Part shown: positions 1 through 64,000 of the stretch, piece after piece
Layout of the letters: every line of letters starts with the position of its first letter
How positions within the stretch are numbered: position 1 is the stretch's first letter
DNA from: Ranitomeya imitator
Taxonomy: Eukaryota
NCBI RefSeq assembly: GCF_032444005.1
Contig: NC_091282.1
Location: 735,816,001 to 735,880,000, forward strand
Direction: 5' to 3'
Length of the DNA: 64,000 nucleotides
Position numbers and translations under genes: made by a program
The notes under the pieces: generated by a model
The model's input: only the letters and a program-made list of their open reading frames with translations
Databases searched by the model: none
What the model was told of the DNA's origin: nothing

Positions 1-150
1 GCAGCACATGACAGAACGGGCGCAGGATGGCAGCAGGATGGGAGCAGCACATGACAGAACGGGCGCAGGATGGCAGCAGCACATGACAGAACGGGCGCAG
101 GATGGCAGCAGCACATGACAGAACGGGCGCAGGATGGCAGCAGCACATGA
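1..150. repeat. ~29-bp minisatellite inside the Helitron
   Basis: Tandem copies of gcagcacatgacagaacgggcgcaggatg. Confidence 0.9.
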
Positions 151-211
151 TGGAGACCATATACCAATATAAATGCTCGCCACCCGGGCGTAGAACGGGT
201 TCAATAGCTAG
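1..211 (+). mobile_element. 3' end of a non-autonomous Helitron
   Basis: Subterminal hairpin ACCCG(182-186)...CGGGT(196-200), terminal CTAG at 208-211 followed by T. The body is the reverse complement of the element starting at 238. Confidence 0.7.
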
Positions 212-237
212 TATATATATATATATATATACACACA

Positions 238-1422
238 CTAGCTATTGAATCCGTTCTACGCCCGGGTGGCTAGCATCTATATTGGTATATGGTCTCCATC
301 CTGGTATGTGCTGCTCCATCCTGCGTCCCCATCCTGTCATGAGCTGCTCCATCCTGCGTCCCCATTCTGACATGTGCTGCACCCATCCTGCACCCCCATT
401 CTGACTTGTGCTGCTCCATCCTGCGTCCCCATCCTGTCATGTGCTGCACCCATCCTGCGCCCCCATCCTGCCATGTGTTGCACCCATCCTGCGCCCCCAT
501 TCTGTCATGTGCTGCTTCCATCCTGGCCCCCATTGTGACATGTGCTGCTCCCATCCTGCGCCCCCATTGTGACATGTGCTGCACCCATCTTTCGCCCCCA
601 TTCTGACATGTTCTGCACCCATCCTGCGCCTCCATTCTGTCATTTGCTGCTCCCATCCTGTGATGTGCTGCTCCCATCCTGCGCCCCCGTTCTATCATGT
701 GCTGCTCCCATCCTGCGCCCCCGTTCTGTCATGTGCTGCTCCCATCCTGCGCCCCCGTTCTGTCATGTGCTGCTCCCATCTTGCGCCCCCATTCTGTCAT
801 GTGCTGCTCCCATCCTGCGCCCCTGTTCTGTCATGTGCTGCTCCCATCCTGCGCCACCATTGTATTATATGCCCCCCATAAGATGCTCCATTATATATGC
901 CCGTATGCTGCTGATATATATATATATATATATATATTACCATACTCACCTATCGTCGCTGGGCGCCGAGTGCTGGGGGGCCTGAGCATGCGGGGACACC
1001 GGCGCGCTGTGGGGGTTAGGTGCCGGAGTCACCGCTAGCTCAGGCCCCCAGCACTTGCTATACTCACCTGTCTGTCCCGTTTCAGCGCTGCGCGCCGCCA
1101 TCTTCCGGCTCCTCTGGCTGTGACTGTTCAGTCAGAGGGCGCGCATTAAGCGCGTCATCGTGTGCTCTGAACTGGGAACGTCACAGCAGAGGACCCGGGA
1201 GACGGAGCCGCACGCAGCGCTGGAACGGGGGACAGGTGAATATACTCACCCTCCTGGCCGTCCCTGACTCTCCGGTGGAGATCGCGGTGTGCGTTCAGTG
1301 TTTACGCATACCGCGATCTCCTGGGAGCGTCACTCTGTGAGGCCCAGACTGCGCCGACGCTTGCGCTTGCGCAGTCTATAAAGGCTTCGGACAGAGTGAC
1401 GCTCCCAGCGTTATATTATAGA
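238..1422 (-). mobile_element. Non-autonomous Helitron
   Basis: On the minus strand it starts A^TCTATAATATAACGCTGGGAG at 1422 and ends hairpin+CTAG^T at 238 (A/T target, TC...CTAG termini). Confidence 0.7.
290..860. repeat. ~33-34-bp minisatellite inside the Helitron
   Basis: Tandem ccatcctgcgcccccattctgtcatgtgctgctc units. These explain the overlapping low-complexity ORFs. Confidence 0.9.
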
Positions 1423-2460
1423 TGCTCACTAAATGAGTGATGGCAGAAGACACTGTCAGGGGGACATTTTCTTGAAGACAGACTGCAGTATTAAAGAAAA
1501 TGGAGCCGAAAAGCGCAGACTGGTGCTTCAGGAATCGGCGTCTGCGCTTTCCGCCGCCATTTTCTTGAAAACACACTGAGGTTTCCCACAAAATGGCGCC
1601 GGAAAGCGCGAACTGCGCATGCGCCGATTGCGGGAGAAGGGGGCCATTCATTGCCCGGAGTCAGGGGGCCTAAAAGTAAGAAATCGCTGTGGCATGAAGT
1701 GCCATAGCGAAATGAGGGCGGGATCCTGTGAAGACGCTACCTGAATCTGTTCCACCGCCATTTTCTTTCTCCTTCTGGTGCCGGACTCGGCGCCTGCGCA
1801 GTCCGCGCTTTCCGGCGCCATTTTCTTGAAGACACACTGCTGTGTGTCTTCAAGAAAATGGCGCCAGAAAGCGCGGACTGCGCAGGCGCCGATTCCGGCA
1901 CCAGGACCAAGAAAATTGCGGCCGAAATGAATCAGGTGGCGTAAGTAACAAATAGCTGTGGCATGAAGTGCCACAGCCTCATGGCACAGCAATTTGTTAC
2001 TTACGCTACCTGATTCTTTTCCGGCGCCATTGTCTTGCTCCTCCTGGTGCCGGAATCGATGCCTGCGCAGTCCTGCTGTGTGTCTTCAAGAAAATGGCGC
2101 CGGAAAGCGCGGACTGCGCAGGCGCTGATTCCGGCACCAGGAGGAGCAAGACAATGGCGCCGGAAATGCCGTAAGTAACAAATTGCTGTGGCATGAAGTG
2201 CCACAGCCTCATGGCACAGCAAGTTTTTACTTACGCTATTTGTTTCGGGCGCCATTGTCTTGCTCCTCCTGGTGCCGGAATCGGCGCCGGAAAGCGCGGA
2301 CTGCACAGGCGCTGATTCCGGCACCAGGAGCAAGACAATGGCGCCTGAAACGAATAGCGTAAGTAAAAAGTTAATGTGACGGCGGATTATTTGCATAATC
2401 AGGGCGCACATATGTAGACGGCGTCCCCGTGCTCCCGACCCCCTGCTCTCGGCGGCATTT
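1423..2460. repeat. Tandem array of alternating palindromes (amplified foldback/MITE core)
   Basis: GC-rich palindrome centred on gacacactgctgtgtgtc (~1840) alternates with the palindrome gcgtaagtaacaaa...tttgttacttacgc (~1940-2006, ~2170-2235). Period ~230 bp, with deletions. Confidence 0.75.
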
Positions 2461-2714
2461 TCTATAATGTAACGCTAGGAGCGTCGCGCCTGCGCAGTCT
2501 ATTAAGGCTTCGGATAGAGTGACGCNNNNNNNNNNNNNNNNNNNNNNNNNNNNNNNNNNNNNNNNNNNNNNNNNNNNNNNNNNNNNNNNNNNNNNNNNNN
2601 NNNNNNNNNNNNNNNNNNNNNNNNNNNNNNNNNNNNNNNNNNNNNNNNNNNNNNNTACGTGGGCTGGGCAATATACTACGCGGACATGCATATTCTAGAA
2701 TACCCGATGCGTTA
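2461..2714 (+). mobile_element. Helitron segments (5' end and 3' subterminal part) separated and truncated by assembly gaps
   Basis: 2461 TCTATAATGTAACGCTAGGAGCG matches the 5' end at 1422. 2656-2714 is the reverse complement of 2912-2970. N-runs at 2526-2655 and 2715-2907. Confidence 0.5.
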
Positions 2715-2907
2715 NNNNNNNNNNNNNNNNNNNNNNNNNNNNNNNNNNNNNNNNNNNNNNNNNNNNNNNNNNNNNNNNNNNNNNNNNNNNNNNNNNNNNN
2801 NNNNNNNNNNNNNNNNNNNNNNNNNNNNNNNNNNNNNNNNNNNNNNNNNNNNNNNNNNNNNNNNNNNNNNNNNNNNNNNNNNNNNNNNNNNNNNNNNNNN
2901 NNNNNNN

Positions 2908-3733
2908 ATTCTAACGCATCGGGTATTCTAGAATATGCATGTCCGCGTAGTATATTGCACAGCCCACATAGTATATTGCCCAGCCACGTAGTATATTGCC
3001 CAGCGACAGAGTACATTGCCCAGTCACCTAGTATATAGCAGAGCCACGTAGTATATTGCCCAGCACAGAGCCACGTAGTATAGAGACTTTAAAAAAAACA
3101 AAAAAAAACATATACTCACCTATAACCCATTGAAGTCCTGCTATACTTACCATCCGCCGCCTTTCCCACTCCTCGCCACGCTCCCTCCATTGCAAGCAGC
3201 AGCTTGCGGTCCCAGGGCTGGTGTGAGCAGGACCTATGATGACGTCGCGGTCACATGACCGTGAAGTCACGGCAGGTCCTTGTCGCACACCAGCCCTGGG
3301 ACCGGACCGGAAGCTGCCGCTTGCAATGAAGCGGTCCCGGGAGCGTGGCGAGGAGCGAGAAAGGCGGCGGAGGGTGAGTATAGCAGGTTTTTTTTATTTT
3401 ATATTTTTTTAACATGACATATTTTTTACTATTGATGCTGCATAGCCAGCATCAATAGTAAATAGTTGGGGACACACAGGGTTAATAGCAGCGGTAACGG
3501 AGTGCGTTACACCGCGTTACCGCTGCCATTAACCCTGTGTGAGCGGAGGGGATTACGGAGCGGGCGCCGGGCAGTGAGTGCAGGGGAGTAGGGGAGGGAG
3601 TAATCGGACTGTGCCCGTCGCTGATTGGTCCCGGCAGCCATGACAGGCAGCTGGCGAGACCAATCAGCGAATGAATAACCGTGACAGAAGGACAGACAGA
3701 CGGAAGTGACCCGTAGACAATTATGTATATAGA
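2908..3733 (-). mobile_element. Non-autonomous Helitron (second family)
   Basis: Minus-strand 5' A^TCTATATACATAATTGTC at 3733. Subterminal 21-bp minisatellite (cagcccacgtagtatattgcc). The 3' hairpin region cccgatgcgttagaat runs into the gap. Confidence 0.6.
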
Positions 3734-6540
3734 TATATAGATATATATATATATATATCATTTTCACGTTTTTATTTGATATATTTTTATTGGTAATTTT
3801 AATTTTCTTTTATTAATATCTTACAAAAACAAAACAACATATAAAGACTTGGCATCACTGTCACAACAATGTAAAAGATTATGAAAATTCACCGCACTGC
3901 GGTGAATTTTCATAATCTATGCTTAGGACCTTTGGTCCATTACACCAGCACCTCGTGATTTTTGGGCTGAGTGCACGCTAAAAATTAATTTCTACAACAA
4001 TGTAATATGCAGGTAGTTCTGTACACAGTCTACAGAGGAAAAAAAGATTTTTATTTTTTTTTCTCCCCAATGAAATTCTGCTTTTATGAAATGTTGATAC
4101 AAATTAATGTGAACATTTTCCTGGTTCCAAATAATGTCTAGAAAATCAAAATAAACAGTTACTTCTATCCAAATTCAGGGTGAAATAAACAACAAAAAAT
4201 GTGATATTCTGTGTTTTCTTTTTTCAATATATCTTTCTTGTGGTCAGAGCCATGTTTTTCTGATCCAGTGCTCCACATCCTCACCGAGGCTTAGGTACAT
4301 TGTACCTGCAGCCACCACTTGGTCTTCAGAATAATGCTGCCTATAATGAGCTCCCTCTAGTGGAGGCTGCAGGTATCCCCTCGTTCTTCAACGCTGTGTC
4401 TTGCAGAGGTTTTGGAGCTGTGTATCAGAAAAAAGACTCCAGCAGCCATAAAGCCATATTCTAAAATGAATCTGCACAGAATTTTTTAACCTTATGATAA
4501 GATAGGGATAAACTTTTTAGGGTATAAGGGGCATTTAGTTCCAAAAGTAGGTAGGTTACTCATAGGCTGTAGTTAGATTTTCCTACAGGAAGAAATTGGG
4601 CAAACGGTAGGTGGTGGTCTCTTATACTGTCATCTGGTATTCGTCTCCATTTTTTTCTGACAAGTCGTATATGAGAATAGATTTCCTGGACGCAGTGTGA
4701 ATACAGCCGGTCTTCCTACAGATATAGGGGTAGTATTACATTTCAGGTATATAAAAACCATTGAAACCTTACTTTTAGACATGGGAAAGCAGAAGTATTA
4801 CTGGTCAAGTTGATTTTTCCCCAAAACTGTTGGGTTTGGCACAGTGTGTTTCTCAGTACAATAGTCCAACCACGGACGCACCACTCTTGGAGGGGTTTTA
4901 TTGTTTGGGGGTGTCTGAGCATCGTCTATGGAAAGTGTGTAGTATAGTATTCATGAGAACAACTGGAGGAAAATGGCTGCGTGAGAAAGTGAGCAGAAAA
5001 GTGGAGAGCGTTTCGCACGGCCCCTGGCACCGATACGAATCCGGCTTCTGTGACCATTATCTGGGGCGATAAAATTTCCATTTTTTGTGTGTGCAAAATC
5101 GACAAGCTTTGAAACCTTCACAACCAGCTTGCTGATGTAGAATATATTTTTCATTGTGATGGACAAACCTTTTGGTCCACTAATTGGATGGAGCGGTCAT
5201 GTGGCTGCACTGATCAGGGAGGCGATGGCCTTCCCATTATCAGTGCAGGATTGGCGGCACCTACTGGAGTGGCGGAGGATTCAATCGGTAAGGGTTACTC
5301 TACTATTGTAATATGTTATCTAGCCCATTTACAAAAAAAATACTAGAACAACCCATTTAACTTTTTTATTCATTTATTTTTCACCCCAAAATGCTTTACA
5401 AATATTGGTATTGGGGACTTCTATAAAGAGCGATGTACCTTGCCTATATCCTGCCATTCAGGCAGAAATTTGGCCCCTATGTCCCAAATTTACCAGTTTG
5501 CTCATACAGTAGAAAAGCAGGCGTGTCTCATATATTAGTGCTCAGTAAGATCTATTGGAAAAATAAGTCAAAAGTTTTGTAAATAGTAAAAAAAACAAAA
5601 AACATTTTCGAGTTTTTTGTTGCACTCGGAAAATAAAAAAGGTACATAATGTTTCACTGGGTAGAAAACTGAGTTCCCATTTACCTTCTGGGGCAGTATG
5701 TTTTATTCGGCCGGCCCAGGGCCTGGATATTTTTTTTTTTGGTATAGGAGTCGTAAGTGGTTTCCTATGTTTCTAATTTCCACCGTCAGTAAACTTGACG
5801 TGAGAACTTGTGATGTCATAATGGCAGACTGGTGATTGAGTGCCCCCTGCAGGGCTGGGACTCAGAAGAATGACCTCTGCCTTTGCCAAAGCCAATTAGG
5901 CCATCAATCATGTCATTTATTCGCTTGGCGCTGTTTATCTAACATGTCTTGTCACTGCATGTTTTTTCCTCATTATTGGTTGTTCAGTAATTTGATAGTT
6001 TTCCATATCCAAAGGGGGTTTATAACCTTAACCTTGTTGAATCATTAGGACCCAAAATACCTTCTCTTAGGGCCTTAAAGGGTTAAAGTTGCTTCTTGTG
6101 ATATCGCACCAAACTGCGCCTGTTGTGTCGTTTTTTTCTCTCTCGCTATTGATAAATATGTTTCCTGTGTCTTTTGGGGGACAGTATGTCACTTCAAAGG
6201 GTTAATGTTATAAATGACATAGGCAAGTTTTGATCCTCTTTCTATTTTGTTTTTAAAACCCCCTGGCCATGATAATGTCATATTTGGTGGGAAGTTACTT
6301 TTTCATATTTGCCATAACCCTTGTCATCAAGTGAAATCCTGTTGTAAAGTAAAATAAAATAAAAAAATAAACTTATATGTGTATCTATGTGCATATCCTT
6401 GTGTTACTTTGATGTACAATAACAAATTGTATTGTGAAACCGTGTTAGCCAGAAAAATCGATGTGAATACTTTTCTGCCCAATGATGACAGAAGTATTCT
6501 AGGAGTGATACCTTTATTGGCTAACCATAAAATATGTTTG

Positions 6541-6574
6541 CAAGCTTTCAGAGCACAGTGGCTCCTTCTTCAGG
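6541..6574 (-). ncRNA. Degenerate type-I hammerhead ribozyme motif in a short PLE-derived relic
   Basis: Minus strand reads CTGAAGA-A-GGAGC-cactgt-GCTCT-GAAA-GCTTG. Stem I is poorly supported. Confidence 0.45.
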
Positions 6575-6719
6575 AGTTCTTGTATTCCTGCTAAAGTAAC
6601 ACAAGAAGTAACACAATTTATAACTGGACTTCACTTGATGACGGGGGTATGTGTTACGTATAAATATATTATATGTCTATAGAAATATACGCACACGCAC
6701 AAATTGAACACTTCACTAA

Positions 6720-7800
6720 TTTTCTAAGTGAAATATATAGGTGCTATTGACATGAAATTCTCCCCAGATGTCGGTAACAACAAATCCAATCCACACAGTC
6801 AAAGGGATAAAACCATAGATGTCCGTAACGAAGCTATGTGTGATAATAAGACTTGACACAGGGAGAAATTGTTGAACACGCTTATTGAAATGTAATACTT
6901 TGTACAAAAGCCTTTGTTGGTGATGACCGATTCAAGATGCTTCTTGTATGGAGAAACTAGTCACAGGCATTGCTCAGGTGTGATTTTTCTTTCACACAAA
7001 CACTCTTCATAGAAGGAGCCCACGGAACCTTCTGGATGTGAACTCTGAGCTTCAGTTCCTTCCATACATTTTCTATTGGATTCAGGTTAGGTGATTGGCT
7101 CGGCTATTCTAGCAGCTTTATATTCTTTCTCCGAAGCCAGTTGAGTTTCTTTGGCCGTGTGTTTAAGAAAATTGAATTGCTGAAATGTCCAACTTCGTTT
7201 CATATTCATCATCCTGGTAGATGGCAACAGATGTTTTTTCAAAAATGTCTCAGTACATTTGTCTATTCATCCTTCCTTAAATGCTATGCAGTTTGCCAGT
7301 GCCGTGTCCTGAAAAATAGCCCCACACCATGATGTTCCTGTCTCCAAACCTCACTGTTGGTATGGTGTTTTTGGGGTGATATGTGGTGCCTTTTGGCCTC
7401 CAAACATGGTGTGTATTATGGTATTCAAAGAGTTCAATTTTGGTCTAATCTGAACATACTATATTCTCCCAGTATTTCACAGCCTTGTTTAAATGTTAAG
7501 CTAATTTAAACACGCTTCAATGATCTTTGTGTTTAACAATGGAGTCTTCCATGGTGAGTGTGCAATACAGGCCATGGAGGTTGCATGCATTTCTTATGGT
7601 TTTCTTTGAAACAATTGTACCTGTTGATTCCAGGTCTCTCTGTAGTTCTCCACATGTGGTCCTTGGCTCTTGGACAACTCTAATGATTATTCTTTTCACT
7701 CCTCTGTCTGAAATATCAAGGGGAGAACCTGGTCGTGGACGGTTTATGGTGAAATTATGTTCTTTCCACTTTCGAATTATGGTCCCAACAGTACTCACAG
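6720..7800 (-). mobile_element. Degenerate Tc1/mariner transposon
   Basis: ORF 7517-7834 encodes a Tc1 HTH segment (VSTVGTIIRKWKEH...RTTCGELQRDL). The terminal region at ~6720-6890 is the same family as 27040-27195. Confidence 0.85.
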
Positions 7801-7835
7801 AAGAAAAAATAGATAAATATATACTATAATACATG

Positions 7836-8610
7836 CAGTGGAATGGAAAAGTTTGTGCACCTCTACTGTTATTATGATCAGTTAAACAGATTGAAGATTA
7901 AATCATTTCTAAAAGGCCTAAAGATAAAGATGACACATTTCCTTCGTAATTTTTGCAAAAAATATAAATTTTCATCTTCTATATTTTAAAAATTGCAAAA
8001 AGGAAAATGGGCCAATGCAAAAGTTTGGGCACTCTGCATAGTTAGTACCTAGTAGCACCCCCTTTTGCAAGTATCACAGCTTGTAAACACTTCTTTTGTA
8101 GCCAGACAAGAGTCTTTAAATTCTTAGAAAATTCTTCCAGTTCTGTGAGATTCCTGGGTCGTCTTGCATGCACTGCTATTTTGGGGTCTAGCCACAGATT
8201 TCAAATGGTGTTCAGATCAATGGACTGTGAGGGCCATTGTAAAACTGTCAACATTTGCCTTTTGAGGTAGTTAATTTTGGATTTTGTCATGTGTTTAGGA
8301 TCATTATCCATTTTGTAGAAGCCATCCTCTTTTCAACTTCAGCTTTTTTTTACAGATGTCATGTTTGCATCAAGAATTTGTTGACATTTCATTGAATCTA
8401 TTCTTTCTTCTACCCGTGAAATATCCCTCGTGCCATTGGCTGCAACACAACCCCATGCTTAATGGTTGGCGAGATGTTCTTTTCCTGAAATTCTGTGCCC
8501 TTTTTTCTCCACACATGCCTTTGATCATTGTGGCCAAAAAGTTCTATTTTAACCTCATCGGTCCACAGGACTTGTTTTCAAAATGCATCATGTTTGTTTA
8601 GATGTTATTT
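7836..8610 (-). mobile_element. Second degenerate Tc1-like fragment
   Basis: Starts CAGTGGAATGGAAAAGTTTG and is followed by decayed sequence resembling a transposase C-terminus. Confidence 0.6.
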
Positions 8611-11600
8611 TGAATACTTCTGACTCTTTGTTTTATTGTTTTATTGTATGGTTCTGGTCATTACATTGTTCTGGTCATTACATTGTACTGTTCACTACAA
8701 TGAACTGGTCACTACAATGGCAGTTTCCAAATTTCACTCTGCAGCATCCACTGCTGCTTGTTTCTGGAAAACACCCATGGAGTCAAAATCCTCACTAGAC
8801 CTGTAGATACATTTCCAAAGGGGTAAAATTTCCAAAATGGAGTCACTTGGGGGGGGGGGGGGGGGGGATTCTGCTCTTCTAGCACTTAAGGGCTCTGTAT
8901 ATAGAGTCCACAAGCTATTCTAGGAAAATCTGCTCTCTGTCAGTCCCTCCTGAGTCTCGCCGTATTTCTAAGCAGTAGTGTACAGCCACATATGGAGTAT
9001 TTCTACATTCGGAAGAAATTGTTGGACAAATTTTGGTGCTATGTTTACTCATTTTCCAGTATTATAAAATCTGGAGCTAACACACAATCTTGGTGGTAAA
9101 AATGTAAGTGATTTTTTTTCTTCACTGCCCAATGGTATAAAATTCTGTGACCCATGTGTGGTGTCAATATGATCACTGCACCCCTATATGAATTCATTGA
9201 GAGTTGTAGTTTGTAAAATGTGGTTACTTATGGGGGATTCTGCTGTTCTGACACCTCAGGGGCTTTATCAATGTGACGTATCACCCCAAAATCTGAACTC
9301 CAATATGGCGCTTCCCTTCTGAGCTTTACACTGTGTCTCAAAAGTAGCTTTTGACCACATATGGGGTTTCTGTGTTCTCAAGAGAATTTACACAACAAAT
9401 TTTGGGTTCTATTTCCTGTTACCCTTGTGAAAACATAAAAATAACATTTTTGTGGGAATTTTTTTTTTTTTTGACGGCTCTACATTATAAATTTCTGTGA
9501 CTCACTTGGGGTTTGAGGTGCTCAACACACATCTAAATACATTCCTTGAGGGGTCTAGTTTCCAAAATGGTGTCACTTGGGGGTTTCCACTGTTCAAGCA
9601 CATCAGGGGCTCTCCAAACGCGACATGGCATATTTCAGCAAATTTTGCTTTTCAAAAAGTCAAATGGCACTGCTTCTGCTGCTTACTCTGTTATAGTGGT
9701 AATGTCCCTCAACTCTGTACTAATAACCCCCCATCCTGCTGTATATGGCCTCACTCAGGTATATAGGGCCTCCAATCCAGGTATACATGTTCCCCATCCC
9801 CATCCTGGTATACATAGCCACCATCCTGGTATATGTCCCCACCCATTTATAGATGGCCCCCATTATGGTGCACACATACAAAAAAAAAGTTCTTCTTACC
9901 TTTCTTCCTCTCCCACACAGCACTGCGTCCTGTGCTGATGCCAGCAGTTGATTTGAGCGTGTAACAGCGCTTGACGTCACTGCCATGCCCCCTAACATGC
10001 TGAGGTCAGCTGCTGGAATATTGACTCCTCCCCATGCCTGTGGCTTTGAGTGTGGGGAGCAGTGAATATTCATTGTCTTTAATAGCGGGCACACGTGACC
10101 TCCCAGCCACTGCAGGAAGCCGGTGGCTACGGCTAATAGTGTGCCCGCTATTAAAGAGAAGGAATATTCACTGCTCTACACGACCATAGTCCCTCCCACC
10201 CTGCAGCGCCAGCTTCAGTACATATAGGTGGGAGGGACTATGGGTGTGGGGAGCAGTGAATATTCATTTTCTTTAATAGCGGGTACAGTGTTAACCGCAG
10301 CCGCCGACTCTTTCCTTCTGTGACCCGCTGCTCCGCCGCTGCCGCCCCACCATCCACAGCCAGACTATATGATAAGGTACATCCCGCCTATAAGATGCAC
10401 CCCCCACTTTAACGTTTTTTGAGTACTTTAGCTTTGTCTAAAATAACGAGTGCTCGCTTACTAGTCCCTACTGCCCCCATTCCAAAGCTTCTCGGTCACC
10501 CACTTGTCCCTGAATTTCCTGTTGCATAAGATGGATTTGTGACTTCTGCAGCCAATCACTGTCCGCACTGGTGGCCATCACATTACTGCTACATCTGGTG
10601 ATTGGATGCAATCAAGGTTACTGGCAAAAGGGTGTCTAATGGCAAATAGTTACAGCTGCCTATACACATGACATAATTATTTCTCCTGACTCCTCCATTG
10701 CGCGCACACTGTGCTTGATTGAGCATGCAGCTTTATTTCACATGAGCAGTGGTACAAGCTATTGCCAAACACCTGTGCCAGGAGCTGATCCTACAGGTGG
10801 AATAAAGTACTGGGCCTGGTAAATCCAACATTCCTGATCTTTCTTTCCCTGACATTTGCACCCCCCCCATACTGGTTGTTGGTGTCTGGGGCACATACAG
10901 TCACAATACCTGGGCATTGTCCAGCTTCCACTCCTGTCAATGGAGATGGCTGAGAACAACATTTGCTACATTGTCACTACCTAATTTACTGTGTTTCCCG
11001 TGCTACAAACGTTTAGCATATCCCCTGTTGGATATTGTCATGTAGTTTTCTCCACGTCATTAATTGCTCTATAAGCTAATACTTCCAGGAACTCATTAAT
11101 TGCTATCATTATGAACAGAGCCTTACTCTAATACTGTATTACTGTAAGAAATTAATTCCTTTCTTAATTACTACAGATGTTCCAGCTTTTTGAATATTTG
11201 CGGTAAATTATAAAGGGGGGTACTAACATCCTATGAAGTGATGGCATACTGCTAGGTTACACTATCCCTTTTATAATGCTTTCTTGTAGCAATGTCCATA
11301 TATTTATTGCCAAAAAGAAAGTATCCCTATAGGGCAAACCCGAGAAAGCCTTTATAGGGGTGATGTCTGTGATGGGTTGTCTTGCTTTGGTTGAATGGAG
11401 GTACAGATCTCTGCGCAAGGGAGAATGGAAACTATCTTTAACGTTTAGTCAGGGAAAGCTTCCCTTCTGTTATGCTGATACCCCATTTATGGCTGAATTC
11501 AGATGTCTTTGTATCATGGTCCGAGTCCAGTCTGCAATGCACGGACCGGCCACAGATCTCCTTACCTGGTCTTATGTAGGCATATATGAAGCTGGCAAGT

Positions 11601-11888
11601 TTGGGCCAGGAGGCCCATGGCCAGTCCGTACTTGGACCATGAGATGTGGATGTGTGAATTTGGCTAAAGGAAGGAGGGATAAGAAAAAAAGAAAAGAACA
11701 ATTGATAGAAAATTCTAAATGTGATATCCCGGGACCAGAATCCTGGTCAGAATCCTGACATTAAAGTGGCCATCTTGTCCTGGCCTAATCAATCCATAAG
11801 ACTTTTACTTGTCTCTGTGATTTACCTTTTATGATTCAGTTGTAACAAATGTGTATTTATTTGTATCTTTTTTTTTTTTTTTATGTAG

Positions 11889-12010
11889 GGTCAACATGTT
11901 TCTTCTATGCCAGTCTCAAAATTGGAGGAAACTTTGTATCGATATCAACCTGTTTACATAGAAATGTACGGCCCATCAGTTCCCGAAATAGAAGTGCTGA
12001 GTAGAATGGG
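11889..12010 (+). CDS. Internal coding exon of an unidentified host gene ([41 protein letters not shown])
   Basis: Long poly-T tract + TAG acceptor and G|GTAAGT donor. Only one of the three frames is open. Phase 0 in, phase 2 out. Confidence 0.7.
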
Positions 12011-12682
12011 GTAAGTGTATTTTTCTGTTAGTACACGTGCTGACAACTTGGAATCATTCACGGACATAAGCCGTCTATAGGAAGCCAAGTGTCAAATATA
12101 TACATGGTTAATTGGCGAACATCTGGTTCAGTAAACAATGTGCCGACCATGGGACGTGTAGAATTTTGCTGTGACGTTAGTGAATCTTTTAGAGCTTTGA
12201 AACTCAGCCTTACACTATGTAAAATAAGCTCTAAACATTTTAACACATTCTGTGGTTTCTACTAGCAATCATTTCAGAGGCAGCTCAGAAAAGCTAAGCC
12301 TCGCTTGTAATTAAGGCACAGTCCACTCTAAAGTGAAAAAAAAAGGAAAAAAAATATCTAAAAGCCGTAATCCGCCATGTTGTTCTTGTTGATGGAGTCT
12401 TTAAAAAACACTGTTTTGATCATTAAAGCACGCCTCGCTTCCTTTTACCACGCTTCATAGTGGTTTCCTTGCATGATGACAAATTGTCCATAGTGACTGC
12501 GCCTCGGATAAGTCCAGACATTACATTGCTGCAGTGGTGGCGACACTGGACTCAACACCACGGCTGTGGCATGAGATTGGCCTTTGCAGTTACTTGGGAT
12601 GTCATACGTAAGGAACACGTAGGGAGGAGAGATATAGGAAATTGGAAGTTGTTGACTAGATAAGAAATGGTTAAGGTAGTTA

Positions 12683-13160
12683 CCGTATTTATCCGATTAT
12701 AAGATGCTCCGGATTATAAGACGCACCCCAAATTTTCATGAGAAAAATAGGGAAAAAAACTTTAATAAATAAAATGGTGGTGCTTCTTATAATACATGCT
12801 TCTTATTGCTTACCGGGGGTGGTGGCTGCGGTGAAGCGAGGTCCCAGGGTCGCTGCTGGAGGAGGCAAGAGTGATGTGTTGCCGCAGGCTGGGATGAAGG
12901 GGGTGTTCCTATGTGTGGCACGCTGCTGCGCTGTGTCCCGGTGGTGGTGCTGCGCTGTGTCCCAGTGGCGGTGCCAACATTTTGTGAAAGTCCTGGGCGG
13001 CGGTGGACTCTGGGAAAATGGCCGCTGGGAGGCGGCGCATGCGCAGATGCCACTGTGGACACAGCACCGCCACCGGGACACCCTCAGCGGCACGTCGATA
13101 AGGTATATCTGCATTATAAATTTGGGGGAAAAAGTGTGTCTTGTAATCTGAAAAATATGG
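12683..13160. mobile_element. Tc1/pogo-type MITE
   Basis: TIRs CCGTATTTATCCGATTATAAGA / TCTTGTAATCTGAAAAATATGG, with TA on both sides (12681-82, 13161-62). Confidence 0.75.
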
Positions 13161-13869
13161 TAATTTTTTTTCTTTGAGGCCTCCTCCAAAACTCTTTAAG
13201 CCCCTTTCAATGTTTTTCTACCACCAACTTACCTGTCTTCTAACGTGCAAAAGATGAGACCCTAATGGCAGTAATTTCATGACTTGTTTGTGCTGGTGCT
13301 GTCAATCAGTTGTACATCTTCTTTTGTTTTTCTTCTTTTTTTTTCATATCTGCCTTTGAGGTGGGCACCAAGTGGTCAACTGCAATTTGGTGTCCAACAG
13401 TCTTAAAATTCTTCTAAATGCTTGCTGTCATTTCAGTAAACTTTCCATAAATCAGTAGTACAAACAAATATAATAAACTTATTTATTCTCGAATAAATAT
13501 TATTTTTCCATTTATTTGAGTTGTCTCTTATACCCTGCCATCTTCTACCTGAACTTCTCATTCACTTTCAAAAACTCAGGTATCAGGTTACATGCTCCCC
13601 ATAGATGTCTACTAACAGAGAAAGGCAGTAACAGCATGCTGAGGAAAAATCTAATAGATTAGGGATTGACAAAAAGCGCATATAGGGCATTAACCATTTT
13701 ATTTTGCGCTCACCTTGTGATGCTGTGAAACAGCAATTGAATAGCCTTCGATAATAATATGCCAGGATAGACCAACGTTGATATGTATCAAAGGGAGAAA
13801 TGCGGTTGTACTGTGCTGATGGTAAGGAATTGACAGGATTCAAATGAATAGATTGTAGTGTATTTCCAT

Positions 13870-16460
13870 ACATGCATGCATTAGACCTGGTCTTCACCCG
13901 TCTCTGCTCTCCATCTAATTTCACCACCTCCCCTCTCCCTCTATCCGACCACCATCTGCTCACTTTCTCATCCCTGTCGTCCTCAATGGTCACCCATGTC
14001 CAGCAACATGCGCACCCCCGCAGAAACCTCGCACACCTAGACACCCACACACTCTCTGACTCTATCCTACCACTGGCATCCATATCCAAACTCCATGACA
14101 CATCTACTGCTTTCTACAATGCCACTCTCGCATCAGCTATTGGAATGGTTGCCCCTCTCGTTCATGGCAGAGTGCGACGTATCAATAGACAATCCTGGCA
14201 CAATAACACCACTAAAAAGCTCTGGCAAGTGTCCAGGGTTGCAGAGAGGCTCGCAAGACGACTTCACTTCTTTCAAACCGGCAATACTCGCTTTCAAATC
14301 TGCTCTCACCTCTGCTAAACAGGCCTACTTCACAACCCTCGTATCTTCCCTATCCTACAACCCCAAACAGTTATTCAAAACCTTTAACTCCCTCCTCCGC
14401 CCCCCACTGCCCCCTCCAACCTCCCTCATCTCTGCTGAGGACATTGCCACACACTTTAAAAATAAGATCGACCAAACAAGGCAAGTCTTCATTGTTCAAC
14501 CACCACAACCCTTTGGTATACCAGACCAATGCCCAGACCCCATAACCTCCATATCCAATAACACTGAAGGGGAGCTTAATTGTCTCCTCTCCAATTTGCA
14601 CCCCACCACCTGTGCACTTGACCCGATCCCATCCCACCTCCTTCCCAACCTCACCACCACTCTTATCCCATCCCTAACCCACCTTTTCAACCTATCACTA
14701 ACCCCTGGCACCTTCCCTTCTTCTTTCAAATATGCCACAGTCACGCCTATCCTTAAAGAGCCAACCCCTGATCCAACTGCCATGTCCAGCTATCGCCCAA
14801 TATCGCTGCTCCCTTTCGCTTCAAAACTCCTTGAGCAGCATGTCCATGCTCAACTTTCCTCCCACCTCTCATCTAACTCTCTCCTTGACGACCTCCAATC
14901 TGGCTTCCACCCCCACCACTCCACCGAAACTGCCCTGACAAAAATTGCTAATGACTTATTCACAGCCATAGCTAACACAGTTCTCCTTCCTCCTCCTTCT
15001 CGACCTGTCCTCTGCCTTTGACACAGTCGACCACTGCCTACTACTACAGATTCTTTCTTCCCTTGGCATCAAAGACCTTGCCCTGTCCTGGATTGCCTCA
15101 TACTTTTCTGACCGCACATTTAGCATTTCCCACTCCAACACTACCTCCTCATCCCGCCCACTCTGTTGGAGTCCTCCAAGGCTCTGTTCTACGACCCCTA
15201 CTCTTCTCAATCTATACACTTGGCCTGGGACAACTCATAAAGTCTCATGGATTCCAGTACCACCTTTATGCTGATGACACTCAGATCTACCTCTCTGGCC
15301 CAGACGTCACCTCTCTGCTGTCCAGAATCCTAGAGTGTCTATCAGCCATATCCTCCTTCACTCGCTTTCTCAAACTCATCATCTATCTTCCTTCTCATAG
15401 ATCTTACCTGACCTATCTTTCGCAATTAACAACATTACACTCTCCCCCGTACCGGAAGTCCGCTGCCTCGAAGTAACCATTGACTCTGCCCTGTCATTTA
15501 AATCTGCCCATCCAAGCTCTTTCCACCTTCTGTTGCATCCAGCTCAAAAATATCTCCAGAATCCATCCTTTCCTCAACCGTCAATCTACTAAAATGCTTG
15601 TGCATGCCCTCATCTCCCACCTTAACTACTGCAACATCCTTTTCTGTGGCCTCCCTGCTAACACCCTTGCACCTTCTCCAGTCCATTGTTATCTCTCCTC
15701 GATACTCCTCCGCTTCCCCTCTCTGCAAATCTCTTCACTGGCTCCCATTCCCTCAGCGTCTCCAGTTCAAATTACTAATACTTTTGTTTTTTCTTTTCAA
15801 TGGTCTTTTTATTGAATGTATAATAGGTACAGAAACAAGAAAAACAGAATTAAATGCAACAGATTATCTTTACTTTACAAGCAGCAAATATCCCACCCTG
15901 TTTTAATTCAAGCACAACAGCACAGGGTTGTACTATAGGATAGAATATTAAACAGTGTGTTCAAATTACTAATACTGACCTACAAACCCATCCATAACCT
16001 GTCTCCTCCATATATCTCTGAACTAATCTCCCAATATCTTCTCTCATGCAATCTCCGGTCCTCCTAAGACCTCCTTCTCCCCTCCACACTTATCCGCTCC
16101 TCACCCAACCGCCTCCAAGACTTCTCCATAATATTCCCCATCCTCTGGAATTCTTTGCCTTCAGACGGAACCTGAAAACCCACCTCTTCAGGAAAGCCTA
16201 CAGCCTGCACTGAGCCCGCTGCCTCCTCACCACTACCGGAGATACCGCCTCACCAACACCGGAGCTGCTGCAACCCTCAACCTATTGTCTCCTTCCCCAC
16301 CATCCTGTAGAATGTAAGCCCGCAAGGGCAGGGTCCTCGCCCCTCTGTATCAGTCTGTCATTGTTAGTTTGCTTACTGTAAGTGATATCTGTAGTTTGTA
16401 TGTAACCTCTTCTCATGTACAGCACCATGGAATCACTGGTTCTATAGAAATAAATAATAA
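13870..16460 (+). mobile_element. 5'-truncated, frameshifted L2 LINE
   Basis: APE C-terminus (LDLVFT...LSDHHLLTF) and RT motifs [31 protein letters not shown]2-type 3' tail ending aataaataataa. Confidence 0.9.
15783..15958 (-). mobile_element. Short retro-inserted fragment (probable L1/Tx1 3' end) inside the L2
   Basis: Flanked by the 18-bp direct repeat GTTCAAATTACTAATACT (15765-15782, 15959-15976). T-rich tail and TTTATT (AATAAA on minus) at the left end. Confidence 0.7.
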
Positions 16461-18019
16461 ATTCCAACATGTTTCTAGGTCAAACAGACCTTTGAATATA
16501 GTGATTCCCATGAGGAAGAGGTCCATTCAACCTAGAAATATGTTAGGAATAACCTACAATCTATTTCTATTCTTCTGAATCCTGTGAATTATTATCCAGC
16601 AGCACAACACACCCGCATTTCTCCCTTTGGTACATACTGAGGGATGCAGAGACACTTGTACAGGTGGGCTGTTTTCCTGCAAGTTTTCTATTTCATTCCA
16701 GTGCTGGCTTCACATCTACCCTGCTCAATACTGTTGTATGTATAGTTATGGGATGCAGATCTTGAACAGATTTACTGCATCACTCCATTTACTTCAGTGA
16801 AGCTCTAATATAAGAGGCGGCTCAGTGTGAACAGGGATTATATGTTGAGGTTTCCAGATATCAGAAAACTAGCTTGGTCGACTGCTATCTCTCCTGGCCC
16901 ACACTCTGTTTGACTGGATGTACATGTGCTTCCAATGGGGAGAGTGGAATAAAATGCTTCTAGACAGAGGCTAATCTCCCACATACAGTAGAATTGTAAT
17001 CTAACATGCCCCATCTGGGTACACTAATCGGTCATGGTACACAATGAAAGCACCAGATGGGCAATGTTGTTACTCTACAAGTGTAGAGCATAGCTAGGTT
17101 TATTCAGTGCATTTATCAGGGGTTGTCTTTCTAGAAATATGTAATGTTACAGGTCTATGTGTACGTGATGGTGTTTAGCCATGCCGAGGGTGCACTGAGC
17201 CCCATAATTTGCATTAAATGTAAAAGAGGAAAATAATTGTACCTGTTAGATCTGAAGTATTATCTGACATGAAAAATAGTAGTGAGTAATAGAAAACCCC
17301 ATTACATGGAAAATCAAGGCTTTTATTTCCATCTCATACATAAGTCATATCCATAGGAGATTTATATTGTAGGTATATGGTGGTCCTGTGCGAAAGATTG
17401 GGTGTACAAAAAGGTTGGATGCACGCCATTAGACTAAAACTATTAACATATTTGAAGTGCCAAATATCTCAATATTTCTATATCTACAGGATATTACATA
17501 AATGCGGATCCCACTGACTGACCTGCAGCTATTCCGAGAACCGGTCAGTGGAGAGGTGGTTGGAATTTCCATGCAAATTAATGAGATTCAGACCACCTCT
17601 CCATTGGCAGTAGTGGGCAATCGGGCTCCGTTCTCACAATAAACGTGGGTGCCATGTGCTGTGGATATGCCATAAATGTACAAGATGGAAATAACCCCTT
17701 TCAACAGATCTGACACTATCACTAGTGGACACAATGTACAATAAAAAGATCTTTGAGTCCATGGCTTCAAAAATTACCAGACTCATACCTCGTTGTTACC
17801 ATCAGTTTCTTCTGAATGGTTTTCAACTTTTCTAAAAACTATATCCACTCTGATCAAAGTAACATTTTTGAGAAACCAGCTAGAAGATGTTTTATGATGC
17901 TAATGATGTTGGAAAAGGTTACAAAACCATGTCTCAAAAGTGTGGCCTCCATCAGTCCATTGTCAGCCAAATAGCTTCCAGATGTCATGTTTTACCCACG
18001 AGATTGCTTTATGCTTAAA

Positions 18020-18400
18020 GGGAACCTGTCACCCCCCCCCCCCCCAGGCGTTTAAAACTAAAAGAGCCACCTTGTGCAGCAGTAATGCTGCATTCTGACA
18101 AGGTGGCTCTTTTAGTTATTGGTGCTGTAAATGCAGAAATAATCCGTTTTGTAATTTGTCCGAAATACCGGTCTTCAGTCCTGGAGGCAGGCCTTTCCCC
18201 CCCCCCCCCTGCTGCAGACGCCTCACGACCGTCACTCAAGTCGTCTTGGCGCCGGGCGCCGCCTCCTCAGCGCTGTTTGTTTTGAAATCTGCCGACACCT
18301 GCGCTCTTTTGTCATGCCTGGGGCAGGCGCAGATGCAATGGGAAAACAGTTACATATCAGATTTATGTTTGGGATTTGCCAAAACATATAGAAAATCCAA
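18020..18400. mobile_element. Truncated T2/Kolobok-type TTAA MITE
   Basis: TTAA + AGGGAACCTGTCA terminus, as at 33959. No matching right end seen. Confidence 0.55.
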
Positions 18401-21400
18401 ATATTTGCAGTTGTAATTAAAGTGGTCTTCTCAGCACCTCGGCAGAGGACCAACCATTGTGGCACCTAAGTCTAGACAGTGCGTATATGTATGAAAAATT
18501 TTTAAAGAGAAAAGTACATTAATTTTGTCCCCCTTATCCTTTATGTCTAAGGCACATAAGCCTACATCCAGTATGGGTATGGTTTTTAACCTGTTCTATC
18601 TGACTTTGTGATGGACCTGCGATCTAACCATTTCCATCTGTCTTCAGATGGTTGACCTTTTGATACCTGATCAATCCCTGAGTGAAGTCTTTACATATTT
18701 GCAGTGCTCACTGTTGGATTTGCTAAGCCGCTACACACCAGATGTTAGGTGGTTATTGAACCCTTATTTTAAACATTTTAATGTGGATTATAGACAAAAC
18801 ATTCAAGAAGAGTAATTCAATCACCAGCTCGTACGGACCAGAGGAGGAAGCTCCAATAGTCTCCATGCTGTATAATGATGAGTTCCCCTGAGCAAAGGTC
18901 CTTGAAGGTCAATTAGTCTCTTTACAATACATCACATTAGACTGAAACTAAAGATGCAGAAAGCAACTTGCAGATTCCTAAATATAAAAAATATGTAGAC
19001 TGTTGCTAAAATGGCAATTGATTTCTTGGAAGTCTTGACACTGTGACCACTTTCAGAAGAATAACAGTTCTTTGACAACCCCACATATCCCAAGCAAAAT
19101 GGTTAAAGGTGGCCAAGAAAGAGATATGGAGGAGAAAGCAAGCTGGGCAGGCACTCTACATAAAAATCTGGGAATTTTAGGGAAACATCTGAGTGACAGC
19201 GCTGTATATCATAAGAGTATATAACTAGAAAATTTCCCCTGGCCACTTGTTTTTTTACTCTGCGATTCATGCACTTGGGTTCATCTATAGAACTGGAGTT
19301 TGATTTGACCGTCTCTGTAGACTTCTTCGGTGACGGACTTGCTGTTTACTTCTGCATACACTTGGCTGCTTAATGAGTCTTTGGAAGAATGATCATACCT
19401 CTGTTTTCTTTTTGTATGACCATCAAATGTTCTCTGCGGCATTCTCATTCTCAGAAGAATTCCTCACGTTGTTTTATGTTGGTCTGGGAAAGTGCTTGAC
19501 TACAATGTTCTTGGCTTTGCTTGTTGTAGGCCTTTTATACATATTCTGTATTTCAGTCTTTAAGAGCGTCAATGACTTTAGCAGAAGACTTGCATCCAAG
19601 CTGACGGTTATACGATACTGCGTAGGATGTATTAAGATCCTGCTGCTATTTAATTTAATATATATTCCGATATGAGGAGCCGAGTTTGGAGATGTTTTCT
19701 GCTGGTCTATTTGTTCTCTTTCAATGGTTTAACAATGAGTGGTTTTATTTAGGAGTCAGTCCTGGTAGTTTGATAGCAAGTTTATTGCCCCAGCATGCTA
19801 GTGAGACGTTAGGACCAGTACTGAACATAAGTGAATAAGGGTTGTACGTGTGCTCTATTGGGGCATATTGGTTAGTCGCTGATTAGAGGATTAGATGTCT
19901 TCTAGGTTGTGTGCATGTAGACTTGGTTACCGCATTTCAAAAGTGATGACAACTCTCTGCGAAGGTAGAAGGTATGTTAAAAAACTGTATACTTAAATGG
20001 CTTGAGCTCCATTTTTCTATTATGCAGCTTTAAATCCTGTGCAAGGGCACATATCTAAAAAGGTAGCATTTGAGCCGCCTACAGCCACCACTGTACAGGG
20101 CTTAATGCTTTTTTTTTTTTTTTTTATTTTTTTTAAGGACCTTTCTTTTTGTTTGTTTTTTTTGTGAATTTATTTTTTATTCACCAAACTTTATTTTAAA
20201 ATAGTGTCAATAAATAGACACCATAAAACTACTCTTGCACCATCAATCTGGTGGTCTACACCAGTCCTGCAGTGATGATGTCTGATGCACCATTGATGTG
20301 ATCACTGTGTTCTATCTCTTGCTACATGTTATTGTACTGCCAGTGATAAATTCAACTTAATTGTGAGTCTATACACTGATTAGCTGCAGAGTTATAAAAC
20401 TACCCTGACTGACTAGATTTTTTTCAGCTACTAATATTTGGCAGGTTGAAACCTGTCACAAGCAGGAGGCAGGGTAGACAGACTGAGGCTGCATGACATG
20501 AACACTTTGCAGTCTGAGCCAGATAAAAGCAGTTCTATAGTTCTATATCATTTGTATAAAGCTGGCCAGAAATATTATATTAATGTCAGGCAAGCCTGAC
20601 AATTTTGGCAGGACCTACTAACTATCTAATGTGTATAAGGTCCTCCCAACATTTCCTGGTGACAGAAGGAAAAAGGACTGGGCAGTCTGATTTCAACATG
20701 TCAAATTTTTTTGTCCTCAGGGGAGCTTAGGGGAAATAATCCACCACTAGAGGTGTCTAGTAGTGGTTTACTTACACTGCATTAGCTCTGAAAATCCAGA
20801 AGAATAATTGGAAATGCAGGCTACATTACAGGAATCAAATGAGGGGAAGTAGCCAAGATGGCAGATGACTCCTAAACGGGACATCAAATAAAAGGCGTAA
20901 TCACAAGCGTCTCTACTACAATATGAGAATGGGTCTGTTTGTTGAGACCCCCACCGATCATCAAAATGATATAAATGGTGCTGCGGTGCACATGTGTATA
21001 GATGCCCCAGCCATAGGACTGTCCAAGATAGCTCTTTACTGGGTTATCTGAGGCTGGCCCATCAAAAATTAATTTAGTGGTAACGGACATGTTCAGCTGT
21101 CTCTCCATTGAAATGAGAGGAGCAGGGCACATCTGGTCGGTAACACATCTTGTGGAGTGACCCTTTAATAGTCTATACAGGATCTACATCATTAGTAAAC
21201 ATTTGAGGTTGGAAAATGGAGCTAGAATATTACAAAAGTCACTGGCAAAACAATTTGGACTAAAAACCAAGTAGTGGAATTATACAGCCATCCATCTGCT
21301 GATTTTGCAGTTGGATATGATTGCTATAAATGCTGAGAACATCTGTTCCAAGCGAATGATTTTATCTATTACATAGTGGTTAAATAAAATACCAAAGCGC

Positions 21401-22299
21401 ATCTCTGCCCTTCTCTGCCCTGCCACCGGCGAGTCAGGCGCCTTTCCTGCCCCATATTATCTGTGCAGATCCTAGTTCGCGGCTGCACACGTAGTTCTTT
21501 AAGTATAGTAGACTGGTTGTAAAACTCAATTTTTCTTCCAACCAGAAATGACAAAATGTGATGAAGAAAAGCCAACACCAACTTTTCCGAGCCGCCAGCA
21601 AACTATTCCGCACCCACTGACACAGTAACAGTAATATCGTGGAGCTGTCCCTTGTTGGACAGGGGTTTGTGCAGAATCTGTCTATGCTATTAGACACTGG
21701 AAATTAAAGGTAGACCGCTTATAAAGCGGAGACATATTTTTTCTTTCTCCGCCCATCTGGGGGTACTAATGTGGGCTCTGTAACAGCGAAGGGTCCCAGG
21801 AGTGCGATAAATGCACAGAATATGGAAAATGTTGAAAGAAGCCTAGAGGAAGTCTGCTTGCATGGTGTAGTTAGTTATATTAAATCTTGGCTGCTGCGAG
21901 AGCACACCACTAAATTAACCTCAAAAGCTGGCCATGACGGCAAAATACCCATAGTAATTGTTTTTGTTGGCTTTTACCTTCAATATTAACTCATCGATCT
22001 TTACATGAACCTCTGCGCTTGGAATGCTCGTCTGGCCGAGTTATTTTTTTTTTCCCTAATTTTTTTCTTCAAACTTTTTTTTTTATGCAATCATGGAAAA
22101 ATATGTTTCTGCTCGGAGCAGTTGTCAAACAAGTTTCTTTCATCGACAATCAGACGTAAGGCAGCTGAATGGAGCTGTTTAGTCTGGAAGGCATGCCCAG
22201 GAGATTACATTCACTGTAGGAAATGTAATTATACAGAATACTCTTTTTGGAGGGTGGGATTTAAAATTTTGTAAATCCCAGTGTTTACCCATATGAAAA

Positions 22300-22355
22300 A
22301 ATATTGTATACGGGACATTAATCTAAAAAACAAATTAGAAAGGTTTTTTTAATGT

Positions 22356-22392
<37 letters not shown>

Positions 22393-22570
22393 TTTTTATA
22401 GAATACATTAAGCTAAAAAAACAAACAAATGGGAGTGTTTTTTTTTTTATTTTTATACAGGACATTAAACTAATGAACAAATGGGAAAGTATTTTTTATT
22501 TTATTTTTATACAGGACATTGAGCTAAAAAACAAATGGGAAAGGTTTTTTTTAATATTTTTATTTTTTCA
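22300..22570. repeat. Degenerate ~70-bp AT-rich tandem repeat with an (ATT)n microsatellite
   Basis: Repeated atacaggacatta...aaacaaatggga motif and (ATT)n at ~22358-22393. Confidence 0.65.
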
Positions 22571-23464
22571 TTTTTTCTTAATGTAGTGGATGGTTAAATA
22601 CTTTGTGAAATAGTGAAAAAAAAAAAAAAAAACCTTGGAAATATTTACTCTCCATACATGAAGTATTGTCTTTCATGATGTATACGTCTTTCCTGTATTC
22701 ATGTGGATTCTTTTACTCCAAGTAATTACGTCTCGGGGGACCGCCACATTTTTATGCTTGGGTAAAAAAAAAAATGCTGCTTTCATCAATTCTGATTTTT
22801 CTTTTCTACAAGCTAATTTTAACCTGGGAGGAATAATACATCCGATCACTGGATTTAGTTTCTGACACTTATAACATATGTGTTTTTAATGCTTTTTTAT
22901 TATCTGCGATGTTCACCATTATGAGTTTATTGTCTTAAATTAGCAGTATAACATTTATACATAAATTATTTTATTGCTCAGCCTCAACGGGAAATACACA
23001 CTCACTTCTTCTCTCAGAACATAGTAGGGACAAGGAGATTTAAAGGGAACGTCCTATGAGTTCTGCCTAATGCAGGGTATGCTCTACTATGATATATAAT
23101 ATGACTTCTATACTTGTGCTGTATGAATTTCCATCAGCTCCAGCACTAGACATAATGCAGTCTATCTGTTCCTTTAAGGCTATGGTTACTTGGAAATGTA
23201 TAGTAGCGCAATAGCCCACAGAAATCAGTGGAGCCATGCTGAAAATGCTGCTCAATACAACAATGGAATCCTCAGGACTTGATGTATTGTCATAGTAGGT
23301 GCTGCCTTGATCAATAGGGGTGTCTGTCTAAATCACATGCTAATAAGTTAATTCTATTGTCTCGGTTATCGCCTGGTTTATGCTGCCCAATCTGAGACCT
23401 CTGGAGTCCTCTGTATTTGTGAGACACCGTATGTTGCCCACGTCCTCTTTTGCGGTGGTGATTA

Positions 23465-24141
23465 CCCTATATACTCGAGTATAAGCAAACCCGAGTATAA
23501 ACCGAGGCACCTAATTTTGCCATGGAAAACTGAGTAAGCTTATTGACTCGAGTAAAAGTCTGGTATGTATTGTCCCCTCATTCCTGTCCTGCTGTGCGTG
23601 GTTCCCCCCATCCTATCTTGCTCTGTGTGGCTCCCCCTGTTGTATGCATGGCTCCCCCGGTCCCCTCATTGTATACATGGCTCCCCCCGTCCCATCTTGT
23701 ATGTATGGCTCGGCTCCCCCCGTCCCATCCTTTTATACATGGGTCCCCCTGTCCCATCTTGTAGGCATGGCTCCCCCTGTCCCATCTTGTATGCATGGCT
23801 CCCCCTGTCCCATCTTAAATGCATGACTGGGCTCCCACGTCCTCCCCGTCATACTCGCTTCCTCGCACCGTCGCTGAACGTCCCTGCATCTCTGTTGTCC
23901 CAGTGCGGCAGCTTCTTCCTGTGCTGAGCGGTCACATGGTACTGCTCATTAAGGTCATGAATATGCGCTCTACGCCTATGGGAGTGGAGTCCCGTGCATA
24001 TTCATTACCTTAATGAATGGTACCACCTGACCGCTGAGCACAGGAACAGGAAAGAGCTGCCAGGACGGAGATGCAGCGACGGAGGGTGAGTATTGATATA
24101 ATAGGTGCTGAAAATCTCGGCTTTTACACGAGAATATAGGG
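23465..24141. mobile_element. Tc1/pogo-type MITE with internal minisatellite
   Basis: TIRs CCCTATATACTCGAGTATAAG / CTTTTACACGAGAATATAGGG, TA flanks, internal catggctcccc repeats at ~23570-23840. Confidence 0.75.
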
Positions 24142-24194
24142 TAACTGCTTTCTTTATATGCATTGTTTTTTTCCAATATATTTGACTTTTTATA

Positions 24195-24922
24195 CAGTAC
24201 TGTGCAAAAGTTGTAGACAGGTGTAGAAAAAATGCTGCAAAGTAAGAAGCTTTCATAAATGGTGTTAAGATTTTTTTTTTATAATCCGCTAACAAAATGA
24301 AAGAACAAACGAAAGATCTAAATCCCATCAATATTTGGTGTGATCAGCGTTTGCCTTTAAAACGCCAACACTTCTTCTAGGTACTTGAACTTTCACACTG
24401 TTTTTGAGGAAATCGGCTGGGAGATGGTTCCAAACATCTTGGAGAACTAACCACTGATCTTTTGTAAGCCTGTGCAAATCCTTGTGACTGATCATGTTGA
24501 GAATTACAGACAGATGCATATCCATCATGCAGTGCCATCAGGGAGGCATCTGATTGTCTCTAAATTCATTCTGTAGCTGGACAACGACCCTAAATATGCA
24601 GCCAATTTCATAAAGGACAAGGAGTCCGTTAAGTAGTGATTCAGCCCTCACAGAGCCCTGATCTCCGCATCATCCAGTCTGTCTGGCATTACTTGGAGAC
24701 ACAGAAGGATTTGCACAAGTGACATCCACAGAAGATCTGGGGTTAGTTCTCCTAGATGTTTGGAACAACCTCCCTACTAAAATGCTGTACAAGTACCTAG
24801 AAGAACACATTAACTTTGTAGTTTATTTTTTATCATTTAACAAAATATAAACACTACTTCTGAAAGCTTTGTGACTTTGCAGCATGTCTCCACACTTGCA
24901 TAAAACCTTTGCACATCACTTG
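24195..24922 (+). mobile_element. Internally deleted Tc1 element
   Basis: TA-CAGTACTGTGCAAAAG start and a degenerate inverted end. Residual DNDPK-like coding sequence at ~24580. Confidence 0.65.
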
Positions 24923-27039
24923 TACATATGCTGAAATATTGCAGTTTTCGCATTGGCTACTAGAACATGAAAGGTGAGGAATCTCCTCTTTCCTAGAGCT
25001 CACTTTTCAGACTGGGTCAGGGTCTGCAGAAGCCAGAGACATTAATAACGCTGACACTATACACACAAGGTTCTGTATGCTGCACCTCCACCACTCCCTG
25101 GTCTATAGGGGCCACATTTATACCATCTCTTCCCAAAGAGTATATTTGTCTTCTGACACTTGTCACACTCTGCTATACTGTCAGTGGGAAATGTCTGCCT
25201 CCAGTATGATGGCTGCCCCAGGAAAGCTTCCAAGCCTTCTCCAAACTTGTTTATGTCTTGAAATTAGTATAAAATATGTGATACATTTTCTTTTCATCTT
25301 GTATTTAACTTTTGGCCGTTTTAGGATTTTATCAACCTGAAAAACGAATGTTAGCCATGGAAATGAAGTGACATTCTAGACCTGTATTATGTGGCCTTGA
25401 CACATGAATCATTTCCTATGAATTGCATTTAATAAAGCTGAAATTAAAAAAAAATCTGACGTGTGGCTCGGTCTTAACAAATCACCAAAAGATGTTAAAG
25501 GATTTTCTCATCAAACACATGAGCCGTTAATGAAACAAGGTTTAGTAGATGACAAACATGTTTTATTCACCTCATAAGAACCTCCAATATTCCTCCTCAT
25601 CCTATGTGTTTATAGCACCCGAAATAAAAGCGGTGAAATATTGTTTGGAAAGAATGCCGATATGAAAGCATTCTTCATTTCACTCCTGCGAAGAAACCCT
25701 GGCCTTTCTTCAGACTAAAATTCAACCCTTATTATTCTTTGGATACAAGCGGCTTTAAATGCAACCACATATATTGCCGTCCTTAGGATGGAGGTAGGGA
25801 GGAAGCATGGTTTTCATTTGGTACAATTTCCTGCGGTTTGTGCTTCTAAACAAGATTCATATTTACACCAGCGAAAGTCGGCACAAAATCACTGCGCGAT
25901 CCATTTTATAGTCGCGGAGGAACGGCTCATAACTCAAAGTATTGAAGGCAGCGTTCGGATTCGTCACTTTCTGTATTGAGTGGTCCACAGAAGTGATGAA
26001 GACTGCGAAATAAAGATCCTGATCCATAAACACATCATACAAACAGCAGAGATGTGCAAAGATAAAAAAAAAAAAATAGTAAATCCGCCATAGGGGTTTG
26101 ACCATCCTCATTACTTCTTGTTTTGTTGTTTGTTTTGGTTCCTTCCCTTGAATTAAATAATTATTGTACTTTTTTTTTTTTTTTCCAACCAGATTGGTTA
26201 CAAATTTATCTGATAGTTCATTTTGATTTCAGTTGATACTTAACTATATAACATAACTGATAATTAACCCTGGCCAGGAAGGGTCTGGTAGTGGTCTACC
26301 CAGAGTTAGGGATTTGCTGGTTGATTGGACCAGTCATGGAAGCTGTTGAACTGGAATATAGAAAAAATGGCAAGACAGATTTGAACTTTCTTCAATTCTT
26401 AATTTCTAAAAATTCAATTTTAATTTCCAATATAGAACACTATTCTCGAATATTATAATGTAATAAACAATTTCCAGTTACCATATTCACTACAGTGGAC
26501 TCAGGTCAGTAGATTCGGTTTAGACGGTCCTCTTCACTCTAACAAGCAGGCACATGGGCAGAGACATCGTTCAGACACTGAGGGTCTGCGCCTGTCGTGG
26601 ACGTTTCAGAGGATCCTCTCCTTCCTCAAGCACACAGGTGATCATATTTGACAAGTCATGGTAACTGTTGAACGTGGAATATGGAAACTAACCCTTTTTG
26701 GACTCTCCAGTTTTGTGTCTTTACACTTTATCATTTTTTCTCACCTTCTTCCGAGAGACATAGTTGGGCTTGCTTTTGGCAGGACAAGCTGTATTTTGAA
26801 TGACACAATTCATTCTACTGTATCATGTGCTGTAAAATTAAATAAAAATTCCAAGTGAGGTCAAATTGTGAAGAAGAAAAAAAAGCAAAGAAACTGCAAT
26901 TTTACCATTGTTTATCAGGTTTTGTCTTTGTAAATTTCATGGCGCAGTAAAAGTGATTTGGAACTTGATTCTTCAAGTCAGTACCAGTATGGCGATACAA
27001 AAAAGTGTATAAAAAGCAGTTGAAAGAAGTATTTTTTTC

Positions 27040-28260
27040 TAAGTAAATATATTTCTAAAGGTGCTATTGACATGAAATATTCTCCCCAGATATTGGTAAC
27101 AGCCCATCCAATTCACACAGGCAAAGAAATCAAATCATAGATGTCCATAAATTATGTGTAATAATGAGAAATAACACCGGAAAAAGTATTGAACACATTA
27201 AGAAAGAGAGGTGCAAAAACCATGGAAAGTCATGACACCAGCTAAAATTTATCAGTAATCAGAGAAAGCAGTCCTGCAAATTAGTGAAAAATATCATCTG
27301 GTTCAACTGATATAAAAAGGTGTCTTATTACCGAGGTGCCACACAAGAAACATCTCATGATGGGTAAACCCAGTGAGCAGTCTCAAGACATTTGCAAGCT
27401 TATTGTTGAAAAACATACTGATTGCATTGGTTACAGAGGAATGTTTAAACTACTGAAGGTTCCAGTAAGCACTGTTAGGGCCATAATCCAGAAGTGGAAA
27501 GAGCATCATTTCAGCATAAACCGGCCAAGACTAGGTGCTCCCTGCAAGATTTCAGACAAATCGGTTAAAAGAATTATCAGAAGAGATGACCAAGAGCCAA
27601 GAACGACCTGTGGAAAGCTACAGAAAATCCGTGAATCAGCAGGTACAATTGTTTCAAAGAAAATTATAAATAATGCACTCAACCTTCATAGCCCCTATGG
27701 ATGCTCATGACACAAGACTACATTCCTAAACAAAAAGCATATTTAAATACATTTACAGTTTGCTCAACAACATTTAGACAAGCCTGTGAAACACTGGGAG
27801 AATATAGTCTGGTCAGATGAGGCTAAATTTGAACTCTTTGGATGTCATAATATACACTATGTGTGGAGACCAAAAGGCACTGCATGTTTCCACCAAAACA
27901 CCATACCAACAGTGAAGTTTGGAGCTGGGAGCATCATGGTGTTGGGCTGTTTTTCAGCTTACGGCACTGACAAACTTCATGTAATTGAAGGAAGGATGAA
28001 TGAACAAATGTACAGAGACATTCTTGATAAAAAAAAATCTGCTGCCATCTACCGGGATGATGAAGATAAAACTAGAATGTGCATTTCAGAAAGACAATGA
28101 TCCCAAACAAACAGCCAAAAAAACTCGAAAGCTCAGAGTTCATAGAAGGCGCCCATGGGACCTTAAGGATGTTAAGAGTGTTTGTGTGGAAGAATGGTCC
28201 AAAATCGCACCTGAGTAATGGCTGGGACTAGTTTCTCCATACAGGAGACATCTTGAATAG
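27040..28260 (+). mobile_element. Tc1 transposon with frameshifted transposase pseudogene
   Basis: ORFs 27336-27710 (HTH), 27786-28100 (WSDEAKFE...[12 protein letters not shown]) and 28000-28218 (DNDPK). Confidence 0.9.
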
Positions 28261-28336
28261 AGATGGGCTGACTCCTGGATGTTCAGTTTCGGCTGAACAA
28301 TTAAGAAAAATAAAGTCCGGGTTCGAGTACCAGAAC

Positions 28337-29515
28337 CAGGGCCAGCTTCAGGTTTTTGAGGGCCCTGCTCGAAAGAGTCTCAGTGGGGCCCCCTTTAACA
28401 CATACTATGATTCATAATGCACAGATACAGCAGAGAAATATAGGTATAGTACAATGCCAGATTTCACTTCTTATATGAGTGATAGCTATTGTAAATTCTA
28501 CAATACCACACAGCAGAGGGGATTTATATAAGTCAACCCCTTATATTCCAATTTTTGCAACCTACTCCCTCTTCCTCAGTTACCAGTAGACATACATTGA
28601 ATATGAAAATTTTTTAATGGAAAACTTTTTAAAGTAAACTTTAAAAAGTATTAACGTAGAAAATTTGTAAAATTGCAAAATGGGTAGCATATAGCACAGC
28701 TACGTAGTATATAGCACAGCCCACGTAGTATATATCACAGCCCACGTAGTATATATCACAGCCCACGTAGTATATAGCACAGCCCACATAGTATATAACA
28801 AAGCCCACGTAGTATATGGCACAGCCCACGTAGTATATCGCACAGCCCACGTAGTATATTGCATAGCCCGCATAGTATATAACACAGCCACGTTTTATAT
28901 AACAGCCTACGTAGCATATAACAGCCCACGTAGTATATGACACAGCCCACGTAGCATATAGCACAGCCATGTAGTCTATAGTACAGCCCGCACCTCAACC
29001 CTCCCCCCCCCCCCCCCCACCCGGAGAATAGCCCTACAGTCCAGTACTCACTGTTATGGTAAAACATAAAAAAACACTCCACCTCTCCTCATGCCAGCGC
29101 CACCCTGCTCCTGTCTCAGCGGCTGCACTGCCTGGCACACAGTGAGTGCGCAATGACGTCATCGCGCACCCGCAGTAACAGAGGCAGAGTGAGTAATGAT
29201 AGGAGAGGGAGAATCAGCTGATGTTCTCTCCTCCATCATTGCTTTGAACTGTACCGGCAGACACCAGTATAGTTCAATGCGGCGGGGGAGTTGGCGCTGG
29301 CAGCAGGCAGGCCCCCCTACCTCACAGGGGCCCCATAGCGGTTTCATGACGTGCTGCTAGCTGACTGCCCCTGGGGGAGCAGGTGCCCTAGGCAGCTGCC
29401 GGCCCTGCCTGTAGGGGCCCCCTGGAGCCTCAGTGTATTATACTGTGAATGGGCCCCCCGTCTCGCCAGGGCCCCGGCACTTGCCTGGGTGCACCAGGTG
29501 CTGATGTCGGCCCGG
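28337..29515. mobile_element. Non-autonomous hAT element inserted into another MITE
   Basis: 8-bp TSD ACCAGAAC at 28329-28336 and 29516-29523. Imperfect TIRs CAGGGCCAGC / GTCGGCCCGG. Confidence 0.75.
28690..28985. repeat. 21-bp minisatellite (cacagcccacgtagtatatag)n
   Basis: About 14 tandem units. Closely related unit to 2940-3085. Confidence 0.9.
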
Positions 29516-30449
29516 ACCAGAACAGTACCTGGACCAAACCCGGGCCCCATTCACTTGAATGGGGGGCCCGAACATCCAGTGTTTGCCATGCTGTCATGTG
29601 CATGACAGCGCAGCAAACACTGCTTCTGATTGGCAGTAAAATCATTACCGTCGGTCAGACAGCCGCGGTTACCACACTGTCAAATATCAGCGTGAGCCCC
29701 TGCAGCTGTGATCGGACGTAAAAAGTTTACCTCCGGTCACTGGCATCAGCTGATGGGACCACTGCTCCCAACAGCCAACACCTGCTGCCGCTAATAACAG
29801 TGAGAGCAGGCGGCGGCTGATAAATACTCCTAAGTAAATGATTAATTGTATTGGTGATCATAGATGTTGTAGGGAGTTACATCCTTATGGCACGTGGTGG
29901 GACCAGTTAGACATTACTTATGTTACTTTGACGTCTACCTGCCAATCATCTGAATAACTGTTGTCTGTATTTCCATTGTATTCATAGCTTTGTCGCCTGG
30001 TGTGAATATGCTCGTCACACTGTCCTTTTCTGTAAAAAAAGAATGTCACTGGATTTTTTTTCATTAAAATGCACTACCTCCTCCAATTGCCGCTGGTCCA
30101 CTGATTCTGGAATAGTTTTTCTTTCTATGCCCCTCCGCTCCATAGTTATGTGTATGGTAATAAGGAAGTAAATGTTCCCTTCAACCTACTGGGTGTAAGC
30201 CACAGAACTTCAGTCCTAGAGGAGAAAAAGCAAAACGCAATGTGTTATACATTCAGTCAGATGAAGGGAGAATGTTTTTCTTTATTCCTGGGGAGCGTAA
30301 CGGAGGGCGCTAAAAAAATAATTGTGCTACAATCAGTGGAGCAGCAGCAATTGGAGGAGGTCCAGTGAAAGGTCCATTTTATTATATTTTTCTATTTTTT
30401 TTTTTATAATTAGATATATACACTTTTTTAGAAGTATACATTTTATATA

Positions 30450-32600
30450 TTGTATAGTGCCATTTATTCCATGGCACTTTACATGTGAGGAGGGGTATAA
30501 ATAATAAAAAACAAGTCCAGTAATCTTAAACAATACAAGTCACAACTAATACAGGAGGGGGGACCCTGCCTCTGAGGGCTCACAATCTACAAGGGATGGG
30601 TGAGGATACACTAGGCGAGGGTAGAGCTGGTCGTGCAAAAGTTTTGTGGTTACTGTAGGTTGTATGCTTGTCGGGAAAGGTAGGTCTTCAGGTTCCTTTT
30701 GAAGGTTTCCATGGTAGGCGAGGGTGATATGTTGTGGCAGAGCGTTCCAGAGTAGGGGGATGCGCGGGAGAAATCTTGTATGTGATTGTGGGAAGAGTAG
30801 AGAAGGAGCTTTTGTGATAATCGGAGGTTGCGTGAAGGTAAGTACTGGAAGACTAGGTCACAGATGTATGCCATGGTTAGGGTTTTGAATCTGAGTCTCT
30901 GGGTAATGGGGAGCCAGTGCTGGGATTGACAGAGGGGAGAGGCCGGGGAATAGCGGGGGGACAGGTGGGCAGCAGAGTTTAGAATAGATTGGAGGAGTGC
31001 AAGAGTGTTCGAGGGGAGGCCACAGAGCAGGAGGGTGCAGTAGTCAAAGCGGGAGATGATGAGGGCATGGACTAGGGTTTTTGCAGATTCTTGGTTTAGG
31101 AATGTATGGATCCGTGAAATATTTTTGAGTTGAAGTTGGCAAGAAGTGGAAAGGGCTTGGATATGTGGTTTGAAGGAGAGATCAGAGTCAAGGATTACCC
31201 CAAGGCAGTGAGTTTGTGGGACTGGGGAGAGTGACCAACCTTTTACTTTAATGGATAGGTACGTTGGGGGGGGGGGGGGGTAAAGTGAGATGGGGCAAAG
31301 ATGATGAATTCTGTTTTGTCCATATTAAGTTTTAGAAATCTAGCACAGAAGAAGGATGAAATAGCGGACAGACATTGTGGGATTCTGGTTAGTGGGGTGG
31401 TAATATCTGGTCCAGAGATGTAGATCTGTGTGTCATAAGAAAAGAGGTGATGCTGCAAGCCATGAGATTCTATGAGCTGTCCCAGACCAAAGGTGTAAAT
31501 GGAGAAGAGCAGGGGCCCTAGGACTGAACCTTGTGGGACTCCGAGAGATATGGGGCGTGGTGAGGAGGTGGTGTGGGAGTTGCTGAATGCCCGGTCTGTT
31601 AGGTATGATGAAATTCAAGATAGGGCCAAGTCTGTGATGTCAGGAGATGAGAGGGTCTGTAGTAATAAGGAATGGTCCACTGTGTCAAAGGCAGAGGACA
31701 GTTCCAGGAGGAGGAGGACAGAGTAGTGTCACTTGACTTTGGCGGTTAGGTGATTGGTGACTTCAGTTAAGACAGTTTTAGTGGAGTGATGCGCGCGGAA
31801 GCCAGATTGTAAGCGGTCGAAGAGGGAGCAGGAAGACAGTTCAAAATGGACGTGTTGTTCCAGTAATTTTGAGGCATAGGGGAGAAGTGATATAGGGCGG
31901 TAGCTAGATACAGAGGATGGGTCAAGAGAGGGCTTTTTGAGGAGGGGTGAGATTGAGGAATGTCTTTGAAGCATGAGGGGAACCACCAGTTGTTAGTGAC
32001 AGGTTGAAGGTTAGGGTTGACAGGTTAGGGTTGGGATGAAGACTGTGATGAGGTTTGAGATGAAGTGGGATGGGATCGGGTCAAGTGCACAGGTGGTTAG
32101 ATGTTATTTTGAGAGTAGAGTGGAGTGGAAAGACGATCTTCTGTAATGGTAGAGAAGTTGGTTTTGGAGGAGGAGGGCTGAACATTTACGAGGAGGAGGG
32201 GCTCTGGGGGTTGTAGGCCAAAGCTTTCTCTCATGTTCTCAATCTTCTGCTTGAAAAATGAGGCAAAGTCTTCAGCTGAGATGTGTAGAGGGAGGAGGTG
32301 CTGGGGGACCGAGAAGAGAATTGAAAGTGTTAAATAGATGTTTAGTGTTGTGAGACAGGGAGGGTATGAGAGATGAGAAGTAGGTTTCTTTTGCTGCAGT
32401 GAGTGTGGACTTGAAAGTAGTGAGGGACTGTTTGAATGCGATAAAGTGCTCGTTGGAGTGGGATCTATTCTGTCTCCGCTCAGCAACCCTAGAAGCCCGG
32501 CTCAGTTTTTTGGTCAGTCTGGTGTGCCAGTGGTGTCTGTTGATTTTGCGATATATATAAAACTTTCTTCTCACCCCCAATGTGAGTGGTCTTTTTTTTG
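30450..32600 (-). mobile_element. Degenerate 5'-truncated L2 LINE
   Basis: Minus-strand fragments [31 protein letters not shown] and [12 protein letters not shown]2 3' tail near 30450-30600. Confidence 0.9.
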
Positions 32601-33958
32601 TCCTTTCTCATTTTCGGGTTCTCAACCTGAGGACTGGAAGTTTGAGGTTTCTGGGCAGGATCTTCGTTGTTCCCAGCATTGCGCTTTTCTAGACAGCGAA
32701 TTCAGATATTGCACCTGGGATCTGTTGTAGCCATTTTCCCAATATATTATTATTATATTACTTGCCTGTTTTTTTTATCCGTCATATTTGCCAACAGTGG
32801 CATCTATGCATATAGTTTACATCACGTGCTGTCCAAATAACACTGGAGGTGTTACTCTGCAATACCCTTCCATTGCAATCTTATTCCTATCCATTTGTCT
32901 GTAGGTTTCTGCATAGGTTCCTTGTAGTTTTCCAGAAATAGAAGAGTCCATGGTCAGCATGTCCTTGCCCTTTATATCTTTAGTTGCTGGCACAGGAATT
33001 CTGAGTAATGATTTATTACACTATTCAAAACGGCATTCTTGCATACCTATATTTTCATATTAGCGTGCTTACGTGTGTCCTCAAGCAGCTGGAGGTGACC
33101 AGACTCGTGGCTCCGAGCCCTTGTGTTATGAAGGGACATTCATCCCTATACAGCCAGATGCAGGTTTCTCTCTTCTTTCCCCAGTACTCATAGTGGTGAC
33201 ATTTATCCTTCCACACTGCGGAGACTCTGCACAAACTATTTTACTCATCTGAATGCCGCTCTGCATGGATTTCTGCAAACAGCATTCAGATGAATGTGAC
33301 ATTAAAAAATACATAAAATAATTTTGTAACATTTATTTGAAATGTCTTCCTTTATAAATGTTGACTTATGCAGGTAATATTACATGCAAACCAATCAAAT
33401 AATCCAGGATCCCCTCTATGAAGCGCATAAGCCTGAAAATGTCTTGTTGTGGTTTAAAGCTAAAGCTGTGCCAATTTTTCATATTGCAATTGAGTAATTT
33501 ATTTTTTCTTTTATTATTCTAAGTAATTTTTCCTACAGAAGAAGTAAAAATAAAAAACCCTACAACTTTATGCTACTACTTCTTGTATATTTTATGATGA
33601 ATACTTTTAATCATTTATAAAATAGGAAGAAAAAAAAAACTCATTGTAAGCGATCCGCTTGGGACATTAAGCTCTTCTTTACACAGTAGTAAATCACCAA
33701 TATAGCTGGTCCCATAGGAAAACATATGCTGCAATGTTGCCGATCAGCCACTAGAGATGTTAGATACACATGATGGCTCTGGCATGATTAGGAATGTGAC
33801 ATAAAACCAAAAGGAGGTGGGGAGCAAAAAGTTATATTAGGCTGCATTCACACGGCTGCATTTCATGATCTGTGATTTCCAGACTCTGTGCGAGTTTGTG
33901 TAGGGATTGGGATTTCCAGACCATTATATCACTTTCTAATTCAGAGCTGTGTAGTTAA

Positions 33959-34516
33959 AGGGAACCTGTCACCCCGAAAATCGTGGGTGAGGTAAGCCCA
34001 CCGGCATCAGGGGCTTATCTACAGCATTCTGTAATGCTGTAGATAAGCCCCCGATGTTACCTGAAAGAGGAGAAAAAGACGTTAGATTATACTCGCCCAG
34101 GGGCGGTCCCGCTGCTGGTCCGGTCGGATGGGTGTCTCTGGTCCGCTGCGGTGCCTCCCATCTTCATTCCAAGACGTCCTCTTCTGATCTTCAGCTCCGG
34201 CGCAGGCGTACTGCGCCGGAAAGGTCAGAGAGGCCCGGCGCCTGCGCACTGCAGTACTTTGCTCTGCCCTTCAGCCGTGGCTGAAGATCAGAAGAGGACG
34301 TCTTGGAATGAAGATGGGAGGCGCCGCAGCGGACCAGAGACACCCATCCGACCGGACCAGCAGCGGGACCGCCCCTGGGTGAGTATAATCTAACGTCTTT
34401 TTCTCCTCTTTTAGGTAACATCGGGGGCTTATCTACAGCATTACTGAATGCTGTAGATAAGCCCCTGATGCCGGTGGGCTTACCTCACCCGCGATTTTTG
34501 GGGTGACAGGTTCCCT
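33959..34516. mobile_element. Intact T2/Kolobok-type foldback MITE
   Basis: TTAA TSD (33955-58, 34517-20), AGGGAACCTGTCA termini, and arms that are near-perfect inverted repeats of ~230 bp. Confidence 0.9.
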
Positions 34517-34589
34517 TTAAGCCAAACCACCGACTCCTCAATTTCCCTGACTTTCGACTCCACGACTCCCGACTGCCCAGTACTGCCTC

Positions 34590-34890
34590 TCTACTGAGCA
34601 TTTACATAAAGTGCAGTACAGATTCATCTCATCTACAACTCCACAGCACTGGTCACTACTGAGCATGTACATAAAGTGCTGAACAGATTCATCTCAACTC
34701 TGACCCCACAGCATTGGTCACTACTGAGCATGTACATAAAACGCAGCACAGATTCATCTCATCTACAACTTCACAGCACTGGTCACTATGGAGCATGTAC
34801 ATAAAGCGCAGCACAGATTCATCTCAACTCTGACTCTACAGCACTGGTCACTACTTAGCAATTACATAAAAAGTGCAGCACAGATTCATT
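34590..34890. repeat. ~65-bp tandem repeat, about 5 copies with alternating variants
   Basis: gattcat anchor at 34621, 34686, 34751, 34816 and 34883. Confidence 0.85.
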
Positions 34891-36979
34891 AAATCAGGAA
34901 CAGAGCAGATATTTATAGAACATTTCATGACTTTCCCAAATTCTAATGAAAACATTAACAGCACGTCCTGCATTGTACTACTGTACACAATTTATTATAT
35001 ATTTTAGGAGTCAGGCCATTTTATACTGACTCCACCAGAATGGACACGGACTTCCACTCCAGAGCCCTGCTTCCTATACATTGTATCTAGATTAGAATTT
35101 CTTCCTCTGCAAAGAAAGAATCCACAAATCTCTGCCCATCCAAACACTGAAATATTCCCATCTTCGCAGCCTTTGGATATGTCATAAACATGCACTAAGT
35201 ATGGGCCCTGCATCTATACAACAACGGGTCACTGATGTCCTCCACTGTCAGTGGTGAGGGGGTCCCCATAAATTCATATCAGAAATCCAACCACCTCTGC
35301 CATGAATGGGGTCCTGTTCTTGACTTGTATCTACTGTGCATTCATGGCTTTTTCTATGGAATATCCCTATACAAAAGGAGTAATATTTGTATCTCTGGTA
35401 CCAATGTGCTGGAAGTGTTTAATATCTATATGTGCAGTATAGGCAATGACCACCCAGGATCTTGGATATTCAATATACTGTAGTAACCGGTGTGTATATA
35501 TGTATTTTTCAGTTTCTGATTCCCTCTAGATAAAAAATTAGGTTGGAAATCTCCTGTTTTGCTAAGTGACGGTAATATGGACTGCAATGAACAGTACGAG
35601 GGTATGAAGACTTTATCATCTTGCTTGGAGTTTTGCTGGCTGACATAGTGAACTGCTAATTTACAGCTTGTTAAAAGCCCTCCTGGAGTGAAGAAGGCCC
35701 CCACTGAATGTTCTCCCATCTCAGTGTCAAGTCCACGTGACTGCTGCCTTAGTCATGGTTCTATTTGTGGAGTCGGCTGCAGTGGCCACGGTGTAATCCA
35801 TACTGGTCCTGCAGAGAAAGCTCTTAACGGGAATTCAGCAGACTGCGCGGTGCTTGCTGCGCACCTACCGTAGGAACGTGAAAATGCAGCACCTACTGGA
35901 GGTTCTGCAGGGCATGATGGATTCCTTGTATCTAGCAGTGCTGACCATGGAGTCTAGGCTAGGCCTAGCACAGTGTGCAGGGTGGGAGAGGAGGGACAGC
36001 TGCTGGGGGGAATATGGGAATATGACAAATGTGGAGTCAGGTGTTCCATTCGTGGGGAATGCATTTAAACGCTCCATTTCCAGAACTCCTACCAACGGAA
36101 GCTTTTCACTGCTAAAGGAATGTTTCCTGCCAGTGATATCATGGTTACCAGAAATAATCATTAACCTTTCATTACTAAAATGGAAAGCTAATGAATTCCG
36201 GAATGATTTAGGGAGAAAACCCTTCCCTACAATGTATTATGTGGGATAAAGTGATTAGGACAAGATGCACTTCAGTGTATTCTTCTAGGCTCAGGAGATT
36301 CACTTACTGAGCACTCCCTGGTACGTGGACTTCAGTCCATCAGGCGGAGATCCATGGATCCAAATTAAACTTCATTTAGTTGGAGACGACATTGATAAGA
36401 TTGGCGTTTTCCAGGTTGTTTATGGGGAAGGGGAATATACCACATAAGAGACGGACCATAGAGAAGATACTGGGTAGGAGACCGATGCATCCTGAGGAAG
36501 CTTTAATGTCGAGAAGTAAAATAGCTCTGACTGTAAGCGAGGTCCTGGACAATCCCTTTAAGAGTGGCCACAATAGTGTAATTATTTGCTCCCTTCCTTC
36601 ACGGGTAGTCCACTTCTTTTACTTTTGGTGACCTGTTCTTGGGATAGTCCCCTACACTGTCACGTTGCTACTGTGAATCAGCTCCTATTCTCTTCAATAG
36701 GAGCTGATCTGCAGCATTCAGCAGAGTCCTCTAAACAGTATACGGAGCGTTGATGCTCTGCTCCATACACTGTTTACATCTGGCTGCTGTTGGAGCTGAT
36801 CGTGGGTGGGACAGGTGTCGGACCCCCACCAATCTTATGTCGATGACCTATCCCAAGTATGGGTCATCAGTATATAAGGAGTGGAAAACCCCTTTAAACT
36901 GTATCTGTTATCAGATTTCACCAGAGTGCATACATTTACTAAATGGATCTCGTAGATCTGATGAGACTGGTGTACTTAC

Positions 36980-38024
36980 TTTAACAATTATCAGAATGGC
37001 TGGTATAATCCTTTGGCAAAATTTTCCCTTCCCAGTTGTAAAACAAATTATGAGTCCAGCTGCATATTAGTATGACATACAGCCATTCCTGCATGGATTC
37101 CCAAAGCAAGTACTCCTGCCTCATCAGGACTGAGACCTTATTAATATTGCATGCAGTGTGTATTTTGATATCTAGGAACAGATCCACTTTAAACTGACTG
37201 TAATACGACTGCATTTTGACGTTGGCAGCATAGCCATTATTCACACCACCCCTGAAGTTTCAATGTACCAAACCTGGATTAATCTTGTATTCTATCCTAA
37301 CAAATGCTCCTGTGTTATAATGGGTAATCATGTTATATGGGTTAGGTCCCCCAAACCAGTGGGGTGCTCACCAGTAATGAGGAGAAGGGGTATCAAGTCT
37401 TCTGTGTTAAAGGAGAACTCCCTGGAAATTTCTGTAAACTTGTCTAAATGTGTATATAAGGTGATTGAAATAATAAACTCCCCATCACCGTCACCTCTGG
37501 TTTCCAGCTCTGCTCCTGACCTCTTCTTAGTCACACTGGGCTTTCTGTGTGAACCGGAATTGTCTCTTATAATGTAAGTCTATGAACGGTGAGAACGAGG
37601 CTCTATAGACGGACATTGGATCAGAGACTTCCCCTTCAGACATAACCCCAATGTGAATTTAATGAGTCAAGAGGTCTGTGTTTTCTTGATTGGTGGGGAT
37701 ATTAGTGATTATATGGTTAGCCACAGGATAGATGATACATTGTGATTTCATGCCAACCCCTTTAAGAAGGACCTGTCACCTCCTGGGAAACTTAATGAAG
37801 TAAAAGGTGACCAAAATATAAAACTCATTTCAAATGTATATAATAAGGAAAACTGAAAAAAATATTTATAATTTAGTGATAACTCTAATGCTTTTAGAAA
37901 GGGAGACTGAAGTTGGACTCACTGCTGTCGAACTATTTTGACAGCTTTTTGAGTCTCCTTTGTGACAAAACACTCTGGGATCGCCTTTGCTGGGGTCAAA
38001 GGACACGTGGTTTGTGCATTGAAT
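36980..38024 (-). CDS. Tentative three-exon chain of an unidentified, possibly membrane, protein (38024-37923, 37579-37372, 37059-36980)
   Basis: AG acceptors; GTGAGT, GTGAGC and GTAAGT donors; compatible phases 0-0, 0-1, 1-0. The joined frame is open and contains hydrophobic LIPLLLITAGLIICFT. No family recognised. Confidence 0.3.
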
Positions 38025-39049
38025 CTGAGGCGTACAGCAGGTTTCTGAGCAGGCTGACCTCAGGTCAGATTTATTAACGTGAAAGCAACACAAAAAACAA
38101 AACATAAAAATAAACCCTAGCCTGTCCGGCACTAACTAAACAAATACGTTGCTATCTCAACAACTGGGGGGGCTTCTCCCACCCAGCTAACATCATACAG
38201 ATCTTGAGCAGAGCTCTTCACTCACGTTTGTCTCACACAGGCAGGCAATCTGTGTGCCCCAGGCAGACACTGGAAACACCCAGCTGGTCATCTTTTATTC
38301 CTGCAATCATTAACCCATTAGCACCCTGAAGATACTGAGTGGCCTAATTCACATAGGACAAACACCTGGGTGAGATATACCTGCCTCCATCTACCACACC
38401 AGCATGAGTCTTACACCTTGCTTGTGAACTGTGAGATACCTCTGTGACTTACAGGAGTATTCCCATCACCAAGATCCTACCCCAATATGTAGTAGATGCA
38501 ATAATAATATTAGCAAATACCTTCAAATAGAAATGTAGTATAGTTTTTTGATCCACTAAGTCTCTTTCCTCATGTGCAGGCGTTGGGTATACATGGTTAC
38601 GACCACTGATATAGCGACAGGTGTTAGTGGATATAACCATGGATACCTAAGGTCCTGCAATACCTGCACATGAAGAAAGAGGTATAGGGAATCGGAAAAA
38701 CTATACTAAATTTCTAATTGTGCCAAAAGGAGAGCAATTCAGAGCAATGATTTATAAAACAAACTTTAATTGTCATAAATAATACAAAAACATATATCAA
38801 AATATTACACTATCTAATGACTAGAGCACAGGATGAATGTCCCAGGAATGCTGGAAAAGCGCCCATCCCCCCGCTCCCCCAGATGTAAATACCCTTGTAA
38901 TGGTATGCATAAGAAAAAGCACCTACACTATCCAACCAAAGTCACCCCAAAGCAGTGGGACTCTATAGTAATGCCATTAAGTATGGTGGTGGAAAAAGGG
39001 TGCTAGCACTTACCACTACACAGAGGTAGGGGGGGCGGTCAGGCGATGG

Positions 39050-39096
39050 TCCCCAACGCACGTTTCGTGGCCACCAGTGCCACTTCCTCAGGGGGA
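39050..39096 (-). ncRNA. Type-I hammerhead ribozyme (pLTR copy 1)
   Basis: Reverse complement of 43213-43259. Confidence 0.8.
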
Positions 39097-40039
39097 TAAC
39101 CATGTACTGCCTAACGGGACCTTAAAATAGCCCTTGGCCCCGGTCACATGGTACACAGCAGCCAATCACAGTGGCGCCATCGGCACATGTGCATTGTGTC
39201 CGGCAAGTCCCAGCAGTGGAAATCAGCGTCAGACCAGGTGCGCACGCCCAGGACAAAGAAAAAAAAAAAAAAAGGTCCGGAGCGCACACACCGAGCCCTA
39301 AGACGCCGGTCCACACAGGGACAGGACGAATCACAGCGCAATGCGCACGGCCACTGGTGAGGGAAAATACTAAAAGTGCACAATATAAGTATAAAAGCTA
39401 CTCCCTCCACATCCACTACTCATAGCTGCTACCAATACAGGACAATTGGGGACCCATCAAAAATACAGCTCACAATAAAAACCGGTAAATGAACAAGTAT
39501 ACAAAGTGGAACTAAACCGTTTTCTATACATCGGCATCACATTATAGTGGAAAAAGTGCATCGCTTCAGTTTAACAGTCTTCATAGTAAGAATATTTGTC
39601 CCATTCTCTCTGAAGCAGATGTCTTGATGAGTCCACTTTGCCCCGGTTTGGATGGTATCCACGCTGGTTACTTAAATGGAGCCAAGGACATATTCAAAAG
39701 GCATACCTTAAGGCCACGGATCAATTATTATCACTAATAATGTAAATAAACCAGAGGTTAAAATCACAAACACAAACATAAAAACAAATGCTAAAACCAA
39801 AAAATCCCGAACCATACAGGGGTTAAGGACGCCCAGGGCTGGAAGGGTCATATATTTAAATACAAAAGGAGGCAGAGGATGACACCTTGGCACACACACA
39901 AATAAGCAATAAATAATAAGGAGTACAAAGGGTACCAGGGATTCCCAGCCAGTCTCCCATGCTGGTCCCTGCCTAGCCTAAAGCTGCTTAGCATTCTGAC
40001 GAGGGCAGGCACATTCTGCTTAGTGTGGCCGTTAAGTAC

Positions 40040-42931
40040 TCATAAGTAGGGAGCAAAGCTCAGAGCCTCATTCAGACCCGCTGGTGACATAGTACCAAGT
40101 CTAACTATCCACCTAGTTTCCTTTTGTGCTAGAAGTTTTTTATTGTCCCCACCCCGAATACCCAAGTGCAAGGCATCAATACCCCTCACCTTTAATAGAT
40201 TTGCATTGCACTTATGGTGCCGCAAAAAATGTCGTGGAATGGGTTTCAGATCTGACGTGTCGGTCACTGTCTTGGCAGCACCAATGTCCCGGACATGCTC
40301 ACGGACACGGACTCTCAGCTCCCGTGTGGTAAGACCTATGTAAATCATGGGACACGGGCATGTCGCATAGTAGATTATATTGGTTGTGCCGCATGAAATC
40401 CGTTCCCTGATGTCAAATTCTCTCGTTCCATCAGTAGAAGTGAAACTAGAGCATCGTAGGACATTGGTGCAGGCAAGACAGTGACCGCAGGGGAAACACC
40501 CCAAAGTGGGGCCCCTCGAACCAAATGGGTTACTCGGACTGGGGACATAGTGGCTACGCACCAGCAGGTCATTCAAATTTTTGCATCTCCTAGAGGTCAT
40601 CTGAGGGTATGGGCCAAGGGAGGCCGCCAGAGAGGGCTCAGCCCCAAGAACTGACCAGTGCTTGGCAAGGATGGAGCGCATCCCATTCCACTCATGATTG
40701 TACGTAGAAATAAAGCGAATGGTGCCAGCCCCATCCCTGCCAATCTGCCGGTCACGTGGATGCAGTAGAGTCTCACGTGGGGTCTTTCTGGCACGATCAT
40801 AACCATGTTTTATGGATCGCCGGCTATACCCCCGAGCCAAAAATCGGTCCCTGAGATCAGAGGCCTGTGCCTCAAACTTTGACTCAGAGGAACAGATTCG
40901 CCGCATCCTCAGGAATTGTCCGATCGGGACGGCCCTAACCGTGGACGGATCATGTGCCGATGAGGCATGCAACAGTGCGTTAACAGAGGTCGACTTCCTG
41001 AAGACATCCGCCTGGATGCGACGATGGTTGTCGATCTCAAGACGGACGTCCAGAAAGTCGACCGCGACCTCACTGTAAACATGCGTAAGTTTAATATTAA
41101 GAGTGTTGTTATTCACAGCACCCATAAAGTCCTGGAGCTGCTGGACAGTCCCATCCCACAAAAAAAGAATATCATCAATGAAGCGATACCAGCACAGCAC
41201 ATGGGACGCGGCCGGTGGGCCCTCGTCGCCAAAAAGGAATCTCTCCCAATAACCAAGGAAGAGATTAGCATACGAAGGCGCACAGGCCGCGCCCATGGCT
41301 GTGCCGCGCTTCTGTAAATAAAAAACGTCTTTAAAGACGAAAAAATTATGTGTGAGAACAAAGTCCAGCAGCTCAAGTACCAATCCACGTACAGGGCCGC
41401 CCAGATCGGAAGTCCCGAGGAAGAAGCGAACCGCCTCCAACCCACAAGAGTGTTCTATACAAGTATACAACCCTTCAACGTCAGCAGTGACGAGAAGGGT
41501 TGCTTTGTCCACAAGGATGCCGTCAACCCGCGCTAGGACATCCGTGGTGTCACGAATATAAGAAGGTAATGTCTGGACTAGTGGCTTCAGATAGAAATCA
41601 ATAAATTGACACACACGGTCACATAAACCCCCAATCCCAGACACAATCGGACGTCCCGGGGGGTTGAGGGCATCCTTGTGGACTTTGGGCAACAAATAAA
41701 AAGTAGGAGTTCTGGGGGATCTGACCATCAAACCATCGAAGACCTTTTTGGGGATAATACCCCCCTCAAAAGCTCCAAATAGAACCTGCTCTAACTCCCG
41801 CAGGTATATCACCATCGGATTGGAGGACAACCTAATGTAGGTGTCAGAGTTCCGGAGCTGGCGAAATGCCTCACGCTCATATTTATCACTTGGCCAGACC
41901 ACAATGTTCCCCCCCTTGTCCGCAGGCTTGAATACAACATCCCGCAATGATTGAAGCTGCCCGATAGCCTGCCGTTGTTTAGCGGTTAAGTTATCATAAG
42001 TACGCCTAGTAGACAGTTTTTTGAAATCCTCACTAACCAATCTAGTGAATACTTCGATTGCCGGGCTTAAGGACAAGGGGGGGAACCTTGTGGACCTGGG
42101 CAGGATAGAAGACGGAAAACTACTTACATTAGGACACTCCTGTTCCTCCAATAAGTCCTCCAAATCACGAAGTGCTTGTGCTTCAACTGCACTCATGGAC
42201 TCTGATGTAGGATCCCTTCCATGCAGTTTTCTCAAAATCAATTTGCGGGAAAAGAGATGCAGGTCCTTTAGGGCTGTAAAATAGTCAAATGAATTTGTTG
42301 GAGAGAAAGTCAGACCCCTACTCAGAACATCCAACTGAGACTCAGTAAGTGCATGTGATGATAAGTTCAATACCTGGAGTCCACCCTGGCGACCACCCCG
42401 GGCCGTAGTTCCCCCAGCTCCCTTATTCCTGGTGTGTTGCCTGGTAGTCATCCTCTTATTGCCGGACTCAGACATTGAAACCTGTTCAGACTGAGAAGTG
42501 CTGGACCTGGCATCTTCCTCATGGTTGGATCTGCCAGAAAATGCTGAAGTGGATCTCGACCGGGAATAAGACATGTTCCTCGACCTTGGTCGAGAACGAC
42601 CCCATGGGTTCCGCCATCTATATACTCTAGACTGCTGTTTGTCCAGAATATCACGGTTAAATTTTTTTGTTTTAGTTGTTTGAATGTCATGGGCCCACTT
42701 CTGCAAGTCGGCATCAATTTCTTCATTTAGTTTTTTTAGGGCATCACTTGACATATCCTTCTGCAGGCACACCTGTAACTCATCAATCTCCTTCTCAATT
42801 ACTTCCAGAGATTCATGGTTCAACCGTTTAAGCAGAACCATGAACCCAAATGGGTCCCCAATTGTCCTGTATTGGTAGCAGCTATGAGTAGTGGATGTGG
42901 AGGGAGTAGCTTTTATACTTATATTGTGCAC
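40040..42931 (-). CDS. Uninterrupted 963-aa PLE polyprotein (RT + Cys linker + GIY-YIG endonuclease) with a chimeric N-terminus
   Basis: KPADKGG, GTAMGAACAPSYANLF, YRFIDD, CFPCGHCLAC and IIYYATCPCPMIYIGLT motifs. The first ~28 aa are read from antisense pLTR sequence across the 42848-49 junction. Confidence 0.9.
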   Translation of the reverse strand: MHNISIKATPSTSTTHSCYQYRTIGDPFGFMVLLKRLNHESLEVIEKEIDELQVCLQKDMSSDALKKLNEEIDADLQKWAHDIQTTKTKKFNRDILDKQQSRVYRWRNPWGRSRPRSRNMSYSRSRSTSAFSGRSNHEEDARSSTSQSEQVSMSESGNKRMTTRQHTRNKGAGGTTARGGRQGGLQVLNLSSHALTESQLDVLSRGLTFSPTNSFDYFTALKDLHLFSRKLILRKLHGRDPTSESMSAVEAQALRDLEDLLEEQECPNVSSFPSSILPRSTRFPPLSLSPAIEVFTRLVSEDFKKLSTRRTYDNLTAKQRQAIGQLQSLRDVVFKPADKGGNIVVWPSDKYEREAFRQLRNSDTYIRLSSNPMVIYLRELEQVLFGAFEGGIIPKKVFDGLMVRSPRTPTFYLLPKVHKDALNPPGRPIVSGIGGLCDRVCQFIDFYLKPLVQTLPSYIRDTTDVLARVDGILVDKATLLVTADVEGLYTCIEHSCGLEAVRFFLGTSDLGGPVRGLVLELLDFVLTHNFFVFKDVFYLQKRGTAMGAACAPSYANLFLGYWERFLFGDEGPPAASHVLCWYRFIDDILFLWDGTVQQLQDFMGAVNNNTLNIKLTHVYSEVAVDFLDVRLEIDNHRRIQADVFRKSTSVNALLHASSAHDPSTVRAVPIGQFLRMRRICSSESKFEAQASDLRDRFLARGYSRRSIKHGYDRARKTPRETLLHPRDRQIGRDGAGTIRFISTYNHEWNGMRSILAKHWSVLGAEPSLAASLGPYPQMTSRRCKNLNDLLVRSHYVPSPSNPFGSRGPTLGCFPCGHCLACTNVLRCSSFTSTDGTREFDIRERISCGTTNIIYYATCPCPMIYIGLTTRELRVRVREHVRDIGAAKTVTDTSDLKPIPRHFLRHHKCNANLLKVRGIDALHLGIRGGDNKKLLAQKETRWIVRLGTMSPAGLNEALSFAPYL

Positions 42932-43212
42932 TTTTAGTATTTTCCCTCACCAGTGGCCGTGCGCATTGCGCTGTGATTCGTCCTGTCCCTGTGTGGACCG
43001 GCGTCTTAGGGCTCGGTGTGTGCGCTCCGGACTTTTTTTTTTTTTTTTTTCTTTGTCCTGGGCGTGCGCACCTGGTCTGACGCTGATTTCCACTGCTGGG
43101 ACTTGCCGGACACAATGCACATGTGCCGATGGCGCCACTGTGATTGGCTGCTGTGTACCATGTGACCGGGGCCAAGGGCTATTTTAAGGTCCTATTAGGC
43201 AGTACATGGTTA

Positions 43213-43259
43213 TCCCCCTGAGGAAGTGGCACTGGTGGCCACGAAACGTGCGTTGGGGA
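43213..43259 (+). ncRNA. Type-I hammerhead ribozyme (pLTR copy 2)
   Basis: TCCCC-CTGAGGA-A-GTGGC(actggtg)GCCAC-GAAA-CGTGCG-TT-GGGGA: stem I TCCCC/GGGGA, stem II GTGGC/GCCAC, minimal stem III, GUU triplet ending at 43254. Confidence 0.8.
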
Positions 43260-43295
43260 CCATCGCCTGACCGCCCCCCCTACCTCTGTGTAGTG

Positions 43296-43724
43296 GTAAG
43301 TGCTAGCACCCTTTTTCCACCACCATACTTAATGGCATTACTATAGAGTCCCACTGCTTTGGGGTGACTTTGGTTGGATAGTGTAGGTGCTTTTTCTTAT
43401 GCATACCATTACAAGGGTATTTACATCTGGGGGAGCGGGGGGATGGGCGCTTTTCCAGCATTCCTGGGACATTCATCCTGTGCTCTAGTCATTAGATAGT
43501 GTAATATTTTGATATATGTTTTTGTATTATTTATGACAATTAAAGTTTGTTTTATAAATCATTGCTCTGAATTGCTCTCCTTTTGGCATGGTTTGTTTTG
43601 AGCTGATTTGGTGAGGTCGGGGTCTTTTGGCGTATTTACTGCCAGACCCCGTGCGCTCACAATATGTATTTGGGAGTTTTGTATTCAATATTCTCTGTGT
43701 TTTTCACAGCTTTCCCATTCTTAG
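43296..43724 (+). other. Predicted spliceosomal intron in the PLE 5' leader
   Basis: G|GTAAGT donor at 43296. Pyrimidine tract and TTAG acceptor at 43724 (alternative CAG at 43709), immediately followed by GC-ATG-G (MDFRAL). Confidence 0.6.
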
Positions 43725-43726
43725 GC

Positions 43727-46700
43727 ATGGACTTCCGTGCGCTTGACTGCACCTGGCGAGCACAGATTAATGATGTCTGTCTTGACAATGCTGACGGGGT
43801 GGTTGAGGGGTCCTCCAAAGAGTTGCAGGAGGTGGTACATCGTTTTAAGGAACTTTTACGTAAGAGGACTCGGACATGGTGGAACCATGAGTTCCTGGAT
43901 ATGTATATCCAGAAGGACCTTATCCCACGTGGGCTTCGTATCCAAGTGTTTCCGTCATTCCCTATCTTGGATGACAAGTTTAAAAATGATTGGGAGGAAT
44001 TGACTAATACCTGCTCCAGGGGGTTCATGGTTCTGCTTAAACGGTTGAACCATGAATCTCTGGAAGTAATTGAGAAGGAGATTGATGAGTTACAGGTGTG
44101 CCTGCAGAAGGATATGTCAAGTGATGCCCTAAAAAAACTAAATGAAGAAATTGATGCCGACTTGCAGAAGTGGGCCCATGACATTCAAACAACTAAAACA
44201 AAAAAATTTAACCGTGATATTCTGGACAAACAGCAGTCTAGAGTATATAGATGGCGGAACCCATGGGGTCGTTCTCGACCAAGGTCGAGGAACATGTCTT
44301 ATTCCCGGTCGAGATCCACTTCAGCATTTTCTGGCAGATCCAACCATGAGGAAGATGCCAGGTCCAGCACTTCTCAGTCTGAACAGGTTTCAATGTCTGA
44401 GTCCGGCAATAAGAGGATGACTACCAGGCAACACACCAGGAATAAGGGAGCTGGGGGAACTACGGCCCGGGGTGGTCGCCAGGGTGGACTCCAGGTATTG
44501 AACTTATCATCACATGCACTTACTGAGTCTCAGTTGGATGTTCTGAGTAGGGGTCTGACTTTCTCTCCAACAAATTCATTTGACTATTTTACAGCCCTAA
44601 AGGACCTGCATCTCTTTTCCCGCAAATTGATTTTGAGAAAACTGCATGGAAGGGATCCTACATCAGAGTCCATGAGTGCAGTTGAAGCACAAGCACTTCG
44701 TGATTTGGAGGACTTATTGGAGGAACAGGAGTGTCCTAATGTAAGTAGTTTTCCGTCTTCTATCCTGCCCAGGTCCACAAGGTTCCCCCCTTGTCCTTAA
44801 GCCCGGCAATCGAAGTATTCACTAGATTGGTTAGTGAGGATTTCAAAAAACTGTCTACTAGGCGTACTTATGATAACTTAACCGCTAAACAACGGCAGGC
44901 TATCGGGCAGCTTCAATCATTGCGGGATGTTGTATTCAAGCCTGCGGACAAGGGGGGGAACATTGTGGTCTGGCCAAGTGATAAATATGAGCGTGAGGCA
45001 TTTCGCCAGCTCCGGAACTCTGACACCTACATTAGGTTGTCCTCCAATCCGATGGTGATATACCTGCGGGAGTTAGAGCAGGTTCTATTTGGAGCTTTTG
45101 AGGGGGGTATTATCCCCAAAAAGGTCTTCGATGGTTTGATGGTCAGATCCCCCAGAACTCCTACTTTTTATTTGTTGCCCAAAGTCCACAAGGATGCCCT
45201 CAACCCCCCGGGACGTCCGATTGTGTCTGGGATTGGGGGTTTATGTGACCGTGTGTGTCAATTTATTGATTTCTATCTGAAGCCCCTAGTCCAGACATTA
45301 CCTTCTTATATTCGTGACACCACGGATGTCCTAGCGCGGGTTGACGGCATCCTTGTGGACAAAGCAACCCTTCTCGTCACTGCTGACGTTGAAGGGTTGT
45401 ATACTTGTATAGAACACTCTTGTGGGTTGGAGGCGGTTCGCTTCTTCCTCGGGACTTCCGATCTGGGCGGCCCTGTACGTGGATTGGTACTTGAGCTGCT
45501 GGACTTTGTTCTCACACATAATTTTTTCGTCTTTAAAGACGTTTTTTATTTACAGAAGCGCGGCACAGCCATGGGCGCGGCCTGTGCGCCTTCGTATGCT
45601 AATCTCTTCCTTGGTTATTGGGAGAGATTCCTTTTTGGCGACGAGGGCCCACCGGCCGCGTCCCATGTGCTGTGCTGGTATCGCTTCATTGATGATATTC
45701 TTTTTTTGTGGGATGGGACTGTCCAGCAGCTCCAGGACTTTATGGGTGCTGTGAATAACAACACTCTTAATATTAAACTTACGCATGTTTACAGTGAGGT
45801 CGCGGTCGACTTTCTGGACGTCCGTCTTGAGATCGACAACCATCGTCGCATCCAGGCGGATGTCTTCAGGAAGTCGACCTCTGTTAACGCACTGTTGCAT
45901 GCCTCATCGGCACATGATCCGTCCACGGTTAGGGCCGTCCCGATCGGACAATTCCTGAGGATGCGGCGAATCTGTTCCTCTGAGTCAAAGTTTGAGGCAC
46001 AGGCCTCTGATCTCAGGGACCGATTTTTGGCTCGGGGGTATAGCCGGCGATCCATAAAACATGGTTATGATCGTGCCAGAAAGACCCCACGTGAGACTCT
46101 ACTGCATCCACGTGACCGGCAGATTGGCAGGGATGGGGCTGGCACCATTCGCTTTATTTCTACGTACAATCATGAGTGGAATGGGATGCGCTCCATCCTT
46201 GCCAAGCACTGGTCAGTTCTTGGGGCTGAGCCCTCTCTGGCGGCCTCCCTTGGCCCATACCCTCAGATGACCTCTAGGAGATGCAAAAATTTGAATGACC
46301 TGCTGGTGCGTAGCCACTATGTCCCCAGTCCGAGTAACCCATTTGGTTCGAGGGGCCCCACTTTGGGGTGTTTCCCCTGCGGTCACTGTCTTGCCTGCAC
46401 CAATGTCCTACGATGCTCTAGTTTCACTTCTACTGATGGAACGAGAGAATTTGACATCAGGGAACGGATTTCATGCGGCACAACCAATATAATCTACTAT
46501 GCGACATGCCCGTGTCCCATGATTTACATAGGTCTTACCACACGGGAGCTGAGAGTCCGTGTCCGTGAGCATGTCCGGGACATTGGTGCTGCCAAGACAG
46601 TGTCCGACACGTCAGATCTGAAACCCATTCCACGACATTTTTTGCGGCACCATAAGTGCAATGCAAATCTATTAAAGGTGAGGGGTATTGATGCCTTGCA

Positions 46701-46827
46701 CTTGGGTATTCGGGGTGGGGACAATAAAAAACTTCTAGCACAAAAGGAAACTAGGTGGATAGTTAGACTTGGTACTATGTCACCAGCGGGTCTGAATGAG
46801 GCTCTGAGCTTTGCTCCCTACTTATGA
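43727..46827 (+). CDS. Full-length PLE ORF (~1030 aa) broken by one 1-bp homopolymer frameshift at 44785-44790
   Basis: ORFs 43664-44800 and 44791-46827 join if C6 is read as C7, as in the inverted copy (G7 at 42077-42083). N-terminal IPRGLR motif, RT and GIY-YIG. Confidence 0.9.
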
Positions 46828-47777
46828 GTACTTAACGGCCACACTAAGCAGAATGTGCCTGCCCTCGTCAGAATGCTAAGCAGCTTTAGGCTAGGCAGGG
46901 ACCAGCATGGGAGACTGGCTGGGAATCCCTGGTACCCTTTGTACTCCTTATTATTTATTCCTTATTTGTGTGTGTGCCAAGGTGTCATCCTCTGCCTCCT
47001 TTTGTATTTAAATATATGACCCTTCCAGCCCTGGGCGTCCTTAACCCCTGTATGGTTCGGGATTTTTTGGTTTTAGCATTTGTTTTTATGTTTGTGTTTG
47101 TGATTTTAACCTCTGGTTTATTTACATTATTAGTGATAATAATTGATCCGTGGCCTTAAGGTATGCCTTTTGAATATGTCCTTGGCTCCATTTAAGTAAC
47201 CAGCGTGGATACCATCCAAACCGGGGCAAAGTGGACTCATCAAGACATCTGCTTCAGAGAGAATGGGACAAATATTCTTACTATGAAGACTGTTAAACTG
47301 AAGCGATGCACTTTTTCCACTATAATGTGATGCCGATGTATAGAAAACGGTTTAGTTCCACTTTGTATACTTGTTCATTTACCGGTTTTTATTGTGAGCT
47401 GTATTTTTGATGGGTCCCCAATTGTCCTGTATTGGTAGCAGCTATGAGTAGTGGATGTGGAGGGAGTAGCTTTTATACTTATATTGTGCACTTTTAGTAT
47501 TTTCCCTCACCAGTGGCCGTGCGCATTGCGCTGTGATTCGTCCTGTCCCTGTGTGGACCGGCGTCTTAGGGCTCGGTGTGTGCGCTCCGGACCTTTTTTT
47601 TTTTTTTTTTTTTTTCTTTGTCCTGGGCGTGCGCACCTGGTCTGACGCTGATTTCCACTGCTGGGACTTGCCGGACACAATGCACATGTGCCGATGGCGC
47701 CACTGTGATTGGCTGCTGTGTACCATGTGACCGGGGCCAAGGGCTATTTTAAGGTCCTGTTAGGCAGTACATGGTTA

Positions 47778-47824
47778 TCCCCCTGAGGAAGTGGCACTGG
47801 TGGCCACGAAACGTGCGTTGGGGA
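47778..47824 (+). ncRNA. Type-I hammerhead ribozyme (pLTR copy 3)
   Basis: Identical to 43213-43259. Confidence 0.8.
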
Positions 47825-48430
47825 CCATCGCCTGACCGCCCCCGCTACCTCTGTGTAGTGGTAAGTGCTAGCACCCTTTTTCCACCACCATACTTAATGG
47901 CATTACTATAGAGTCCCACTGCTTTGGGGTGACTTTGGTTGGATAGTGTAGGTGCTTTTTCTTATGCATACCATTACAAGGGTATTTACATCTGGGGGAG
48001 CGGGGGGATGGGCGCTTTTCCAGCATTCCTGGGACATTCATCCTGTGCTCTAGTCATTAGATAGTGTAATATTTTGATATATATTTTTTTGTATTATTTA
48101 TGACAATTAAAGTTTGTTTTATAAATCATTGCTCTGAATTGCTCTCCTTTTGGCATGGTTTGTTTTGAGCTGATTTGGTGAGGTCGGGGTCTTTTGGCGT
48201 ATTTACTGCCAGACCCCGTGCGCTCACAATATGTATTTGGGAGTTTTGTATTAAATTTCTAATTGGAGGTATTTGCTAAAATTATTATTACACCTACTAC
48301 ATATTGGGATAGGATCTTGCCATTGGGAATACATTTTTTAATGCTGGATGCAGTTTTGTAAGATGGAATCCTGTGTAATATGGAGCAGCAGGAGGAGGCT
48401 AGAAACAGCCAAATGTTTTCTTAAATAGTA

Positions 48431-48907
48431 AATTATGCAAATTGTCTCTTCAGAGAGGAAGAGAGCTAGAACTCTAGTGCCACCTATTGGAAGGTAGCAA
48501 TCCTACAAGTCAATGTCGACCCTTTAACGAGCCTTGTCACATGACTTAGGATAATAACCAAACCAGAATCTCAAATAATCCCACCTTCCAATAGGTGGCA
48601 CTAGAGTTCTAGCTCTCTTCCTCTCTGAAGAGACAATTTGCATAATTAGTATATTACCCAGAGGAGCATTGCGGCTTTAAGTCTCCTCATCTCGGCATGC
48701 TTAGCATGTCGATCTCCGCAAGGAGAAACGATACTTCTTGGATAACGATCTGAAGCCTCTCACACAGCCAAACCAGATCTCCACTTTGCACTGACGAGGG
48801 GCAGTACCCCGAAACACAGTGGCTGCAAATTGAGATTCTGGTTTGGCTATTATCCTAAGTCATGTGACAAGGCTCATTAAAGGGTCGACATTGACTTGTA
48901 GGATTGC
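48431..48907. mobile_element. Retrozyme-like non-autonomous PLE derivative (~325-nt unit 48583-48907 plus inverted piece 48431-48574)
   Basis: A-B-A'-M-B' inverted-repeat layout with a hammerhead motif in M. Confidence 0.7.
48785..48829 (+). ncRNA. Type-I hammerhead motif with a mutated cleavage triplet
   Basis: TTTGCA-CTGACGA-GGGG(cagta)CCCC-GAAA-CACAGTG-GC-TGCAAA. The triplet reads GGC rather than GUC. Confidence 0.7.
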
Positions 48908-49321
48908 GAAACGCGCGTCGGGTGTGGTGGGTCCTTCGTTTGCTCCTCCATAGGTAACTATGCCTTATTCACATTATCTGCGATGTATATGTTAGCTGCT
49001 TAAACATCTATTGTTCGCCCTCACTATGACCAAATAGTGTTGTTTTACTAAATTAACTATTTATATTGGTATAATTATAATTATCATATTGCACATTTGC
49101 ACTATTCTCACTATTTGCATATGTGGGGCGATTTTTCTATGCAGCTGGTTATTGAGTATACAGTGGGGCAAAAAAGTATTTAGTCAGTCAGCAATAGTGC
49201 AAGTTCCACCACTTAAAAAGATGAGAGGCGTCTGTAATTTACATCATAGGTAGACCTCAACTATGGAAGACAAACTGAGAAAAAAAAATCCAGAAAATCA
49301 CATTGTCTTTTTTTTAACATT

Positions 49322-49852
49322 TTATTTGCATATTATGGTGGAAAATAAGTATTTGGTCAGAAACAAAATTTCATCTGAATACTTTGTAATATATCCTTTG
49401 TTGGCAATGACAGAGGACAAATGTTTTCTGTAAGTCTTCACAAGGTTGCCACACACTGTTGTTGGTATGTTGGCCCATTCCTCCATGCAGATCTCCTCTA
49501 GAGCAGTGATGTTTTTGGCTTTTCGCTTGGCAACACGGACTTTCAACTCCCTCCAAAGGTTTTCTATAGGGTTGAGATCTGGAGACTGGCTAGGCCACTC
49601 CAGGACCTTGAAATGCTTCTTACGAAGCCACTCCTTCGTTGCCCTGGCGGTGTGCTTTGGATCATTGTCATGTTGAAAGACCCAGCCACGTTTCATCTTC
49701 AATGCCCTTGCTGATGGAAGGAGGTTTGCACTCAAAATCTCACGATACATGGCCCCATTCATTCTTTCATGTACCCGGATCAGTCGTCCTGGCCCCTTTG
49801 CAGAGAAACAGCCCCAAAGCATGATGTTTCCACCACCATGCTTTACAGTAGG
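49322..49852 (-). CDS. Tc1 transposase, C-terminal half (DD34E domain)
   Basis: [15 protein letters not shown]...HDNDPKH...[11 protein letters not shown], with 34 residues between D and E. Confidence 0.9.
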
Positions 49853-49957
49853 TAACATAGTAACATAGTTAGTAAGGCCGAAAAAAGACATTTGTCCATC
49901 CAGTTCAGCCTATATTCCATCATAATAAATACCCAGATCTACGTCCTTCTACAGAAC

Positions 49958-52900
49958 CTAATAATTGTATGATACAATATTGTTCTGCTCCAGGAAGACA
50001 TCCAGGCCTCTCTTGAACCCCTCGACTGAGTTTGCCATCACCACCTCCTCAGGCAAGCAATTCCAGATTCTCACTGCCCTAACAGTAAAGAATCCTCTTC
50101 TATGTTGGTGGAAAAACCTTCTCTCCTCCAGACGCAAAGAATGCCCCCTTGTGCCCGTCACCTTCCTTGGTATAAACAGATCCTCAGCGAGATATTTGTA
50201 TTGTCCCCTTATATACTTATACATGGTTATTAGATCGCCCCTCAGTCGTCTTTTTTCTAGACTAAATAATCCTAATTTCGCTAATCTATCTGGGTATTGT
50301 AGTTCTCCCATCCCCTTTATTAATTTTGTTGCCCTCCTTTGTACTCTCTCTAGTTCCATTATATCCTTCCTGAGCACCGGTGCCCAAAACTGGACACAGT
50401 ACTCCATGTGCGGTCTAACTAGGGATTTGTACAGAGGCAGTATAATGCTCTCATCATGTGTATCCAGACCTCTTTTAATGCACCCCATGATCCTGTTTGC
50501 CTTGGCAGCTGCTGCCTGGCACTGGCTGCTCCAGGTAAGTTTATCATTAACTAGGATCCCCAAGTCCTTCTCCCTGTCAGATTTACCCAGTGGTTTCCCG
50601 TTCAGTGTGTAATGGTGATATTGATTCCCTCTTCCCATGTGTATAACCTTACATTTATCATTGTTAAACCTCATCTGCCACCTTTCAGCCCAAGTTTCCA
50701 ACTTATCCAGATCCATCTGTAGCAGAATACTATCTTCTCTTGTATTAACTGCTTTACATAGTTTTGTATCATCTGCAAATATCGATATTTTACTGTGTAA
50801 ACCTTCTACCAGATCATTAATGAATATGTTGAAGAGAACAGGTCCCAATACTGACCCCTGCGGTACCCCACTGGTCACAGCGACCCAGTTTTGAGACTAT
50901 ACCATTTATAACCACCCTCTGCTTTCTATCACTAAGCCAGTTACTAACCCATTTACACACATTTTCCCCCAGACCAAGCATTCTCATTTTGTGTACCAAC
51001 CTCTTGTGCGGCACGGTATCAAACGCTTTGGAAAAATCGAGATATACCACGTCCAATGACTCACCGTGGTCCAGCCTATAGCTTACCTCTTCATAAAAAC
51101 TGATTAGATTGGTTTGACAGGAGCGATTTCTCATAAACCCATGCTGATATGGAGTTAAACAGTTATTCTCATTGAGATAATCCAGAATAACATCCCTCAG
51201 AAACCCTTCAAATATTTTACCAACAATAGAGGTTAGACTTACTGGCCTATAATTTCCAGGTTCACTTTTAGAGCCCTTTTTGAATATTGGCACCACATTT
51301 GCTATGCGCCAGTCCTGCGGAACAGACCCTGTCGCTATAGAGTCACTAAAAATAAGAAATAATGGTTTATCTATTACATTACTTAAGGTACCTTCACACA
51401 TAACGATATTGTTAACGATATCGTTGCTATTTGTGACGTAGCAACGATATCGTTAATGAAATCGTTATGTGTGACAGCGACCAACGATCAGGCCCCTGCT
51501 GGGAGATCGTTGGTCGCTGAATAAAGTCCAGAACTTTATTTCGTCGCTGGACTTCCTGCTGACATCGCTGGATCGGCGTGTGTGACACCGATCCAGCGAT
51601 GTCTTCACTGGTAACCAGGGTAAACATCGGGTAACTAAGCGCAGGGCCGCGCTTAGTAACCCGATGTTTACCCTGGTTACCATGCTAAAAGTAAAAAAAA
51701 ACAAACAGTACATACTTACCTACAGCTGTCTGTCCTCCAGCGCTGCGCTCTGCTCTCCTCCTGTACTGGCTGTGAGCCGGAAAGCAGAGCGGTGACGTCA
51801 CCGCTCTGCTTTCCGGCTCCCAGACAGTACAGGAGGAGTGCAGAGAAGCAGAGCGCAGCGCTGGAGGACAGACGGCTGTAGGTAAGTATGTAGTGTTTGT
51901 TTTTTTTTACTTTTAGCATGGTAACCAGGGTAAACATCGGGTTACTAAGCGCGGCCCTGTGCTTAGTTACCCGATGTTTACCCTGGTTACCGGCATCGTT
52001 GGTCGCTGGAGAGCGGTCTGTGTGACAGCTCTCCAGCGACCAAACAGCGACGCTGCAGCGATCCGGATCGTTGTCGGTATCGCTGCAGCGTCGCTAAATG
52101 TGAAGGGGCCTTTAGTTCTCTTAGTACTCGTGGGTGTATGCCATCCGGACCCGGAGATTTATCTATTTTAATCTTATTTAGCCGGTTTCGCACCTCTTCT
52201 TGGGTTAGATTGGTGACCCTTAATATAGGGTTTTCATTGTTTCTTGGGATTTCACCTAGCATTTCATTTTCCACCGTGAATACCGTGGAGAAGAAGGTGT
52301 TTAATATGTTAGCTTTTTCCTCGTCATCTACAACCATTCTTTCCTCACTATTTTTTAAGGGGCCTACATTTTCAGTTTTTATTCTTTTACTATTGATATA
52401 GTTGAAGAACAGTTTGGGATTAGTTTTACTCTCCTTAGCAATGTGCTTCTCTGTTTCCTTTTTGGCAGCTTTAATTAGTTTTTTAGATAAAGTATTTTTC
52501 TCCCTATAGTTTTTTAGAGCTTCAATGGTGCCATCCTGCTTTAGTAGTGCAAATGCTTTCTTTTTACTGTTAATTGCCTGTCTTACTTCTTTGTTTAGCC
52601 ACATTGGGTTTTTCCTATTTCTAGTCCTTTTATTCCCACAAGGTATAAACCGCTTACACTGCCTATTTAGGATGTTCTTAAACATTTTCCATTTATTATC
52701 TGTATTCTTATTTCTGAGGATATTGTCCCAGTCTACCAGATTAAGGGCATCTCTAAGCTGGTCAAACTTTGCCTTCCTAAAGTTCAGTGTTTTTGTGACT
52801 CCCTGACAAGTCCCCTTAGTGAAAGACAGGTGAAACTGCACAATATTGTGGTCGCTATTTCCTAAATGCCCAACCACCTGCAGATTTGTTATTCTGTCAG

Positions 52901-53468
52901 GTCTATTAGATAGTATTAGGTCTAAAAGTGCTGCTCCTCTGGTTGGATTCTGCACCAATTGTGAAAGATAATTTTTCTTGGTTATTAGCAGAAACCTGTT
53001 GCCTTTATGGGTTTCACAGGTTTCTGTTTCCCAGTTAATATCCGGGTAGTTAAAGTCCCCCATAACCAGGACCTCATTATGGGTTGCAGCTTCATCTATC
53101 TGCTTTAGAAGTAGACTTTCCATGCTTTCTGTTATATTTGGGGGTTTGTAACAGACCCCAATGAGAATTTTGTTACCATTTTTCCCTCCATGAATTTCAA
53201 CCCATATGGACTCGACATCCTCATTCCCTTCGCTAATATCCTCCCTTAAAGTGGACTTTAGACAAGACTTTACATAGAGACAAACCCCTCCTCCTCTCCG
53301 ATTTTTACGATCCTTTCTAAACAGACTGTAACCCTGTAAGTTAACTGCCCAGTCATAGCTTTCATCTAACCATGTCTCGGTTATTCCCACTATGTCAAAG
53401 TTACCTGTAGATATTTCTGCTTCTAGTTCTTCCATCTTGTTTGTCAGGCTTCTGGCGTTTGCGAGCAT
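49958..53468 (-). pseudogene. CR1 ORF2 (APE endonuclease + RT), interrupted by a MITE and one frameshift near 50890
   Basis: [53 protein letters not shown]. Confidence 0.92.
51386..52111. mobile_element. PIF/Harbinger-type MITE inside CR1 ORF2
   Basis: 3-bp TTA TSD (51383-85, 52112-14) and TIRs AGGTACCTTCACAC / ATGTGAAGGGGCCT. Removing it restores ...RVLREL-SNVIDKP... in frame. Confidence 0.85.
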
Positions 53469-53605
53469 GCAGTTTAGAGGATTTTGTTTTGTTCCAATCT
53501 CCTCACTGTGGATTGTTTTAGAAATGTTCTTACCTCCTTTCTGAGTATGTTTTCCTGGGTCGTCTTTGTTCGAGTCTAATGTTTTTCTTCCCGTCCCCTC
53601 TTCTT

Positions 53606-53878
53606 CTAGTTTAACGCCCTCCTGATGAGTGTAGCGAGTCTTCTGGCGAATGTGTGTTTCCCAGGTTTGTTGAGGTGTAGTCCGTCTCTGGCGAGGAGTC
53701 CATCATACCAGTAATTCACACCGTGGTCCAGGAATCCAAATCCTTGTTGTCTGCACCATCGTCTTAGCCAGTTGTTTGCATCAAGGATCCTGTTCCATCT
53801 CCTGGTGCCATGCCCGTCTACTGGAAGGATAGAAGAAAAAACTACCTGTGCATCCAGTTCCTTTACTTTCTTCCCCAA
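53606..53878 (-). CDS. CR1 ORF1 C-terminal SGNH esterase-like remnant
   Basis: VVFSSILP...NNWLRRWC...GFGFLDHG...DGLHLN (DxxH). Confidence 0.8.
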   Translation of the reverse strand: MGKKVKELDAQVVFSSILPVDGHGTRRWNRILDANNWLRRWCRQQGFGFLDHGVNYWYDGLLARDGLHLNKPGKHTFARRLATLIRRALN

Positions 53879-53887
53879 CTCTTCAAA

Positions 53888-54435
53888 GGTATGGTGTTTG
53901 ATGGATGCAACTCAGTATTCTTTTTCCTCCAAACACGACAAGTTGTGTTTCTACCAAACAGTTCCAGTTTGGTTTCATCAGACCATAGGACATTCTCCCA
54001 AAACTCCTCTGGATCATCCAAATGCTCTCTAGCAAACTTCAGACGGGCCCGGACATGTACTGGCTTAAGCAGTGGGACACGTCTGGCACTGCAGGATCTG
54101 AGTCCATGGTGGCGTAGTGTGTTACTTATGGTAGGCCTTGTTACATTGGTCCCAGCTCTCTGCAGTTCATTCACTAGGTCCCCCCGCATGGTTCTGGGAT
54201 TTTTGCTCACCGTTCTTGTGATCATTCTGACCCCACGGGGTGGGATTTTGCGTGGAGCCCCAGATCGAGGGAGATTATCAGTGGTCTTGTATGTCTTCCA
54301 TTTTCTAATTATTGCTCCCACTGTTGATTTCTTCACTCCAAGCTGGTTGGCTATTGCAGATTCAGTCTTCCCAGCCTGGTGCAGGGCTACAATTTTGTTT
54401 CTGGTGTCCTTTGATAGCTCTTTGGTCTTCACCAT
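53888..54435 (-). CDS. Tc1 transposase, N-terminal half
   Basis: MVKTKELS...HTH, GAPRK, VLWSDETK...HPSNTIP. Continues in frame with TVKHGG once the CR1 is removed. Confidence 0.9.
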
Positions 54436-55620
54436 AGTGGAGTTTGGAGTCAGACTGTTTGAGGCTGTGCACAGGTGTCTTTTTATACTGATAACAAGTT
54501 TAAACAGGAGCCATTACTACAGGTAATGAGTGGAGGAAAGAGGAGACTCTTAAAGAAGAAGTTACAGGTCTGTGAGAGCCAGAAATCTTGATTGTTTGTT
54601 TCTGACCAAATACTTATTTTCCACCATAAAATGCAAAAAAAATGTTAAAAAAACAGACAATGTGATTTTCTGGATTTTTTTTTCTCAGTTTGTCTCCCAT
54701 AGTTGAGGTCTACCTATGATGTAAATTACAGACGCCTCTCATCTTTTTAAGTGGTGGAACTTGCACTATTGCTGACTGACTAAATACTTTTTTGCCCCAC
54801 TGTATATATTATACAAGCATTGTTTTGCTGTTTCAAATGATGTTTTGGGGGTACTAGCATGTTGGTAACCCACTTTTCTTGTACTGCTGTGGTATCTGCT
54901 GTGATTTTCTATATAAGAGTTTGAACAAAGATATATTTTATTACATTGGCCTTGTGTGAAGTTATCCGTCTTGGTTTTCATATGTATTGCTTCATGGCCG
55001 TTTAAGGGATTGATTCGGTGTTTGTCTGCTTCAAAGAAGCGACATGCACTTTTCCCTTTTTTTTTTCCATCAAGCGTTTTTCCATATCTCTTCAGGAGGA
55101 AAAAAAGCTAAAAAAATACTTGCATGAGCAGCAAAGTGAATTTCCCATAGAAATGAATTGGAAAAGTTTCCCAAGAGTTTTTGAGTTTGATTTTGAAAAG
55201 GATCTGTGTCAAAATATGTCTATAAGACTCAGTGTGAACATGGTCTAAGGGTATATGCACCCAGTCTTTTTTTTTAATTTTTTTTTAGGCATTTCTTCTC
55301 TGTAATCTGCCAGAAAAAGCGCTTACTATGCATTACCAAGAACATAATGCACTACAATGTAAATGCGACATTGTTGTGCACACATCAGTCTTTGCTACTT
55401 CTTTTAACCGCTTCAGGGTTCAGAAACAGTGAAGTAGTTGCAAGAAGCAGCATGTCCGTCCTTCAGGCGGCTTCCGCTATAGTTTGCTAAGCTGCAAGCA
55501 GCGGTGCTGCCACAAAACCTATAGCGAGACCACCAGCGAAGCAGCTTCATGCAAAAGACTGCCAACTAATTAAAGTGGCTTTGTCGGCGTCTTCAAGACA
55601 TCGTGTACCCATATCCTTAA

Positions 55621-56743
55621 AGTGAACCTCTCAGAGGGATTGTGCACAGTAACCTACACAGTATCAGGTTGGCGCCGTTATACTGATTACAATGATACCT
55701 GGGTTGATGAAATCTGTCTTGTGGTTGTTGTTTATTCTTTATTTTCAGTTTTGTGTTAATGATATGCCCGTGCTCCGGGGCGGCCTGTGGGGGTCTTCAT
55801 GTGGTGCTCCGATTAGGTATTCATCTGGATCCCTCACTGACCTGCCTCCTATTTTACATACTGTATATCTTATTGTTTGAAAAAATAATCACATTCATTA
55901 TGCAGCCTGTGCTGTAGCATGATACGATCTATAATATCCATATTTTCATTTGATTTTGTCATATAAATTTCTTAAGGGAGAAAAAAAATATCAATCAAAA
56001 TGGCGACAGCGGCCGTGCCTGCGCAGTAGCATCCTTTTTGCTAGAGAATTATTTGGGGCTCCATCAAAATGGTGCTGGTGGCACCCGTGCAGTAGCATCT
56101 ATTGGAACGATGCTATTGCACAGGCGCCACCGTCGCCATCTTAACGGAGCCTAATTTTTTTTCTCTACCAAAATGGCACCTGCGCAGTAGCATCTATCAC
56201 AGTCCAATAAATGCTACTGCGCAGGGGCAGCTGGTGCCATCTTGATTTTTTTTCTGTAGCAAAATGACGCCTGTGCAGTAGCATCTATCGCGTTCCGAAT
56301 GATGCTACTACACAGGCACTGCCGCTGACTCCATTTTGATTAAGATTATATGTTTTTTTTTTCTCTCAAGAAATTCACATGACAAAATCAAATGAAAGTA
56401 TGGATATTATTGATCGTATCGTGCTACAGCACAGCCTGCATGAGGAATGTATTTTATTTTTTCAAACAATAAGATATACAGTATGTAAAATATGGGGGAG
56501 GTCAATGTAGGATCAGTGACCTGTCAGAAGCCATACTGGTGAATAGCTAATGAGAGCACCACATGAAGACCCTCCACAGGCCGCCCCGGAGCACAGGCAT
56601 ATCATTAACTCAGAACTGAAAATAAAGATTAAGCAACAACCACAAGACAGATTTCATCACCAGGTATCATTGTAATCAGTATAATGGCGCCGACCTGACA
56701 CTGTCTGTAGGTTACTGTGCACAATCCTGCTGACAGGCTCCCT
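55621..56743. mobile_element. T2/Kolobok-type MITE with nested internal inverted repeats
   Basis: TTAA at 55617-20 and 56744-47. Inverted arms (ggattgtgcacagtaacctac...). Internal gcgcagtagcatc inverted repeats at 55960-56400. Confidence 0.75.
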
Positions 56744-57612
56744 TTAAGCGGAATTCACCAGTCAGCCCCCCCTCCCCCTGCTCCCCATAGGCCCAAAAGA
56801 TTGATTTATTTTTAATCAGTGTTCTGATCCAACTATATCCGTTTATGGTTTGTGGGGCATCCATTTTTCTGTTATGCAAATAAATGTTTCCTAAACTTTA
56901 GGGTAAATGAACAGCATGCTGCACAACTCCGATGGCATCCGTCTTACCAATTTTTTTTTTCTTTGAATGGGTGAGTTTTGGCGCCGCTTACTTCTATCCA
57001 ATATTCAAACCTTTTTTCTTATGCAAGGCATCGTTCAGTTGAAAAACCACACATTTCTATATCCTATTCCCCAATATATATTCTCCATAGAATACATGAA
57101 GACCTGATGTGTGAATGAGCCCCTACTGTAGGGTTTGTAGCTGAAGGTTTCTATATCTGCTGTGCTGCCTACTACGGCCACTTGCTCTTACTCTTCTATA
57201 TTTCTTGAAGAAGGAAAGAGAAGTTTACAGGACAGAACACACACCATGTATACTTTGTTGTTTTCTTGTGATAGTGACTCCCCTTCTTTTGACCATGTTT
57301 GTATGATTTGTAACCAGCAGCCAGAGGAGATCCGTGCAGACCTCTGGTCAATCAAATGATGTCAGCCTGTCCACATGAGCTGCAGAACTGCCGGAGTCTG
57401 AGCTTTGCTCTCCGAATTACTACAGACCCACTGGGATCCATTCACTGCAGTAATTATTGGGAATCTGGAAACAACCATCATGGATTTACTAGGATCATAA
57501 ATGATCTTTTAGAAACATTTAAAAGACAAGAGTGAAGATCTTAAAATTGTAATCCTCTGTGGGAAGGGGGTGACTTAACTATTTGGTAACTTTTTCATTA
57601 TTTGTCCAAATA

Positions 57613-57758
57613 NNNNNNNNNNNNNNNNNNNNNNNNNNNNNNNNNNNNNNNNNNNNNNNNNNNNNNNNNNNNNNNNNNNNNNNNNNNNNNNNNNNNNNNN
57701 NNNNNNNNNNNNNNNNNNNNNNNNNNNNNNNNNNNNNNNNNNNNNNNNNNNNNNNNNN
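57613..57758. other. Assembly gap (others at 2526-2655 and 2715-2907)
   Basis: Runs of N. Confidence 0.99.
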
Positions 57759-59218
57759 CAGTACGCATGAAAATAAGAAATCTGTATTGATTGACGGATT
57801 TTTACTGAGATAGAAGATGACAGTTGATGCTGATATAGTTCTATAGAACTTGCAGTGGAATGTGTGCAATGTTCCTCCAGCTCCTCCCCCTCCATAAAAT
57901 TTTAAAAGCACAAGCTGTCACCTCTGATCTCAAGAACGGAATTGAGAATGACTAGTCCAGGAGGAGAAAGAATCTGATTCCTATAAGGTTTATTACAAAG
58001 TTGCTTAGTTTCATCATTTTTAATTTATCAAATAAAAATTATAATGTTGGTTACTCTTTAACTACATTCAGTCCTCAAAAAAAAAAAAATAAAACCCATG
58101 CTGAAATATGAGGTCATTTGCTTTGCTACGCTAAGCTGCTATAATCTGCTAATTATGTGTTAATAAGAGGAGGCTTGTAAGGCACTATATGGATTGTAAA
58201 CCATGGCAGATCTGTCACTGACCAGAGAAAGTGCATTCCCGGATGGATGTGGAATGTGACATATCTCCTCCAGCGAACAGTAATTATGTCCTTGTTATAT
58301 GGCCCAGCTCTACAGGGGATAATGGTGAATTATCCCCTTGTAGCTGAAGTAGTTTTCCTGCAAGTCTAAGTCATGTAAGTGGAAGGATCCTTATAAGACG
58401 GAATATAAACCAGCTCAGCCGTGATGCATAAGCTGAGTTTCGGGAGCATGGACCGGCTGTGTCCAGGCGTGTAGAATCCAAAAGAAGAAAATGTCCAGTT
58501 TCACCGAATCCATGAAAAAAAGTTTTCTTTATTCACAAACTTAACTATGGAGGATACAAACTTCAGCACAAACCATATGGGTAAGAAACTCAACACGTTT
58601 CTGGAGACTAACCTCCCTTAATCATGATAATTTTTTTCTACAGACAAATAATTACAATAGTCTCATTGATGTTGCAGAGACTGTGTGATTTCCAATGGAA
58701 CATTAGTATGTGCCCCCCATCCGCAATACAGATAAGCTTATGGTACTGTTTATGTGATTGGCTCTTAAAAGGAAATCTGTCAGTAGGATCGATGCTCATG
58801 TGGGTATGTCAAGAGACGGGACAAAAATACAGCTTTGGTGACAAAAAAAAAAAATTGCCTACTCTTCAAAGGATTGAAATACTAAAAAATAGAATTATTC
58901 TTACCGTTAATTCGGTTTCTAGTAACCCACCATGACCGCACACCTGGAGGATGTTACCCCTTTCCTAATAGGGACAGGAAATGACAAGAGGTTAAATAAC
59001 CCCTCCCTCATCCTCCCCCTCTGTTATTATAAAGGACCACAGGAGAAGGAATGCTTCAAATTATATTTATTCTTTACAGAACATATATCAAGCAAAGGGA
59101 GGGATTACTCTTGCTGTCGTGGCGGGTTACTAGAAACCGAATTAACGGTAAGAATAATTCTATTTTCTCTAGTAACCCCCCGCGACAGCACACCTGGAGC
59201 AGTACCCAAGAGTAACAT

Positions 59219-60381
59219 TTAGGGAGGGACTATAGCTCTAACAATTTTTTCTCCGAAGGCTAAGTCTTCTTTTGACATCAGGTCCAGCCTGTAATGTTTG
59301 GAGAACGTATGGACCGAGGACCACGTAGCAGCTCTGCATATTTGCTCAATGGAAGCACTGGCTTTTTCGGCCCAGGAGACAGCTGTTGCCCTAGTAGAAT
59401 GAGCTGTGAGTGGAAGGCCTTGAATCTGATAAGCCTCCAGGATTGCTCTTTTGATCCAATTCGCAATTGTAGATTTGGAAGTCTTCTTCCCCTTATTCTG
59501 GCCGAGAAGATGAATAAACCGATTCTGATCCTTTCTAATCTTCTCTGAAGCTTGAAGATAATAAAGTACCGTTCTCCGAACATCCAAAGTATGGAAATGT
59601 TCCTCTTCCTCATTCTTTGGTTCCTAATAGAAAGAAGGAAGAATTATCTCCTGCGACTTGTGGAAATCAGAGACGACTTTTGGGAGAAAGGATGGATCCA
59701 ATCGCAGGATAAGCCTGTCCTGTAGAATCTTCATGTAGAGTTCATTGATTGACAAGGCTTGTAGTTCTCCAACTCTTCTGGCTGTTGTTATAGCTACCAG
59801 GAAGGTGGTCTTCCAGGCGAGTTTATCCATACTTATTGATGACAAGGGCTCAAACAGTGGAAGTGGAAGTCCTTTCAGGACTATATTCAGGTCCCAGGAT
59901 GGGACTATATTTATGGGTCTTGGAGATATGCGGGATGCCGCCGTCATAAATCGTCTTACCCATCTATGGTCGGCTAAAGATTGGTCAAAATAAGAGCTCA
60001 GGGCTGCCACCTGTACCTTGAGGGTGCTGGGTCTGAGACTTTTTTCCAGCCCATCCTGTAAAAAATCCAGGATCCTGACTAGGTTCGGTCTGTCTGGGTT
60101 AGGCCGTTCAGAAGCACACCATGTGATAAAGGTCTTCCAGATTTTTGGTAGATAGAATTGGTTACTGTTTTTCGGCTGTTTTGTAGTGTCTTAATGACTT
60201 TCTTTGATAGCCCTCTGGTCCTCAGAATTGAGAATTCAGAAGCCAGGCATTCAGGTGTAACCTCTCGGGATCTGGATGGAGTATTGGCCCTTGGTAGAGA
60301 AGGTTCTTGACCGGAGGAAGTGTTATTGGTCCATCTATTTTTAGGCTGATGAGGGTCCCGAACCAGCTTCTTTTGAGCCAA
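59219..60381 (-). pseudogene. DIRS tyrosine recombinase (fragmented)
   Basis: TTARRVGELQAL, AHSTRA and TFSKHY motifs across ORFs 59624-60010 and 59219-59587. Confidence 0.85.
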
Positions 60382-61977
60382 ATGGAGCCACCAAGATCAC
60401 CTTGAGTTTCTCTGCCCTTATCTTCTGTAGGACTCTTGGTAGGACTGGTAATGGAGGAAAAGCATACGCCAGTGTAAATGTCCATGGTTGGGCCAATGCA
60501 TCCACAGCTAGCCCCGGATTGATTGGATCTAGCGAGAAAAACTGGTCTAACTTTGTGTTTTGACTGTTTGCGAACAGGTCCACTTCTGGCTGTCCCCATC
60601 TTCTGACCAGTATCTGAAAGACTTCCGGGTCTAGGCTCCATTCTCCTGGATGGATCTTTGTCCTGCTCAGGAAGTCGGCCTGTATATTTATTTCTCCATT
60701 TATATGTAGGGCAGATAGAGAGAGAACATGATCCTCGGCCCACGAAAATATTCTCGCTGATATTGTTTTTAGATCCTCGTGTCTTGTACTTCCCTGATGG
60801 CGAAGGTGGGCAACTGTTGTCATGTTGTCCGAGTATATATTTATATGGGAATTCTGAACAAGAGTTACTGCTGCCTTGAGAACTTCTACCGCTTTTAGTT
60901 CTTTGAAGTTCGAGGATTGCTGGCTTATTTCGGTTGACCAGTATCCCTGGAATATGTGCTGGTCTACCGTAGCTCCCCAACCTTTTCCGCTGGCATCTAC
61001 TGTTATAGTCACCACTGGGTCCTGCAACCAGGGAACTCCTCTTAAGTTCTCCTTCTGTAGCCACCATGTCAATGAGGACCTTGCGTGCGGTGGTATTCGG
61101 ATCTTTTTGTCTAGAGAATCTTGACAAAATATGAGTTTGGAGTATTCTGGTGTGGGCTTGTGCCCATGCCACCATCTGGATGCATGATATCATGGTCCCC
61201 AGAACCGACATAGCCCATCTTAGAGATACTATCTTTTTGTCTTGCAACATTCTTATCTTCGATGTAAGCAGGGTCCGTTTTTGTTCGGGTAAGAAAGATG
61301 TTTGGTTGTGAGAGTCTAACAGGGCTCCTAAGAAAATCTTTGCTGTTGATGGAACCATATCTGATTTTTTTGGGGTTTACTACCCAGCCTAGAGATGACA
61401 AGATCTGGACTGTCGTTTGAAGATGCTCCTGTAGAATCGGAACCGTGGGGGCCACTACCAAGAGGTCGTCGAGGTACAGGATTATGCATATCTGCCGACC
61501 TCTGATGTAGGCCATTACTTCGGACATGATCTTTGTGAAGATCCTTGGGGCCGAGGACAGACCAAATGGGACATTGAACTGAAAGTGATCTATGTCTTTT
61601 CCTCTGGTGACCGCAAATCTTAGGAATTTCCGATAAGTTGGATGGATTGGGACTTGATAATAAGCGTCCTGTAAATCTATAGACGCCATGACGAAGTCTT
61701 GCCCTATTAAGGGTACTGTCGATCTGACGGACTCCATCCTGAATCTTCTGTAGGTTACATATTGATTCAGGGGTTTCAGGTTGATTATCATCCGATGGGT
61801 TCTATTTGGTTTTCTTATCAGGAATAGGTTGGAATAATGACCTCTGTTCCTCTCGTGTTCCGGGACTATGGAGATCACATTGTTGGCTAAGAGATCCTGT
61901 ACTCCCGCTATCAACGTGGATTGTCGCTTTGGTGTAGATAACGTTGTTGTCTTTAATCTTTTTGGGGGATATGACAT
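60341..61977 (-). pseudogene. DIRS RT - RNase H - methyltransferase-like ORF (frameshifted)
   Basis: SIDLQDAY, PFGLSSAP, YLDDLL; TVDASGKGWG, YSDN; EVDLFA, YAFPP. Confidence 0.88.
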
Positions 61978-62094
61978 AAACTATCTTTATCCCCTCTCTG
62001 ACCAATCTTAAAGTCCACTGATCTACGCAGATCTCTTGCCAGTATGGGAGGAAGTTTCAGATTCGACAACCCCCCCTCCCCCACCGTGATAGCG

Positions 62095-63305
62095 TCATTG
62101 CTTTCTTTGATTTTGGGGTTGGGAAAGAAAAAGATTCCTGTCTTTCCCTCCTTTTGGATAACTCCAACGTCCCGTCTTGCCCTTCCCTTTGTATTGAGGA
62201 GTATGCTCCTGCTGAGTGCGGAAGGGTCTTTTTCTAGGGTTTCTAGGTTCTGGTAAAGTCTTCTTTTTGTCTGAGGCCTTCTCCAGAAGATCATCCAAGG
62301 CTGGTCCAAACATATACTTTCCTTTGAAAGGAATAGAACACGGCCTCATCTTAGAAGTCATATCACCAGACCAGGATCTTAGCCAGAGTGCATGCCTTAC
62401 TGAGTTTGACAATGCAGATAATCTCGCCGTCACCCTCACGGATTCTGCGGAGGCATCCGCTAAAAAGCCTGTTGCTTTCTGGAAGATAAGCAAGGAGGCT
62501 AGAATATCCTCTCTAGGAGTACCTGAGGACAAGTGCTCTTCTAGTTGCCCCAGCCAGCGATGCATCGATCTAGCCACACAGGTGGATACGGAATTGATGT
62601 TCAATAAGGACGTTGACGTTTCCCACGATTTCCTTAGTAGTCCGTCCATCTTACGTTTCAGAGGATCTCTCAATTGGGAGGCATCTTCGAATGGTAGCGT
62701 GGTCTTTTTGGCTACCCTAGCAATCTGGACGTCCACTTTTGGAACCTCCGACCATCATGAAGCTGTCTCGTCATCTACTGGAAATCTGTCCTTAATTTCC
62801 GCTGGAGTAGTCAGCCTCTTTTCTGGGGATTCCCACTCTTCCAGAACTAAATCACGGATATTCTGGTGAATGGGAAACACCTGTCTTTTCTTAGAACGAT
62901 GCCCCCGAACATCTCTTCCTGTACTGACTGAGCCGTTTTTTCTTCCTCGATTTCCATAGTCTTCCTTACTGCTGTGAGGAATCCTTCTATGTCATTTGAA
63001 GAGAATATCTCTTGCTGGAAGGTTTCAGAGTCAAGGGATAATTCACCTTCCTCTGGGGGTTCGTCCGACGTCTCCCCTTGAGAGTCCTCCTGCCCTTCTT
63101 CCTGTGGATTAAGTTTCCTTTTCTTAGCCTCAGGAGGGGCACCAGGAGATAGTGTAGGCTGGGAAAGGGTGGCCAGAGATGTTTTAATTTCGTGCTGGAT
63201 TAAGCCTTTGATCTCTTCCATCAGAGATGGCTGCTCTTCCCTGATAATTTTTTCTGTGCATTCTTTGCAACATGGTTTCTTGTATGAAGAGGACAGCTTC
63301 TTCAT
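62095..63305 (-). pseudogene. DIRS gag-like ORF (Cys-rich N-terminus, LAP2alpha-like domain), frameshifted
   Basis: KPCCKEC N-terminal motif and the DVQIARVAKKTTLPFEDASQLRDP segment typical of DIRS1 gag. Confidence 0.7.
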
Positions 63306-64000
63306 ACAAACTGCGCATATACGGGTAGTTTTAGTTTTGCCTCCTGATGTGGGTTCCTTGTCCCCCTAAAAAAAGAAGGGGAGAAGGAATCATAAGATTA
63401 CAACACACATCAGGGAGTGGACACCCTGGGCCAGACTACTCACTGGGGCCGGGATGGTGCTGTGATCTGCAGATGCAGAGCGCGAGGAAGCGGACATCTC
63501 CATGGTCTTCACCACACAGTGGTGCTACCTGCGATGACTTCCTGTCCGGGGCCTAAATATAGGTGACCGGACCGCAGCACCTGTCCTCATGGATAGAGGA
63601 CCTCCTCCTCCGATGTACGGATGTACGTGGGAGGGAGACCGCCGACGTAATCCACGCCGTTCACTTTGCGTTCCAGCCTGGGACGGAAAAGGACCTTCCA
63701 AGTCACCGAAGCCGGCTGGCGTCTGACGTCACATCCTGCCGCCGGCTTCAGACTGGAAGTCTACACGCGCGCACGAAGGAGGATAAGGGCTGGAGAGCTC
63801 AGAGAGGCCTCCAGCCGAAGAATGCCCCAGACCTTGCCCGAAGGTGCGGAATGGTGGCAAAGAGTCCCGAGTCGGAGGAGACGGGAGCAGCGACGGGGAA
63901 TAGACGTAAGTCCGATCCCAGCTGCCCGGCAATAATGTTTATATTCCCCCGGTGACCGCTGCCGGCACAGTACACCTGGGATGGCCTCGTCATCCCTAGT

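What the first reader, a model, noticed from the sequence alone, without database searches (positions are those of the whole stretch)
38707..48265. One insertion event produced a 9.5-kb head-to-head Penelope-like dimer with 4.1-kb inverted arms
Seen: 38721-42847 is the near-exact reverse complement of 44021-48155. The whole structure is bounded by one 14-bp direct repeat (TAAATTTCTAATTG), and removing it rejoins the two arms of a foldback MITE. The inversion junction at 42848-49 has two untemplated A's. Established: PLEs often integrate as partial tandems with an inverted 5'-truncated segment. Inference: here the inverted segment is nearly a whole coding copy, so a read-through transcript could fold into a ~4-kb dsRNA hairpin (a possible siRNA/piRNA or ADAR source) and the DNA is cruciform-prone.
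Basis: partly seen in the sequence, partly recalled or inferred. Interest (0 to 1): 0.85.

Follow-up and report, generated by a model that had tools for sequence, protein, structure and literature searches.

The report
Head-to-head Penelope-like retrotransposon insertion in a frog
A 9.5-kb block is one young insertion of a Penelope-like retrotransposon in the inverted-copy-plus-partial-tandem layout already described for this class; it is a very clean example, not a new kind of thing.

Summary
38721-42847 is the reverse complement of 44021-48155 (99.6%, 4.1 kb). Two filler A's sit at 42848-49. One 14-bp repeat, TAAATTTCTAATTG, bounds the block. Removing the block and one repeat copy restores a foldback element whose pairing runs in register across the join.

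42850-43685 is a direct copy of the unit's last 836 nt (a pseudo-LTR). The layout is therefore inverted 0.90 unit, AA, 0.18 unit, then one full 4567-nt unit.

The element meets the Penelope-like (PLE) criteria at motif level: RT, Neptune/Nematis-type Cys linker, GIY-YIG with internal Cys pair, and three identical type-I hammerheads. A 97-nt tail is present at only one outer end.

This is the published typical PLE structure. It fits in vitro evidence that a PLE protein cuts and extends both target strands from two internal RT start sites.

Three private substitutions in each arm fit a single event.

The dsRNA/siRNA idea has a Drosophila Penelope precedent but is untested here. No RNA-like contig crossed the inversion junction.

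Short-read contigs could not confirm the junctions independently.

Unchecked notes from this scan report other long head-to-head PLE dimers on other DNA of the same genome.

The parts
38457..38720 (.). Left part of the target: a foldback (MITE-like) element. It holds the left arm, the loop and the first 20 nt of the right arm.
   Evidence: Inverted repeat 38457-38540 / 48249-48332; continuous hairpin in the in-silico empty site.
38707..38720 (.). Left copy of the 14-bp target-site duplication, TAAATTTCTAATTG.
38721..42847 (-). Arm A: inverted copy covering unit positions 336-4470. It lacks the first 335 nt and the last 97 nt (the 'tail') of the unit.
   Evidence: 99.61% identity to the reverse complement of 44021-48155.
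39049..39097 (-). Hammerhead ribozyme motif of arm A.
   Evidence: Exact reverse complement of 47777-47825.
39924..40036 (-). 5S-rRNA-like segment of arm A.
   Evidence: Rfam 5S_rRNA, 33.3 bits against a gathering score of 38.
40040..42931 (-). Open 963-codon frame on arm A (RT, Cys linker, GIY-YIG). Codons upstream of 42847 come from the junction and from antisense pseudo-LTR sequence.
42848..42849 (.). Two filler A's at the inversion junction.
   Evidence: They match neither neighbour's continuation.
42850..43685 (+). Part B: pseudo-LTR, a direct copy of unit positions 3725-4567. It includes a hammerhead at 43212-43260 and the 97-nt tail at 43589-43685.
   Evidence: 98.8% identity to 47410-48252.
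43686..48252 (+). Part C: the full 4567-nt unit.
   Evidence: The tandem junction at 43685/43686 and the 3' junction with the TSD define its ends.
43664..46827 (+). Coding region of C. It is split into 378 and 678 codons by one missing C in a C run at 44785. The first in-frame ATG (43664) lies in the tail of B; the next is at 43727.
   Evidence: Arm A and one run X27 contig (RNA-guessed) carry the extra C.
46831..46943 (+). 5S-rRNA-like segment, 3 nt after the stop codon.
   Evidence: In DNA contigs this segment is far deeper than the rest of the element.
47777..47825 (+). Type-I hammerhead motif of C. Predicted cut is after GUU, at 47819|47820.
   Evidence: Rfam Hammerhead_1, 22.4 bits (gathering score 34), E 0.0076 in a 651-nt search.
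48156..48252 (+). 97-nt 'tail', present at the 3' end of C and of B but absent from A. It holds a stable hairpin at 48178-48227.
   Evidence: Contigs of other copies stop at 48155/6 and at 48252/3.
48252..48265 (.). Right copy of the TSD. Its first T could also be the last base of the unit.
48266..48332 (.). Rest of the right arm of the foldback target.

Best explanation
This is one integration event of a young frog Penelope-like element (Neptune/Nematis-type by its linker motif) into a foldback repeat.

Shown:
- A staggered 14-bp target duplication bounds the block.
- An inverted 0.90-unit copy abuts the left target copy by its 3'-proximal end.
- Two filler A's follow, then a 0.18-unit pseudo-LTR, then a full unit whose 3' end abuts the right target copy.
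- The 97-nt tail is at the right outer end only.
- The arms diverge equally from the family.

Inferred mechanism:
- The GIY-YIG endonuclease nicked both strands 14 bp apart. Each nick lies 1-2 nt 3' of an AATT.
- Each 3'-OH primed reverse transcription.
- The bottom strand started at the unit's end and copied 1.18 units of a longer-than-unit RNA.
- The top strand started 97 nt further in, at unit position 4470, and copied back to position 336, giving the inverted arm.
- The two cDNA ends were then joined, with AA added.
- Together the cDNAs hold 2.09 units, so the template was a multimeric RNA or two RNAs.

No function is implied. A 4.1-kb RNA hairpin would form only if an outside transcript ran through both arms.
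For: Anatomy.

The empty site refolds in register.

PLE identity:
- The RT FIDD motif, the CFPCGHCLAC linker and IIYYATCPCPMIYIG are visible.
- Pfam gives weak RVT_1 and GIY-YIG hits.
- 122 homologues were found, the best of them from frogs and at most 71% identical; many are named RT- or GIY-YIG-domain proteins.
- A hammerhead is present.

Single-event evidence: there are three private substitutions each in A and C and one in B. They were polarised against family contigs.

Sibling copies end at both 48155/6 and 48252/3.

Literature:
- The typical PLE insert is two direct pseudo-LTRs plus an adjacent inverted copy, one TSD, and a tail at one end (PMC3846280, PMC8557442).
- A purified PLE protein cleaves and extends both strands. 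It starts RT at two internal sites that delimit the tail, on multi-copy RNA, and prefers ATT in AT-rich DNA (PMC11167929).
Against: - No independent molecule spanning the junctions was seen. The contigs collapse the family.
- The tail is 97 nt, against the published 30-40 nt.
- Five of seven substitutions are transversions. That is odd for germline mutation and could reflect RT or assembly-consensus errors, so the age estimate is soft.
- A's tail matches B rather than C at three sites. The 3:1:1 split of private changes is not significant (my estimate, p about 0.6), so one-RNA and two-RNA templates cannot be told apart.
- The promoter position is assumed from Penelope and was not mapped here.
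Confidence: 0.72

Rival explanations
1. Single event, but the inverted arm arose by self-priming (snap-back) of a cDNA or an antisense template, as proposed for rotifer Penelope, rather than by priming from the second target strand.
For: PMC3846280 proposes self-priming to explain head-to-head repeats with palindromes at the inversion junction.
Against: - There is no palindrome at this junction. The arms are offset by 1173 nt, their inner ends are at unrelated unit positions (336 and 3725), and two filler A's lie between them.
- The outer end of A sits exactly at the TSD and at a terminus that recurs in the family. That is what target priming predicts.
Confidence: 0.12
2. Two steps: a normal pseudo-LTR-plus-unit insertion, followed later by an inverted duplication, a recombination event or a second nested insertion.
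For: Long inverted duplications can arise by replication template switching. The family is abundant.
Against: - A second insertion would carry its own TSD around A, and none is there.
- A duplication breakpoint would have to fall exactly at the TSD edge and also at the recurrent 48155 terminus.
- A and C have equal numbers of private changes.
Confidence: 0.08
3. Assembly artefact: a false foldback join of reads from different family copies.
For: - PLE tandem/inverted structures are known to trouble assemblies (PMC8557442).
- The indels between arms are in homopolymers, and the substitutions are rich in transversions.
- The junctions were not seen in contigs.
Against: - The false arm would have to start exactly at a TSD whose removal restores an in-register hairpin.
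- The structure is asymmetric, has filler bases, and has private variants in each arm. A missed-adapter palindrome would not look like this.
- It matches the published PLE layout.
Confidence: 0.07

Closest known systems
Canonical EN+ Penelope-like elements (Neptune, Nematis and Penelope/Poseidon clades) with complex tandem/inverted insertions
   Same: [quoted passage not shown] It forms a pseudo-LTR by partial tandem, with a hammerhead in the pseudo-LTR. An inverted 5'-truncated copy lies next to the upstream pseudo-LTR. One TSD surrounds the whole insert, a tail is present at one end only, and the target is AT-rich (PMC8557442, PMC3846280).
   Different: The inverted piece is 0.90 of a unit and includes almost the whole ORF, rather than just a pseudo-LTR. 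The tail is 97 nt, not 30-40. A 5S-rRNA-like segment sits in the 3' UTR.
PAc (Poseidon of Anolis carolinensis) in vitro integration system, PMC11167929
   Same: It predicts what is seen here: both target strands are cut and extended, there are two RT start sites whose interval is the tail, the template RNA is multi-copy, and cuts fall next to ATT in AT-rich DNA.
   Different: It belongs to a different clade, since Poseidon lacks the CX2-5CxxC linker. The start sites there are tens of nt apart and lie near the ORF start. Nothing was tested biochemically here.
LINE-1 twin priming (inversion with 5' truncation)
   Same: The geometry is the same: the second nicked strand primes internally on the RNA, so an inverted segment lies at the element's 5' side within one TSD.
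   Different: In L1 the two segments come from one RNA and together do not exceed one unit. Here they overlap almost completely and sum to 2.09 units.
Rearranged Penelope copies with long inverted repeats that give siRNAs in transformed Drosophila melanogaster (PMC3681739)
   Same: Long inverted Penelope repeats are proposed there as a source of dsRNA, and the observed siRNAs match the inverted regions.
   Different: No small-RNA or stranded RNA data were available for this locus, and the host is a vertebrate.

Membership tests
Penelope-like element (EN+) | PLE-type reverse transcriptase | tested here: met
   Pfam RVT_1 scores only 20.2 bits against a cut-off of 29.6. The FIDD active-site motif is visible. 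122 homologues at E<=1e-10 carry RVT_1, DUF8422 and HTH_animal, several also GIY-YIG, and many are named RT-domain proteins.
Penelope-like element (EN+) | C-terminal GIY-YIG endonuclease with two Cys between GIY and YIG (CCHH) | tested here: met
   IIYYATCPCPMIYIG is visible. Pfam GIY-YIG gives E 0.023 and 15.4 bits, below the 22.6 cut-off. The feature is met at motif level only.
Penelope-like element (EN+) | Pseudo-LTR formed by a partial tandem copy | tested here: met
   42850-43685 equals 47410-48252 at 98.8% and lies directly upstream of the unit start.
Penelope-like element (EN+) | Hammerhead ribozyme motif in the pseudo-LTR | tested here: met
   Hammerhead_1 scores 22.4 bits, below the gathering score of 34, with E 0.0076. 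CUGANGA and GAAA are present. There are three identical copies. [quoted passage not shown] Cleavage was not tested.
Penelope-like element (EN+) | Inverted 5'-truncated copy next to the upstream pseudo-LTR, one TSD around the whole insert, tail at one end only | tested here: met
Penelope-like element (EN+) | Retained spliceosomal intron | tested here: inconclusive
   GT at 43300 and AG at 43709 look like splice sites. No spliced contig was listed; the contigs run unspliced through 43256-43691.
Neptune/Nematis-type PLE | CX2-5CxxC Zn-finger-like linker upstream of GIY-YIG | tested here: met
   CFPCGHCLAC is visible. The criterion comes from PMC8557442. No RT phylogeny was made, so the clade is not assigned.
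L1-style twin priming | Inverted and direct segments copied from one unit-length RNA, with little or no overlap | tested here: not met
   The segments overlap over 4.1 kb and sum to 2.09 units. It works like twin priming but needs multimeric RNA or two RNAs.

The most novel reading that the evidence does not exclude
This locus could be a natural in vivo record of symmetric PLE integration, taken together with the sibling copy whose pseudo-LTR starts 1-3 nt after the predicted hammerhead cut and with the other long head-to-head dimers noted in this genome. On that reading, both nicked target strands prime reverse transcription, from two start sites 97 nt apart, on multimeric RNA that is sometimes ribozyme-processed. 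So far this has been shown only in vitro for one lizard element.
Probability: 0.4. Interest if true: 0.5.

Novelty: new member of a known kind. Interest (0 to 1): 0.3.

Why it matters
The PLE transposition cycle is still poorly understood. Clean, young insertions with both junctions, a verifiable empty site and an asymmetric tail are useful test cases for the model in which both strands are cut and extended.

A genome-wide tally of such dimers in this frog could show three things: how often the second strand primes, where RT starts, and whether templates are ribozyme-cut.

As a single locus it is an ordinary, though tidy, example. The proposed dsRNA role would repeat what was reported for Drosophila Penelope.

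Tried and rejected
- DNA contigs. Logan contigs of four runs from four coded organisms were laid on 38400-44399. They represent the collapsed family. The apparent 'opposite strand' joints at 42847/44020 and 39035/43274 are just the normal continuous unit placed on two copies. Nothing covers 42848-43199 because those contigs were placed on the duplicate. The locus is neither confirmed nor refuted.
- RNA-like contigs. Four runs were laid on 42500-48400. None crossed the inversion junction and there was no A>G excess. Contigs carry no strand and drop rare variants, so this is uninformative for the hairpin and ADAR ideas.
- Exact-protein look-up. It found no record for arm A's ORF. It gave no DNA for the best homologue because the file was too large. 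Sibling loci could therefore not be surveyed.
- Shared RNA segment. I tested whether A's tail and B were copied from the same RNA segment, since they share three states against C. The 3:1:1 split of private changes is not significant, so I dropped this as evidence.
- Spurious hits. The mir-BART21 hit at 38580-38653 is the loop hairpin of the foldback target. The bacterial-type promoter scan is irrelevant in a eukaryote.
- Repeats. No tandem repeats lie in 36000-51000, and no other copy of the family is in the window.
- Host gene. None was found near the insert. The large neighbouring ORFs tested gave only transposon-type Pfam hits or none.

Full report
**Observation.**
A self-comparison of 38000-49000 gives three long matches.
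- 38721-42847 matches the reverse complement of 44021-48155 (4136 columns, 99.61%).
- 42850-43694 matches 47410-48260 in direct orientation (98.6%).
- 38721-39457 matches the reverse complement of 42850-43588 (99.3%).

The repeat finder gives the same picture. It also finds the repeat TAAATTTCTAATTG at 38707-38720 and 48252-48265.

Letter by letter, the block reads as follows:
- left TSD copy;
- arm A (38721-42847, minus orientation, unit positions 336-4470);
- two filler A's (42848-49) that match neither neighbour's continuation;
- part B (42850-43685, unit positions 3725-4567);
- part C (43686-48252, the full 4567-nt unit);
- right TSD copy.

A, B and C together hold 2.09 units. No other copy of the family lies in the window.

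**Empty site.**
I joined 38440-38720 to 48266-48350 in silico. The result folds as one long hairpin (-184.7 kcal/mol). Pairing continues without a register shift across the join: 38720 pairs with 38524 and 48266 pairs with 38523.

So the whole 9.53 kb, plus one repeat copy, is an insertion into a foldback repeat.

**What the element is.**
Arm A carries an open 963-codon frame at 40040-42931 on the minus strand.
- Pfam gives only weak RVT_1 (20 bits) and GIY-YIG (15 bits) hits.
- The translation shows the RT FIDD motif and a CFPCGHCLAC linker. It also shows IIYYATCPCPMIYIG, that is, GIY and YIG motifs with two cysteines between them.
- By the criteria in PMC8557442 this is a canonical EN+ PLE endonuclease with the extra linker of the Neptune/Nematis clades. 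I made no phylogeny, so I do not assign a clade.
- A homologue search found 122 proteins, the best of them from frogs and at most 71% identical. Many are named RT-, HTH- or GIY-YIG-domain proteins.

A type-I hammerhead motif lies at 47777-47825 (22.4 bits, below Rfam's gathering score of 34). Identical copies lie at 43212-43260 and, inverted, at 39049-39097. Its short self-complementary helix III and its bulged base before helix II are the traits of PLE hammerheads in PMC4209133.

In unit C the frame is split at 44785 by one missing C in a C run. Arm A and one contig of run X27 (RNA-guessed) carry the extra C.

**The tail.**
Arm A stops at unit position 4470. B and C both continue for 97 nt more (48156-48252 in C), and this stretch holds a stable hairpin (z = -3.1).

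Contigs of sibling copies stop at 48155/6 and at 48252/3 and then continue into unrelated flanks. So both termini recur in the family.

PLE insertions are known to carry an optional tail at only one end (PMC3846280, PMC8557442). In vitro, a lizard PLE protein cleaves and extends both target strands. It starts reverse transcription at two internal sites whose interval is the tail, probably on multi-copy RNA, and it prefers ATT in AT-rich DNA (PMC11167929).

At this locus the two inferred nicks each lie 1-2 nt 3' of an AATT. Each resulting 3' end abuts the 3'-proximal end of an element copy. That is the geometry expected if both strands primed.

**One event?**
I polarised each difference against family contigs.
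- A has three private substitutions.
- C has three private substitutions plus two indels.
- B has one private substitution.

This equal divergence (about 0.07% per arm) fits a simultaneous origin.

A nested second insertion would need its own TSD around A, and there is none. A later inverted duplication would need a breakpoint exactly at the TSD edge and at the recurrent 48155 terminus.

A snap-back origin predicts a palindromic junction (PMC3846280). Here the inner ends are at unrelated positions (336 and 3725) with filler bases between them.

Five of the seven substitutions are transversions and the indels are in simple runs. Some differences may therefore be RT or consensus errors, and I give no firm age.

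**Artefact?**
I could not test this on independent molecules. All available runs are Logan contigs, which collapse this abundant family.

The TSD, the in-register empty site, the asymmetry, the filler bases and the private variants all argue against a false foldback join. I put the probability of an artefact at about 0.07.

**Function.**
A transcript through both arms would fold into a 4.1-kb stem with a 1.17-kb loop.

Nothing seen here shows that such a transcript exists. No RNA-like contig crosses 42848, and there is no A>G excess. Both results are weak, because contigs carry no strand and drop rare variants.

By analogy with Penelope, where the pseudo-LTR holds the transcription start (PMC8557442), B would drive C rightwards. 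A's own pseudo-LTR would fire leftwards out of the element. A hairpin would therefore need read-through from outside.

The neighbourhood is transposon-rich and no host gene was seen. A Tc1-like DDE_3 ORF lies at 49322-49891 and a LINE with endonuclease and RT lies at 49958-53468.

The idea that inverted Penelope copies feed siRNA production is already published for Drosophila (PMC3681739).

**Comparison and verdict.**
The structure is the typical PLE insert. What stands out is a long inverted arm (0.90 unit), a long tail (97 nt) and a very clean target.

Unchecked notes from this scan list further long head-to-head PLE dimers on other DNA of the same genome. If they are correct, this is the family's usual outcome.

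I rate it a new member of a known kind. It is useful mainly as one data point for the model in which both strands are primed.

Noticed in passing
window 43254-43258 and 45792-46024 (a sibling copy seen in runs X22, X26, X31): A 546-nt contig in X22 and X31 (depth about 100) joins antisense body 46024->45792 to sense pseudo-LTR starting at 43256 (+/-2); a deep X26 contig shows the same joint with only 25 nt on one side. That start is 1-3 nt after the predicted hammerhead cut. Another copy therefore has an inverted arm fused to a pseudo-LTR that begins at a ribozyme-processed 5' end. PMC11167929 reported finding no reads at the cut site in Anolis.
   Followed up: partly
window 46831-46943 (+) and 39924-40036 (-): A 113-nt 5S-rRNA-like segment (33.3 bits, gathering score 38) sits 3 nt after the ORF stop. 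In DNA contigs the bin that holds it reaches depth about 50,000 in X1, against a few hundred to about 2,000 in most bins over the rest of the element. The deep copies diverge at its 3' end into T runs. It looks like a separate, abundant 5S-derived family, a piece of which sits in the PLE 3' UTR.
   Followed up: partly
window 44491-44592: RNA-like contigs of X22 and X31 skip exactly 100 nt with GT..AG ends inside the N-terminal coding region. This is either a spliced form or a deletion variant of the family, and it would shift the frame.
   Followed up: no
window 43300-43709: A candidate intron (GTAAGT ... TTTTTCACAG) spans the pseudo-LTR/unit junction, upstream of the ATG at 43727. Another in-frame ATG at 43664 lies in the tail of B. 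No spliced contig was listed.
   Followed up: partly
window 38721-48252: Five of the seven substitutions among A, B and C are transversions, and all indels are in simple runs. This is unusual for germline mutation. It may reflect RT errors at insertion or assembly-consensus errors.
   Followed up: partly
window 48431-48907: Just right of the insertion lie nested inverted repeats: 48431-48495 / 48583-48647 (100%) and 48497-48574 / 48830-48907 (97%). Another scan note calls this a retrozyme-like unit.
   Followed up: no
window 38400-44400 (runs X3-X20): Runs labelled as several different organisms hold 8-62% of the sampled 31-mers of this stretch. So near-identical copies of this PLE family, and/or of the foldback repeat, occur in several organisms.
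   Followed up: no
window 43686-43700 versus 48253-48265: The first bases of the unit (TCAATATTCT...) resemble the target (TAAATTTCT...). Contigs of X22 and X31 continue from 43691 into (AT)n. This may reflect target preference or carried-over flank from a master copy.
   Followed up: no

What the first reader, a model, noticed from the sequence alone, without database searches (positions are those of the whole stretch)
39050..47824. Three identical non-canonical type-I hammerhead ribozymes in the PLE pseudo-LTRs
Seen: a 47-nt motif at 39050-39096(-), 43213-43259(+) and 47778-47824(+). It has a CUGAGGA core plus one extra A, a 5-bp stem II, GAAA, a minimal stem III (ACG-UG-CGU) and a GUU triplet. 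Established: minimal type-I hammerheads occur in PLE pLTRs and are reported to cleave as dimers. Inference: the two + strand copies, 4565 nt apart, would excise a unit-length RNA containing the whole ORF, which could circularise. The third copy would cut the antisense strand.
Basis: partly seen in the sequence, partly recalled or inferred. Interest (0 to 1): 0.8.

Follow-up and report, generated by a model that had tools for sequence, protein, structure and literature searches.

The report
Hammerhead ribozymes in a frog Penelope retroelement
The three identical 47-base motifs are real copies of the small self-cutting "hammerhead" RNA that Penelope-like jumping genes are already known to carry in their flanking repeats, so this is a clean new example of a known thing; whether the cut RNA forms a circle remains untested.

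Summary
Observation confirmed. The same 47-nt motif lies at 39050-39096(-), 43213-43259(+) and 47778-47824(+). A structural descriptor finds only these three sites in the window and none in 100 shuffles.

It is a minimal type-I hammerhead with a complete catalytic core. It has one unpaired A after A9, a G10.1-C11.1 pair, a 5-bp helix II, and a self-complementary 8-nt helix III that can only form between two copies.

These are the published hallmarks of hammerheads in Penelope-like element (PLE) pseudo-LTRs (Cervera & De la Pena 2014), so "non-canonical" is wrong for this family. Rfam Hammerhead_1 matches full-length but below its threshold (22.4 vs 34 bits).

The host element is a frog PLE with an RT and GIY-YIG ORF. 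It forms a 1.18-unit tandem on the + strand joined head-to-head to a 5'-truncated inverted copy.

A model built from the motif finds counterparts in two PLE-encoding contigs whose proteins are 50% and 41% identical. 11 of 17 pairs show compensatory changes. All lie 36-46 nt after a TATA box.

The circular-RNA idea has the right geometry (4565 nt) but is a published, still untested hypothesis. Two contig boundaries at the predicted cut site are suggestive only.

This is a new member of a known kind, of low to moderate interest. First-stage notes of this scan also report two hammerhead-bearing inserts elsewhere in this genome.

The parts
43213..43259 (+). Minimal type-I hammerhead in the upstream pseudo-LTR. 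Helix I pairs 43213-43217 with 43255-43259, extended by 43206-43209 with 43260-43263 across a UUA bulge. Predicted cut after U43254.
   Evidence: (Rfam Hammerhead_1 22.4 bits, full model 1-45)
47778..47824 (+). Identical hammerhead in the downstream pseudo-LTR. Predicted cut after U47819.
39050..39096 (-). Identical hammerhead in the pseudo-LTR of the inverted 5'-truncated copy. Predicted cut between 39055 and 39054 on the - strand.
42850..43688 (+). Upstream pseudo-LTR of the + copy (the 3' part of a preceding unit). It contains a T run at 43025-43052, promoter-like boxes and the hammerhead. Element 3' termini fall at about 43588 and about 43686.
   Evidence: (different flanks follow 43685-43688 in X1, X5, X11 and 43589 in X5)
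47410..48252 (+). Downstream pseudo-LTR of the + copy, 99% identical to 42850-43688.
38721..39457 (-). Pseudo-LTR of the inverted copy. It ends at the shorter 3' terminus (equivalent to 43588).
   Evidence: (I3, I6)
43143..43187 (+). Promoter-like CCAAT box (inverted, ATTGG at 43143-43147) and TATA-like box (TATTTTAA at 43180-43187), 75 and 38 nt upstream of core base C3.
   Evidence: The same order and spacing occur in L001, L003 and L007 (TATA 36-46 nt from C3).
43296..43709 (+). Putative 5'-UTR intron (GTAAGT donor, pyrimidine-rich tract ending in cacag as acceptor). It spans the pseudo-LTR/body boundary and an ATTAAA signal. No splice joint was seen in the contigs.
   Evidence: sequence; no joint; organisation reported for Penelope and Chlamys-3 in PMC8557442
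43727..46827 (+). PLE ORF of the + copy, starting at the conserved MDFRA start. [quoted passage not shown] The frame is interrupted at the C run at about 44786-44791.
40040..42847 (-). Same ORF in the inverted copy. The frame is open but the copy is 5'-truncated (it begins at the equivalent of 44021). The open frame runs on across the junction to 42931.

Best explanation
The three motifs are copies of one genuine Penelope-like-element hammerhead ribozyme of the known minimal type-I, dimer-dependent class. They sit in the pseudo-LTRs of a recently inserted frog PLE, which consists of a 1.18-unit + copy joined head-to-head to a 5'-truncated inverted copy.

Shown here: the catalytic core is complete, and helices I and II are formed. 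Helix III is an 8-nt self-complementary string that can pair only between two copies. The same structure, with different sequence, is kept in distantly related PLEs at the same place, 36-46 nt downstream of a TATA box.

Inferred: Pol II starts in the pseudo-LTR a few bases before helix I. The ribozyme would then be the first structure of the PLE transcript, and it recurs about 1 kb after the stop codon. When two copies pair, probably helped by the PLE protein as shown for the Anolis element, each RNA is cut after U43254 or U47819. This removes the short capped leader and/or separates tandem units.

Cleavage is probably inefficient and not obligatory for retrotransposition.
For: Core and helices were read directly. 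Rfam Hammerhead_1 aligns over the full model with every core base matched. The descriptor gives 3 hits against 0 in 100 shuffles. The minimum-energy homodimer is the classical double hammerhead, with an intermolecular helix III and both cores unpaired.

The host is a PLE. The ORF has an RT, a weak GIY-YIG Pfam match and the GIY-YIG motifs, and it has hundreds of frog homologues, some of which sources name GIY-YIG or RT proteins. The partial tandem, the inverted truncated copy and the two alternative 3' ends match the typical PLE layout in PMC8557442.

A covariance model built only from the window motif finds L001:4464-4515 (31 bits, E 9e-8) and L007:2751-2809 (19 bits, E 6e-4). Both lie downstream of PLE ORFs whose proteins are 50% and 41% identical to this one. 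In the resulting alignment all 48 cells pair and 11 of 17 pairs change on both sides. None of 500 shuffles reaches this, and slid controls pair 36-48%.

The TATA-to-C3 distance is 38, 36, 36 and 46 nt in the four loci. The features match PMC4209133 point by point. Two contig boundaries fall exactly at the predicted cut site (43254): X6, with depth 67 downstream against 0-6 upstream, and X5, where 98 foreign letters are joined there.
Against: Rfam's curated threshold is not reached (22.4 < 34 bits), and the match disappears in larger searches. Neither the monomer fold (z = +0.9) nor the dimerisation energy (63 of 200 shuffles do as well) is exceptional.

The covariation rests on three distinct sequences in an alignment fitted to the model. 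No raw RNA reads were available, so no RNA end is shown. Contigs of X1 and X11 run through the site unbroken.

Published PLE hammerheads cleave poorly in vitro (PMC4209133). For the Anolis element, cleavage needed protein, was dispensable for insertion in vitro, and left no ends in RNA-seq (PMC11167929). The TSS is predicted from box spacing only.
Confidence: 0.8

Rival explanations
1. Circular-template model. Both + strand ribozymes cut, and the 4565-nt RNA with 5'-OH and 2',3'-cyclic phosphate ends is ligated into a circle. That circle serves as a rolling template for more-than-unit-length cDNA.
For: The spacing is exactly one unit and the two cuts flank the ORF. The + insertion is 1.18 units long and begins about 355 nt upstream of the predicted TSS of its own upstream pseudo-LTR. 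A simple TSS-to-end transcript therefore cannot have been its template. The RT start sites lie downstream of the cut, which a circle would accommodate. Animal retrozymes related to PLE pseudo-LTRs are thought to use circles.
Against: There is no evidence for a circle here. The circle junction has the same sequence as the tandem, so short reads cannot show it. More-than-unit copies are equally explained by template jumping or by transcripts of longer tandems. In vitro insertion by the Anolis PLE used unprocessed RNA and did not need the ribozyme. PLE clades without hammerheads proliferate well.
Confidence: 0.12
2. The motif is a conserved RNA structure kept mainly for something other than cutting. 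It could be a binding or recognition site for the PLE protein or a promoter-proximal element. Alternatively the ribozyme merely hitch-hikes on PLEs, and cleavage is incidental or negligible in vivo.
For: In vitro activity of metazoan PLE hammerheads is low. Cleavage is dispensable for target-primed reverse transcription, and no RNA-seq ends were seen in Anolis. PMC8557442 raises the parasitic-HHR idea. The position next to the TATA box is fixed.
Against: All catalytic core bases are kept in the window, L001 and L007 while the helices change by compensation. That pattern is expected for a ribozyme rather than for a mere hairpin. Contig boundaries fall at the exact cut site.
Confidence: 0.15
3. 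Chance resemblance to a hammerhead inside a repeat.
For: The Rfam score is below threshold. The three copies are one sequence duplicated.
Against: The descriptor gives 0 hits in 100 shuffles. Structural counterparts with compensatory changes occur at the same place in other PLEs. The location is exactly where the family is known to occur.
Confidence: 0.03

Closest known systems
Minimal hammerhead ribozymes of metazoan Penelope-like elements (Cervera & De la Pena 2014, PMC4209133)
   Same: Type-I topology and location in both pseudo-LTRs. One unpaired base between A9 and 10.1, a G10.1-C11.1 pair, a short helix I (5 bp proximal) and a helix II longer than 4 bp. Helix III is self-complementary, which implies a dimeric active form. 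The paper reports such motifs in amphibians, with about 9,000 in Xenopus tropicalis.
   Different: Helix III here is 8 nt with two central G-U pairs in the dimer, rather than absent or 2-4 nt. Helix I has a second 4-bp segment beyond a UUA bulge. The fixed spacing to a TATA box, seen here in four loci, is not discussed in that paper (a search for 'TATA' found nothing and the only 'promoter' is the T7 one).
Hammerhead of the Anolis carolinensis Poseidon element PAc (PMC11167929)
   Same: A vertebrate EN+ PLE with its hammerhead in the pseudo-LTR just upstream of or overlapping the start of the coding region. It also has two alternative reverse-transcription start sites that give an optional 'tail'.
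   Different: In PAc the ORF starts inside helix II and the cut is 26 nt after the start codon. Here the conserved start (43727) lies 472 nt after the cut, beyond a putative intron. The optional 3' extension here is about 97 nt, against 30-40 nt.
Dimeric satellite hammerheads of newts and Schistosoma, and animal non-LTR retrozymes
   Same: Type-I hammerheads with a helix III too weak for monomer activity, acting between tandem copies. Retrozymes are proposed to be non-autonomous derivatives of PLE pseudo-LTRs (bioRxiv 10.64898/2026.07.22.740005).
   Different: Those are short non-coding tandem units (about 150-1000 nt) that accumulate as small circles. Here the unit is a 4.6-kb coding element, and no circle has been shown.
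HDV-like ribozymes at the 5' end of R2 and other non-LTR retrotransposons
   Same: A self-cleaving RNA placed at the start of a retroelement transcript to define its 5' end.
   Different: It is a different ribozyme class. HDV-like ribozymes cut at their own 5' edge and stay on the element RNA. A type-I hammerhead cuts near its 3' edge, so the core leaves with the short leader.

Membership tests
Hammerhead ribozyme, type I (Rfam RF00163) | Conserved core C3-U4-G5-A6-N7-G8-A9, G12-A13-A14, A15.1-U16.1 and cleavage-site H17 (not G) | tested here: met
   CUGAGGA at 43218-43224, GAA at 43243-43245, A43246 with U43253, and U43254. Read and aligned to the model consensus.
Hammerhead ribozyme, type I (Rfam RF00163) | Three helices around the core, with helix I open (5' and 3' ends in helix I) | tested here: met
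   Helix I has 5 + 4 bp and helix II 5 bp. Helix III has 3 bp with a 2-nt loop as a monomer, or 8 bp between two copies.
Hammerhead ribozyme, type I (Rfam RF00163) | Score at or above Rfam's gathering threshold (34 bits) | tested here: not met
   22.4 bits and E 0.0014 on a 121-nt stretch. Nothing is reported on 11 kb or on the whole window. The shortfall comes mainly from the 18-nt helix II/loop segment (consensus 14 nt), which includes the extra base after A9.
Hammerhead ribozyme, type I (Rfam RF00163) | Site-specific self-cleavage | not testable with these tools
   Only contigs were available. Boundaries at 43254 in X5 and X6 are suggestive.
PLE minimal hammerhead (PMC4209133) | Unpaired nucleotide between A9 and 10.1 | tested here: met
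   A43225 here. L001 also has A and L007 has C.
PLE minimal hammerhead (PMC4209133) | G10.1-C11.1 base pair | tested here: met
   G43226-C43242. L001 has G-C and L007 has G-U (pair 21/42).
PLE minimal hammerhead (PMC4209133) | Palindromic 15.2-16.2 / loop 3, so that helix III forms between two copies | tested here: met
   ACGUGCGU is self-complementary with two G-U pairs. L001 has AUGCGCAU and L007 ACAUGU. The dimer minimum-energy structure forms it.
PLE minimal hammerhead (PMC4209133) | Location in the pseudo-LTRs of a PLE | tested here: met
Penelope-like element, EN+ (canonical) | Single ORF with a reverse transcriptase followed by a C-terminal GIY-YIG endonuclease | tested here: met
   RVT_1 is weak (E 5e-4, below cutoff) and GIY-YIG is weak (E 0.006, below cutoff). 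The FIDD, IYYATC and IYIGLT motifs are read. There are 1726 homologues at E<=1e-10, many named RT or GIY-YIG domain proteins.
Penelope-like element, EN+ (canonical) | Partial tandem giving pseudo-LTRs, often with an inverted 5'-truncated copy and an optional 3' tail | tested here: met
   Direct repeats lie 4560-4567 nt apart, and inverted arms are 100% complementary. The two 3' ends are about 97 nt apart. The layout is as described in PMC8557442.

The most novel reading that the evidence does not exclude
The ribozyme cuts in vivo and the cut end is used. The promoter-to-ribozyme spacing, conserved in four PLE lineages, puts the hammerhead at the very start of the transcript. Cleavage would then strip the capped leader of about 45 nt and leave a 5'-OH RNA. 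RNAs or cDNA copies beginning exactly at the cut site (the boundaries at 43254 in two runs) would be its footprint. Such ends could feed ligation into a circle and rolling reverse transcription, which would explain more-than-unit-length insertions like this one. This would be the first in vivo trace of PLE hammerhead cleavage in a vertebrate; a search for one in Anolis found none.
Probability: 0.15. Interest if true: 0.7.

Novelty: new member of a known kind. Interest (0 to 1): 0.25.

Why it matters
On its own this adds only one more well-preserved PLE hammerhead. The class has been catalogued since 2014, with thousands of copies in amphibians.

Its practical value is as a clean test case. The insertion is very young (repeats 99-100% identical), both ribozymes are intact, and it has a recognisable promoter, a putative 5'-UTR intron and two defined 3' ends. 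There are also hints that molecules begin exactly at the predicted cut.

The biological role of PLE hammerheads is still an open question (PMC8557442, PMC11167929). A family like this one would be a good place to test whether cleavage happens in vivo and what the cut RNA is used for, given RNA data from the same species.

Tried and rejected
- **Rfam at larger scale:** no hit at gathering threshold on the whole window or at E<=10 on 11 kb. The sub-threshold match appears only on a 121-nt stretch.
- **Fold energies:** the monomer fold and the homodimer binding energy are no better than shuffles. Energy alone says nothing here.
- **Closest homologues' DNA:** the DNA around the dendrobatid frog homologues could not be fetched, because the files were too large or the protein was not on record. 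I used shorter Logan/ENA contigs instead.
- **Contigs without a motif:** L002, L006, L008 and L009 gave no convincing hammerhead. Their 3' flanks are 0.4-1.7 kb and may not reach the pseudo-LTR.
- **L003:4083-4144:** it has a U3/A8 core variant, the extra A, a 5-bp helix II and an ACGU palindrome after a TATA box. But helix I is poor and the model score is at noise level (10.3 bits, E 0.5-1.3). I count it only as a possible counterpart.
- **Upstream ATG:** I considered that the ATG at 43206 starts the ORF and reads through the ribozyme, as in the Anolis element. I rejected this because homologues start at the MDFRA methionine, which is 43727 here. The 43206 frame is also offset from the main frame across the putative intron in this window's copies.
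- **Intron:** no spliced joint appears in any of the four runs. Coverage of the 5' ORF is nil there, so it remains untested.
- **Second run search:** the search around the cut site sampled only 11 words and was uninformative.
- **Other copies:** no other copy of the element is present in the window, by blastn or tblastn.
- **5S-like segment:** relatives show no such segment, and no paper links 5S to PLEs.


Full report
**1. What is in the sequence**

The 47-nt motif is present and identical at 39050-39096(-), 43213-43259(+) and 47778-47824(+). Its 37-nt core string occurs three times with no mismatch, and none is expected by chance.

Read 5' to 3' on the first + copy, the parts are:
- Helix I, 5' strand: UCCCC, 43213-43217.
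- Core: CUGAGGA, 43218-43224.
- One unpaired A: 43225.
- Helix II: GUGGC paired with GCCAC, 43226-43230 with 43238-43242, around a 7-nt loop.
- GAA: 43243-43245.
- Helix III string: ACGUGCGU, 43246-43253.
- Cleavage-site base: U43254.
- Helix I, 3' strand: GGGGA, 43255-43259.

Helix I can be extended by AUGG/CCAU (43206-43209 with 43260-43263) across a UUA bulge.

The predicted cuts are after 43254 and 47819 on the + strand. On the - strand the cut lies between 39055 and 39054.

A structural descriptor written for this class finds only these three sites in the 64 kb, and none in 100 shuffles.

The three copies are not independent evidence. They lie inside repeats that are 99-100% identical over hundreds to thousands of bases.

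**2. Rfam**

The whole-window search at gathering threshold finds nothing. An 11-kb search at E<=10 also finds no hammerhead.

On 121 nt, Hammerhead_1 (RF00163) aligns over its full length (positions 1-45) with every core position matched. The score is 22.4 bits against a threshold of 34, with E 0.0014.

By Rfam's curated criterion this is therefore not a called member. The alignment shows why: the helix II segment is 18 nt against 14 nt in the consensus, and that segment includes the extra base after A9.

**3. Context**

Repeat analysis and alignments give the architecture.
- The + copy spans 42850-48252. It is 1.18 units of a 4565-nt unit, so 42850-43688 and 47410-48252 form direct pseudo-LTRs.
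- It is joined head-to-head, with 2 nt between, to an inverted copy at 38721-42847.
- The inverted copy is 5'-truncated (it begins at the equivalent of 44021) and is about 100% identical to the + copy.

The ORF has these features:
- It encodes a reverse transcriptase (weak RVT_1 match; FIDD motif).
- It has a C-terminal GIY-YIG endonuclease (weak Pfam match, E 0.006; IYYATC and IYIGLT motifs).
- It has 1726 homologues at E<=1e-10. The best are from dendrobatid and other frogs at up to 69% identity, and several are named RT or GIY-YIG domain proteins.
- Homologues start at a conserved MD[FY][RK]A methionine, which is the ATG at 43727 here.

In the + copy the frame is interrupted by a one-base length difference in a C run at about 44786-44791 relative to the inverted copy. 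The inverted copy's frame is open, but that copy lacks its 5' end.

The overall layout is a partial tandem, an adjacent inverted 5'-truncated copy, an optional 3' tail and a hammerhead in the pseudo-LTR. This is the typical PLE structure described in PMC8557442.

**4. Comparison with the literature**

PMC4209133 describes minimal type-I hammerheads in the pseudo-LTRs of all PLEs examined, and reports about 9,000 such motifs in Xenopus tropicalis. It lists as emergent hallmarks:
- a conserved G10.1-C11.1 pair;
- a palindromic 15.2-16.2 / loop 3.

All three are met here.

The same paper shows low in vitro cleavage that occurs only in dimeric or trimeric constructs. It also already proposes that the cut RNA may be ligated into circles that template more-than-unit cDNA.

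PMC11167929 studied an Anolis PLE. Its hammerhead cut only in the presence of the element's protein and was not needed for insertion in vitro. No RNA-seq reads began or ended at the cut site.

PMC8557442 states that the function of hammerheads in EN+ PLEs is still unclear.

**5. Independent support from relatives**

DNA of the closest genomic homologues could not be fetched. I used Logan and ENA contigs encoding proteins 34-50% identical to this one.

A covariance model built only from the window's motif finds:
- L001:4464-4515 at 31 bits, E 9e-8;
- L007:2751-2809 at 19 bits, E 6e-4.

Both lie downstream of the PLE ORF.

In the model-fitted alignment of the three distinct sequences:
- all 48 pair cells are standard pairs;
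- 11 of 17 pairs change on both sides;
- no shuffle out of 500 reaches this;
- sliding the partners drops pairing to 36-48%.

The caveats are that there are only three sequences and that the alignment is fitted to the structure.

Each relative keeps the unpaired base after A9, a self-complementary helix III (AUGCGCAU, ACAUGU) and a bulged two-part helix I.

A third locus, L003:4083-4144, has a U3/A8 core variant, which PMC4209133 also reports as a covariation. It also has the extra A, a 5-bp helix II and an ACGU palindrome. Its helix I is poor and its score is at noise level, so I treat it as possible only.

**6. Position relative to the promoter**

In the window, a CCAAT box (inverted, at 43143) lies 75 nt upstream of core base C3, and a TATA-like box (43180) lies 38 nt upstream.

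In L001, L003 and L007 a TATA box lies 36, 36 and 46 nt upstream of C3, with a CCAAT or CCAAC box 57-82 nt upstream.

With the usual spacing of about 30 nt from TATA to start site, transcription would begin 6-16 nt before the core, at the 5' strand of helix I. This is inference from box spacing; no start site was mapped.

Downstream of the cut there is a GTAAGT donor at 43296 and a pyrimidine tract ending in cacag at 43709. These outline a putative 414-nt 5'-UTR intron that spans the pseudo-LTR/body boundary. Penelope and Chlamys-3 have this organisation.

No spliced joint was seen, but the runs had no coverage of the 5' ORF at all.

**7. Dimer**

The minimum-energy homodimer of 43206-43268 is the classical double hammerhead.
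- The two ACGUGCGU strings form one intermolecular helix.
- Each helix I forms between the 5' strand of one RNA and the 3' strand of the other.
- Both helix II hairpins are local and both cores are unpaired.

The energy gain (-11 kcal/mol) is not better than for shuffles (63 of 200). This shows compatibility, not proof.

**8. Public runs**

No raw RNA reads were available, only contigs of runs whose RNA status is a guess. They show four things.
- The tandem joint 47409 to 42850 is present in three runs.
- Contigs diverge into different flanks after 43685-43688 (X1, X5, X11) and after 43589 (X5). The inverted copy in the window also ends at the equivalent of 43588. The family therefore has two 3' termini about 97 nt apart, like the two RT start sites and optional tail of PMC11167929.
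- Depth is high on 45792-47190 and on the pseudo-LTR, and close to nil on the 5' ORF, as expected from 5'-truncated copies.
- In X6 a contig of depth 67 starts at 43254, and nothing at 95% likeness or more covers 42973-43253. In X5 a contig joins 98 unrelated letters to the element at 43254.

Both boundaries coincide with the predicted cut to within one base. They may be one and the same locus or RNA in the same species. X1 and X11 run through the site unbroken. I rate this as suggestive only.

**9. What the geometry allows**

The two + ribozymes are exactly one unit apart and flank the ORF, so a doubly-cut RNA would be unit length.

But the element's 3' termini lie 335-432 nt after the cut. 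A linear doubly-cut RNA would therefore carry the reverse-transcription start sites near its 5' end.

This insertion also contains two intact ribozymes and begins about 355 nt upstream of its own predicted TSS. Its template was therefore a more-than-unit RNA that was either uncut or religated.

Rolling reverse transcription on a circle fits this. Template jumping or transcripts of longer tandems fit equally well, and nothing here separates them.

The third ribozyme is the sense-strand motif of the inverted truncated copy and lies outside the + unit.

**10. Verdict**

This is a genuine, structurally conserved PLE hammerhead of the known minimal, dimer-dependent class, in a young frog PLE insertion. 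It is a new member of a known kind.

The circular-RNA reading is a published hypothesis that remains untested here. First-stage notes of this scan also report two hammerhead-bearing inserts elsewhere in this genome.

Noticed in passing
window 46831-46943 (+) and 39924-40036 (-): A 5S rRNA-like segment starts 4 nt after the PLE stop codon in both copies (Rfam 5S_rRNA 33.3 bits against a threshold of 38, E 9e-4, full-length). Contigs of four public runs cross it, so it belongs to the family. It was not found in six related PLE contigs, and no paper links 5S to PLEs. It may be a captured 5S pseudogene or SINE head.
   Followed up: partly
window 48785-48829 (+) and 48905-48920 (+): A hammerhead-like motif with a CUGACGA core and a 4-bp helix II lies just outside the PLE's 3' end. 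It has G instead of U at position 16.1 (Hammerhead_1 14.7 bits, E 0.9). About 90 nt further on is a separate GAAACGCGCGUC half-site. This looks like a rearranged retrozyme-like unit, and another first-stage note covers it.
   Followed up: partly
window 16498-16555 (+): A degenerate counterpart of the same motif (model R1, 15.8 bits, E 0.02). It has AUGAGGA instead of CUGAGGA (C3 replaced by A), the extra A, a helix II and a helix I. It is probably an old, inactive PLE or retrozyme fragment.
   Followed up: no
window 43280-43310 and 43532-43555, as seen in runs X5 and X6: Contigs carry clustered one-direction transitions relative to the window. Four A-to-G changes occur within 29 letters after 43280 in X5, and five T-to-C changes occur at 43532-43555 in X6. 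This could be RNA hyper-editing of double-stranded RNA from the inverted copies, or simply a diverged subfamily.
   Followed up: no
window 48253-48332 (+) and 38457-38540 (-): The DNA flanking the two outer ends of the head-to-head PLE pair is itself an inverted repeat (86% complementary). On the left side it is separated from the PLE end by about 180 nt that include a hairpin (38580-38653, chance-level miRNA match). The target may have been a palindromic element.
   Followed up: partly
window 45792 (+): Contigs of all four runs begin at 45792-45793 and run to about 47126-47250 at much higher depth than the 5' ORF. This suggests a favoured 5' truncation point or an abundant shorter derivative of the family.
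   Followed up: no
window 43273-43279 (+): The C run just after the ribozyme is one base longer in contigs of all four public runs than in the window's copies, so homopolymer length varies between copies. In the window's copies the short frame opened by the ATG at 43206 is offset from the main ORF frame across the putative intron.
   Followed up: partly
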